DNA of 64,000 bases. It comes from Bugula neritina. Its lineage: Eukaryota; Animalia; Bryozoa. Below are positions 1 to 64,000 of the stretch, in pieces. The stretch's first letter is position 1. Each line of letters starts with the position of its first letter. The position numbers and the translations under genes are program-made. Below the pieces are notes generated by a model, which saw only the letters and a program-made list of their open reading frames with translations, searched no databases and was not told the DNA's origin. The stretch covers positions 14,817,133 through 14,881,132 of the forward strand of contig OZ037771.1 in the NCBI GenBank assembly GCA_964035545.1. The letters are read 5' to 3'.

Positions 1-1399
1 TATTTAAATATAGTTCATTTTGCAGAACCAAAGTTCTAAAGCTCTATCAATTTTTTTCTATTAAAAAGCAGAAGCTAATGATACAGTCTATTGACTTTTG
101 CTTAAAAATATTTCAAAGTTACTATAAAATAGAAACCTGCTGTGTCCAAATCGCAAATCTATAAAAGAGCTCTTCACCCATTCTAGTGAAGAACATAATG
201 AAAATTTATTGCTAAAGCTGTCTCTGAAGCAAGAATCCTATTGGCTCATTATTGCTGCATGAAAACATACAAGTTGTTACAATATAGCAAAATAATTTTA
301 CCTAGAGATATAAGACATTCAAGGTTTGGTCTTTGTACTATAGGAGAGTTTAACATATTATTATGTATGCAGATTTTGACCAATTCTGGTAAGTTCTAGT
401 ATATTCTATAGTAAGTTTCAACAGGATCTATAACAAGTTCTAGCAAGTTCTTGTAGGTGCTTATAGCAAGTTCAAAGATAATCTAACTCAGCAAAGCTTT
501 TACATGCTACATGAGATATCCAATGTCATTTCTAGAAAGCACTGAAGTGTCATCAAATAACTGGCTCTCCAGATTTGAATGTTCGAAGAAAAGGATGCAG
601 TAGCTTGCATTTTACCAGCCAGCTGGCTTTTCTTATATTGAGTGATTAAGTTACCCTGGATACACTTTCATTGTATACCTGTATCTTAGCAACACATGTT
701 ACTTTCTCAGCTTGAAATACTAAATTCAATAAACATAAAACCAAAACAAAATAAATTTGTTATAAGACCTCCTAAAACTAAACTTTTGATGCTTTTTGAT
801 GTTCTATAAATTTTAGAATTGAGGATTAGAGCTAATAAAAACAAGTTAGGTTGTTCTGGTATTGGTTAGACAACTCCGACTGGGAACAAAGAGATAAATA
901 ATGCAATTATTTAGTTTTGAATAATTGCTGATTCATCTTTTACAGGTTAAATTTTTTAGTTCTGCTATACAAAGTTTATTATACGTAGAAAGAAAGTGTT
1001 GTAACAAAGCTGTTCACTTAAATATTATGTTAATAGCTTCTTACTGTGTGTAAATGAAAGCATTTAGCCAGTGCCAGTCATTTAGCTTATTTATAAATTG
1101 TTAAACAAAATACTAAAAATCTGTAAGTAATGTCAAATTGATTAAAATAGAATTTCTTTTATCTTTATGATTTGCGCCATAACTAAGTGATCCCTTGACA
1201 GTTTCATTCTACAATGTCTACGGCAAGGTGAACAATAGTCGAGCACTTGTTAAATGGGCGGTGCATTTATCAGCTTATCGTGAAGCACATCATCACTATT
1301 ATACGAGGGAGTTGAAGCGTGATGCGTATCATTAGTAGCTAGGTACAGGTAGTCAAAGTGCTACTCACCAGTACATCAAATGCTCGGGAAAGTCTAGTT

Positions 1400-1537
1400 G
1401 GTTACTCGAGACGGTGGAAACCAGGAAATCTTTCAGATGATGTGGAACTTTCCAGAGAATGATTGCCACGTCACCAAAGTTTAGAAAACGCTGCATAAAA
1501 CATGTCACTCTAAAGAAACTTCACAAAGCTTTTCCAG
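1400..1537 (+). other. Probable 5' UTR exon of gene A (start approximate)
   Basis: Locally GC-richer segment ending in a strong donor CAG|GTAAGT at 1537/1538. Acceptor TTACAG at 4559 precedes the coding exon. No in-frame upstream ATG in the frame that joins the CDS. Confidence 0.35.
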
Positions 1538-1848
1538 GTAAGTTGAAGTTTTCTTTATTATGGTATTGAAAAGTGTAATGGAGATGTTTGGTTTTACCAA
1601 GACTAATTTAGAAATATTCACTTTGTTGTAACAATGAAGTAGAGTGATTTCTGGTCAGATGTACATAGATGTGGTAAAAGTTGTTCTTCAATTTCAAGTG
1701 TCTCTTGAGTCAATTGAAAACAGAAATTAAAGGATATGCCAGCATGGTACAACTTTATGCTGTTTTCATATATTTTGCTTATCATTGTTCAATAAAAAAT
1801 ATTATCAGTTGATTTCTTGCTTGCAACTATAATACTTGGGAGCTTTGA

Positions 1849-2005
1849 GGGAGCAGCGGTGGTCTAGAGGGCTTAGTAAATATGAAGTCATAGGTTCGAG
1901 CCGACAAAGGCCATTGATGATGGTAAAAAGAGCGTCCAGTTATAATTGCTCATGTGCACCCTCTGAATAAATATTTAGCTCACTTTAACAAAAAACCCCT
2001 TTCAT
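1849..2005 (+). mobile_element. tRNA-derived SINE family 1 copy (truncated)
   Basis: GGGAGCAGCGGTGGTCTA head, B-box GGTTCGAGCC, core ccattgatgatggtaaaaagagcgtccagttataattgctc shared with five other copies. Confidence 0.7.
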
Positions 2006-4593
2006 CAATTATAGTTTTCACACTGGATGGTGCCTATAAACTTTATGAAAACCATATAGGACTTGGGGATTTTTTGCAAGTATGCTTTTAACTAAAAATT
2101 GAAAGAATTGAAAAAAAATGGCAGTAGACAAGTTTGTTCTTAAAAAAAATCCTTAAACATAACTGAAGCCTCTTGCATATTAGAGTTTCCATCCCTGTGA
2201 GAATCATTTCTTGCTGGTATTTTTGAAATTTCGTGTTTACTATGCCCGTGCTCTGGCAACTAGACCACAGCTGTTTCCACACCTGTATTTAGAACAAAAA
2301 TATTAACTATTAATTTTTAAGTTAGCAACACTCATAAGATATTTTGTTTACTATTATATTATCTTTAAATGGTCTTTCCACATTCTAGATGCTGCATTTA
2401 TACCTGTTCTAATTACTATTTTGCTTTGCATTGTACAAATGCATCTATTCAGATAGCAATAAGAAACGTTGATAATGTTGCAGTTACGATACGGCCACTC
2501 CCAACTTTTTCAGTGCAAGTAGATTGTTATGACTGCTCCTTAACCATGACTCATCACCACTTGATCCCACCTGTGGTCACCTAATTGCAGATTAATTCCT
2601 CACTGTATAACGGTAACTCAATGGCATTGAAAGCCGTAGAGTCTGCGATACAATAGATATGTAGCTTTGCAAATATTTGCTTTGAATTTTATAGATAGTT
2701 TATCTTTGGCATCTATAAACCTTCTCGCTTTGTTCAAATAGCCTTAAGTCTTACTATTCCCAACTAAAAGCAACTTATAACTTAAAGCTGTTATATATAT
2801 ATTAACGTATGATTCAGTTATTAAAATCGAATATTCAGTTAAAGCCTTGTCTATGTAACGACGGAATTCTGCTTTGATATAGCTGTTTGCAAACAGTTTC
2901 TACTATACCATGCTAGAAAGAAACACATTGCAAAAAATATTTTTGGAAACCATCACAATTATCATAATTATTACATCTTAATAGACAAATATAATTTTTT
3001 GCGTATATTGTAAGATTGAAAGTTGTTCAGATAATAAAAATCAGTTCACTTCAATTCACTAACCAGAGTAGTTAAAAAATTTCAACTTTGGATAATAAAA
3101 CAAGAATTCCATGTAGAATTTTGCCGTTTCAAAGTTTCAAATAAAATGCTCAATTAGGTAAAATTTTAGTTATTGTTAGAAATAAATGAAATTTAATTCA
3201 GTAAACAGTAAAATTCAGCGCTTTCATTAAAAAATGTAAAGCTTGACTTATAAGGAAAAGATCATACAACTATATAACAATAATATACTTAGTGCCATAG
3301 ATAATATAAACCACTGCTTTGCACTAATAATAATACAAGTATTTTTGCTCTATGGGAAGCAGCTATGACAACACAATTAATTTTTCGATTCAAATTCAGA
3401 GTAGGCTACCATTAGTAAGCCATCTACCATAATGTGAATGATAATTGTATCATGGCTAGTCCAGCTATTAAGAGGCTTTTCCAACATTACCTAATTTTCA
3501 TTTAATGTTATTTCTTAAACTTTCATCAGCCAAAGGGACTAGTTGTACCCAAAGTTTTCCTCATTCTTTTTGGTTACTCTACAAGTTTATTTGTCAGATT
3601 TGAAAAGTGATATTGATTAACTCACTTCCACATTTACTCCCTGTCCCCACTTGTTGTCATGACTACAATGTAAATATGGTGTGAGTCATGCTTTGGTGAC
3701 TCACCTGACAGACAGGTGTGGAACAGCTCTACCTAATAGTATCATTGTATGCTATAAGATTTAGGTTAAATATAATACCTTACAATATTCTATTATTGCT
3801 AGTATAGTAATCTCCCACATTATAGAGATAATCATTAGCATATTATATCAACATAAAAACATTTAGCTAATGGCATTTAGGTTAATGTAAATGCTGTGAA
3901 GAAATATTGTGCTGCGATGTAGCATTCTTTTTCTCACCTATTCTCATTTATCTCCCCTTTGTCCCATTCTGGTAGCGGACATTTAAGGTGCTATAAGATA
4001 ACTTGTCTATCAGAGCAATGTAGCCTAATGTTATATAAATAAATGGCCCATGAATTGAAAGACAGTTTTGCTTTATGGAGATATTTTCTTTCGGAAAGTT
4101 GGAAACTTGTACAGAAATGAAATTGCGAAAAATGATGCAATATAGCTGTAAATGTATTACATTACGCTGTAATTTAAGTTTTTGTCCAGTAGTATCATTA
4201 ATTGCTCCATGTTTACATATTTAAAATTATTAAGTAGCTTATAAAATATTAATAATAGCTGGGTGATAACGTTTCATACTAAAAACTGTTATTCTGAGAA
4301 ATTGCAGACCTGCTTTGTTTGCGTTGCTTTGCTCTGCTAGAATAGAAAATTACAATTAATTTAAGCTTTGAAATATTCAAGTCTCAAAGGTGGTATTCTA
4401 TTCAATATACAAACATTAGACTAGGTATACAATATAGAATATGAAAAGCTGAATAGAAATCAGAACAATGAGGCTCAGGTCACATAATGTGATGCAATTA
4501 TTCCTGATTATGAATTTGTGAATAGGAAGTATTGATTGTTGTACACTTTCTGCTTACAGTTACACTTTGACAGCAACTATCGCTGCCTTGAGG

Positions 4594-7500
4594 ATGTCGA
4601 GCAGAGTTCAGGATCTGTTCACTGAGCTGCATACGTCAGCTGTCAACAATTTTACTACAGATATTCTGCTGCCTAACCAAACAATAGAACAACAATTAGC
4701 TCCTGGTGCAACTTTGAATGAGGTTTCCCCTAAAGTCATAGGAGCTGTAGTAGGAGGTGCTGTGGGTTGTGTTCTTGTGCTAGCTATAATCATACATGTA
4801 TTGCTACAGGTAAGTTTGTGCTAACTATAATCATACATGTATTGCTACAGGTAAGTTTGTGCTAACTATAATCATACATGTATTGCTACAGGTAAGTTTA
4901 TCTGTACACTGCGTAGCACGCACAAACGCAAGTATTATACTGTAAAAAGTTTAGTTTAAACTATTCATGGATGAGTCAGGTAAAGGTAAAATAGAATAAA
5001 TTAATAGTGATTTATGACACCTGCTTTCACATACCTGCCAGTTTCCATGGCTGCGCATACTTAATGGTTTCTTAGGACAAATAATTTTTCCCCTCAACGG
5101 GCTGCATGGTCTTTATTTCTGTCCTTCTCACCATTATTTAATTTGATAATCAAGATATCACCACTATTGTTACTGAGAGCTATACCCAGCACCAACTATA
5201 GGTCAGCTAAGTTGAACTTTGTTTCTGCAAGCATAGGCTGGACCTCAATATCTGGCAGCAATATGGCAGTTATTTAGCTGCCGTGGCTGTTAAAAGAGAT
5301 GAATTATAAAATTCTTGTTTAGACTCATATTTCAGTTTGCAGCAGCCTTCTGTATAATATTTTGTAACTTTTATGCATTTATATCCTGCGTCCATCATGC
5401 TGTAAAAAGCTACCAATTAAATATTAACAGCTGTTATGCAAGGAGTTGGCTACTTTTTTACAATCGAAGTCTAATTTCTTGACAGAAGCTGGAAAAATTG
5501 ATTCATACTTTTAGTTAAATCTTCTGTTAATAAATTTATAGAAAAAAAAACATCCTTCGGCTCATTTGAGAACCAAACAGTTGAGACAAGATGTCTACAC
5601 TATCAGTGGAGAATCCGGGAAGGAAAGTGGTCAATGGATGCCACAGCTTTGTGAAGAGGGAATTCATATACCTATTGGTAAGTTGAATCAGGTTTTCTCT
5701 GTAAATTATAATAAAATAGCTATAGTTGCAACAATAAAATTCTTAACCAAATGTTATTCTAAAATAAAGTGTAATATTTTTATATCGTTTCATTAATATG
5801 TAGGCTAAACCTACCCTATTTTTTATATGTCCTTTGCAGCTGGTAAAGTTTTGCTCTCCGTGCATATAATATAGGCTAAACAAGGAAATATGATTTGCCA
5901 AGTTAAAAATAAGATATAATAATATAATTCTGCGGGAAAAAAAAAGTTTAATTAAACAATGTTGCTTTGAAACATAAGAAATTCTCGTTAAATTAAATTG
6001 CTATAGCTTGTAGACAAAACTAGTGCATGATACATAATTTACAAACAAATGAATTATAACTGATATAGTCTTTGTAAGTTCTCAAATCTTTAATTTGGGC
6101 TAAAACAAGGTCTTGCATTATGTAAACCACTTATAGCATTGACTTGTTTTAAAGTACATATTATAGGTTTTTTCTCTATTATATAATTATGTGGTTTATA
6201 ACTGAGAAAAAATATAGCATTGAAAGTTCTCTTTAATTTACTCTCAGTTATTTGACAGCTTATAATAGGTTGATTGTTTGTGTTGAAAGTAAAACAGCTT
6301 TTATTTTAAGTACTTAGAAAACAATTATATTTGCTTTTTATAGAAGCTGAAAAAGCTGAGAAATATTCATCTCAACCATCAACTTATGAGTTTCTAAATG
6401 AGGGTTTCACCAGAAGCAACCCTCAAAATACAAAGAATAGTTTTGAGAATCGACTCTACAACCAGCAACATTATGAGCTTAAAGACTCTAAAAATAACGT
6501 AAGTTTAAAAGATAATTTTTTGTTTCTGCAAAAATTATAAATTTAAATGTTTAAAGTTATTATGTTCAAATTTTCATAACTGAATAAAGGCTTTTCAACA
6601 TGAAAAAAAAACAAAATCAATAAAAAATATAGAAAAAATTGGGAAAAACAGGTACAAGTTTAAGTCATAAGAGCAGCCTTAAATTTTGTTTGAAAAAACA
6701 TAACATTTTTCAAGTTATTATTTTGCCTTTTTATTGTAAATATACTTTGTGAACAAGGTAATTTGTAAACTAAAATATTGTTCTTATATTGAAAATTTAG
6801 AAGAGAAGTGGCGCCAGGCTGAGTAGCTTAGGAACTGTACCATCTGACACAGTTTCACAATACCTGGCACCCCCTACCTTGGAAGGGTCCGATGTGATAA
6901 CTAGAGGCACCCCATCTAGAAGAAGTAGAAGGTAAATTATATTATTTCAGTTGAGAGGCCAGAGTATTATAGTATGAGGAAGCTTATAAAACTTCACGCA
7001 AGTTTATTATATTCACTATATCCCTGTGAGAAACCCTGAGAGAAAGGGTTTTTTAAAGCAGGCTAAAGACTTATATTATACAAGAGCAATTATGACTGGA
7101 TGCTTTTCCTAACATCACCAATAGCCTTTACTGCATGGGTATTGAACCCATGACCTAGTGTTTACTTTAAGACAGCGCCTCGACCCCTTAGAAAAAAAGG
7201 GGGGGGAGAGGGGGCTGCTCCCTTAAGCTAACCACTTAGATGAGTATTTGAATAACAGTATACTGGCATTATAAAAGGCTGTGGAATCGAAATGGGAAAA
7301 TGACAATCTGAAACATTTAACTGTCTGGAAATATTTGAGCGCCACATGAGTGCATAAAAAGAGCAGCCATGGTCTATGGGTAAGAGCGATTGTCTAGTAT
7401 ACGAAAATTCATAAGCAGAAGCCATTGGTGATGTTAAGAAGAGCATCAAGTCATAATTACTCCTGTGTCTCATCTAAATAAGTCCTTAGCCCGAGTTTAA

Positions 7501-10500
7501 CAAAAACCCTTTCTATCAGGGGTCCTTACAGGAATAGCGACTATATACAAACTTGCGTGAGTTTTTTATACGAGTGTATAAAAAGCTTTGAGTTTCTTAT
7601 TGCAGAACATTTCTAACCCTCAAAAATTTCCTGATTCCATACGTTAGTGCAAACATGTAGTATGACTATTGCATTGTGTTAAAAATGTTGCATTTTTATA
7701 GTCTAGAAAACATTCCCGTGAATCAGAGAAGGTCCGCAGTTAATAAGAGTGCAACTATGGCATCACAGGATAGTGGCTTTGTGTCTGTAAACTCCATAGC
7801 AACCAGCCCTGTTTCGCCCTCCAGCATCAAAGAGTATCCATGGCAACCAAGCCAACATCCTTCGAAAACTAGAATTGTGCAAGCTAAAGAACTGATTGCA
7901 TGTAAGCTATATAATATGTCACAAGTTGAGGGTGATTAATTAGGCTGAGTTTACATGCAATAATGTCTATGATAAAAGGGACAATGGATTGTTTGTGTGC
8001 AATAGATGTACAAGACTATTGTGGACTATATTAGAGAAAAACCTAATTCTTCTATATCAAAAAGGTTCTCTAAAATCTAGTAACTATTTTCATATATAAG
8101 CTTAGTTACACATGAAGAGTTTTCCCAATGGTTATAAATTCAAACTAACCTAATGTGAGAGCAACTCCAAAAACTATGCATTGAGAAATGCAAACAATCA
8201 CATCAAATAAATTAAATTGGATATAACTTTACAAAACAAATTTGATTAAACAAATATGTAAAGAATTAAATTCATATGTTGGCAAACTTTTTAATCAAAA
8301 TTAGGCATTTAAATGAGCTGAAATATACTCATAATCTTACGTAGATAAATAACATATTACATCAGCTACCGCCGTTATAGAACCCTTATAATAATGCTCT
8401 CTGTTTTGTAGATGCCATAGAGAAATTCTATTCTATGCCAGACAGGCAAGTTGGAAAATGTTATGCTTCCAGCATATTTGCTATTGGAGAATTTGATTGT
8501 AATGGTGGAAGACTGTACCCTGCAGGTGACATGTCAGTTAGTTTGACAATCCCAGCAGGTGCCCTCAAGACCGCACAGCTTGTGTACTTACTGATGTCAT
8601 ATGATAATAATGAGTCAGGGGACCACACAGAAAACTTCTCTCCTACCATTGAATGTGGGCCTGATGGATTGCAATTTGAGGTATGAATCTGTTGGTTAGC
8701 TGTTGCATAACAAAAAAAGTAGTTCGTCACCTTGATTTTGGTCTAATAATTATATCACTAATTGTTGGTTAATTCAATTTTTGAAAAAACCAAAACTGTA
8801 GTAAATTATAACAAGTATTTTAGCTGTATAATAATGTCAATACATTAGGCCTACTTTTTAATTTTTGTATTGGTTTGGAATGCCTAATTTGTATGTTTAC
8901 GTAGTCCCGAAAATTTTTTTTTAGAAACCAGTGGTCTTGACGATGCCACACGCTGCTATAAACATGGAGCTAGAAACTTTGGCTTGTGAGGGAGGTTCTG
9001 CAGAGTGGACTGTTGATTCCAGTGAAACTGGTCCAACTGTGATTCATTCTACTGAAGAAACTGTTTCTATAAACATCCATCACTTTACAGGGTTTAAAAT
9101 GTCACGAATACCAGTTCGAGTGAGTAAAAAATCTTGGAAAAAAACATATTATACCTGACTTGGCGAGCAGGTGTCAAATAACTTTACATTATACTTCAAC
9201 TCCAGCATTGCCCATGTTCTTCACAATCAAGATTATTTAAAACCGTTTTCTACTTCTCAATGTTCATAAAACTGTTGAATACTTTGTTTGTAAAATCCAA
9301 CATTTTTCGAACCACATCATGCATGTATATATAGAGCTATATATTATATTGTCAGAAAAAAACAGAAAAGCTTATATGTTTTCAAGTCTTTAGCTTGTTA
9401 CGGAAGTCTTGCTCACTTGATATGCTCTATAGTTGTTGGTATTGGTTTAAACTTTACCATATTTACTGTTCTTTGAGTTCGGTAATAGTCAAAAACAATA
9501 AGTAGTGTACTTTGTAGCTAAATGACTTAAACATGATCTATGTTTTCTCAATCAAGTTACAACTTCTTGCATTTATTTAATTCTACTACTTGTTTTAGTC
9601 CAAGGGAGTAGGACGTTCAACACCTGTCGCTTCTCAAGGAAAAAAGTTGTCATTTCGAGTTTATACATGTGGAGATAAAGCAAGAATCTACTTCGTCTGC
9701 AGACCCAACTCTTCAAACATGTCTACAAAGGTTAGGACTTACAATAAACTAATAAAAGACCATAAAGTATATCAACCACTCATGCAATTATAATTTTAGT
9801 TTATGATAATGTTAAAATTTACCTTAAAAATGAACTTAGATTTGCACAAATGCTTTTTGTAATGTAAAGCTTTTGTTTTTAGCCAAATTTGTCATATAAA
9901 TTTACTCTATACTTTAGATTGTTATCATTACAAATTAATTCTGCAGATTATTATTATTTTGGAGTTATTCTGCAGATAATTGATAATAAAGAATATGCTC
10001 TTGGATTCCAAAGTGATTCACCCTGGAAAGATTTTTCATTTTTCTGTGGACATGGAGGGTTAGTTATTGAAGCTACCAGAGAAATTCAAAACCAACCAAT
10101 TTTATACAAGGTTTGTGCACCAAGCTCACAGCTTATAAACCTCTGTTATACACTTCATAGACCTTTATCATGGCTTCAACTTAGTTTTTAAATAAACGCA
10201 CATATGGTATAGCCTACAATTTCGTCAAAAATCTTTTTATAATTTTTTAAAATTTGTTGAGTATTGGAAGTTTTTATGAAAGAGAAAAAAATACACATTG
10301 AATTTTGTAATTTTCAACTTTTAATTTATGCTGCTCAATAATAAGTATATTGTTTATTGAAATGCATTAAATTATTAAATGTGAAAAATATACATGATAT
10401 ATTTTGTATCAGGAAAAAATAACAGAAGTGATTCGATCAATAACAAAATTGAAAGGATAAATTTATTTTTCCTGGCAGGACATTTTTTATTGTATACATA

Positions 10501-12165
10501 AAGTCTAGTACATTCCATAACCTGTTATCTGCATGATTATAGTTAGGTATTTACAGTAGCACTGGTTACTTGGTTTTTCACAGTAGCACTAACCAGTTGG
10601 GTATTTACAGTATACCTGATTATAGTTGGGTATTTACAGTAGCAGTGCTTAGCAAGTATTACCTTCTCAGTTCTACCAAGTAAAGTAATTCCCATAATTC
10701 TTATAATGTCGCCAGTCTAACGTAGAGCATACAAATCTATGCTTTTCATATTGTAGAGGTTTCCATTTACTGAAGAAAAAGTGATGAGGGCCAACCATGA
10801 GTCAGTAGAGTTTATTGCTACAGAGACCCCTTTGATACTAAACATCAATGCATTCCAACCCTCGTACAAACCCAACTACACTCAGTTCTGTATCAAGTTA
10901 GACAGAAATTCCACCCCCAGTTCTTTACTAATTGCAGACGAGAGGAGAATTGAGTACGAACAACTTCGGTCTCTTATGGTAAGTGCAAGTTGTCAACTTT
11001 TGTATGAAGTATTCTAATTGAACGCTTGATATAGAGTGCTGAATGGTAAAAACTTTACTCATTATGCTATCTCATGTGCTCACAATAAAGTATTTATAAT
11101 AAGCCATCATTCGCTCTCATATATATTTCAAATTTAGCTCTCATAGGTTTATAATTTATTTTGATAAATACATTTTTGATGCTCTTAGGTCTAATTTATT
11201 TTGGTTTCATACTTTTTGGTTATTTTTTTACTTACCAGTTTTTTTGCCATACTCCTTATTCAATCACATACCTCTATTATGTAGGTACTGTCATATCCCT
11301 ATTATTTGCTCTGGGATATTTATTATTCATTTTTTCAAGACTTTTATTACCCTATAGCGCGGATTTTAAAAGCACACTTTGTGTAACTACATCAAAATAT
11401 TGTTTTTATTCAGTTGAATTTGGAGCTTCAGTCAAGCATATCTTCACACAGACACACAGACACTCTGCTACTGCCTGCGCAGACAAGAAGTTATGGTAGA
11501 TCCATTTCAGACACTTTTGAGCATAACATGACTTCATATAGAACGCCAGAAGAGAACTGTGAGCATGGGTATGTTTAATAACATAAGATAATATATAATA
11601 GTTATACAATATATAATAGTATATTATAATAATAATATAATAATTAATCACAAAACATAACACATCTCACCACCCAATCATAACACAGCAGTGAAAGGTG
11701 AACATAAAATATAATACTCATAACAAATTCAATTTATTATTATGCAATCAACAGCAATACCAAAATAAACACTTTGGATGCCACTAAATTAATTTTTATA
11801 AACACATCAGTTTTAAAAAAAAAATATTTTGCATGAATTTAGTTGTATGAAAAACGAACGGGCAATGTTTAATAGATGTCTGCACTATATTTATCAGAAA
11901 TGACGTTGGCGCCTGCAACTGTTGGCAAGGTGCCAGAAACAGATCTCCCGTCGAGTCAGAATACGAAGAAATAAGCACCCAAGAAATTAGACGTGGTGTC
12001 ACTCACAGACGGAGCAAGGAGAGTGGGTATGAGTCATGTTCAGTCCAGTCGCCCGTCTCTCCACTGAAAGGTCCTGAATCATTGTATGGCGCCCCTTCTT
12101 CTAACATGGAATTGAGTATACATAGCCTACAGGGTGGAAGAAATACTCTCCCAACTGAACTCTAA
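4594..12165 (+). CDS. Gene A: type III single-pass membrane protein with ZU5 and UPA-like domains (UNC5CL-like, no death domain), ~737 aa, 12 coding exons
   Basis: Phase-consistent GT-AG exons: 4594-4809, 5542-5677, 6344-6498, 6801-6931, 7702-7901, 8412-8680, 8925-9119, 9599-9730, 9976-10110, 10757-10978, 11414-11568, 11898-12165 (2214 nt, open to TAA). TM VIGAVVGGAVGCVLVLAIIIHVLL followed by KKK. ZU5 signature AIGEFDCNGGRL..VSLTIPAGA..FSPTIECGPDGLQFEKPVVLTMPH..HFT. UPA-like KEYALGFQSDSPWKDFSF. Ends PTEL*. AATAAA at 12345-12350. Confidence 0.88.
4775..4899 (+). repeat. 41-bp tandem triplication spanning an exon/intron junction of gene A
   Basis: gtgctaRctataatcatacatgtattgctacaggtaagttt x3; donors at 4810, 4851 and 4892. 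Confidence 0.95.
6986..7222 (-). mobile_element. tRNA-derived SINE family 1 copy
   Basis: Reverse complement of the family head (gctgctccc at 7214-7222), core caattatgactggatgcttttcctaacatcaccaat and tail cacgcaagttt. Confidence 0.75.
7360..7570 (+). mobile_element. tRNA-derived SINE family 1 copy
   Basis: gagcagccatggtcta head, core ccattggtgatgttaagaagagcatcaagtcataattactcctgtg, tail aaacttgcgtgag. Confidence 0.75.
10544..10645 (+). repeat. Degenerate minisatellite (ggtatttacagtagca core, ~4 copies)
   Basis: Repeated ggtatttacagta at ~10546, 10600 and 10629, with a variant at ~10572. Confidence 0.7.
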
Positions 12166-12238
12166 ACTTTTAGCATGGAACTGAGTACACACAGCCTACA
12201 GGGTAGAAGAAACACTCTCGATTACAACTGAACTCTAT
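12104..12238 (+). repeat. 69-bp-period tandem duplication of the gene A C-terminal coding end
   Basis: atggaattgagtatacatagcctacagggtggaagaaatactctc (12106) vs atggaactgagtacacacagcctacagggtagaagaaacactctc (12175). Confidence 0.9.
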
Positions 12239-13390
12239 AAAGATGCGAAGATATTCTGTAAATACTGTGAAATATTGTAAAATAATTTTATATTTATGTG
12301 AGATTTCAGATTAATATTGTCAATTGCTGCTGCAAACAAATTAAAATAAAACTATTATTTATATAATAATGAGTTTTATTGTACTTGCACTACAAAAGAG
12401 ATTGCTTTTTTCCCCAATTTTCTGATGCAATTAACGTTGTCTGAATGTTTCTTAGGCATGGAATAAACCAAAAATCAAATAAGTCACAGAGCTAGTATTT
12501 ATTAAAAATTATAAGTTAAAACAAATTGAAACATTTTCTATAATTAAGGCTTTCATTTTTCTTAAACTTCAGTTTTCAGACTTGATGTTTTGTTACTATA
12601 TTTTAAAAACCAAAAGTAAACTATGTGGAAAAAGCTATATTTATTTTTTATTAGGTATTATTTGGTGCAAAGAGAAGCTAATTGCTACAGTTGTTTAAAA
12701 TTGTTAAAACTAATTGAATATTCAAAAGATGAGAAATTAATTTTTATATGAGACTTTAATTAGTTTGCTGTAAAAGTATATTGATGAACAAAGCCATTCG
12801 ATGCTATATGATCATAACAGTAAATCTCTTCGTCACGGCACAGTTGCTTTCCATAATGAAGATATTAGCTTTTTCTGGTAAGAAAAGCTGAATGGCAAAA
12901 CTATAGTCACTGCCTATTCAAACCTAACCTTATCTTTTATGAGGTGAAATATGAAGTGGCTAATGTATTGTTCCTCATGATAATTGTGTGCTATTATGAA
13001 GCTAATGCAATATTTACATAGCCACTTTTTCAAATAGAGCCACAGTATTTGCTGATCAGGGTACCAAATATTTTCTATAAGGAGTAATGAAACCGACTAT
13101 ATAGTGAAACTGCCATAATCATAAGCATGCTTATCAATACAAATTTTTCCTGGTTGGATTTATTTATTTGAAAGCCTCATTTGGGAGTGGTTGAGAAGTG
13201 AGGTAAGATATTCAAATTAACATTTATTAATTTGTTTATAACTAGTTTTGTTATTTGTATTTATTATAATAAACATGTGTTGGGCTCATAGGATGAAATG
13301 TTAAATATACTACCATTGAAAGTTAACTTACCAAATCTTCACAACAAAATATTGCGAAGTTTAAAATTATTGATGCTTTAAAATAATTTT

Positions 13391-13462
13391 GCCCCCACTG
13401 GGATTTGAACCTGGGACGTCTGGCTTGCATGCAGGTGAGCTAACCATTACACCACAGGGACC
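13391..13462 (-). mobile_element. tRNA-like element (family 2; tRNA pseudogene or tailless SINE)
   Basis: Reverse complement GGTCCCTGTGGTGTAATGGTTAGC...CAGGTTCAAATCCCAGTGGGGGC has A and B boxes and resembles tRNA-Gln. Anticodon stem does not pair. Followed by AAAATTATTTT. Confidence 0.65.
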
Positions 13463-14451
13463 CACTGCATGGGCAACACTACAAATGCACCATTTTAAAT
13501 GATGATTCTTTTTCAAAAATATTATCATATATTAAATATGTGTTAACCAAAAACTATGTTTCAGACATTTATACTGCTTTGCTTGGTATCACAATATTAC
13601 TTACTAACTTCTAATAAATAATATAGTAGCTAAGTAATACAGTACTACTCAATAATAAATAATAATGTGATACTATGTAATATGGTGTTACCGGATAATG
13701 CTAATAGTAATAATGCATTATTTGATAATATTATATTAATATAATACAATATTGTAGTATATATTACTGTAGTAGTATAACTCTGTTTTACTAAATATAG
13801 TACAGCAACATTTATATTGATATTGTGTTATATTTATACTCGCACTGTATTACAAGATATTGTTGAATTTCTTAGTAATGTAGCATCACTTAGTAATTTA
13901 GTATTAACAACTTTTAAGCAAACTGAATATCAAGTCGGAAGTTTTAAGGAAGTTTTAGATTTGGTAATATGTAGTTAAGTTAGCACTTATACAATGTCTA
14001 TTATTTGTATAGTAGAGTTTCAATTCACAATATCTGTTTTAACAAAGCATCATTATGAACTTGTAAATGCATTCAAATTTCAAAAGTTTTCAAAAGTTAA
14101 TAATCTTGAGGTCTACTTATGTTTACTTGAAGTTTATGCTTCCCCCTCTAGATAGCACCTGTTACCCACACAGCTGCTGGTATACCATGGAATCGTATTT
14201 GTTGGCTTAGGACAGCTTAGGGGACCAGGAAGTTTGCTAACTAGGCTACTGGTGATTCATCTTTTGCTTTGCATGATATTTTTATTTCTACTTTAGAACA
14301 TATGTTTTGAGATAACCAGACTGGGTGCTTTGAAACTCAAGGCTAAGTTATAGTCATATAAACGAGCTCTTGTTGCATGGGTGCCATTTGTCTAATAACT
14401 AGAGAGAACATTTTTAGGATGATCTCCACTGTTTGTCATTAGAAGAACTGC

Positions 14452-14602
14452 TGTAGTAGCTATAGTAGAAGTAGTAGTAGTAGCAGTAGCAGCAGTATAG
14501 CAGTAGCAGCAGTAGCAGTATAGCAGCAGCATTACTTATAGCAGCACTACTGCTGCTGGTAGCAGCAGTAGTAGCAGTAGTAGCAGTAGTAGTAGCAGTA
14601 AT
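14452..14602. repeat. (GTA/GCA)n trinucleotide microsatellite
   Basis: gtagtagtagtagcagtagcagcagt... Confidence 0.9.
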
Positions 14603-15585
14603 ATTAGCTTTTTAAAGGATACACCCTGATATTAATTATATAGCAAATTACAATAGGAGATGCATTGTAATATAATGGTCAGGTTGCCAGGTTTTGGTGT
14701 TACTTGAATTTCTTTTTATTTGTTTACTTTGCCTTTGAAGCAGCGCATAGGGAACTCAGAGCTGGGTATCTGACCGTAGAATATAGTTGGTAACATTACA
14801 TGTATAAGAGATTAAATCACATGTAGTGTTTAGCTAAAGTCTGCATCCTTACATAATATGCTGTTTGCTTCCAGGGTGATCAACTGCTTCAGAAGATTCC
14901 ATCATTCCATTGGTTTGTCCAGAGATACATTACTTGTTATTGGCTAACTTCAAAGTCCACTTTCTCCATTATACTATTGAAGTATGAACCAGTATTTTTG
15001 ATAAAACAATATTTGTTTATATTTTATTTATCTGAGTTTTGCTTAGAGTGTATTGCAACTCTGTATTGGTGTTGAGTGAGGTTTTGGAAATCATTCCAAG
15101 GTAACATAGAACTCGTGATTTTGAGAGAGTATAATGCAGTATATAACCCTCTAACACTCATCATACTAAATTTCTATTGCTTCACTACTACCTTTAGAGT
15201 ATCTTAGACAATCTGAATACAGCATTGTTTTAATGACTTTTAGTGGAAGCTCACTTGAGTGCACAGCAGGTCAATTGAGATGTACTGTAAATCTCACCTA
15301 GGTTATATTATACAGCTAGACCTTAAAATAGTGTCTCCTTATTGCAAATTGTTTTTTCAGTTACCGCATCGACAGTCAATTTTTAATGCAAAGTAAAAGA
15401 TCAAGAGGAGAAAATTAAATAAATGGAAGTTATATTTAAGGGAAAACTTTGTTGTAACTGAGAGATCAAATTAGTTCAAAGACATCGTAGAAAGTTGAAT
15501 TAAAACTTGTTTTATGTTCTTGTGTAATTATACATCATGGTAGAGTTCATCTTTTAAATGTTTTCCTCTGTTTGCCATGTTTCAG

Positions 15586-18500
15586 ATGTCATCACCAACG
15601 TTGATAGAATTTACGATTTCACCCAATGGCTCTGTTACATTGGAGAACAACTACACCCTCTCGCATACAGAAAGTATGACTCAGACCACAGCTGAATATA
15701 CAAGCTCAGCTGAATATACAAGCTCAGCTTTATCGGTCGGTGCGATTGTTGGAGTTACAATTAGCACTGTGGTACTTTTGCTGGTTCTCCTTCTTCTCAT
15801 TAGCTATATTTTTGTTCAAAGAAAGGTATGATCTGCAGTAACACATCTTAAAAAAAATTGAAAATGTAATTTGAATTGATTTTGCCCTTCTGTTTGTAAC
15901 AGCCATTATCTAGAGTCTAGATTCTAGAGTCTGTAGACTGCATGACCTGAATGATATATAATGAAATTATCCACACATACTATAGTACAAACACATGCAT
16001 GATACGCTTCACCTGCTACAACAACACACAAAAAAGCTGATTGCTTTTCATTTAGAATATAACATATCTGTATTATATCAAATTAGTTGCTCCGCATATA
16101 CTGTATTAGTTTTGTGGGTAGAATGCAGTTTAAGTGGGGAGCATAACTCCAGTACAGAAAGAACAAGGCGAGGGAGCAACTCTGAGTAGAGGAATTTTTA
16201 TTGTAGTATATATAGCTGGTAAAAGTAGTCTTGATCCGGCGAGCTCCAGTAGTAGACAGATTCTACACTATATACTAGCTAGCCTCTTTTTATACAAGAA
16301 AAAGTTTTTGTTCTCATCCTTCTGAAAGTCGGAGCCCAAATATCGGCACCTTCCGACAACTCCGACATCGGTACTTTGATCCAATGTCGGAGTCCGACTT
16401 TCGGACAGGATCGAATAACATAATCGCACTGCATTAATGTTTAAATAAATTACAAATAGGGTGCAGGAAAAGACAAATCTAATGTGATATATATATTTGC
16501 CGTAGATTTCCAATACAATACTACTTCGTTTTTTATATGTTTTATTATCAATAGTTATTGAGCAGAGATAACCAGATTGCTGATTTATCATATTAATGTT
16601 ATCACTATAATAAAGTATTTAACTGCTTTGTTTGTTATGCAGTTTTCATAGTCTTAGCACACATGACAAGGCGCCAACTTAATGAATTTTTATGCCCTGT
16701 TTGTTTTTGTATATCAACATTTTGAATCATTGCTACAACAAGTAGAAAGTTACAATCACTGAATTACAACTAAAAATAAAAAAAGTTCTATAGTTCAAAA
16801 GCTACAATAACCTAACTTGCATCACTTTTTTTAGGTAAGGTCACAGCCTCCCAAGCGAATGCACAGTGGTTCAACAATCACCACGAGGTTGATGACTTCC
16901 ATCAACTGCTTTGGTAGAATCTTTGGTGGTCAAAAAGCTGATCCGAGTCGGCCCCAGACACTCTATGATGATCAGTATGACTTGAGAATCAGTGAGTCTT
17001 TAGTATGGCAACTTGATTAAATACATGACTTGAGAATTAGTTAGCCATTAGTATTATTATAAATAATTTGAGTGAAGAATTGATGTGATTTTAAAGCAAA
17101 ACCTTTAGTCAAAGTAATCCGAAACTAAAACCAGAATAATTTTTGTAATTAAAATAACACAAGTATCAAATTGATTTGAAAGAGAAATTGCTCTGCTGGG
17201 TAGTCGAACACACTTGGGTGAAGCAAATAAGCTTTATTGCCTAAATTTATAATTGCTTTTACTGCTTTTGGTTTGGGCTGGCCTAGGATTGAGATTATCA
17301 CGGGGCATAACTCCTTTTGCAATCTTTATAATTATTGTCACAGGCTTTCTCCATATTTTATCTTACTGCCTATTTCTTTGTTTGACTAGGTAATCAGTAT
17401 TATTTTTGAAATTATTAAAATCAATAATGACCAGAAAAACTTTTTATCTACATTATATTGCTTGAAAATTTGGCAATACAGAGTTGCCATGTTTTGGTGT
17501 AAGAGATGCTGCTTTTACACAAAAGACAAGCATCTCACATATGATTTGAAAATCTATGCAATTATAAAAGTGAGAAATGTTTTGCATATAAAAACCTATT
17601 TGGTGAGCTTATTTCTAAAACTTTGAAATGTTTAATTAATGTTATTTGTATTTCGTTGTAATATGTCAGTTGATAGTTATTTATTATTTTCTTCCAATCA
17701 AGGCAGTGCCCTACTTTTAGGTTATTTGAATGTCCAACCTGAACAATCAGATGTCTTAGAATCAAAACCTGCCATACTCAAAAAGGCGTCTGTAGCATCT
17801 GAGGCGAATGTTTATGATGAACCTTCGATATTTACCAACAATCTAGAAATAAGAAGATCACGCAGAAGTAATGTAAGACAAACTGATATATATCTTGCTA
17901 TGCAGTCAGACAACTCAAACGACTTTACTGGCACTGAATTGGGTCTTGAAACATGCATAGCACTGCAGAAAAAACATGGTAACCAACCAGAAAGATCTTT
18001 ATATGAGCCAAGAGTGAGATACTCCAGTAAGCGTAAAGAGTCAGAAGAAGTTTTCCAAAATACAGAGCTATGCCAAGAGAAGGATCCAGCTGATAACGAA
18101 ATATATGAAAACTGTGAAAGCTTCAACCCAGTCTTTACTAACAACCATGAAGACTCTTATGGTGTTGAGGTAATCAGTTTCTGAGCAAATAAAATGTAAC
18201 GAAATAAATTATGAGGATGGAGATCAAAAAAAGAAAAAACATGATGAAGTAAGAAAAAAAGGGAAAGGATCAATTCGTTTTCCAGATTCTATTTGATTTT
18301 TCTTTTGTAGAAAAAAGCTTTTATCTTTTGACACTCAACTGTAAATTCTTAGTGCTAAAAATGCCAAAACAAGATCCAAAAACACTGATTAATATTTTAA
18401 TAAATTGAAACATTCTAAACACCTACATGCATAAGTCACTGTGGATCAATGAAATAAATTACTACCGTCAATATGGTATAGAGATCTTTAATTATCGCAA

Positions 18501-21500
18501 AATATATTTAGTCAAATAAGTTTAAAAATTTATAGATCAAATGTTTTTTTTCACAGTTTTTGTTTCAGCATTTATTAACTTTTTACAGGAGATATATGAT
18601 GAAGCGGAGGCTTCAGATGAAGAAGGATGGAGAGTTATGAAAGCGCCTACAATATTTCTATCAGAGAAAAATGCACAAGCAATGATGCCTATGTGTTCAT
18701 CTCGCTGTAGACCCATAGCAACAGAACCTGATGACATGTATTTAGATATTAGTGATGAAGAATGTTATAAAAATGTAAGCTTCATACAGATACACCTTTG
18801 GTTTTAATGTGTTTACAGCAGCATATGGCATATTTTGGCTAACTATAGATCAAAGCATAAATCTCAAAAGTTTCTCTCTTACATTTACTATAGTTGTTGA
18901 TTTTTATTATGTTATGGATTTCAAAAACGTGACTTTGTGTAGGTACCATTTCAGACTAGATTTAAACACTCCAATGGTAATCATTCTGATAGCAATGACA
19001 GGTCACATGGTCAGCTACATCACAGATCACATGATCACTCACCAAAGATGACTCAGACCAACAGGTAAGCCATAGTAATATTTTATTATAAGCTCTGCTT
19101 TCACAAAGCATCATGTTAGAAAAGCTAGTTTCTGAAGGTTTATTGTAAAATAATTTTGTCCCCATTGGGATTTGAACCCAAGACCTCCGGCTTGCAAGCA
19201 AGTGTGCTAACCATTGCACCACGGAGACCACTGGGTCAACTCAACACTACATTTCAACCAGCTCTCTGAACTCTACTGGCTTATCTACTACTCCTTCAGT
19301 CTTCAGGCTCCCCTGGCCACTCAACTCCCTTGGAGTACTACTACAACTCGCTAAGGCCGAATCGAACCCGAAACCTCTGGCTTGAAAGCAAGGGTGCTAA
19401 TCATTACACCACACGGACCACTGGGTCAACTCAACACTAATTCCATAAAATATAATATACTATGGTATAGTCAAAAATGTGATATAGCTGTTATATTATA
19501 TCTAGTCAGGAAATCAAATTGTGAAAGTATAAAATTTTTTTTTATCAAAGTTGGAACAAGTGAAAAAGATGCAGGATGGAACTGTTAATGAAGTTTTATG
19601 TTGTTTATACTGATTGTAGTACCAATGCGTACCATTTATACACTACCGTCAACTCGTAATTTACAGGTATCTGGTATATAGTGTTGATTGCAACACATTT
19701 GTAAGAGTCTAGTTAATACTAAAGTTGTTTAAACTCTTCCACTATTAGCTGAATCATATTTGAGTGAGTTTGAAGCAAATGGACAATAAACATATTTTTT
19801 ATTTTAACTTTATAGAACTCTCAGCAAAAGGGAACTTGTGAGAAAACAAATCATTGAAACGGTCGACAGCGGCTTCAACTCACTCAGTGTCTCAAGTGGC
19901 ATCATTGTGAGCCCCACCAGTTGGAATCCTTCAGGCTTTAAACAGCTCCTATCAACCGAAGATCTGTTACCAAGTAAAAAAAAATTACAACTCATTTTAC
20001 ATATGGAAAAAATATCTGGTTAATCCTTCACCCTTTACTCTAAGCTATCTATCGCTCACCATGGACATTGATCATTGTTACAGTTAACAATAAATCACGT
20101 TGTTGCTATATTGGTATTTCTAGCATAGTATACCCTTAGTAAATATTATATTGAATTACTATAAAATAAAAATCAATGTATAAATTAAGTAGGTAAAGGT
20201 AGTATGGTTTAGATATGTTACCATGAATATAAATGTTTAATAACTTCGCATTAGTCAAAACACTATATTTTGAGAATTGTAGCTTAAGAAAATGATACCA
20301 TTGTAATGTAAATAAACATATATTGCACACAATTTTAAAGTATTTAAAAATAATTGCGTTTTTGTAGATGCCATAAAGAAATTCTATTCTATGCCAGACA
20401 GACAAGTTGGTAAATGCTATGCTTCCAGCATATTTGCTATTGGAGAATTTGATTGTAATGGTGGAAGACTGTACCCTGCAGGTGACATGTCAGTTAGTTT
20501 GACAATTCCAGCAGGTGCTCTCAAGACCACACAGCTTGTGTACTTACTGATGTCATATGATAATAATGAGTCAGGGGACCACACAGAAAACTTCTCTCCT
20601 ACCATTGAATGTGGGCCTGATGGATTGCAATTTGAGGTTATCCAAATTCTTTCTTGAAGCATTTTGAACGTTAGATTAAGTTTTAAGTAAAAATAACAAG
20701 TTCCTATACTGCCCTTTGTCATTCACTGCGTTCCAATGCTTCGAATAGATATGTACAGGTTGTTAGTACGGATGGGTTGGTGATTTTAGTTTGCATTCTA
20801 TATGGTTGTGGTTTTATTCCATTGAAACTGTTCCCACGTATGAAATGAAAACTTTGTTGAAAAAGCATAGAGACGTTATGTTTTAAATGTTTGTCACATG
20901 AGTTTTCGAAAATAATATATTGTCAAAAATGTTGAAACATATTTGTTTTCTAGGTATCTGCTGTTTTGACAATCCCGCACTCGACTGTCAACATGGAGTT
21001 AGAAACTTTAACGTCTGACGGAAGCTCTAAACAATGGAAAGTAGACTCTAGTAAAACTGGTCCAAGAATTATCCCAACAGATTCGAAGAATGTTGTCTCC
21101 ATCAGCATATGGCACTTTACTGGATTCAAAGTATCCAGGATTCCTGTTAGAGTAAGACACAGTGCTCATGCAAAACTATTTTTCAATAAACCTTAGTAAA
21201 CATTTCCATATTCACTATTAGCATACTATGTTATAATTAGTAATTCATTTAATTTCACACTTGATTAGGTTACTTGAACAGCAAATTTGTTGGCTCCATT
21301 GAAGATAATGTAATAGCTATTAATCATTTATATCATCATGGGTTAAGGGCTATATGCAAATGAATAACATTATAGTGTACCTAGAGGCAAGCATAAAAAA
21401 CATTTTTTACTGGAAATGTTACTGCTTATCTATAATCCTTGCATCTGTGTTAATTAAAGTTGAATGTGCAGTACTGCAAGCTTCACTTTATTTAAAACAA

Positions 21501-24500
21501 ATTTGTGTAGTCTGATGTGCATGAAACAATTATTAGTTGATGACCAATGTTGAGTTGGAGGCTGATCATCTTTTTATGTTATTTATTGAGATAAAATTAG
21601 TAGAGTTGTAGTTGATAAGACCGTTATATGTATAAGGAAGAGAAAAAACCGGTAAAGGATTGTGGGTAATATAATAAAGTATTTGTACAGAATATTGAAA
21701 ATTATCCACTCTTGATAATTAGTTATAAGAAAGAAGAAAATTATTAGTATAATCATTTATTTGTATTAGTAGTATTATATAGATGTTTTTCATTGGGGAG
21801 GAAGATTGCGTCCTATCAGCAATCAAGAATTCTACTTTTTTGACAAGTGTAGACAAATCTGTCTATTTGCAGTCTTCTGCAGCTGGCTGCTCAGCCCAGT
21901 CCTTATCACCAGCCAAGGAAGGAAAACTCCTGTCATTAAATGTCTTCAAAAAAGAAGAGAAAGCAAGAATTTACTTTATAAATGCACCCCCGTCTTCACA
22001 TGCATTGAAACAGGTAATACGTATAATACATATGTATGTGTATGCCCACACAACTTGAACATCCACGAACGCAGGCACGCACGCACGCACGCACGCATGG
22101 CACACTTGAAAGTGCTCAGTTCTGAAATGGAATATACAGTGTATTACATAATACTGTTATAATACCTGCGTGTTATTGCCTCTAATTGAATAAAGACAGC
22201 TCTCTCAATTTTATTTTCAACTGTTGCTGAATATTCTGTATAGATGGATCTTTTCATAGTATTATGCTGTTCATAATATACTCTCATGGAAGTTCAATTG
22301 ATGTTGCAGAAACATGTGACAACTAAAAAAACATTTTTCTGTTTTTGTTTTTCAGGAAATTATCGAGAGAGAAAATATTCTTGGCTTCTCGACTGACTCC
22401 CCGTGGAAAGAGTTCTGTTTTTACTGTGGATGTGGTGATTTGGTGATTGAAGCTTCGAGAGAGATTCAAGGCAAAAAATCTCTCAAAAGGTTAAAACTTA
22501 CTGTAATATACTAAATTGATCAAAGTTGAACTATTGCTTTCAGTATAGTTGTATATCCATGTTTCTTAAAATTTCCCACTTTAGAAGTTTACATTTACCG
22601 AAGAAATGGTTCTGCTTACGAATCAAGAGTCAATAGAGTTCATAGTAACTGAGACACCGATGGTGCTAGACATCACTGCTCACCAGACGTCACCTAGCCT
22701 CTTCTCCCAGTTCTGTATCAAACTAGAAAAGATTGAGAAGCCCTCTCTACCACCCAGTCAAATTGAAGAGAAGTTGAAGGCACTTGTACAATCAATTACG
22801 GTAAGAAACTGCTTAAACTAACAGAATTAATAACATATTAGCAGTTTGTTTCTGTTCTGTAACATGATTACATTTATATAGAGTTTCATTGCTAGTATGT
22901 GGAGAGTTAATTTAGATATTCCTGTATTACCTCTTGCGTTGTGTTCTAAAATAGAGCACATTTGGTTACTTATAAACTACGTATACAAAATTATACTCAT
23001 AAATAGATCAAAAATGACAGAATGTAAAAATTAATCCAATATTATTGATACTCAGAATAATAATATTAGCAGTGTTGATGATTATACAGAATGAAAGTCA
23101 CATTAATATAGCTGATATTAGTAAACACTGCATGAATTGTACACATGCAGACACGAAACTAGTTTTAGCTGTTATTTTTATATAAGCAATATGATATATG
23201 GTACTCAAGTATAAACAGTCATGATTTATATATTATATATATATACCTTCTTGACATATTCATCTCTAGAAAATCTGCGACAAAACATCAAGCTGTGAAA
23301 TTCCAGTTTTCTTGAAACTGATGATAAAAAAAATAATTGAGGCTTCTGAGAAACCATCTTTCTGTAGTCCTAGTAGTTGAAAACTTAATTGCATAATTTA
23401 TATGCTTTAAGCAGGCAATTAGGCTGTACATTGTCTGATTCACTTATCAAATAATAAATAATTGACTGCTGAGGGTGACACATTAAAGGGAGCACTAACT
23501 AGTGTTTATATACTGCATTGTTATATCATTATAGTATTATATTATAAAACATATTATGGTATATGGTTTATATAATAATGTATACTGTTGTTATACTAAC
23601 ATAACAGTGTTTTATACAGAGTATATAAAGTTATTATTACTTAATTGAGTAATGAGGTATTAAATCTTCTTGCATGTAAAATGTTATTTATACGGTTATA
23701 GTTAGACCTGTTCATACAACAAACAGAGAGTAACCTAGCAACCAGTGAAGGGCCGCAGCAATTAACATTGCATCCACCTAGTAACAGAGAAAGCGACATT
23801 TCACTACCAACGCCAGCACCACTAACTTTAAACGAGCCTGCGTTGGAGGACTACAGCAATCCATACGCACAGCCAGGAGCGCTTACCCAGAATGCATCTG
23901 GTAACGCAGAAGAGGAGAGCAGATGATCTTGGTCTCAAGATATGCGTGCAGTCAACCGTGACTCAGCACTTCCTGTTAGAGTACCAGAAGAAAACTGTGA
24001 ACACAGGTAGAGTTCTTAGGAATATATAAAGCATTTTGTTTACTGAATAAGAGATGTCAGCTTATAGAACAAGTGCAACTAAAAGTGTTTGCTTGCCAAA
24101 GTTTGTTTATTTAATAGAAACATAAAATAATTTTGTACCACAAATTTGTTAAATTATATAGACTCACTGCAAGTCTTGTAAAGAAATGTCTTTTCTTGCT
24201 CGTCAATACGTCGATCAAGATATGCCGATTTTAAAAAGTGTTCAGGAATTTTTTACCTTGGAAAATGTACCATTACATCACCTGTTTTTATCAACATTCA
24301 ATGCCTAAATTGTTATAAGTTATGAAGTTATAAGTTATAAACATTTATATTATAAGTTCTATAATTCATTGCAAAGTGAGTTAAAGCTAGATTGAAAGAC
24401 TTTTTAATTTCAGCGACACACTTGGTGCGTGTGGCTGTAGGCCAACAGGTCTGCAAGAAACACGCCAACGAGAAATACTGGAGGTTCCAGGCCAGCGTGA

Positions 24501-24603
24501 AGGCGTGAAAAAGAATCGACGAAGCAGCGGGTACTCCTCATGGCACCCGCAATGTCCGTCCACAGCATCAAAACAATCAGACTCTCTCGAGCTAAAGCTC
24601 TAA
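15586..24603 (+). CDS. Gene B: paralog of gene A (TM + Tyr-rich region + ZU5 + UPA-like); disrupted in this sequence, so possibly a pseudogene or truncated allele
   Basis: Exons 15586-15825, 16835-16991, 17721-18169, 18589-18774, 18943-19064, 19816-19973, 20368-20636, 20954-21151, 21873-22013, 22356-22489 (or -22502), 22585-22800, 23702-24006, 24414-24603. Exon boundaries match gene A from the degron exon onward. TM VGAIVGVTISTVVLLLVLLLLISYIFV. Exon 10 is 1 nt shorter than its A counterpart, and there is an in-frame TGA at 23924-23926 with homology to A continuing beyond it. Confidence 0.8.
19157..19229 (-). mobile_element. tRNA-like element (family 2)
   Basis: Reverse complement GGTCTCCGTGGTGCAATGGTTAGCAC...TTGGGTTCAAATCCCAA: D and T arms pair, anticodon arm does not. 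Same AAAATTATTTT 3' flank as the 13.4 kb copy. Confidence 0.65.
19250..19419 (-). mobile_element. tRNA-headed SINE flanked by a 24-bp direct repeat
   Basis: Head on the - strand GGTCCGTGTGGTGTAATGATTAGCAC...GGGTTCGATTCG plus ~100-nt body. gaccactgggtcaactcaacacta is identical at 19226-19249 and 19416-19439. Confidence 0.65.
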
Positions 24604-27600
24604 AGTGTCGGGTACCTTCAATACCCACCCAAACTAATGTAGTGTTAAAAGTGGTTTTATGCTCTATAAATGCTTCAAGTTTGAATCAAATTACTAAATT
24701 TTGAAGTCACTTTTAATTGAGCTTTGATAAATTCTACTTGCTTTCTTATATAGCTGCAATATGTTTTTAACTTTTATATACAAGTTCCTGCATCTGTATA
24801 GGAAAAGATATTTATGACAATTAGTCACACCCTTTTGAAGTTTGTATATCATTAGTTTGAATTTTGGTAACTCTGTAAATTTAGGTACTCTAAATTCTTA
24901 TTCTTAGGATTTCTGTTTTTAAATTTTGATTTTTTAAAGGACATATTTTTAGGGAAGCCCATACAAGATTTCCTGTGGCAATATGTGATTTATATTATAG
25001 TATGGCAATCTATTTATATACTAGTATGGCAATCTATTTATTTTTAATGACTTTCTTGTCAAGAAACACGCAATTTTTTAAATACCAACTCTTTTTATTA
25101 TAAACTATAGAAACTTCTGAATCTTTATGTTATTGATTCGCTCAATCCAAAGGCAAATTAAATTGCAATGCTTTAAGCTGTTTTATGCAATGCCATATCC
25201 CATAGCTGAGCAGAACTGTAATTTCACTTTTTCCAAATCATATATTTGCTAGACCAGCTGACTTATAAATATTTACCATTTTGTCATTCAAACATATTTT
25301 ATACTTAAACTGCATTTTAATAAGTTTTTCAATAATAATGTTTTCTGATAAAACAAAGGCAAAACGTTATGTCAGCAGCAAAAATTTATAACAAAATAAG
25401 TGCGTCATTAAATAATATTAGATATTAATATCTTGAAATACAACTTTTTTAGCAAAACTATATGAGGGATGGCAAAATTTTATATGATATATTTGCTTTT
25501 AAAAGATTAAAAAGACATAATCATTGAATTTTTGTTTGCTTTCAGTTTTATAAATACAATTTTGCTACACAATGACTTTTGCCTGGGCGAGTGAATGTTT
25601 AATTGCAGCCAACATTTGAAAAAAATATCTAAATGTAACCTCTGTACATTCAGGTAATGTTACCTGCCAGCATAAAATGATAGTAAATTATTGCTGCTTG
25701 TATAACAATAATATTTAATGGTTAAAATTAATGTATTGTATCATATAATATATAATCAATAATGTTTATTGTGTTGTGGTAAGTAAAATTTTGTCTCCCC
25801 TGAATGCATATATATTTTAAAAAATTTTAATAGTTTAGAGTTTTGAAGAAAATTGTAAGCCTTTTTGATATAAGTGCTGTATTGTTCATGTGTTACTGTA
25901 TCAAAGCATATATTAGCGAGTGCGAGCAACACATAGACGTATAGCATAAGAATATTACTTTTGCCAAATAATATCTAAGAGTTTATTGGCTGCTGCACGG
26001 CACCGCAAGGTGTTCGCAGGTGGTTATTTCTTAGTGTTTCTGCTCAAAAAGCACAAAACCGTGCTATATTAGTGTTACATATATATTATGGTGTATAGAT
26101 ATTCAGATTTCCCCTCAACTTGGGGCGAGGCAATTTAAGAGTAGGACATACTTTGGTGATAAAAATGAACTACCAAATAGTGTAAAACATAAAATAAAAT
26201 CTTTTTTCTCAGCTTTGCATTTAATTTACTGAATATGTTTAAACATAATTGATCAGAGTAATAACTAGAATAGGACGTCACATAATTTGATCGCTTTTTG
26301 TCATTCTGTTATGAATTATTATATTATAATTATTTATTATTACCATTATATTCACTATTCATATTACTGAAAGACAATGCAATGCGACAAATGTAGTATT
26401 ATTCTTTAATTATAGTAAGGATTAGATAATATTCAAGGTGATGATAATTTCTAGTTTTGATGTTTAAAAGAAGAAATAGCTTGTACTATAGCTAATAAGA
26501 ATAATAAAGGAAACATTCATTTCTAAATGTATTTTAAATTAGTTTTGCGTGATGTAAATCCAAGCTAAGACCTACATGAGAACATAGTTGAGTGTTTTAC
26601 AGATGCTCTGCTGCTTTTATATTTTATTTACTTAATGACTGGTCATTGCAAAAACTGATTAACAAGAGAAGACAACTGAAAGAAAGTTAGAGAAAATTGA
26701 AATAGCATTGGAAGTACTTATAGATAATAATTTAGATGCCTCTTGCAGCTGCAAGTTGGGACTTTACATGCATGCATAAGCTTTCCTTAATGAACGATAG
26801 CTTTTCACATATCTTCTCAGCTATATTATGCTTTTCCACTTTCATTATAGCTAAGACACAAAAGCTAACTTTTTTACTAATATAAAAACTCAGCAGTTTT
26901 TCACTTATTCACACTTGTACCTCACACCTGTACTTGTAACTTATAACTCATGAGATAACCTTTTTTGCACATTGCTTTTCTTTCAGTCTGCTATAACAAA
27001 TATTTATTTCAATACATCTAAAACACAGCATATTATACTGAGTCATTGATCACTGCTTTATATCTAATATTTGTAATAAACTATAATATAATATATAATA
27101 TAATATACAATAATATAATAAAACAATATATCTAATATATCTGATATAATATCTTAAATATATACGCATAAGTCACATTCTGTCAATCAAATGGCAAAGG
27201 TTACCTAAACAGCAGCATTTATTATACAAGTGCTGCCAATTATGTTTTGCAAGTTTGAAGCTTGAATTAACAAACTTCCATAGTCTATAAAAAAAATTTA
27301 TTTGCTTAAAAAATTATAAAAAGTAATAGCTTGCAAGTATTAAACTGTTTAGTAATAAATGCGCAAGTTTACGTTTGAAATCAAATTGTAAAGATTCTAC
27401 CGTTAAAGTGTGCAGCAAAACATTGAGTTTATATAAACTTTGTACAAAAAATAAGGACTAGAAATTATATTGCTTGTAACTGCATATAAATATGACAAAC
27501 TTTCTAACAGGAAAAAATTGCCAATTAAAAATATGATTGCTAAATTTAGAATTAAATATATGTTTGATCCACCAGTATTCATGTGTTACAGCTTATATAA

Positions 27601-28312
27601 ACGGAACAAATGACGTGTGTGTATATATATATATATGCTCATAATATATTTCTATAGTTTAAGTAATAAATGAAGCGGAGAGACCAACTGTGTTGCATCA
27701 CCAGCTGCATGGATTATTGAAACTAATTAATATTTTTTATCCGTTCACATGTTTGCATTGAGTAATCCTTTTACACTTGAGTCTCTCCACTTCACTGATG
27801 AATTGCCACACACCACACTGTTTACACTATATTCCAGCGTCATTTTATTTCTAACCACTAGTAATTGATACTCTGGTCTGTGATAAATCGCATTTTTGAG
27901 TGAAGTTTGTTTATCAAAAATTGAATTACTGCAAAATATCAATCTAAACTTCCGTTTGATTGACTAGCATTTTCTTGTCAAATAATATATCAGTTTATCA
28001 ACAACAATTACAATTATTTTGTAAAACATGTTTAATTTAGCTACATTTTCATTTTGAGTTTAATATCTGAAATAATTAAATTTAAATAATACAGGGTGAT
28101 ATAAGGTTATAATTAGTGAATATTGAATTACAGTATATAATTAGCTATATTATTGTGACCAACTACCATAATATATATGCTATATATGCATATGAAGGAG
28201 TCATACGATTACATAACTTTGTTATATATAATAATTGCAGCTCATACAATATGCGTAATAGATGGTTATAATATATAGCAATATAATGATGTTATAAAAT
28301 GTGCAATATATA

Positions 28313-28530
28313 GGGAGCAGCCGTGGTCTATAAGGTTAGAGTGTTTGCCTAGTAAACACAGGGTATATAGTGGGTTCAAGCCTGACAAAAGCCATTGGTA
28401 ATTGTTAGGAAGAGCTTCTAATCATAATTACTCCTGTGCCTCATTTAAATAAGTTCTTAGCTACTTTAACAAAAACCCTTTCTATATCAGGGGTTTCTCA
28501 CAGGGAAAGCGACTAAAAACTTGCGTGAGT
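28313..28530 (+). mobile_element. tRNA-derived SINE family 1 copy (most complete)
   Basis: gggagcagccgtggtctataaggttag A-box region, GGTTCAAGCC B-box, family core and tail aaacttgcgtgag. Confidence 0.8.
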
Positions 28531-31500
28531 ATATTATGGTGCTATATAAACATTTCTATTATGATAATTATAGAGCTAAGAACATTATTAGAGGTAAAAA
28601 ACACAGTTGTAAGCCTAATTCAAAATGGAAACGACTACAATACAGTATGAATTATATTGCATGCTAGCTGATAAACACAATAATATACATATCATACATG
28701 CATACTACAACAATTGCTCTTGTTAAATTAATACAGTGCTCTCAACCAGTTCAGCAATTTATGTGAGATATAAATTAGACAAATTAATGAAAATATATCT
28801 TGATCTAATTAAAATAGGATTCAACTTAATGCAATTTTTCATTCTAAACAGCTTTGTACAAAAAAGGTTTCATTAGATATTGCTATTTATTGTTGTTTGT
28901 TCAACAACTTATGATATTACTATAACTGCTGTCCAACAAAGAAGAAATCATAAAGGTTGTATATAATTTTTACAAACTCATTTCTTAAGAAGAATATGTA
29001 AAAGTGAATCAATATATTATTAAGGACAAGCAATTCTTTTGGGTTAAACCTATTTTACTAATCTTTCGTTCTTTAGGAAATAAGATTTCCTCGTAGATGA
29101 TGCAAATGTAAGATTAGGATTATTAATTCATAAGCTAATCCCGTCCTATAATCTACTTTTATTACCTCTTTCATTAATGAATGTGGCTACTCAACGCTAG
29201 CTCTAGCTGGTTGCTGGCAGATAACTTTGTTTGGAGAGCAAAGTAGTGCCACCATAATAATACTATGAACACATTTGACAACCAACGATTTTAAATGATT
29301 CAACAGTAGTTTAGCAGTTTAGATTTGAAGTGTGTTTATATACAAGTGTTTTGTTTTAATTTAGTCCCAATTGCTAGTTCAGAAAAAGTTTGATTGCTAT
29401 GTATTGATTGCTTTTGGCCCACAAGAAGTTATAGCTTAAAAGCACATTTGTGTCTCTTTACAAGTATTAACAAATTATATAAATTTGCAAAAGACAGGAA
29501 CATTTTTAATGAGCTGCATAAATTAATCTGAATTGAAATATCCTTTTTTTTAGCTCTGATAATTTAACTGCAACTTAAATACTAAAATTTTTATTGGATT
29601 TCTTACTAATGTTAATTAGCATTATAACACGAATTCTAGCTTGAAACAAGAGGGAAACAACCATTCTTCATGAAGTAATAGCAACTCTACAGAGATGGTG
29701 TAATGATTGAGAAGTATACTATGGAACTGTGTAATAAATAATCTGTAATGAACCAGTTTTTGCTTCAGTCGCCTGTTGAGGCTGTATAACTGTCATTAGT
29801 TTTACAATAAATTAAACAGCTGACTATATTGTTATATATAGCTAAGTTAATATATCTGCTTCGAAGTACTTTGACAAAGTGAATAATATTGCTTCAAATG
29901 AAATCAGTATAAAAACATATAGACTACAGAACATCAGTTTGAATAATATAATTGTATTTCCGTTTTATTTTTAAGCTAGTTTTATAGATAAGATTTAATC
30001 CCTATAATTTATAACTTAATTCAAAGTAAAATATACTTTGAGTGTACGCCATATATCTCCTTTCTCACATAGCAGAACCGGAATGATTTAATACGTTTCA
30101 GTTATTATTTAATCTTCAAACATTAGCTTGGCAACGTAGTCATTTAATCTGAATTTCATATTACTAAGGTATTTGTGGTTTGGCCCAAAGGAGCTTAGCT
30201 TATGGGATTGTGTCACATTAATCAATCTAATGAGCTATAATCAGTTGGCTTTCATCTCCATCCCTCCTTATTAATGATGCGAAGCGTTTGCCATTTCATC
30301 TCTTTTTCTTTATTACAATGTCAGCAGCAAATGAAATTTCTGTTGACTTCATTTTTCTAATAAAGTGCTTCACAAAGCTCAATAAAAAAATATGTTTATA
30401 TAAAAACTGAGAAAAACAGCTAAAATGTATCATAGGTGAGGATGTTATTGCGTAATGCTGACTTTTTGTTTACTATCAATTGTCAAAGATATATTAGATT
30501 CATAGATCTATGAACTATACAATGTCTACCAATTACAAGCATAAACATATTATTTTTCTAAAAAAAGATAATTGGACAAAATATGGCAATTTAAGACAAT
30601 TAAAACTTTAAACTTATAAATATAATCTTATAATAATTTGTACCAATTTCTGTCAGTCAACTCAACGTTGAAGAAACGTAGTGAAGAGGATATAAAGCAT
30701 TGTTATAATCACATAATACTCGTAGAAGCAAGTTGTTTATAGGAACGAGAAAAGCATTGTTGATACTAGTCATTGTCAGTATAGTCATGGAGTAATAAGG
30801 TTTTAGGGAGAGAAAAGTGGATCTAGAATTAATACTGTAAGGTACGGATAGTAGATTAGCCAAAGCGACACCTTATTAAACTGTTGGTATTCTATGCAGT
30901 TTATCCATATAAATGTGATGGGTGTAAACCAATTATACTAGTTAAATATATTACTACCTACGTCAATCCTGGTAAGAAGTTAATAGAAAATACATGGTTT
31001 GTAGCCATTGCCCCGGTGCTCTCAAACTATTTAATAAGTTGATAATCTATGTTCATAGAGATCAGTGGCATTAGAGACGATATTAAAAGATTTATTGTAA
31101 CATTAGTGGTCAATTTTTATTATAAGGTATTAACTATAACAGTCCTGAATAACAGCCTAGTACAGATGAAGAGAAACATCGCATACTTGAAGCTGTTTGT
31201 TGAAGTAAACAAACATTCACTGTATAACTGTCCCATAAAGTGCTTTTTGGGAGAAAAAGCTTTTGTTTATGTTACTATAGTGATCTAAGAATTGCTGATT
31301 TCTTTGAGTGTTTTAAGAATGTAAACTTTTAGAGCTATACATAATGTGTCGGTTACAGGAATAAACAATTTTTTCGCAATGACTGTTTTTATAATTTTAG
31401 GACATTGCTGTTTTAAAATTAGATATTATTTGCTGCCTCAATTTAGACACTATTTGATAATGCTTGTTTGTTTAACTATAACTGCATATTTCCTAAAGTT

Positions 31501-32689
31501 GGAGTTTTGCCAACTTCTGCTTTAAACTACCAAATATCTTTGAAACAGCTTTCTTTAAAATGTAGTTAATATATAACAGAAGGGGTCTTCCTTCTCAAAA
31601 GTTTACTATGTTATCTTTCTAAAATTAGGCCCCTACTTGGGGGTTATGTAATAATAAAAAAGCATCTCTTAGATGGTTTCTTTTAATTATTGTGCAACCT
31701 ATAGTTCTGTGCTGCGTTTATTAGGAAAAATATTATATTTCTAAATTTGCATAAAGTATAAGATAAGTAGCAATGCCATGTAAATTATGAAATATCACGC
31801 CTGAATGGTTGACAGTTTTTAAATTAAATTGAGAAATACCAGTGTTGCAAAATAGTTAGATTAGGCTTTGAGGTTGCTTAGTAGAACCTTTGTTGAGAGA
31901 AGTTTATTTGTTTTCTTAGCATCACATGTGTTTGGTTTATTGCATCTACTTCGGTGGTTTTAGACGATTTACTCTTTTAATCAGTTCTCATCTCATATTC
32001 CGTTACCTATCAATGAAATTGCACATGCTTTAATTTAAGCTTTGTGGTGCATATATTATCCTCCATGAAATTCTGTTTCTCTCTCATTCTCTCTCTGTCT
32101 CTGGGGTCACAGATCTTGTATTATTCTGATACATTTGAATAATGACAATGCTATCACAGTCATACCTTACTATTAATGTTATTTATCAGAGGCTATCAGG
32201 TAAAACATGTAGATTTCACCTCATTGTCTTGAGTCGTACCAAATCTGCTAGCTTAGGCAATCTCTTGGATTATCAGGATTATTATGATCAGGGATAATCC
32301 AGTGGCGCTATTCACGCTATTCCAGTGGCATTATTCATGTTCATCACTATTAAATGTCCTGTGCTAATACGTGACCTGATTTTACTACCACACAAATAGG
32401 TCAAATAATTCGAAAGATTTATTACAAAAGTAAACAGGTGGAAAACAGAATAATTGACTCACAAAATCTATCAACAACTGTAAGACTTCAATTTAAGAAA
32501 ATTTTTGACCAATTACATGTGTTTGGAATCTGTACAAGCTTAATTCCACCAAGTTTCAAATTTTCTAAAAGTTGCAGCAGTTTATTATTGTGCAGAGGTG
32601 GTTACATGGGTTAATTTACAAACATATATAGTGTTTATACTAATATCTCTGGTTGTTTGAAGCTGATTAATCACTGCTATTTAATGCTT

Positions 32690-32840
<151 letters not shown>

Positions 32841-33164
32841 TATAGCTTTCTTTGAGATAGAATAAGCAACTAATCAAAGCATAAATAATTAAATGAGCAG
32901 CGTGTATTTACATATTATTTTAATTAACTGCAAAAGAATTTTGTGAAGAGTTAGACACAGTTAAGTCCTGCATATTTTTTGCCTCAGAAATAATCCTATT
33001 TTACAAGAGATTCCCACAAATACTTGTGACAATGACACATAATATTTACCAAATTCTGTCATATCCAGTTATCGATTGATTTTTGATTGACCTAAGACAA
33101 ACACCATATCCGTGTGTTGATCAGCTTATTTGTTGCAAAAATAAAAAATGAGATGACTTGTGCA

Positions 33165-33171
33165 TATATAA
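33165..33171 (+). promoter_or_regulatory. TATA box of gene C
   Basis: TATATAA 60 nt upstream of the ATG at 33225; similar position in paralog D. Confidence 0.6.
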
Positions 33172-33224
33172 GCGAGGTTTGATCAGTGTTTTACATTAGT
33201 GCTAAGATTTCGAAGTACAGCAAA

Positions 33225-35689
33225 ATGGCACGCATATTGCTGGCGCTATCTTCATGTAAGTAAATTATCTTCTAGTCAAGTTGTTTATGTTTGCTGTCTC
33301 TAAGAGTTGCATACATCTGTCATTTATTACATGAACTATGGCTCTAGTATTGTGTATATTATACCATATGATAATGTTGTAGGCCTCTTATTATCTGTGC
33401 TGGTGCAAGAGGGCTCAGCTTACAGTAAGTTGAATAAAATCAATAAATTTTAATCTTCTTAAAATGATTTAGAGTTCATAATCCTGACAAGGCATGAAGT
33501 TTTTAAAATCACAAAGCAGCTGTGATGCTTTGTTAGCGCAGGCGTTCATAGATATGGTATTGCATGTGCACATATAGTATCACTGCATAGACATTCAAGA
33601 AACTACGTCTAATTACTAATAATTTGGTTGCAATGTTTGTTTATTATTTGTTTATTCTTATTTTTCCTAAACTGTGCAGCATAAAAATTCATTGCTAGGT
33701 GAAAGTGTTAATAGCTAAAGGTCTGTTAAGTTTGGAATGGGAGTCCATAACTCTTTGAAAAACTAAGACAATGTTCTCCACATATTTTAGTTGTGACTTG
33801 TCTCAATGTCCAGCCCTGCTTTACCTTCTATACTCGTGGATGCAGTTCTGCGAATGGCCATAGAAGGACTGTCTGTATGAGATATGATGCCACTCCAGAG
33901 TGCATTGCTGCCGGTGGACAAGCCGATTACCACTCTGGCACCCTTGAGACCCCAACTGGTGGCGTCTGCTATGCTAACGGTAATTCACAATATCATAATA
34001 TTCTGTGATCTTTTGTGAAACATCCTGCATACATTTATTATATTGCAAAACAGCCATAAAGAAACATCTTGGAGTATTTAAATGTGTTATAAGCTGTTGT
34101 CATATTGCTTTTTTGATGAAATAATAATTGTAATGACAGCAGTGAACTTTACAAAACTAAATAAAGATTTTTACTAAAAAACTTGCAGCACATTATACTG
34201 GTACTTTGTGGAAAATGTCAAAATTTTTGTCTGGGTGCAGTCTATATTCATACTAATGGCTGGGAATCATTTTACCATTTTTGAAACTAAAGGCGATTAT
34301 GAAGCTGGCTGATATTGCTACAGATGGCTCTACTTAAAATACAAAAGGTTCACCCCAACTAATTAATGGGGTACATATAGTCTTTAAAGTAATGCCTTTA
34401 TGATACTTTGCTCTACTCTTTATAGAACCCGACAGTTTAAACCCCCATCCAGACTATCTGGGAACTGGAAGTTTATTTCACAACGACAACTATGACATTA
34501 CTTACCCTATTAAGAATGGGGATGACATCTGCCACGAGTTTGAGGGTGGAACAGCAGTATTCGGAATACGAGATTTTGAGAGAACAACGGCCACCATCGC
34601 TAGTAATTTATAATTTGTGCTATTGAACTAAAAATATATTCATGATAAAATTTAACAAATTGCTTACTGATAAATTTCTTCAATTTTTTTATGACAGTCG
34701 CCAGTTTTCTAACACCTAGTGTGGTTTTTCAGATCATTCTTACAAAAAGAATGGATTTGACGTAACCTGCTCAGGCTACAAAAGCGTGTGTGACTCATTC
34801 TCAAACTTAGACTTGAAGGTCGAGGTCAAATACGAGGCGTGCTGCGATGGTTGCCAATACAGAAATGAAGGAAGCTGTTCCAAAACCTGTGGAACTGGGC
34901 AGCAGAAGCTTGTGTGTGACAAGCCAGGCTGCGGACACATGCATAAATTTGAAAGTTGCAACACACACGTGAGTTATTTTCAATATTAGCTGACTTTTAG
35001 TTAAAACGTTGTGCATGTGTGTGGGTTTTCTATAAATGAAACAATGCATTGGTTGGCTTGTTGTACTTTAAAGTCGTGTCCTTCTGGTGGAAACTGGTGC
35101 ACTTGGTCAAGTTGGGGTGATTGTTCTGTCACCTGTGGAGTTGGGAGGAGACTCAGAACAAGACAGGTTGGAAGTCATTGCAGTGGCCAGTCTTCTGTAG
35201 ATGAGGAAGCGTGTATTTTGCAAGTAAGACTAAATAGCTCTCTTCTATTTGTTTTAAAAAGCAAAAAGCTTTGTTTGTCATGAACTTAAATGTTTTTAAC
35301 CTTATATTCAAAACATTAAGTGTAAGATAATTTCAAAGTAAACTTGACTCGTGTTTAAAATAGCAAAAAGCAAGAGATATTAAGCACTGATTCTTGTGTT
35401 AAAGTCAATGAAAATCTGCTTAATTTATAACACTTGGTGCAGTCATATAGAAACTTTTGCTGTTAATTAAAGGAAACTTAGCACACATTTTATTAGTATA
35501 CAGCTGATAATGAATTGTAGGATAGTTGTCATGAGTTTATGTTATACTCTTCAGAGTACATGTCCCAACACGGGTAACCTTAGAAACAGAAGACGACAAC
35601 AAAGAAGGAGACGTAGGCTGGCTAGACTCAGAAACAAATGCAAACAGAAAAATAAGTCCTCAGCTAGATGCAAGAAATTAGGTTTTTAG
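33225..35689 (+). CDS. Gene C: secreted protein with Cys-rich N-terminal domain, two thrombospondin type-1 repeats and an Arg/Lys-rich tail, 319 aa, 7 exons
   Basis: Exons 33225-33255, 33383-33424, 33791-33979, 34426-34602, 34733-34968, 35074-35223, 35555-35689 (960 nt, open). Signal peptide MARILLALSSCLLLSVLVQEGSA. TSP1 motifs CSKTCGTG and WCTWSSWGDCSVTCGVGRRLRTR. Tail RNRRRQQRRRRRLARLRNKCKQKNKSSARCKKLGF*. Confidence 0.88.
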
Positions 35690-36216
35690 AAGCTGCCGGC
35701 AAACTCAAAATAAAGATTTGGATGGAATTTACAACAAAGTTGACGTAAAAACTTGTGAAATTTATTTTAAAAATTTGCAGTTAAAATAAGTCTGTCAAAT
35801 AATGTTTTTGCATGTATATCATTTTATGTGTTGTTTGAAGCATTATTTATATAGGCTATTTAAAAAACATATGGCTTAAAAATTATAATTTTCCTAAAAA
35901 CACTATAATTCATATAACTGCATTGATTATAAACTTGAGTTGTCTACAACTTAAACTAATGATATTGCAATACTGAAGACAACTTTTGATTATTTATTGG
36001 TATATTTTGATCATTCCAGATTAATAAAATGTCATATCAAAGAACTTTTACTCCATGGGTTCATACTATGATTGGTTGTTATAATAAACTACTGCAGCTT
36101 TATATAGCCAAGATAATATTATTTAAACAAGACCTTTGATACAAATAATATTCATATACCCTTAAAATATTATTCTAACTATGCCTAAAACAACAATTAT
36201 TATCTATACCTAAGTA

Positions 36217-36217
<1 letters not shown>

Positions 36218-36270
<53 letters not shown>

Positions 36271-36275
36271 GCACG

Positions 36276-36320
<45 letters not shown>
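36218..36320. repeat. (CA)n microsatellite with CACG interruptions
   Basis: Direct reading. Confidence 0.98.
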
Positions 36321-36323
<3 letters not shown>

Positions 36324-36631
36324 ACTTAAAAAGAGCAAAATCCACCGTTTATCCTATCCATTAATTAAAATAACAATTTATCAGGATACTTGGGTGCTCT
36401 TCAGTATCATATCCATAATCTGTTGCATATGCCACATGGCTAAACAATCTTAATAAACTGCATAAATAAAAGGTTAATAGACATTTATGAGTATAATCCC
36501 AACATGAGAGTAACCAAGCCAATGTGAGTGTATAAAATATGATTTGAAAATTATGAGTACAGTCATGAGTATTATAATGAATAATGGCCATTTTTAACTA
36601 GGTAAAAAGAACTCACAGAGGGGGGTTCACA

Positions 36632-36832
36632 GTCACTATCCCTGTGAGAAACCCCTTAAAGAAAAAGGTTTCTTCCCCCCCCCCAAGTGCACTAAATAAT
36701 TATTCATATGTAGCACAGAAACAATTATGACTGGATGCTCTTCCTAACATCACCAATAGCATTTACGGGCTCGAATCCACTACTTTGTGTTTACTAAGCC
36801 AGTGCTGTAACACCTAGATCACCTGTGTTCCT
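36632..36832 (-). mobile_element. tRNA-derived SINE family 1 copy
   Basis: caattatgactggatgctcttcctaacatcaccaat core and cactatccctgtgagaaacccc tail in reverse orientation. Confidence 0.75.
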
Positions 36833-37639
36833 CTAATGATATCAATTTAAGCTAGGTAATTTCGCAGGGATAGTATTTGTTGAATAAGCACAACAGCACT
36901 AAGCTAGCATGTATGCTGTGACTATATTGTTCATATATTGTTCAAGTAGTGCTTCAATTAGTTGAATAGTTTAGAATGAGATGTGTGACTACCGAAATAG
37001 CTAGAATTGCAAATGTAAATAACTTGTAACAGTTTTGTGTTTGTAGATTTCATAACATTGTTTCACGTTATTCGTGAATACTATAATGTAACCAAATGTT
37101 GAATAATGTTTCAGCACATATTCTATTAAATGACCCTATAGCATTGTTATGCATAGGAATTGATAACTTTAACATTTGTTAGTTTTATTATTTGTCACAA
37201 AAATATACAAAGTGTTTAAACTGTATCACTTGATATGTGATCATCATAACTTTTTATGTTAGGTTAAAAAAATCTTTTTAAGAGGTAAACCTAAAAATAG
37301 GGTAAAAACTTGCTAATAATATGCAATATTAGGAATTGTGATATGTTAGGAACACATTGAAAGCTATGAGCTATGTGTAGCTTACAACAAAAATTTCAAA
37401 AATAAAAATATTAGGTGAAGGGTCGCAATAAATGGTGAAAACATATATTGTTTAGCCGTTTTTTCTGTAAAATAAATTTAAAATCGCAAAAGTCAGGCCT
37501 GCCAATTAAGAAAAAGACGCAGTTAGTTCTAACAAAATACTACTACTTTCACCACCACCACTACCACCACCATCACTGTCGTCACCACTACGCCACAACT
37601 ACCACTACTGCTGCTAATGTTTTTAAAATTACAAAAAAC

Positions 37640-37765
37640 ATCAACTTGCTGTTTGACAGTTATAGCAGCAGTAGCATTAACAGTAATAGTAATAGTGCTA
37701 CTAGTACTACTCTTACTGTTACTGCTAATGCTACTGCTGCTATAACTGTCAAACAGCAAGTTGAT
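37640..37765. repeat. 126-bp near-perfect palindrome
   Basis: atcaacttgctgtttgacagttatagcagcagtagcatta... is the reverse complement of ...taatgctactgctgctataactgtcaaacagcaagttgat. Confidence 0.92.
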
Positions 37766-38256
37766 AATTTCCTTAAATTTATAAACTTTAACAACTTTTC
37801 ACAAGCTCTTAAAGTTTTCTTTAGGACAAATAGCAAAAGTTTTTATTACGATTGGTAAAGTAATTGATTCTTAAATTATTTATATTGTTGAAAAGTATAA
37901 CTAAGGAAAGATAAAACTATGGCAGGCTCCTAATGTTCATCGCATAGATTACATTGCATAGGTTTATAAACTTAGTTTTTATTTGGATGTTCATTTACCA
38001 CCACCATTTTTGACATACAGTTTCAAATTGTGAATAGTTGAAACTGGGTGATATAAGGTATGGCTAATTGGTAATTGTAACTATTAGTAACCTAACTTAA
38101 TTGCAACTGACTTTAAAGTTATCTCTCTTGCTTTTTAGTGTTCAAAAATATCATCCTGAGTATGTACCCAAATTTTCTTTTACTAAAAGTGGGACTTTCG
38201 ATTTAGCATTCTTTCATTTCTGGCACAAAGCTCACAGTAATGGATTTAAAGCTTAA

Positions 38257-38470
38257 GCAAGTTTATATTCACTATCTCTGCAAGAAACCCCTTGTGGAAA
38301 GGGTTTTTAAAGCAGTTTTCTAAATTGGCTAAATACTTGCTCATATATATGTAGCACAGGAGCAATTATGACTGGATGCTCTTCCTAACATCACTAATGG
38401 CTTATAGCGGGGTTCGAACCCACTATTTCCATTTTTGTTAAATAATACAGTCAAACACCTAAACTACGAG
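38257..38470 (-). mobile_element. tRNA-derived SINE family 1 copy
   Basis: gcacaggagcaattatgactggatgctcttcctaacatcac core, gggttcgaaccc B-box, tail gcaagtttatattcactatc. Confidence 0.75.
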
Positions 38471-39012
38471 TTAATGACTAGCACAATAAAAATAGACTCT
38501 CACTTGTTGCAAACCAAAATTTAATTAGTTTGTTTACACAGATCGAAAAAAAAAGTGGTGTGAGCATAAGATTATTTCATTGTTGGTTCATTAGGTAAGT
38601 TGTGATTTGTAATCTGTGCAGTTCTTCGAGCTTAAACAGAATTTATGCAAATGATATGTGCATGTTTCATTGGCAAAAACTGAATGGGACAAATTCTGAG
38701 CAAAATTAGCTCTTCAAAGAAATACAAATATGGTTTCGCTAAAAAAAGTTTAGGTTTTATCTTTACGTTATTGAATAGAGACAACCTGAAGTTATAATAA
38801 ATCTAATTGAAAAACATTTAAGAATGATGAAGCTGACGCAGTTGTAAGATAATTATATTTTCAATTTTATATTAGGCACTAAAAACTTTCAATGCCCTGA
38901 TTACTATCTAGTGCTCTAATAAACTTTGTTAATAGAAGTATTAAAACCATGGTTTGTTGGCGATATGCTATTAGATTTAGCAACGCTTGAATAGTTTGTA
39001 AGTTGAAAATTT

Positions 39013-39020
39013 TATATAAA
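39013..39020 (+). promoter_or_regulatory. TATA box of gene D
   Basis: TATATAAA 73 nt upstream of the ATG at 39086. Confidence 0.6.
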
Positions 39021-39085
39021 AGGAGGAATTGTAGTAGCTTTTAGTCACATCAGTGTTGTCTACAATCGGAGAAAGAAACATAAAG

Positions 39086-41676
39086 ATGGCAAAGATAAGA
39101 GGAATCACATTTCTGTGTAAGTGTATTAAAGTATATTTCAGCTTAAAAATAAGTTAACTGCAAATATAAAAAATATCTTTGTGACAAAACTGGAAAACAA
39201 AACTTGCATTAAATATTTCTTTTGCAAAATTACCAGCTAGAATTTTTAGGTATTAAACTTTCAAAGTAATTTGTGGCTATATTAATCTTTGGCTGCAATT
39301 TAAGAAAAGATATAAGTTTGTCTTTTAATATTTCTCATAAAAACTTATAAGTGTTGCTGTTGCTTTAATAAATAAAAACTATAAAGAACTACGGATACAA
39401 TTTTGAAAAAAAGTTTAAATCTGTTTCCTAATATTTTTTTTACTAAACACCTATAGTTTTATCACTTTAATAAAAACTAGAACACAGTTCATATCACATT
39501 ATAGAATAAGTTTTTTCTTTTGTTGTAACCAAAGGCATTACATAGCATTTTTCTAATAAAATTATTATTGGTCTAACTTTTCTTTTGAACTTACAACTAT
39601 CTATTCTGTAGCTTCCTTTTTAGAAAGCGATACTTAGCTTTTCTTGTGTGAAACATTTTGCTTAAACATTGCATGTTCAGCTACTGAGGGCTTGTGAATG
39701 AGAAAGTACAAGGACCATCATTTGTTTTTTCTTTTACATGTTGCAATGCATTATATCAATTTAGCAATTTAGACAATGTTATGTGTTACAATTATATCAT
39801 AAAATCGTGTTTTACATTTATTTGAAAACGTGCCCACTTGACAAAAGAAAACATGTCTACATATTTTAGTGCCCTGAGCTATTCTTATAGCTATTTTTCA
39901 AGCTACTAGAAAGCAATTATATTGACATTGTATGTTTATGCTAAAAGTGTATGATTGACTTTTAATTTATTTTCAGGTGTATTGCTTGCTTCATTTCTTA
40001 TTCAAGAAAGCTTTGCTGATTGTGAGTTGCCTTCACTTGTTACAATTGCAACCATATAATAATAAATTGTTGGCATTTTAAAATTTTAATCTTCAAATTA
40101 ATTTGATTTCAAAAGAGTGGGCTGCAGATGTTTAACGGCAATTGATTTTAAGTTATTTGATCTTTAATTGAGGTTTTTGTATCTTTTATACTTCACATCA
40201 CATTTCAAAAATTTTACGGCAACAGGAGAAATTGATATGCAGCAATATTTCTACTTCATTACAAAAAAAATATCAATTTATTTTAGTGGACACCTGCGCA
40301 GTTGCTAATGCATGCTATACAATAACTGAAGGAGGCTGCAATACCAATAGACAAAGAGCTATTTGCATTCAGCGAGTACCTGCTCCAGCTTGCCCCGAGG
40401 ACATTGCGACTGATCCTAATGTACAAGTTTGTGCTCCAGCAGGTAAATAACATTATGAGAAGCTTGTTTTACAACCAACAGAGCTTTAAAACTGTAACGT
40501 ATTATTTTGTTTGTTTTGTAGGTACACCCCCTCTTAATAACGTGGCTTTTGCATCCACAGACACTGCACCAATTTGTACGAATTTTCTCACACCACCAGC
40601 TATATTTGGAATAATCCCTGACACTCCGCTGAACAATTTTATTAGCAGTAAGTATCATTAACAGATATTCATTCTAAAAGCACTTAAATATAACTTGCAT
40701 TGTATTTCAATGAAAATTGGTACCTGTCAATAACAAACAATAAAAATTTCAATTAAATTGTAGGTGTGAGCACATGTACACAACCATCAAGCATATGTTC
40801 AGCTGCAAATACAGATCTGCAAATAAGCTATAGTTTTACACCATGTACAACAACAACAACATCAACAACAACAGTAGCAGACCAAACAACAACAACAACA
40901 ACAACAACAACAGCTACTCCTGCAACAACAACGATTGGACCCACCAGTGCTGTGTGTCTCAACTGTTTCATTTTTGCTGAACAGGGTGTACCATGTTCAC
41001 CTACATGTGGCACTGGCACGGGCAGCAAAATGGTTACATGTCCTGGCAGACCTGAGTGTGGAATGAGAAGGTTTCCATGTACCCTCCCGGTTAGTCATCA
41101 ACATACTGTTAGAAAACTAAAGAACTATAGCTAATGGCAAGGTTTCATTGTAGATTAAATTTGACATTTTTTAAAAAACTTCTTTTTATTGTAGGCATGT
41201 CCTACACGAGCACCGATTGCAAACTGGTGTAATTGGGGAGCATATAGCCCATGTTCTCCAACCACTAGAACTTGTACTAATCTCATTGCCATTGGATTTG
41301 AGAGAAGGACAAGAACGTGCGCTTGTCCATCACCAGTCCCTGGTAGTTCTACCTGTCCTGGAGCTTCTGCAGAAACCCGAACCTGTGCACTGGTAAGAAG
41401 ATCATGGCTCACTAGAGACAATAGAACGATATAACTAAATCTACAACCGTTTTCAAAACATGAAATGTTTTCAATTATTTGTTGCAGGAATGCCAAATTC
41501 CTAGACCTGTAGGTAGAGGTAGAGGCAGAGGTAGAGGTAGAGGCAGAGGTAGAGGTAGAGGTAGAGGTAGAGGAGGTAGAGGCGGTAGAGGTAGAGGCGG
41601 TAGAGGTAGAGATAGATGTGAAAGAGGTAGAGATGGACGCAGATGCAGAGTAGCAAGACGCCAAGCAAGAAATTAA
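39086..41676 (+). CDS. Gene D: paralog of gene C; secreted Cys-rich domain + Thr-rich linker + two TSP1 repeats + RG-repeat tail, 356 aa, 7 exons
   Basis: Exons 39086-39116, 39977-40021, 40287-40442, 40522-40647, 40764-41089, 41195-41392, 41488-41676 (1071 nt, open), with the same intron phases as gene C. Signal peptide MAKIRGITFLCVLLASFLIQESFA. TSP1 motifs CSPTCGTG and WCNWGAYSPCS..RRTRTCAC. Tail (GR)n. Confidence 0.88.
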
Positions 41677-42000
41677 TTTTCTCACTACCCACCTGACTGG
41701 AATTGATTGATGGACTATGATTAAATATATTATTAACTATAACACTGTATAATAATTTAACTAATATTTTTGAAATAGCCTGGAATTTACCAGCACAAAA
41801 ATTATTTTTAAATCACTTGAATTAAAATTTTTAGGGATTCTCAAACATGGAAAATTTTCTGACTAATTTAATATTTTGCAACTTCTCAATCAATTTAAAA
41901 AACTTGTAATTTACGTTTTTATCACTCTTCAGGATAACTGCAACTTAAAATTCAATAGCTTCAGCATTTCCTTGCTGAAACATAGTTATGGTAAATTTGA

Positions 42001-43385
42001 AATATAATGCAAACAAAAAGTGAGCTTGGCATTGTTGCTATATACCTATATTTTATCAAAAACAACAAATACAAAAGCATTTAAACTAGGTTTTTAGTGT
42101 AAAACAAGTTGAGAGATTTTATTTTATGTTTGAAAGTGTTAATAGTACTTGTGGTAGTTATATAGTTAAAATTATATATCTTACAAAATAATTTCTGTAG
42201 AAAGATTTAAAAATTTGACTGAGAAACTATAATATACTTATAATTTTAATAGAACTAACTAAAAACAATTAGGCATTTGTTTAATGAAGTGCATGCACAC
42301 GCACGCCCACACTTGGAGTAAAAATGTTAGAGTTGTCATTTCAAAAGGGTGCCCAGAAACAATTTTATGAAATACCATATTACAAGTTATATAACTATAT
42401 ATATACATCAGTTACAGATAGATTTTCATTTAAATTTTACATACTGATTAAATGGTGTTGCATGCACCACTCTGCTAATATTGATATCAACTCATTACAG
42501 GGGAAAGCAGAGAAATCTAAAAATCAATTTTCAAGAGCAACAATTTATAGTAGCCAAATGAATGGTTTAAAAAATAAAGGCTAAACATAATCAAAATTTA
42601 TACCAGTGTATTGCAGCATTTGAACTTTTAGCATTAAAAGAAAGTGGAACATAATTACACTATCTCAAAAAACTACATTGCCTTTTTGCACACAGCAAAA
42701 ATGTTTTTACCTTGAAAAAATTGAAAAAATACAATGCAGAAAGCTTGCAAATGCAAAATTAATGTATGAAATATGAAAGGAATACTCAAATTTGAAATTT
42801 AAAGGGCTATTACAGCTTGGATTTTAAGTATATTATAGGCCTTACAAAAAAAGCAAAAATAAATTAAATTAATTATTAAATAAAAGCATGTAGTGATATA
42901 TGCAATTATTATTTAAAACTTGAAATAGGATTTGCCTTTTTTAAAAATAGAACATGTGATGCATTGTAGGCAAATACCACTCTGTTGATAAAAATAAAAC
43001 TAATAACTTTCATATTGTTTGACTACAATGAAAGTTCTTTTTTAAAAATAAATAAACTTCCAATAAAATAAACAAATATTTGGTTTTCCTTGTGTATGGC
43101 TATTAGCATGCAAAATTGGGGTGCAGTTAGCAATTCCTTAATATAATGCAAACAAAAAACTGAGCTTGACATTGTTCCTATATATACGTACCTATATTTT
43201 ATTAAAAACAGCAAATATAAAAGCATTTAAATTAAGCATTTTATGTAAAAAAGTTGAAAGATTTTATTTTACATTTGAAAGTTTTGAATGTATTTGTTAA
43301 AGTTATATGTTTTACAGAATAATTCCTAGGGAAAGATTTAAACTCAGATTAAGAAACTAAGAAATTATAATATACTCATAATTTC
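42001..43385 (+). repeat. Two diverged ~245-bp direct repeats (42001-42246 and 43140-43385)
   Basis: Both start atataatgcaaacaaaaa..tgagcttg.cattgtt and end ataatatact.ataattt, colinear throughout. Confidence 0.85.
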
Positions 43386-46300
43386 AGGGCATAATTTCAC
43401 AGTATCTCGTCCTCAGACATAACACTTATGTACCAATACGAGATACATTACATCATAATTAAATGTTGTCTATCGGCAAAAATTTTGCAGTAGCCAATCA
43501 TAGTACTATAACAGGGCAGTCTGAGTGTAGTATCTCGTTTATCCGCATAATTATAATAGCCCGTAGTTGAAGATGGAGTTGGAAGCTTTTCAAATACCTC
43601 CCGCATATAATAGCATTTATGCTAGTCCTTAAAACTAAATAAACATTATGGTAGACCAATAATCATGAAAGCTCTACTCATTTGTAACTGGAGGATTTGT
43701 AGCACCACAATACTAAATTTCTTGCATTGAAGGTGCTTAGGCTGTGTTGTCATAAAGATATGTTCCTATTGGGGCTTGGTATAAAATTAAACCTAACAAT
43801 TATAAGGAGTAAGGTATTATTGCTGTGGTTTCAACTGACCAACTTTGGAGTTATTATCTCGATTCTTTGTCAGGAATGGTTAGATAATTTCATGCAATAA
43901 TGAGTTTTGGCTTTATATCATTATAAATAATGAGTTTTGGCTTTATATCATTATAAATATCTACATTGATGGCAGCACTGAGCTAGAATTCTAATATCTT
44001 TTCAAGCTCATTGGGTGGCAGCTTATCGGCTAAATTTTATGCAGATATTGAATAATGTGGTTTGATAGTTATGCTATATTGTTAGGTTCACAAGCATCTT
44101 TAAAAAGTTATAATTATTACGTTAACCATAGGTCAAAAAATTACCCAAAGAGAGGGCAGATAACTCCAAAAGATTGTTTTCGCAGAAGCAAGTAAAATTC
44201 AGCTAAACTGAATACTCCAACTGATCAACATTTTCATCTATTAAAATTGAAGAAAAGTTAAATATTATTATACTATTCTAATCATGAATAGGCACAAGCT
44301 AAAAAGATATTTATTTCAAAAAATATAAAAAGTAAAGTAACACAACAATGTTTGCAAACGCAGACCTAAAAATGTGAATATTCTAGCTTGAAATTAAGTC
44401 TGAAATTCAGACTTTTCTAGGTTGAATTGACTTTAATTGACTCACCAGAAAAAACAATTAATAAAATTATAAAGACAAGCATGTAATGAAAAATGTAGTT
44501 CATTAGCAAAACTGGAGGAAAGCACTTTTTTTTCTAGAAATTGTTCGATTACATAATACATTTTTGTGCAAATGATATTTTTTAATAAAATGAAACTGTT
44601 GTATTGTTTGGCTAGATGAAGTTTCAAAAGTATTTTTAATATTTTCTCAAATAAAGTAGACATGCACTCCATTTTCACATTTTTTGGCAAAACATATGAT
44701 TGGGATTCAGTAGTCAAATCAGTTAAGCTTGACACAAGGAGTTGTCACATCCATCCTAAAGAACAAGACCATCTACAATAACAAACATGGAAAGTACTTA
44801 AAATTACATTTAAGTTTACAATAATCCTTAAAATATATGTTGCCTTCTGCAAATGCTAAATAAAACACGATGTAATGCTATGTTTACTTAGACTAAATCT
44901 TGCTGACTTACAATGAAATTCATTCATTTCAATTTGAAAATTCCTGTCAATAACTTGACTCTATGCTAACAACTAATTGTAATACCAAAATCACACTGCT
45001 ACTTTTAGTTTAGGGAATTTATTTTCATTATTAGTTCAATATTCAGCAGAGGTTTTTCTTTAATGAACAAACAATAGGCATACATGCAGATGAAAGATTA
45101 GGTCTAGTGAATACTAATTTTGTGCCTAACAAAAAAAATGAAAGACTGCATGAAAAACTAACAACTCTAAAAAATTGCAATTTGAATGAGGCTCAGGCTT
45201 TTAGGTGAGCAAGAGTAACCAGAAGAGCTACTTTAATGGAAGAAATTACTGACTGATTGTGTAGTTGCAGGCTGCATGATGTGTTTTGATTGTCACAACC
45301 ACTTTTGAAAAGGGAAAATCCATTAAATTAAGACTACTGGCAAACAACAGAACGATAAGGAAAAAATACCAAGTAGAAATTCACTTCTCAAAGCAAACTG
45401 TAGTTAATACATTATAGATGCTTAGAAGAAGCAGGCAATAGTGAATGCTATATAGTGTAGATCAGGATTCTATACAATGACAAGTAAACTGAAATTCCAG
45501 TGCACTTTGAAACTACTTGTAAGAATGGGCTTAGTGCTTTATAGTGCCTTGAAATTTTTTCAAGTCTAATTGGCACCATGCTATTAGAATTCGCAGAGAG
45601 ATGACCCTTTAAACTTTCACTTTAAACTTTAATACCTTCATGATTTTGAGTAAGAAATTCAATTTATCTAGGTCTGAAATTTCACCGAGTTGCATTGCAA
45701 GCCGCTGGTCAAATGTTTAGTTTGTGATAACTTAATCAGCTGATTTCAGAATAACAATCATTGGGAATGACATCTTCATGTAGATATAGATATTTATGCT
45801 TATAATTATATCGGCTGCCTTCATCAATCATCGATACTATGCTGCCAAATCAACTAATTAATTACAGTTGGAAACTTCAAAGGGCATTGAATAGCAATTA
45901 AGCAAGTTATACTTTTAATATTACAAAAAGAACTTATGCATCAATATGATTTAAAATATAGGTGGGCACTCCGCTAGTGATATTAACTGAAACTGAAACT
46001 TTTTTCATGCAGGAAAAGCAAAAACACATCTCAACAGAAACTTAAAAATGTCCAGCACACTTTATGCTTTGGCAACAAGCACACAATAACTTCGTTTATG
46101 GTACAAACCTTTTTGTTGATTCTTTTCCAACATTTTCACTAGAGCAAAGCCGAAAGAAATTTGGAAACTGCATAATGATGCCAGCCACCGTGGCATCATC
46201 TTCTCTGGAAAATTATTGACAAATCATCACCCAAAAACTTCAGCAAAGCCTCCATCAATAGTATGTAATACTCTAGGTGAAACTAAAAAGAAAGAGACAA

Positions 46301-47330
46301 TATTTTCGTGTAATTTAACCCATCAATAAACGCATCAATAGTTAGTGTGGCCAAGGTTTAAACCTCATTAATTTCATGCTATTTAAGGCTTTTACAACTT
46401 AAAAGATGTAATTCATCTGCAAGAGAAATGTTAGGTATATGAAATGTGTAGAAGTGCAAAAGCAAGCAGGTATTAAGGAAGGACGAGTTAGTAGGTGTAC
46501 TTTGACTTGCGATAAATCAATGTGATACCAGATGTGAATTTTGAGGTGTGTTTACTCCAATCTCACTGAAAAGGTGGAAATAGCTCAATTTACGAGACAC
46601 ACAATATTTTATGAAATACTGCACATTCATTAAAACTTTATAAAACTCTAGTGTGAAGGGTGACTCACACTTTTAAACCGTAGATGAGCTAAGTTGTAAA
46701 AGTTTGATAGGAACCTTTTACTCTATAAATTTATACAATATAAAATACTCTCCACATATTCAACAGCTACAAAGTTTTGTTGAAGATAAACTTCCTCAAC
46801 AAATATACAGAAAAAAGCTATTTGAAAGCCAAATTTCATTAGCATAATATAAGATTATTTGTGTTTCATCTTTATAAACAGTGATATAGTCATTTAACGG
46901 ATAACTAATGATTTCACTTTGTTTTTCATTCAATAAAAACTAAGTGTAGTTGGTATTAAAAACAGCTTTCATTTCTCACTTTTTTTCTCACCCTAATCTG
47001 CGTAGGCAAACAATTGGTTTGTTTCAAACACCACAACAGTAAAGCGTGACAGCATAGCCAGTGGAGAAAACAATCATCTATACTGCTGGATCAGTGGCAA
47101 CTTGCGAGTGTGTCAGAGTAGTGTCTTGTTGTGTGGCTCTACAAATAAATTATGAATTTGAATATACTACAAAGTTGCAAACATTGTTTTAACAAAACAC
47201 AGCATTTATTTGATATTATATGTAAAGCTCAAGTTGGTATAATATATATTAAATAAATTTTAGCTTTCCTTTTGGATACTCTGAAACAAAATAAAAAAAT
47301 AAACCAAAATTGGGTAAAGCCATGCAAACT

Positions 47331-47637
47331 AGAGAGAGAAAGGTTAGGAGAGAGGATGGAAGAGAGATGGGGTAGAAGAGAGAAAGGGAGAGAGTCAGAG
47401 AGATAGTGGAAAAGGGAAGAGAGAAAGGTTAGGAGAGAGAGAAGGTGGGAGAGATGGAGAGTGGGAGAGAGAGGGAGAAGGTGGGAGAGACAGAGGGTGG
47501 GAGAGAGGGAGGGTGGGAGAGAGGGAGGGTGGAAGAGAGGGAGGGTGGGAGAGAGGGAGGGTGGGGGAGAGGGAGAGAAAGAGAGAGAGGTTGAGTGGAA
47601 GGTGTGGGAGAAAGAGACAGAGAGAGGAGTGAGAGAG
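47331..47637. repeat. Polypurine (GA/GGA-rich) low-complexity tract
   Basis: ~300 nt almost entirely G/A with gggtgggagagaggga units. Confidence 0.92.
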
Positions 47638-50600
47638 CTTCCAAACTAACACCATTGACTTAAAAAATGTTGATAAAAACTGCAGCAAGTCTTTGAAAAC
47701 GATGCTAGCAAGTTCAAAGCTCATTATAACTTTCAAAATCAATAAAATGTCAAGTTCAAAAAACTCATCTGCGAGCAAAAAATAGTTACAGAGACAACCA
47801 GGTATTGGGCAAGAGCCAGCTAAGAGGAGTACCTTTTTAGATAAACTGCATGCAGGCACAGTGAGATAGCATCGGTGAGTTGTGTCTTCATTTTAATTTC
47901 CTAAAAATGAACATAAACAAATGCTAGTAATGAAAGTTTTCAGGGTTATTAAGGGTGCAATTTTATCACTAAACATCATAGCAATAGCAAAAATTGCTCA
48001 GTACAAATTTAAGAAAAATTTCTTTCATCCATTACATAATACCCGAAATCAAATCCATTTATTCAATTCATCAAGCTGAAAAACCAAGAATAATCAGAAA
48101 GACAGTAAAATCACTTTCTAGTAAAAAACAGCTTTAGATCATAATTGTTGGGTTCAGCTCTTAAGCTAAGACACCGATGCACTGAAATACGAAAAAGATC
48201 AGCATACTTTTGACTGTCACAAAATTTATTTTACGTGCAACAGACATTTTAAGGTCACCCGCCACCCGCGCAGGACCACGTTGGTGAAAGGTGACCAGAT
48301 ATTTTAAGGTCAATCAAAATCAAGCAAAGTTCATCGTCATATTGCTTACTGCTTTATGCTGCAGCTTATTTTTGCTTACCAAGTTTCTTTCTGCAGAATA
48401 ATTGTAGCTAGCTTCTCGATTTGCCATCTTCATTCCAGTCCAGGTTCAAATGACATCTTGATCGTTGCAAATATCCATGCAAACTAAAAAATATTGATCA
48501 ATCAGTACAACAACAGAAATACTTACAATGATCCAAATATTACTATTACATTACTATAACATTACACAGTAACACTATGTTTATAATTGTAATACGGAAG
48601 CATGACTTTGTGGTAGTTTGATATGCTATAGCAAAAGGTAGAAAAATCAACTGAAAAACCGACAGAAATAATCAAGTACAATTAACTAAAGTAAATAAAC
48701 TTACTGAATAGTAAATATTTTACTATACTTAGTGAATTGATTTACTTCCACTAGGTTTACTTTCATGATTAAATGCTTCTGTCTATTTTCCAGTTTATAG
48801 GAATATATTAAAAGTGAAACCAATTATAATTACTATTACCTTATCTAGTTTTGACTATATATTTTTCACAAATATAAACATAGTTATATGCGTATTTCTA
48901 TTGTGACTGCAGATACCATTGCGGTAACTGAAATCAAACTTCATTCTACTTCAAGTTTCAAACATTGTCCCAGTTCAAAGACTAACAAGTGAATAATTAT
49001 TAACTGTGAAAGATGCAATAAGTTACTTCATTATTAAATAAGATACAACTGATTCTACCGTATATGATACTATGGTATCTGTATTAAATTAAAACATAAT
49101 TATGAAAATCAAAAGTTGTATTTTGAGCACTTATATTATAGTAATTAAATTAGCAGCTTAAAATAGGCACATTAAACCATGATTGGAATTTTTATCCATT
49201 TATCTTTATAATTATATTTATTCTTTATTCTGAAAGTTGACCCAACACTGGTAACAAAACTAAAAGTAATTGATTAAGTATGATTTATTCTTACACACTT
49301 TACCATTATATTTAGTCTTCCTGACTTTCAGTCTGTCATAGTGATTACTACTATATGAAAATGACTTTGACTTAGGAGTCATAATTATAGTCACAGTGTT
49401 GATAAGTCAACAGTGTAGGATTAACACAGCACTAGACTAGTACTACCTCCAGCTTTCAAGTTTATGTTAGGGTATCTCTAAGACTAAAGAGTAACCCTAA
49501 TAATGTAAGCAAAGAGCAGTGAGTAATAAGCATGCTATTCAACTTCAAGTTTCACTAGTACTATAACCAATACCACATGTATTTTAATAAAATTATGTAG
49601 CTGGTGAGTGAACTATAAAATTAAATAGGGATCAAACTTTGAGCAATATTAATAGAAATAATATTAGGACAGAGGTTTCCAATTATTAGTATGTGAAACC
49701 AAAGAGGAATAGATAACTACTATTAGTATTATTACATTTACTTTATATTTAGTTTTACCAGTTCGTATTATGATTATCTTACTTTGAATTGTAAAGTATA
49801 ATAATTATAATATTCATAGTAGTATATTTATATTAGTAATTAATATGTATATTAGTAAAAACATTTGTTTTAAGTTGCTTGTTTATTAAATTATTCTAAA
49901 TCCTAATAACGATAATCTTAATATTAGTGATAATCATTATGCTCATCACTGTCCCCAAGTGCTATCAGTATGACCATCGCAATGTGAACCTAGACGTGAA
50001 TGTAAAAAGGCACTGCAAAACAGAACACGGGATGGAGGCAGATATCCATACCATAATACAAATATCGATATTGAATTTGATAATCATAATTATTATACAA
50101 ATATAATGATAATAACTACAATGATCAAAAATAAATAATACCAAAGAGTTTTCGAATTACTATTCATAAAATCAAATATCATATTTATAAAGATATAATC
50201 ATATCTATTATTAAATTTAAGTCAATTATACTAATAGCAATAGTAATATAAATAGAAAAAAGAATCATTGACCAGGAGTAGGTGCAAAATAAAAGTCAAT
50301 TTTAAGACAAAGAGTAAGAAAAATACTAAATCGATATTTAAAATTACTTATTTTTAATCTTAGTCACTTACAGTCAGTCTTAGTTTAATTTTTACTACTA
50401 AGTCTTTAATTTCAAGTTCATTTTGACAATAAACTTGAAGACTTTAACTAAGAATATGTATAATTCAAAATTCCAAACTGGTACAAGTAAAAGTTGCTAC
50501 TGAAGCTTTGTAATACTATTTTAAATTATTGGTATGATAGCATTATATTTTGATTCATAGCAATATTGATAGTGACAATTTCAAACATACCCATACCATT

Positions 50601-52169
50601 ACTGTTACAGTTCAAGTTACTATTGCCATTGTGATTGCCGGTAATGACTAAATATAACTTAAATTTATATGACTATTACTATTACTATTAGTATTACTAT
50701 CACTTTCAGTACCGGTCTAGTATTAGTATCACCTTAATTCAAAATCAATGTATAATTTATCAAATTACTTTTATATTATCATTTATCAATAATATGTCTA
50801 TCACTATGATATTATCATGATATTGATTTTTAATTTAAACATAATAAAATCATAGGTATAATCATAATGATAATCATAATCATAATGCTTAATTTTACTT
50901 TTAGTTCAGGTTCAATGATTTAAGAGTAAGTGAAAGTTACTATAACTATTGCCATTGTGATTGCTAGAAATAAGTAAATATAATTTAAATTTATATGACT
51001 ATTACTATTACCAACACTCAGACTTACTCGGACTCACTCTGTCTCTAACTCTAAGTCTGAGTCTCACTCCACAGAGTGAGAGTGACACTGAATTACTATA
51101 ACTATTAGTATTAGTATTAGCAAAATATATCAACCTTATGATTATCTTATTAGTTATTACAATATGTTCGGCATTGATGTTGAACTAAAAATATTAATAG
51201 TTATTACTATATTACAATCATAATGACAATGCCAATATGATCAAAGACAAATGATTCCAAGCAGTTTCAGTTTGAGTTGAAGGTAAGTTATAAGTTGAAG
51301 TAGTACGTAAGTGGTAGTTGATACTGATACTATAGGTCTATACTCCATACCAATGAACTCAATAATATTACCTATATATTACCATAAATTATATTACTAT
51401 TACTATTAGTATTACCTATAATTAAAATATATTATTTCTTTTCCAGCTCAGTGCTTTATACCCTCTACTTAGTCTAATGCCGCGCGCATGACGAGAATGT
51501 GAGGTGAAGGTTACTCACAGCTAAAATCGCCAAGGATCTGTAATCACTAGGAGTAGTAGTTCTAGTACTAGTAGTCGTACTACCAGTAATCTGGCTTCGC
51601 TATGGCACTACGAATTGAATGTTGACAAGACGCATGCATGTTTGCTGTTGGTAAACTAATTTTTACTGAATTTTAATCATGCTAAGCTGCAACCTATTTT
51701 CTAATGAAATAATATATTCAATAAATATAATAATATAATAAATATAATAATTATCATTATAATATTTTATCATTTAATTTTATAACTTTTACTTTTAGTT
51801 TTAGTATTTTGGTTTTACATCAAAATTTACATCATTATGATTATCATTATGATTACAAAATGAAAATAATTATCATTAACCATTACCTTTTAATTTATGA
51901 TTATAATTAATGTTAGAATTACCACAATTACAATCATAATGATAATGGCATAATGCCAATGATAATCACAATCGTAACACTAATAATATTAGTAATAGTC
52001 AAACTCAAGGATTGAGCCAATGATTCAGATTGTCTAAATTTAATTAAATAAATTTCAGCCTTGGGTTTAACTTTACAGTTCACAATTTTATTTTACATTA
52101 CGACTGAGAATCACAGTAAGACTAAGAAAAAGAGTAAGTCATACCTTTCTTGCAGTTATTTTCAAAGTT

Positions 52170-52312
52170 TGTAGTTGTACTAGTACAGTAGTAGACCTAG
52201 TAGTAGTACTAGTAGTAGTAGTAGTAACAGTACTATTAGTAGTAGTAGTAGTACTAGTACTAGTAGCAGTACAAGTACTAGTTGTAGTACTAGTATCAGT
52301 GGTAGTAGTAAT
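52170..52312. repeat. (TAG/TAC)n microsatellite
   Basis: agtagtagtactagtagtagt... Confidence 0.9.
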
Positions 52313-53380
52313 AGGACTCAATCTTAGATGTAAGTCTAATGAAATACGAATAATAATAGTATAAGTATAACTTTTACATATTTAGTTTTACTATAAGTGT
52401 AAATATAATGAGTAATAGTAAAACTCAAAGTATATACATTAACTCAGTTTAGCATTAATGATAAAATATAATAATTATAATAAAGTAATATGATCACCAT
52501 TGCGATTATAATTAAAATTCTTAGTAACACTTTTATGATACTCAGTTTAATTTATTAATATTAAACATTAGTTTGGCTACCACAAATAACTAATAAGTGC
52601 TACTATAGCTAACTGTAAAGATAAGTATAAATTTAACTATAACATAGACTATCAGCAATAATAATATATCATATTGGTATTAAACTATATATGGATAATG
52701 CAAATCATAGATCATACCTCATGATAATTATTCCTAATGATCTTACTTTTTATATGCTGATGCTAATAAGTAGTAATTTTAAATTTGATAACTCATGAAT
52801 GATGAATAAGATAACAAGAATAATACTGGACCTAGTAATACTATTAGTTCTACTACTAGAATGTTATTACCTTATATGTGTAATACGCTTCTTTTAGTAA
52901 TACTGCTGCTCAAAGTTAGTGTTAATCATATTTATAGTTAAATGTTGAAGGAATAAATTAGTTCATAACATAAACATTGCACTATGTGAATCTGAAATTT
53001 AATATGAATATCCCAATTACACTTGCTGTTGCTCTTTAGAGACTAGAGTTATAACTTATAACTATGATATAATAATGAATACCATTATTTTACCTAATCA
53101 TATTACTCAGCTAATGTTAATGATAACTGTAAGTCTAAAAACCATTACGGTTATAGGTATCACTGACTAATATTATTAATAATATAATCATTCGTTTTAT
53201 ACTTGTACCTATATTTATATTTATACTTATACCTATTTTTATACTTATGATCATATCTATACTTTCACGTATGCTTGTACATTTTACTCATAGTATCAGG
53301 GTGGCAATCGAAAAGTCATAATCGATATGCTAATCTAATAATAGAACCAACTGCACTAATATAGTTGTATATTATTATTA

Positions 53381-56320
53381 TTGTTGATTGACCATAGTTT
53401 TTTAGCTGGTGTAACCTTTTACCATTGGCCTAGTTATACTAGGCTGAAATGGATAGAACTTTCCTCAGGATGTGAGCTTATCCTGATCCTAGTAAGGGTG
53501 TCTGCTGAATTAATGAGCATTTGTTCTCAGCTACTCCAAGTAGTGTCAGCCAGTCTACAATCTTGTATAAAGCTCCAAAGGCTCCAGTTACAACGGGATG
53601 ACTTTTTTGATGTTTTCCAAAGGCGGGTTTATTCTAGTGCTAAATTCTGATATTTTCCTAACTTTTCGAATTTTTTTCTTTTACTCTGTAGTTAACAGGG
53701 ACTGTGATATCAATTATCGTTGTTTCAGCATTATGCTTGTCAACTACTAATATATCGGGTCTCCTAACTTTGATGACTACGTCAGTGTGTATGTTAAAAT
53801 CTTACAAGGTTTTTACACTATCATTTTCCAGTACTGATTCTGCTTGATGGCCGTACCAATTCTAACTTTTCTGAAACCCACGAAGTTCACACAACTACTA
53901 TTGAAATTATCAATGCCAAAAGGTTGTGTTTTTTCTTATATTCTCCTTCTGCTACCTTCTCAAACTCACTCAATACGTGCATCGAAGTTTTGTCTCTTGC
54001 GTTACACATTCCACACTTCTTGCTACCCTGTTCTCTCATCATAGCCACTTTATAATTTCTAGTAGTGAATAGTTGATCTTGCGCAGCTGTCAGCAGTTCT
54101 TCTGTTTCCTTTTTCAGCCAACCATACTTCAACCAGTTCCAGGAAAATGCTTTCATGTCTTCCACCATTTTGATGTATTGACCACGTGAAGCTTTTCTTT
54201 ACACTCATCAGTTCTTTCTATCACTTTATCATTATTTAGTTCTACCGCCGTTTTGTCTTTTAGGAAGGTATTCAGTGTGGTGTTTCTATCAGTCTATGTT
54301 TTATTTATGTAGTCTGACATGCTGCAGTTTTCAATTTTTATGCATTTTTCAGTTGACAACATTCTTCTACCCCCTTCCCTTCTGCTAAAATACAGCCTGC
54401 CTACATCTGCTCTCGGATAGGGTGCACGGTTTGTTGTCATTAGCTTCCTTGTCTTCCAGTCCATATTTTTTAGCTCATGAAACAGTTCAGTCAAGTATTC
54501 TAGCTGTGTAATGCACTGCTGTTACTGCCCGTGTGTTTATTGCTTTGATTGTGTTCTCACCATTCAGTTTTGAATCCAGAAATTTTCTTATTTGTTTGTA
54601 GTACTCCTTGATCTTATTTTTCATTTCATATATTTGTATTCTATCAATCTTAAGAACTCCTAGATATTTATACGGCTTCTCACCCAGATCTTTGATTACC
54701 TGTTCATCAGGCAAACTGATTCCTGTATCCTTGATTTTCTTTCCCTTTCTCATAACCAGTGTGGCACATTTTTTAATCCAAATTTCATTTCTATATTCCT
54801 TGTGAAGATCCCGGCAGTGTTTACCAAAGCTTCCAGTTCTGACTTTGATTTCCTATTTACCTTCAGGTCATCCACATATAGGAGATGGTTTGTTATCTGT
54901 CTCGTCGAAATTTGCATCATTGAGCCGCTTCTGTCATGCGAATCGGTAGTTGGAGAAAAGGGATAAAGAGTCTCCTTGGAAAATTCTTAGTTTGATCTTT
55001 ATTTCTCCTATCTTTTCTTCCAGGTATTTCAGTTGTGTTTTCCAGGTTTCATGCTTTTTCTTATCAACCTTATGACATTAATTGCTATTCCAGTTGTTTG
55101 CATCGTTTCTAAGATCTAATTTCCTTGTCTTTACATATGCTCCAATTTGTTGCTAACTTTATTTAGTCATTCTGCATTGGTATTATTTTTAGTTGGCTGA
55201 CCCCATATATTTTATCAGAATGCTTTTGATTTCCTTGTCAGGTGCCTCTTTAGATGTACATTCATTTCCTCGTAATTCTTGATAAAAGCGCTTATCATTG
55301 TAAACATTGTGTTCTGATTATATTGATCAACTCATTCTGTATATCTGTTTATCTTCTGGCTTACAGCTCTCAGGTTTTGCTTCAGTTTTTCAATCACTAC
55401 ACCACACTCTTTGTTCTTTATCCTATATTTTTCTTCAACCATTCTTCTCAATGAATCATTGTAAGCTCTACTTTTTCACTCTGCTATTTTACTTAAGTCT
55501 GATCTAATTTCTTTTTATTTCTTCTGCAGTCGTATTTTCCATACTTGTACATTGTCAGTTTTTCTTTTTCCTTTCTGTTACACACTTGTTCTGTTACTAT
55601 TTTTCGCACAAGCCATGGTGGTGTTATTAAGCTCAATGGTATTAATAATCTCAACACAGTTTAGCACATCATTAATCTGTTTTACTGCCTGTAGTAATTT
55701 GACCCTCTCAATGTGCCTAAGGGCTCTTAGTGTTGGTTGATCATTAGATAGTTTGTTATGCTCATTTATAATTTTTCTACCAACACTTTTTCTACCTCTG
55801 AACTAGATACTCTTAAAATTCTCATGGCTGATTTATATGCTATCTCATGTTGTACTATAACATCCTCTATTTGCAAATTTAGCTCTTCATTATCTTCTTC
55901 ACCAATTGATGTGCCTAGTTCTTGCAAGGTTCCTTCTTCAATCTTATGGAGTTCTTCTTCCATAAAATGCTTGTGTTTCTTCATAGTTCTTGCTTAATCC
56001 GCTAGTCTCTATTCGCTGATGTTAAACTCTCCTCTGTTTTCCAGCGTTTGCACATTCTTTTTAAATAATTCTTTGATCCGGGTCTACAGAGCTCATACAT
56101 TGTTTTTCTATAACCTCTCAATTTGGGTGTACTTTTGAAGTAGCATTCCATGACAACTTTGTTGTCTTCTCTTGAGTATCTTCTTCTAGTTGTGCCAGTA
56201 ACGGGTTGACGGCCGTAGGTTGCCTGGTCCTCCACATACCCACTGCCAGACGAGACATGCCATGTTTAGTTAGACATACCATTAACGTCGTTGGCTTTAT
56301 TAGTTCTATTTTAATGGATC
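53381..56320 (-). mobile_element. Decayed non-LTR retrotransposon, R4/Dong-like (RT + CCHC + restriction-like endonuclease), internally deleted
   Basis: Minus-strand fragments: N-terminal YSREDNKVVMECYFKSTP..GYRK; RT motifs RIFQGDSLS (~54961-54990) and NHLLYVDDLK (~54861-54890); YKYLG; RADVGRLYFSRREGGR; AAQDQ..TRNY..CGMC..H; RRPDILVVDK..IIDITVP; C-terminal ILRKVL. Many stops and frameshifts. Both ends abut (TAA/TTA)n runs. Confidence 0.9.
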
Positions 56321-58491
56321 ATATTATTATTTTTAATTATTATTATTATCACTATCAGTAGCAAATAAATAATTTTATATTTGTTATTAGTTACTACTTA
56401 TAGAAATTGAGTGCCACAGCTTGAGGGTTATAAAGTCAGTCTTAGTCAATGTAATGGGGATGCTGATACTGACATTTGGCTTCGAGCTCATAGTTAAATT
56501 GCTAACAACTATACCTAAGGATAACAGGAGTATTAAAATGTTAATTTATAAAGATTATAACCTTAGAGTGGAGATATTATTCTCAATTTATTTAGTTTTT
56601 ACTTTACTAACTTTTATTTTATTCATCAACCTTACTGTCTATTTAAATAGCAAACTAAAGAATAATTATGAAGGCCTTTGAATTGAAGTACTTTTCTGTA
56701 GCTGATTAGATTTCAAGTATTAAAATAACATACTAAGACAGAATACCATTATATGAGCTAGATTAATAAAGTAAAGAAGATTTCTTTGTTAATCAAAATA
56801 TAGGTGTCACATATGCCTATTTTTAAGATTATGTTCTTATATGTGCTGTCTTTTTAATATTTTCAAAGTGCTACATTTTGAGGGTAGCCTACATCAATAT
56901 GACTGCCCTGTAATTGCTTGTCAACTATAAGAGTTAGACCTATAAACTGTCTCATTTTCAAATTATCTTTACTTTTCTAATTGATGTTAACATGACTATT
57001 CCTATTAGTATTTTGGTGTTTACCATTAGTAATGTTTGAACTAACATCAATATCATTGTTAATTTGTCTAATTATTCAAATTTTAATATTCATCATTTGT
57101 GAACAGTAATAAAATTTTGTCTTTCTTAAATTAATGTGATGCTAGATTAGCTACTCTAGCAAGTGTGTATTGTGCAATGAGTACTAATGCCATATTTTTG
57201 CACTTCTTGTTCTATATAATTTAGATTTAAGGTAACAATTCCTAAAGCTATCACATATTGCTGCTATCAGTTATAAAGATGTCACTGATCCAAACATTGA
57301 AAACCAGCTGAGTGCATGCAAGGTTGAAAACTTATTTTCTCTGGTTAGGTAAGTAGAAAGGTATTTGCTGTAATTTACAACTATTTTGTTTTCAACATCC
57401 TTGATGTTCATCTCTAAAAGATAAGTAGCACATAATGGTACCTGTTTTACTTAGCAGAAGAAATTATTGTCAAAGCTCTATTACTACATTTTAAATTGTA
57501 TGACACTCTTTTGACTACATTTGATTTCATATCTCAAATAATTATATTTCTGACTCATGAAACTGTAACCACACACTTGAGAACAAAATAAATAATGATA
57601 TGGAAGCTTTCTTTACCTTTGTCAATTTAGTCAACAGCCAATGACTGAAAACATGTTTTGTACACTATTGATTGCCTCTCTATTTCCGCTATAAGGCAGA
57701 AACTTTAATCTCAAAATTTAAGACACTTGCAATTCTTCCCAATAATACGTTGTTCAAAACAAATATTTTTTGCCAAGTAATATAGTATTTAATTATATTT
57801 TTTAGTCAAAGAAATTTGTTTGGTTTCTTGTGTCATCTTGAATAGCTTGTTATTCATTATCTTTTTTTTTGCGTTTTGACTATGAGTGTATATAACCTTT
57901 GCTGACAGGTTTTTCCTCCATCACTATATGTTTCTCTGTTTACTCTCTAACAGTTTTATTTCCGTTCATTTTTTAGAGTTTACTAAAATGACATGGGTGT
58001 GCTTTGTTGTGGCTCCTAATTGAGCGCATCCGTTGAGATTATTGGAAGTTTTGTTGAAACTGAGCTGAGGCCTCTTACTCCTAAAGGCAAGAATTTGAGT
58101 CATCTTAGCTACTTGTAGCATATCAACATCGAACAGCACCATTCCACTACTCTAAGCTTAAGGTTTTGGCTGCATTAGATCAACAGGTAAGTTTGATAGT
58201 TTGTATTTCGTACACTATTTCATGATGTCTGTTCAGAATTTACTTGGTAGCACACATTTATAGATTTTGCATTCTTTTAGTTTTTTGCAGTACAACTTTT
58301 CTACGCAACTATTACACTGTTGTTGCTGTTAGTTGTAGTTTATTCTGCTTGACCATGCAATTATTGAATTATGTTGCAAGGTGATTGAGTCCTTTTATTT
58401 AATTTAGTACACACTGGAAATCTGCAGTTTTTAGCCATTTTTACAATTTAGCTGCTAATGAACAATGCTTTTTGCTTAAAATTAGTGAGAC

Positions 58492-58698
58492 ATCAAGGAA
58501 TACACCTAAATAATCAAGGTTCTTCTTAATTTTGCATGATTTCTCATGTTTTTTCCTATTTATTCATTTCATTTGGATTGCCTACTGTTACAAACTAACC
58601 GTGGCGATCCCCAGTCAGAAGTTGCTGTAATTAGAAAAAAGCATAGGAAATCAAAGAAAATTAAAAAGAGCCTTGATTATTTAGGTGTATTTATTGAT
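58492..58698. mobile_element. MITE-like inverted repeat (~68-bp arms)
   Basis: atcaaggaatacacctaaataatcaaggttcttcttaatttt... pairs with ...aaaattaaaaagagccttgattatttaggtgtatttattgat around a ~70-bp spacer. Confidence 0.65.
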
Positions 58699-61600
58699 AT
58701 TTTTTTAGTTTCAGGCCAAAACTCATGTTCATTAGCAAAAACTTGAGATCTTCAGTATGTACTAACTTAAATAAAATGAACCAATTGCAGTAAATTTCTG
58801 CATTTTCTAATACTTCTTAAATTTACACCTAAAATAGTGCTGTCTTAAGAAAATGACACTAGCTGCTGTTTTCATGTATGTGCCCCAATTGTATATAATG
58901 CTGTTGATTTGTTTAGTGCTTTTTCTATTTGTTTGTTATATAACTTTTCTTTTATGGTTGTTGCCAGCACCTAAAGCATTATTCATTAGTGTCAATTAAT
59001 TTCTACTCACAGTTTTACTGTTACATAGTTTATAAAGCCCTTGTGTCAACTTTTCTAGATATCCTGGTTAAAATTGTTCCACTTGATGAATGGCATAGGG
59101 CATATGCAATAGCAAAACAGTTGCAGGCTGTTTTGGAAAAAAAATTGTGCATATAACCTTTATTTTATACATGTTATTTAGGCTTTGGTAGAACTGTTGG
59201 AGAGCCTTCCTTTTGAATAAAGCTACTCAACTTCCCGGATTCTACTTTATTGACAATAACCCACTACCTACAAAACGCCTTGAAATTTAGCTAATAAATT
59301 ATGTATTTTGTGATTTTTTTTTAATTTACAATGTTATGTATAAATTACAATCAGTTTATATATATATACATGTCTTTTACTACTTAGTATTACAGTGTAA
59401 AAAGCATTTCAAGGTTAACAATTTAAATAATTGGCCCTAACAGTAATTATGTATAATACAGATTTGCAGATGCTTTAAATGAACCCAAAAAGCTGATGTT
59501 GTTAAACAGTGTACAAAATAGTCACCTCATATCAGCCAGACATGCTTAGTCATTACCTAGCATTAAAATCATATTATGAATGCAGTCAAGTTTTGATATG
59601 CATCCCTATTATTGATAGTTTGTGAACCAGCAATTAAATATCAAGAAGCAATATTACTAACCAATGTGCTGGTTAAAGAGTTTCAAGTTGTAGTTATAGT
59701 ATCAAACTATTATAATGGCATAAAAACTATCAGTTAAAACATTTTATTAATATTTACTACAGGAATACATATTATAGGTGTGCTAAAAATCTGGTAGAAG
59801 CATCAATTATTTTAGATGTTTTGGATTTAGTATCTCTGTACTATAATGTAATATACAGAACATCAGGTGCTGTCTCCACAGTGCATTGATGGCACTAATG
59901 AATATTAATACATGCAGGCAGTGTTGGTAATGATTTATTGAAATAGGAGTTTAAAAACTGTTTAAACAACAATGAAAAGCCTGAGATTAGTCCAAGGAGA
60001 GGGGTATTTCAAGCTAGCAGATGAGCAATATAGATGCTAAAGTCTTGCCTAAAAATCATTATTGTTATATCTAGTCATTAATTTCTTGCAATAGATCTAT
60101 TTCACTATTGAGAAGAACAAAATTAGCTAGTAAACACTGTAATAGAGTCAAGGCACTTTGGCAGTGCTAGTTTAAAATAAACCTGGGATAGTCCAATAGC
60201 AGAAGTACTTTTTGATGCATAATATAATTATGTACAGCTTAAGATTTTGCAATACTGTGTTTTCAGTGAGATATTAATTTCAATAGCTACATTAAAATAA
60301 TGTACAATTCTAGCAAGTGATGCAAAATCTTCTAAGATGCTATGACTGTAGCAGTTTGCTACTAGTCTCAAGTAACAAACCAAATAGCCTTTCTTTGTGC
60401 CATCATCCAAATGCCAAACAAATAACTCATTCACTTTGTAACAACAAGGTGGTCTCCCAAGTAGATTGTTAGACATTTCAGGCATTAATAACCAAAGGCT
60501 TTTCACTTTGGCTTAATTGTATAGTTACCCAGCTAAATAAATAATGTATTCATGGTATTGTAATTGCCAGCCGTGCATTTATCTGTGAATGCAGCTAAGT
60601 AGTTAATACTGCCATATATTTATGTACTATGTAGCAATGCCTAATGTAGCTGTCAAGCTTCTACTTATACTCATTTTACTGATGCTTTACTTCTGATTAC
60701 ATGATTACAAACATATCAGTTCAAACAAAATTATTTTAGATTGGAATAAATATAATGCTCCTAGCAAATGTTGTAAAACTATTTCCCAAAAACATATACT
60801 TTGCAAACAAACTTTTCAGAAAGTTATAATGCATTTATCATATTATTGTTTCATTTAAAAGTTATAATGATAGAATATTATAATTAAAACACACTCAAAT
60901 TTTTAGATTCTTGTAATATTGTTAAACAAGAGTTAACAGTAAGATTGGCTGTAGAGTAGAATGTTTAGCTGTTTGTACTAAAGCTAATAAGTAACTGGCA
61001 TTAAAAAGAGTTGTAGATAAAAAGTGACAGAATAACAACTGGCTTGTATATTGGTAGTGCAAAAAGCTGTATATAACAGTTTAAACAAATATCCATTAGA
61101 ATAAGTGGTAACCCAGTACATAAAATGTGGTATGTCATAATACATCTTTGTGGTGTATTGACTAGGCTAGATCAACACATAGCACTATGTAATTGCTTTA
61201 GTATTTACAATTAGTTTGTGGTCTGGTGGGACTTGTTGATAGCCATTGTCTTTATTAACATAACAGTTTCATAAAATTAGCAGTTTTCTTTATTCACCTT
61301 GTTAATTTTTAAGATTTATGTACAATATTTACATATTTGGATATAAAAAATATCTTCAACCAGTGAATATCAAAATAATGATTAAAGACATATTTTATGT
61401 CATATTTTTGTGGCAATCTAAATAATAAGCTGGTCTAAATTGTACTTGTGCAAACAGAACCAGCTCATGAATATATGTTGTCTTTTTTTAACTTGACAGT
61501 TAATCTAATATGAATGTGTATTTTATACTTGCTTTTGTGTTTAAGGTGATAAAATTGCACTGGTAAGATTAATAAACATTGCTTGTTTGGCATGCTTTTG

Positions 61601-64000
61601 TGTGGCATTGCATATTATGCTAAACTAATGGCCAGTTTTGCAGTAGCTTCACCATAACCTTCAAAAGAATGCAAATATCATCTAATTATTGTAAGCTTTT
61701 TAAGTTAATTTGTCTAGCTATAAATAACAATTTCATTTTCACGATATACATAGCTCTATAATTCTGAAAAACTGCTAGGTAGAGTGGAAATTAAACATGA
61801 TCTATTCATTGCTAAAGTATTACAGCTATGAATAATATATATGTGATTACCTGAGTGATATCACAATCTCCACTTGCTAAGTTAGTTTAAATACAGGAAA
61901 AAAAATTAATCTGGCGAAAGATTATATATGAGAAGCTGTTTTTGTAATAATTTCCTGCTCTAGGGTGATTTAAAAGAATTGTTTTAAAGCAAAACTTTTG
62001 CATACATGAGTTGAATAAAATCATTGAGAGTTTTATGAAGGTCTATTTGTGTATAGGTAGCCCTATGTCACAACTCAAGTTTTTAGATTTTATGTAATTT
62101 GTGGTGCAAAGTTGCAAATAAAAACCTTATTTTAATAATACTTAGACATATGCAAGCAATAAAGATAATGAAAAAATGCTATAGTTGCTAATTAGCTAAT
62201 ATTACTTGCATATGATGCAAATATTTGTATGCATGCATGTTTAGTTTGTTAGCATTGGTTAGATATAATTGAATATATAGATTTGATGTGGAGATTGAAG
62301 AAAATCAATATGTTGTGTTCTATATACAACAACAGTTTTTACATTGGTTTGTTAATTACTTCATAAATCATTTATTACTTCATGCAATATTTGTTCCTGC
62401 AACTTTGCAGAGTGGCAAAATGCATTTCAAAGACATATATTAAGTGATTCTAATTATACTAGAATTTTCAAACTAAGAATTTTTGTGGAGTTTTCTTCTT
62501 CCTAAGACATATGTGGCAATTGAACACATAATAAGTTGTGGGCTACAACTCCTTTATACAACCTTGCAAGAAATTATGCAGCTATTTAAATAGAAAAGGA
62601 ATTATTGAATTTATTTATTCAACATTATTAGTATTTTATAAATATTTGTTGCATTTAATTAATGAGCATAAAATTTGTTTTACAAATACTGTAATTAACA
62701 GCATGGTAAAAATATATTATATATACTGGTATATATTTTGTATTGTATTAGATTTAGGCGACATTGCAAGACATTTATAATTAAAATGAGTTAATGGCTA
62801 AGTTTAAATAACTTCGACTTATAGATTACATTTTTATGTGCTATAAAAATTTAACTCGTTTGTTCCGACATTTCTCCCTGCATAAAAGCAAAACTTACTG
62901 CAAGAAATCCTTAGCTAGAAAGATAAATAATGATTTACTTCAATTACATCAAAAGCTAATATCAGCCAGCATTCTATAAATAATGGTAATTTACCTAGTG
63001 TAATTTTTCTTAAACTAGCTAAGCTTGCTTGGTACTTTAATAAGTTTATTGGCATAGTGTATTATTTTATACTTATATATTTTTAAGACTTTAAGGAAAA
63101 TGATGTTTTAGCTGCGTTATTCCTAATGCAAGCCTTATAAATTTACAATATATACTAAAATATTATATTTGTAATTAGAAAGAAAACAAATTACTTTCAT
63201 AAACTTATAATTATTGCATTCTGTTATTTTTAATGCTAGAATAACAAATTGAACACGGCATATGCTTCCCTAACCAGATGCTTTTAAACGGATTAAAAAT
63301 AATTTGTCAATTTCTAATTATGAGGAACAAACTCCTCGATAGTTTCTACATTTGCGCATGATTTTATCAAGATAGGCTTGTTTTTGTGTCAACCTGTAGC
63401 CAGTGCAACTATACTTTATGTAACGAGTAAAACAGACTCATTTCAAAGTACACAGTCTAAAGGGTAGGAATTACTACAAAGAAAAGTGCCGGTTAAAAGT
63501 TAATTATAATTGGAAATAAGGTGAAATATCAGTCAGAAATTAAAAAGTGTCAACTAAAAAGGTGTATTGTTATTTCTTTTTGGCTTAATGAAAATGTTTT
63601 TTGAGGAAGAAGTACGAGAAACATCTAGGAGGGGTTCATATCCACCACTGGCGACTACCTGTTTATTGATGAAGAACTATCCAATGATAGTACAGTATTA
63701 TGGTCTTTTGCCTTATAATTGGCTTTGATTTTTTTATGTCTAATTACGAGATACTAAACAGATGCAAAGTATGTTGTGCATAGGCAGTTTTTTTATGTCT
63801 CTAAACAACATTCTAGGAAAATATATACTGCATAATTTCATTAGAATTGCCTAAACAAAATACGGATAATTGCGTTACGAGGTGCATATCATTTTAATAG
63901 AAGTATGAAGATATTATATTACTTTACGGATGTCATAAATCTAGCTTATGCACAAATTTGAATGTTGAATTATGATGATCTTATAACCCCTTTCACAAAT

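What the first reader, a model, noticed from the sequence alone, without database searches (positions are those of the whole stretch)
4594..24603. Candidate new signalling system: membrane-tethered degron-ZU5-(HF|T)-UPA receptors with TRAF6-type motifs replacing the death domain
Seen: both paralogs have the order short ectodomain (no signal peptide, N-glycan sequons) - TM - long low-complexity Tyr-rich region - DSGFxS - ZU5 - HFT - UPA-like - PEENCEH..GACxC tail, with no recognisable death or CARD domain. Known: ZU5-UPA modules self-cleave in UNC5CL and PIDD1 (HF|S) and in NLRP1/CARD8 (FIIND, SF|S); in NLRP1/CARD8, proteasomal destruction of the N-terminal piece frees the UPA-effector piece. 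DSGxxS is the beta-TrCP phosphodegron and PxExx(acidic/aromatic) is the TRAF6-binding consensus. Inference: these proteins could be a kinase- or degradation-triggered switch in which phosphorylation and ubiquitination of the membrane-bound half releases a UPA fragment that oligomerises and recruits TRAF directly. I do not recognise this architecture from any described family.
Basis: partly seen in the sequence, partly recalled or inferred. Interest (0 to 1): 0.9.

Follow-up and report, generated by a model that had tools for sequence, protein, structure and literature searches.

The report
Death-domain-less UNC5CL-like membrane proteins
Two neighbouring bryozoan genes encode membrane-anchored proteins with the self-cleaving ZU5-UPA module of immune sensors, but a disordered tail carrying a TRAF6-docking motif replaces the usual death domain; this is a new variant of a known signalling design, and it has not been tested experimentally.

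Summary
Window 4594-24603 carries two tandem + strand paralogues in a bugulid bryozoan genome. Gene A has 12 exons (737 codons). RNA contigs of a close relative confirm seven of its splice joints and run through the stop codon.

Each protein has, in order:
- a short N-glycan-sequon ectodomain without signal peptide, then a TM helix;
- a Tyr-rich disordered linker ending in DSGF[VN]S;
- ZU5 (Pfam) with HFT at its end, then a UPA fold. The AF2 model of the Watersipora orthologue matches UNC5b ZU5-UPA at Z 21.1;
- a disordered tail with PEENCEH and GACxC. No death or CARD domain was found by Pfam, by fold, or by an own-genome Death scan.

The same order recurs in Watersipora, in an unidentified transcript, and partly in a brachiopod-like receptor.

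A complex model docks PEENCEH into the peptide groove of the genome's own TRAF6-like MATH domain (ipSAE 0.79, best control 0.01).

This is best read as a death-domain-less branch of UNC5CL-like proteins that may recruit TRAF6 directly. Cleavage, degron use and signalling are inferred, not shown. It is a new variant of a known kind, not a categorically new system.

The parts
4594..4809 (+). Gene A exon 1: start codon, 47-residue ectodomain with NFT and NQT sequons, TM helix
   Evidence: ORF and reading. 86% identical to the Bugula neritina protein P0063. GT donor at 4810.
5542..5677 (+). Gene A exon 2: basic juxtamembrane stretch (KKKH...), start of the disordered linker
   Evidence: tblastn with P0063, 93% identity. 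AG/GT sites and phase 0>1.
6344..6498 (+). Gene A exon 3: Tyr-containing disordered linker
   Evidence: RNA contig joint 6497/8>6801. Splice phases.
6801..6931 (+). Gene A exon 4: linker
   Evidence: tblastn with P0063, 95% identity. RNA joint into 6801. Phases.
7702..7901 (+). Gene A exon 5: linker with DSGFVS (7769-7786)
   Evidence: Motif. RNA joint 7901>8412, GT..AG.
8412..8680 (+). Gene A exon 6: first half of ZU5
   Evidence: Pfam ZU5 E 2.9e-8. RNA joints on both sides. 97.5% nt identical to gene B's copy.
8925..9119 (+). Gene A exon 7: second half of ZU5 with HFT (9081-9089)
   Evidence: RNA joints 8680>8925 and 9119>9599.
9599..9730 (+). Gene A exon 8: UPA part 1 (ARIYF strand)
   Evidence: tblastx A against B. 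RNA joints. Aligns to the UPA part of the P0004 model.
9976..10110 (+). Gene A exon 9: UPA part 2
   Evidence: 47% identical to P0004.
10757..10978 (+). Gene A exon 10: UPA part 3
   Evidence: The only other copy in the genome is gene B's.
11414..11568 (+). Gene A exon 11: disordered tail with RSYGRS and PEENCEH (PEENCE at 11546-11563)
   Evidence: RNA joints 10978>11414 and 11568>11898. Translation. Docked on the TRAF6-like MATH domain.
11898..12165 (+). Gene A exon 12: GACNCW, RRSKESGYES (ESGYES 12019-12036), SPVSPLKGP, stop codon 12163-12165
   Evidence: An RNA contig runs through the stop into the 3'UTR. 48% identical to the P0004 tail. Unique in the genome.
15577..15825 (+). Gene B exon 1: ectodomain with NGS and NYT sequons, TM helix
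17721..18169 (+). Gene B linker exon (provisional): acidic Tyr motifs NVYDEP, DIYLAM, SLYEPR, EIYENC
   Evidence: Open frame and AG/GT sites, phase 1>0. No RNA evidence. An upstream 0>1 exon has not been found.
18589..18774 (+). Gene B linker exon (provisional): EIYDEA, DMYLDI
   Evidence: Open frame and splice sites. No RNA evidence.
19816..19973 (+). Gene B exon with DSGFNS (19865-19882)
   Evidence: The phase 2>1 matches gene A exon 5.
20368..20636 (+). Gene B ZU5 first half
   Evidence: Pfam ZU5 E 1.6e-8..
20954..21151 (+). Gene B ZU5 second half with HFT (21113-21121)
21873..22013 (+). Gene B UPA part 1
22356..22490 (+). Gene B UPA part 2
22585..22800 (+). Gene B UPA part 3
23940..24006 (+). 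Gene B tail exon with PEENCEH (PEENCE 23984-24001). The acceptor (23940 or 23953) is phase 1, so one more upstream tail exon is needed, probably ending at 23899.
   Evidence: Inference only.
24414..24603 (+). Gene B last exon: GACGC, degenerate RRSSGYSS, stop 24601-24603

Best explanation
Genes A and B encode a death-domain-less branch of the UNC5CL-like family of membrane-anchored ZU5-UPA proteins.

Shown here:
- The proteins are anchored N-out / C-in by a single helix behind a short glycosylatable stub.
- The cytosolic part is a long disordered, Tyr-rich linker, then a ZU5-UPA supramodule, then a disordered tail of roughly 140 (gene A) to 190 residues in place of the death domain.
- The motifs DSG-hydrophobic-x-S (before ZU5), HFT (end of ZU5), PxExx[DE] and KESGYxS (tail) are conserved across lineages.

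Inferred:
1. The ZU5 domain cleaves itself at HF|T, as in UNC5CL, PIDD1 and FIIND. The two halves stay together because the first strand after the cut is part of the ZU5 sheet.
2. The tail's PEENCE motif binds the MATH groove of TRAF6. UPA-driven self-association supplies the avidity that TRAF6 needs, so the protein feeds NF-kB/JNK-type signalling directly, skipping the DD-IRAK step that vertebrate UNC5CL uses.
3. Phosphorylation of the [DE]SG-hydrophobic-x-S motifs recruits beta-TrCP. This either frees the UPA-tail fragment by destroying the membrane-bound half (FIIND-style functional degradation) or simply terminates the signal.
4. The Tyr motifs of the linker probably make the membrane-bound half a kinase-regulated docking scaffold.
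For: Gene model and expression:
- Seven GT..AG joints of gene A and read-through of its stop are seen in RNA-seq contigs of a close relative.

Domains and fold:
- Pfam ZU5 hits the exons and the orthologues.
- AF2 model of the Watersipora orthologue P0004:225-695: ZU5 and a second beta-sandwich at pLDDT about 90, tail below 50.
- Foldseek: UNC5b ZU5-UPA-DD, E 7e-14.
- VIA-align: Z 21.1, rmsd 3.4, 256 residues aligned over model 29..312. The NLRP1 C-terminal fragment aligns from model residue 152, which is the T of HFT.
- The nearest ESM Atlas fold cluster is a 493-aa chordate cluster with ZU5, UPA and Death.

Family placement:
- A DD-bearing UNC5CL-like protein (P0045), searched against the own genome, hits only the two ZU5 exons of this window.

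No death domain:
- Pfam at E up to 10 finds none.
- tblastn with DD regions finds none.
- The own-genome Death scan finds 13 exons elsewhere, 4 of them beside other ZU5 genes, and none on this stretch.

Motifs:
- Motif table and shuffle rates: 0.003 for DSG-hydrophobic-x-S, 0.005-0.009 for the tail motif, 0.11-0.22 for PxExx[DEFWY].

TRAF6:
- A TRAF6-like gene is present in the genome; its best PDB match is TRAF6, E 1e-35.
- Complex model: ipSAE 0.79 in three runs against 0.01 for the best of three controls. That mark was reached by 51 of 78 solved complexes and 2 of 108 mismatched pairs. The runs agree in at least 65% of contacts and the partner's pLDDT is at least 41.
- The interface is R43 and P45-H51 of the tail exon against R68 and HKGFGYMEF of the MATH domain.

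Other components and literature:
- beta-TrCP is present at two loci.
- UPA self-association and N-terminal degradation in NLRP1/CARD8: PMC7794386.
- A polymerising scaffold plus TRAF6 motifs suffices for signalling: bioRxiv 10.1101/2024.05.08.593169.
- UNC5CL keeps the TM helix and the autoproteolytic supradomain: PMC10084454.
- UNC5CL's TRAF6 dependence is from my memory of Heinz et al. 2012, Cell Death Differ 19:722.
Against: - No experiment or read-level data show cleavage, phosphorylation, ubiquitination or TRAF6 binding.
- The complex test is uncalibrated for peptides and disordered chains. It may score from memory of solved TRAF6-peptide complexes, so it shows likeness of the motif, not binding.
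- PxExx[DE] is a weak pattern, with 11-22% chance per tail. It sits beside a conserved Cys/His cluster (C-x-H...C-x-C) that could have another role.
- The Pfam UPA profile does not hit; only the fold does.
- A degron-like motif also lies on the supposed signalling fragment.
- Gene B's tail motif is degenerate and its gene model is incomplete.
- The structure evidence comes from the Watersipora orthologue, not from the window's own joined protein.
- The family is known from few sequences, so conservation rests on about four lineages.
Confidence: 0.5

Rival explanations
1. Stable transmembrane adaptor. The ZU5-UPA module is only a protein-binding or auto-inhibitory unit, as in UNC5 receptors and ankyrins, whether or not it is cut. 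Signalling comes from the Tyr-phosphorylated linker and tail motifs of the intact, membrane-bound protein. The DSG-type motifs merely set its turnover, as in cytokine receptors that carry beta-TrCP degrons (my knowledge: IFNAR1, PRLR).
For: - The best structural match is the non-cleaving UNC5b cytoplasmic domain.
- Acidic Tyr motifs resembling Src-family sites fill the linker, above all in gene B.
- The tail, and so the TRAF6-like motif, is predicted disordered and accessible without any release.
- A degron-like motif sits on each side of the module.
Against: - HFT is strictly kept in every family member and in DD-bearing relatives.
- HFT sits where the FIIND C-fragment begins. This is unnecessary for a non-cleaving scaffold.
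Confidence: 0.27
2. Signal-degradable TRAF6 sink. The protein holds TRAF6 (or another MATH protein) inactive at a membrane and is destroyed as a whole through its two [DE]SG-hydrophobic-x-S motifs when a kinase fires. This would be an IkB-like logic, so it would be a negative regulator.
For: - Two degron-like motifs flank the folded module and are the best conserved linear motifs.
- The TRAF6 docking model.
Against: - UPA domains promote oligomerisation, which normally activates TRAF6 rather than silencing it (PMC7794386; bioRxiv 10.1101/2024.05.08.593169).
- There is no direct evidence either way.
Confidence: 0.1
3. The tail motifs are not TRAF or beta-TrCP sites. The conserved C-x-H...C-x-C cluster binds a metal or forms a small structural or lipidated element, the S/G/Y motif is a site for another reader, and the family's output is unrelated to TRAF signalling.
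For: - The PxExx[DE] pattern has an 11-22% chance rate per tail.
- The Cys/His spacing is conserved between Bugula and Watersipora.
- No tail homologues were found outside the family.
Against: - The tail is modelled as disordered at pLDDT below 50, with no knuckle.
- The docking model places exactly PEENCEH in the canonical groove, with controls at 0.01.
- The brachiopod-like relative has PEENTE without the Cys cluster.
Confidence: 0.13

Closest known systems
UNC5CL / ZUD (vertebrate UNC5C-like protein) and invertebrate 'UNC5C-like' proteins such as P0038 of Ptychodera flava
   Same: - N-terminal membrane anchor without the Ig/TSP ectodomain of UNC5.
- Cytosolic ZU5-UPA supramodule.
- HF[ST] motif at the ZU5 end; P0038 and P0045 also read HFTGF.
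- TRAF6-dependent pro-inflammatory output, reported for UNC5CL (Heinz et al. 2012, from memory; architecture per PMC10084454).
- Within this genome, genes A and B are the only hits of a DD-bearing UNC5CL-like query.
   Different: - There is no death domain. In its place is a disordered tail with PxExx[DE], a Cys/His cluster and KESGYxS.
- The proposed TRAF6 contact is direct rather than through DD-IRAK.
- The Pfam UPA profile does not hit.
FIIND of NLRP1 and CARD8
   Same: - ZU5-UPA fold (Z 12.8-12.9 over about 240 residues).
- The cut site sits at the same hairpin.
   Different: - HF|T rather than SF|S.
- Membrane-anchored rather than cytosolic.
- The effector is a linear motif tail rather than a CARD.
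- No Pfam FIIND hit.
UNC5A-D netrin receptors and ankyrins (ZU5-UPA-DD)
   Same: Best structural match (3g5b: Z 21.1, rmsd 3.4, 256 residues aligned).
   Different: - Those have large ectodomains or ANK repeats.
- Their ZU5 is not known to cleave.
- They end in a death domain.
Membrane proteins that carry TRAF6 motifs (CD40, RANK, MAVS) and the engineered CHARMS signalosome
   Same: - A membrane-tethered chain presenting PxExx(acidic/aromatic).
- An oligomerising unit joined to TRAF6 motifs is sufficient for signalling (bioRxiv 10.1101/2024.05.08.593169).
   Different: The oligomerising unit here would be a UPA domain gated by a ZU5 autoprotease; those proteins do not have this.

Membership tests
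ZU5-UPA supramodule proteins | ZU5 domain recognised by profile | tested here: met
   Pfam PF00791: E 2.9e-8 and 1.6e-8 on the window exons, and 1.1e-11 on orthologue P0004.
ZU5-UPA supramodule proteins | UPA beta-sandwich directly after ZU5 | tested here: met
   - The fold is present in the AF2 model at pLDDT about 90.
- 3g5b: Z 21.1 spanning model 29..312. NLRP1 UPA alone: Z 9.5 and 8.5.
- The Pfam UPA profile itself gives no hit at E up to 10, so the sequence is divergent.
- Tested on the Watersipora orthologue, not on the joined window protein.
ZU5-UPA supramodule proteins | C-terminal death-fold domain (DD or CARD) | tested here: not met
   - No Pfam Death or CARD hit.
- The tail has pLDDT below 50.
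- No tblastn DD match in the window.
- The own-genome Death scan has no hit near the window.
- The transcript ends at the stop of exon 12.
UNC5CL / ZUD | Membrane anchor at the N-terminus with no large ectodomain, rest cytosolic | tested here: met
   A single hydrophobic helix after 45-55 residues, with basic residues behind it, in A, B, P0004 and P0014.
UNC5CL / ZUD | Autoproteolysis at HF|S/T | not testable with these tools
   The HFT motif is present and conserved. It aligns with the start of the NLRP1 C-fragment. The cleavage itself needs a protein experiment.
UNC5CL / ZUD | Death domain that engages IRAKs | tested here: not met
   As above.
UNC5CL / ZUD | Orthology by phylogeny | tested here: inconclusive
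   - P0045 (DD-bearing) hits only genes A and B in the own genome.
- The top Atlas fold cluster has ZU5, UPA and Death, 493 aa.
- No rooted tree was built.
FIIND (NLRP1/CARD8) | SF|S site, FIIND profile, C-terminal CARD | tested here: not met
   The site is HFT rather than SFS, there is no Pfam FIIND hit, and there is no CARD.
TRAF6-binding proteins | PxExx(aromatic/acidic) motif | tested here: met
   PEENCE in A and B, PQEHCD in P0004, PGEYSD in P0014, PVEHDE and PEENTE in P0048. The chance rate is 0.11-0.22 per tail.
TRAF6-binding proteins | Motif binds the MATH groove of TRAF6 | tested here: inconclusive
   - Model only: ipSAE 0.79 against 0.01 for the best control.
- The mark was reached by 51 of 78 solved and 2 of 108 mismatched pairs.
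- The runs agree in at least 65% of contacts, and the partner's pLDDT is at least 41.
- The contacts are R68 and HKGFGYMEF.
- The test is not calibrated for peptides.
beta-TrCP substrates | DSG-hydrophobic-x-S phosphodegron | tested here: met
   The pattern is present and conserved in A, B, P0063, P0004 and P0014; related forms occur in P0022, P0029, P0040, P0044 and P0048. beta-TrCP is present in the genome.
beta-TrCP substrates | Phosphorylation-dependent binding and degradation | not testable with these tools
   This needs biochemistry.

The most novel reading that the evidence does not exclude
A natural single-chain signalosome. A membrane-tethered ZU5 autoprotease holds a UPA-tail fragment inactive. 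Kinase-triggered, beta-TrCP-dependent destruction of the N-terminal half would release it, FIIND-style 'functional degradation' but outside inflammasomes and outside vertebrates. The freed UPA oligomer would then activate TRAF6 directly through a linear motif, with no death-fold domain anywhere in the pathway.
Probability: 0.2. Interest if true: 0.8.

Novelty: new variant of a known kind. Interest (0 to 1): 0.55.

Why it matters
Every characterised ZU5-UPA protein I know of (UNC5, ankyrin, PIDD1, UNC5CL, NLRP1, CARD8, SH3BP4) hands on to a death-fold domain.

A conserved family in which that domain is replaced by a disordered tail with a TRAF6-type motif would mean two things. First, the autoproteolytic ZU5-UPA switch can be wired to an output by a short linear motif alone. 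Second, lophophorates may reach TRAF6 from a membrane sensor without MyD88/IRAK-like death-domain polymers.

It also offers a compact natural test bed: is UPA oligomerisation plus one TRAF6 motif enough to signal, and did degradation-triggered release predate vertebrate inflammasomes? If the motifs prove inert, the finding reduces to an uncharacterised, lineage-restricted UNC5CL-like paralogue pair.

Tried and rejected
- Word-indexed homologue searches with P0004 (whole, ZU5-to-end, and tail only) returned only P0004 and the truncated Bugula neritina model P0063. The family's range therefore rests on the single exhaustive exon search.
- A missed death-domain exon was rejected. tblastn with DD regions found nothing, the genome-wide Death scan has nothing on this stretch, and the RNA contig passes the stop.
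- The Pfam UPA profile gave no hit, so the UPA call rests on fold.
- The large ZU5 exon array on contig C4 (12.41-13.08 Mb) is a different family. It shares neither the UPA3 exon nor the tail exon and gave no tblastn match to the proteins in hand. I did not pursue it.
- The organism of P0014 (Logan contig of SRR17902662) could not be resolved. P0048's assembly GCA_001039355.2 is Lingula anatina only by my memory.
- The primary UNC5CL paper (PMC3307986) is not held. It is cited from memory and through PMC10084454.
- Literature searches found no description of a DD-less TM-ZU5-UPA family.
Exons were used by reference, and the database orthologues P0004 and P0063 served as full-length proxies.
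Full report
**What is there**

The window is AT-rich animal DNA. Two + strand paralogues lie in tandem, gene A at 4594-12165 and gene B at 15577-24603.

The truncated Bugula neritina model EB796_007768 (P0063) is 86-95% identical to gene A exon by exon. The window therefore comes from a bugulid bryozoan close to B. neritina, on contig C7 of a 216-Mb assembly.

A and B have diverged to about 70% at the DNA level. The exception is the first ZU5 exon, which is 97.5% identical over 279 bases, so a local gene conversion is likely.

**Gene models**

I defined exons from A/B tblastx, splice sites and phases.

For gene A I also used RNA-seq contigs of a close relative laid on 6300-12299. These show GT..AG joints at:
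- 7901>8412
- 8680>8925
- 9119>9599
- 9730>9976
- 10110>10757
- 10978>11414
- 11568>11898

One contig runs through the stop codon into the 3'UTR.

Gene A is a phase-consistent 12-exon gene of 2214 coding bases. Its tail exon 1 starts earlier than assumed, at 11414.

Gene B has the same exon phases wherever it can be read. It needs two or three further small exons that I did not find, and I had no reads call left, so its intactness and expression are open.

Exons were searched by reference, and full-length database orthologues served as proxies.

**Observation check**

All elements are present:
- sequons and a TM helix without a signal peptide;
- a Tyr-rich disordered linker, in gene B with acidic motifs such as EIYENC, EIYDEA and NVYDEP;
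- DSGFVS and DSGFNS, HFT, and PEENCEH..GACxC.

DSG-hydrophobic-x-S occurs only twice in the 128,000 six-frame residues of the window, and both sites are in these genes. Pfam finds ZU5 in both first ZU5 exons.

**Relatives**

An exhaustive search with the ZU5 exon found 53 proteins. Most are exon-sized fragments. The full-length ones are:
- P0004/P0054, an 'uncharacterized protein' of the bryozoan Watersipora subatra;
- P0014, a 987-residue transcript product of unknown origin;
- P0048, a receptor with a cysteine-rich ectodomain from assembly GCA_001039355.2.

P0004 repeats the whole order: stub, TM, DSGFAS, ZU5, HHFTGY, UPA-like region, RSYGRS, PQEHCDH-NGACNCW, RRSKESGYES, SPVSPLKGP. P0014 keeps stub, TM, DSGLAS, HFTGY, PGEYSD next to a Cys cluster, and KESGYAS. 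P0048 keeps HFTRY, PVEHDE/PEENTE and KESGYSS.

DD-bearing relatives (P0038 'UNC5C-like' of Ptychodera flava, and P0045) share ZU5, HFTGF and Pfam UPA plus Death.

**Fold**

The AF2 model of P0004:225-695 gives two confident beta domains and a tail below pLDDT 50.
- Foldseek's best match is the UNC5b ZU5-UPA-DD structure (E 7e-14), followed by ankyrin, NLRP1 and CARD8 FIIND.
- VIA-align gives Z 21.1 (rmsd 3.4, 256 residues aligned) over model residues 29-312.
- The isolated NLRP1 C-terminal fragment aligns from residue 152, exactly the T of HFT.
- The nearest Atlas fold cluster is a 493-residue chordate family with ZU5, UPA and Death.
- Feature search also returns only ZU5/UPA families.

So the post-ZU5 region is a UPA domain, although the Pfam UPA profile misses it.

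**No death domain**

- Pfam finds none, even at E 10.
- The tail is modelled as disordered.
- tblastn with DD regions finds nothing.
- A Death-profile scan of the whole genome finds 13 exons, four of them beside other ZU5 genes, and none here.
- The transcript ends at the exon 12 stop.

The UPA3 exon occurs only in A and B, and the A-type last tail exon only in gene A, in this genome. A DD-bearing UNC5CL-like query hits only these two genes. They look like this genome's UNC5CL-like representatives.

**Motifs**

Shuffling the disordered parts gives these chance rates:
- DSG-hydrophobic-x-S in 0.3% of linkers;
- [DE]SG-hydrophobic-x-S in 0.5-0.9% of tails;
- PxExx[DEFWY] in 11-22% of tails.

The two Ser-Gly motifs are therefore far beyond chance across about four lineages. 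The TRAF6 pattern alone is weak evidence.

**Partners**

The genome has two beta-TrCP loci and many TRAF MATH exons. One single-exon MATH domain matches TRAF6 best (E 1e-35).

A complex prediction of that domain with gene A's tail exon scored ipSAE 0.79 in all three runs, against 0.01 for the best of three controls. That mark was reached by 51 of 78 solved complexes and 2 of 108 mismatched pairs. The runs agree in at least 65% of contacts, and the partner's pLDDT is at least 41.

The interface is R43 and P45-H51 of the exon, which is PEENCEH. It contacts R68 and the HKGFGYMEF strand of the MATH domain. By my knowledge of the TRAF6-peptide structures, this is the canonical groove. The test is not calibrated for peptides and may work from memory of those structures, so it shows likeness of the motif, not binding.

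**Mechanism**

The best reading is an UNC5CL-like membrane adaptor whose death domain has been replaced by a motif tail.
1. It probably cuts itself at HF|T.
2. It probably presents TRAF6 motifs on a UPA unit that self-associates. UPA oligomerisation is described in PMC7794386, and the sufficiency of a polymer plus TRAF6 motifs in bioRxiv 10.1101/2024.05.08.593169.
3. It is probably controlled by phosphorylation of its Ser-Gly motifs and linker tyrosines.

**Novelty**

I found no description of this architecture, and database names are 'uncharacterized' or 'hypothetical'. It is nevertheless a variant of UNC5CL (PMC10084454; Heinz et al. 2012, from memory), not a new category.

Interest is moderate. 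It is a tidy, testable case of a death-fold domain being replaced by a linear motif, it sits in a little-studied phylum, and it has only computational support.

Noticed in passing
window 8404-8682 and 20360-20638: The first ZU5 exon, with a few flanking intron bases, is 97.5% identical between the two paralogues, while all other exons are about 70% identical. The two copies are closer to each other than gene A's is to its Bugula neritina orthologue. This points to a recent local gene conversion.
   Followed up: partly
window 4775-4899: A 41-base unit containing the end of gene A exon 1 and its GT donor is repeated three times in tandem (98% identical). This gives three candidate donors, of which only the first keeps the frame.
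   Followed up: no
window 12016-12036 (gene A) and about 24511-24531 (gene B): KESGY[EAS]S is identical in Bugula, Watersipora, the unknown transcript P0014 and the brachiopod-like P0048. It is a second degron-like motif, located on the C-terminal fragment, and it is degenerate in gene B (SSGYSS).
   Followed up: partly
window 17721-18169 and 18589-18774: Gene B's linker carries a run of acidic tyrosine motifs (NVYDEP, DIYLAM, SLYEPR, EIYENC, EIYDEA, DMYLDI). They resemble Src-family kinase sites and SH2 docking sites, as in transmembrane adaptor proteins.
   Followed up: no
window 6900-7600; also 13379-13467, 19146-19233 and 19364-19423: A very high-copy, tRNA-derived SINE-like repeat sits in introns and between the genes. 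Contig depth there is hundreds of times that of the flanks. Rfam calls a tRNA at 19157-19228 on the minus strand.
   Followed up: no
G000 contig C4, 12.41-13.08 Mb (outside the window): A tandem array of at least 19 ZU5-like exons has no Death hits nearby and no similarity to the UPA or tail exons of this finding. It appears to be a separate expanded ZU5 family.
   Followed up: partly
window 47418-47588: A purine-rich (AG/GGGA) degenerate tandem repeat coincides with the strongest GC and AT skew of the window.
   Followed up: no
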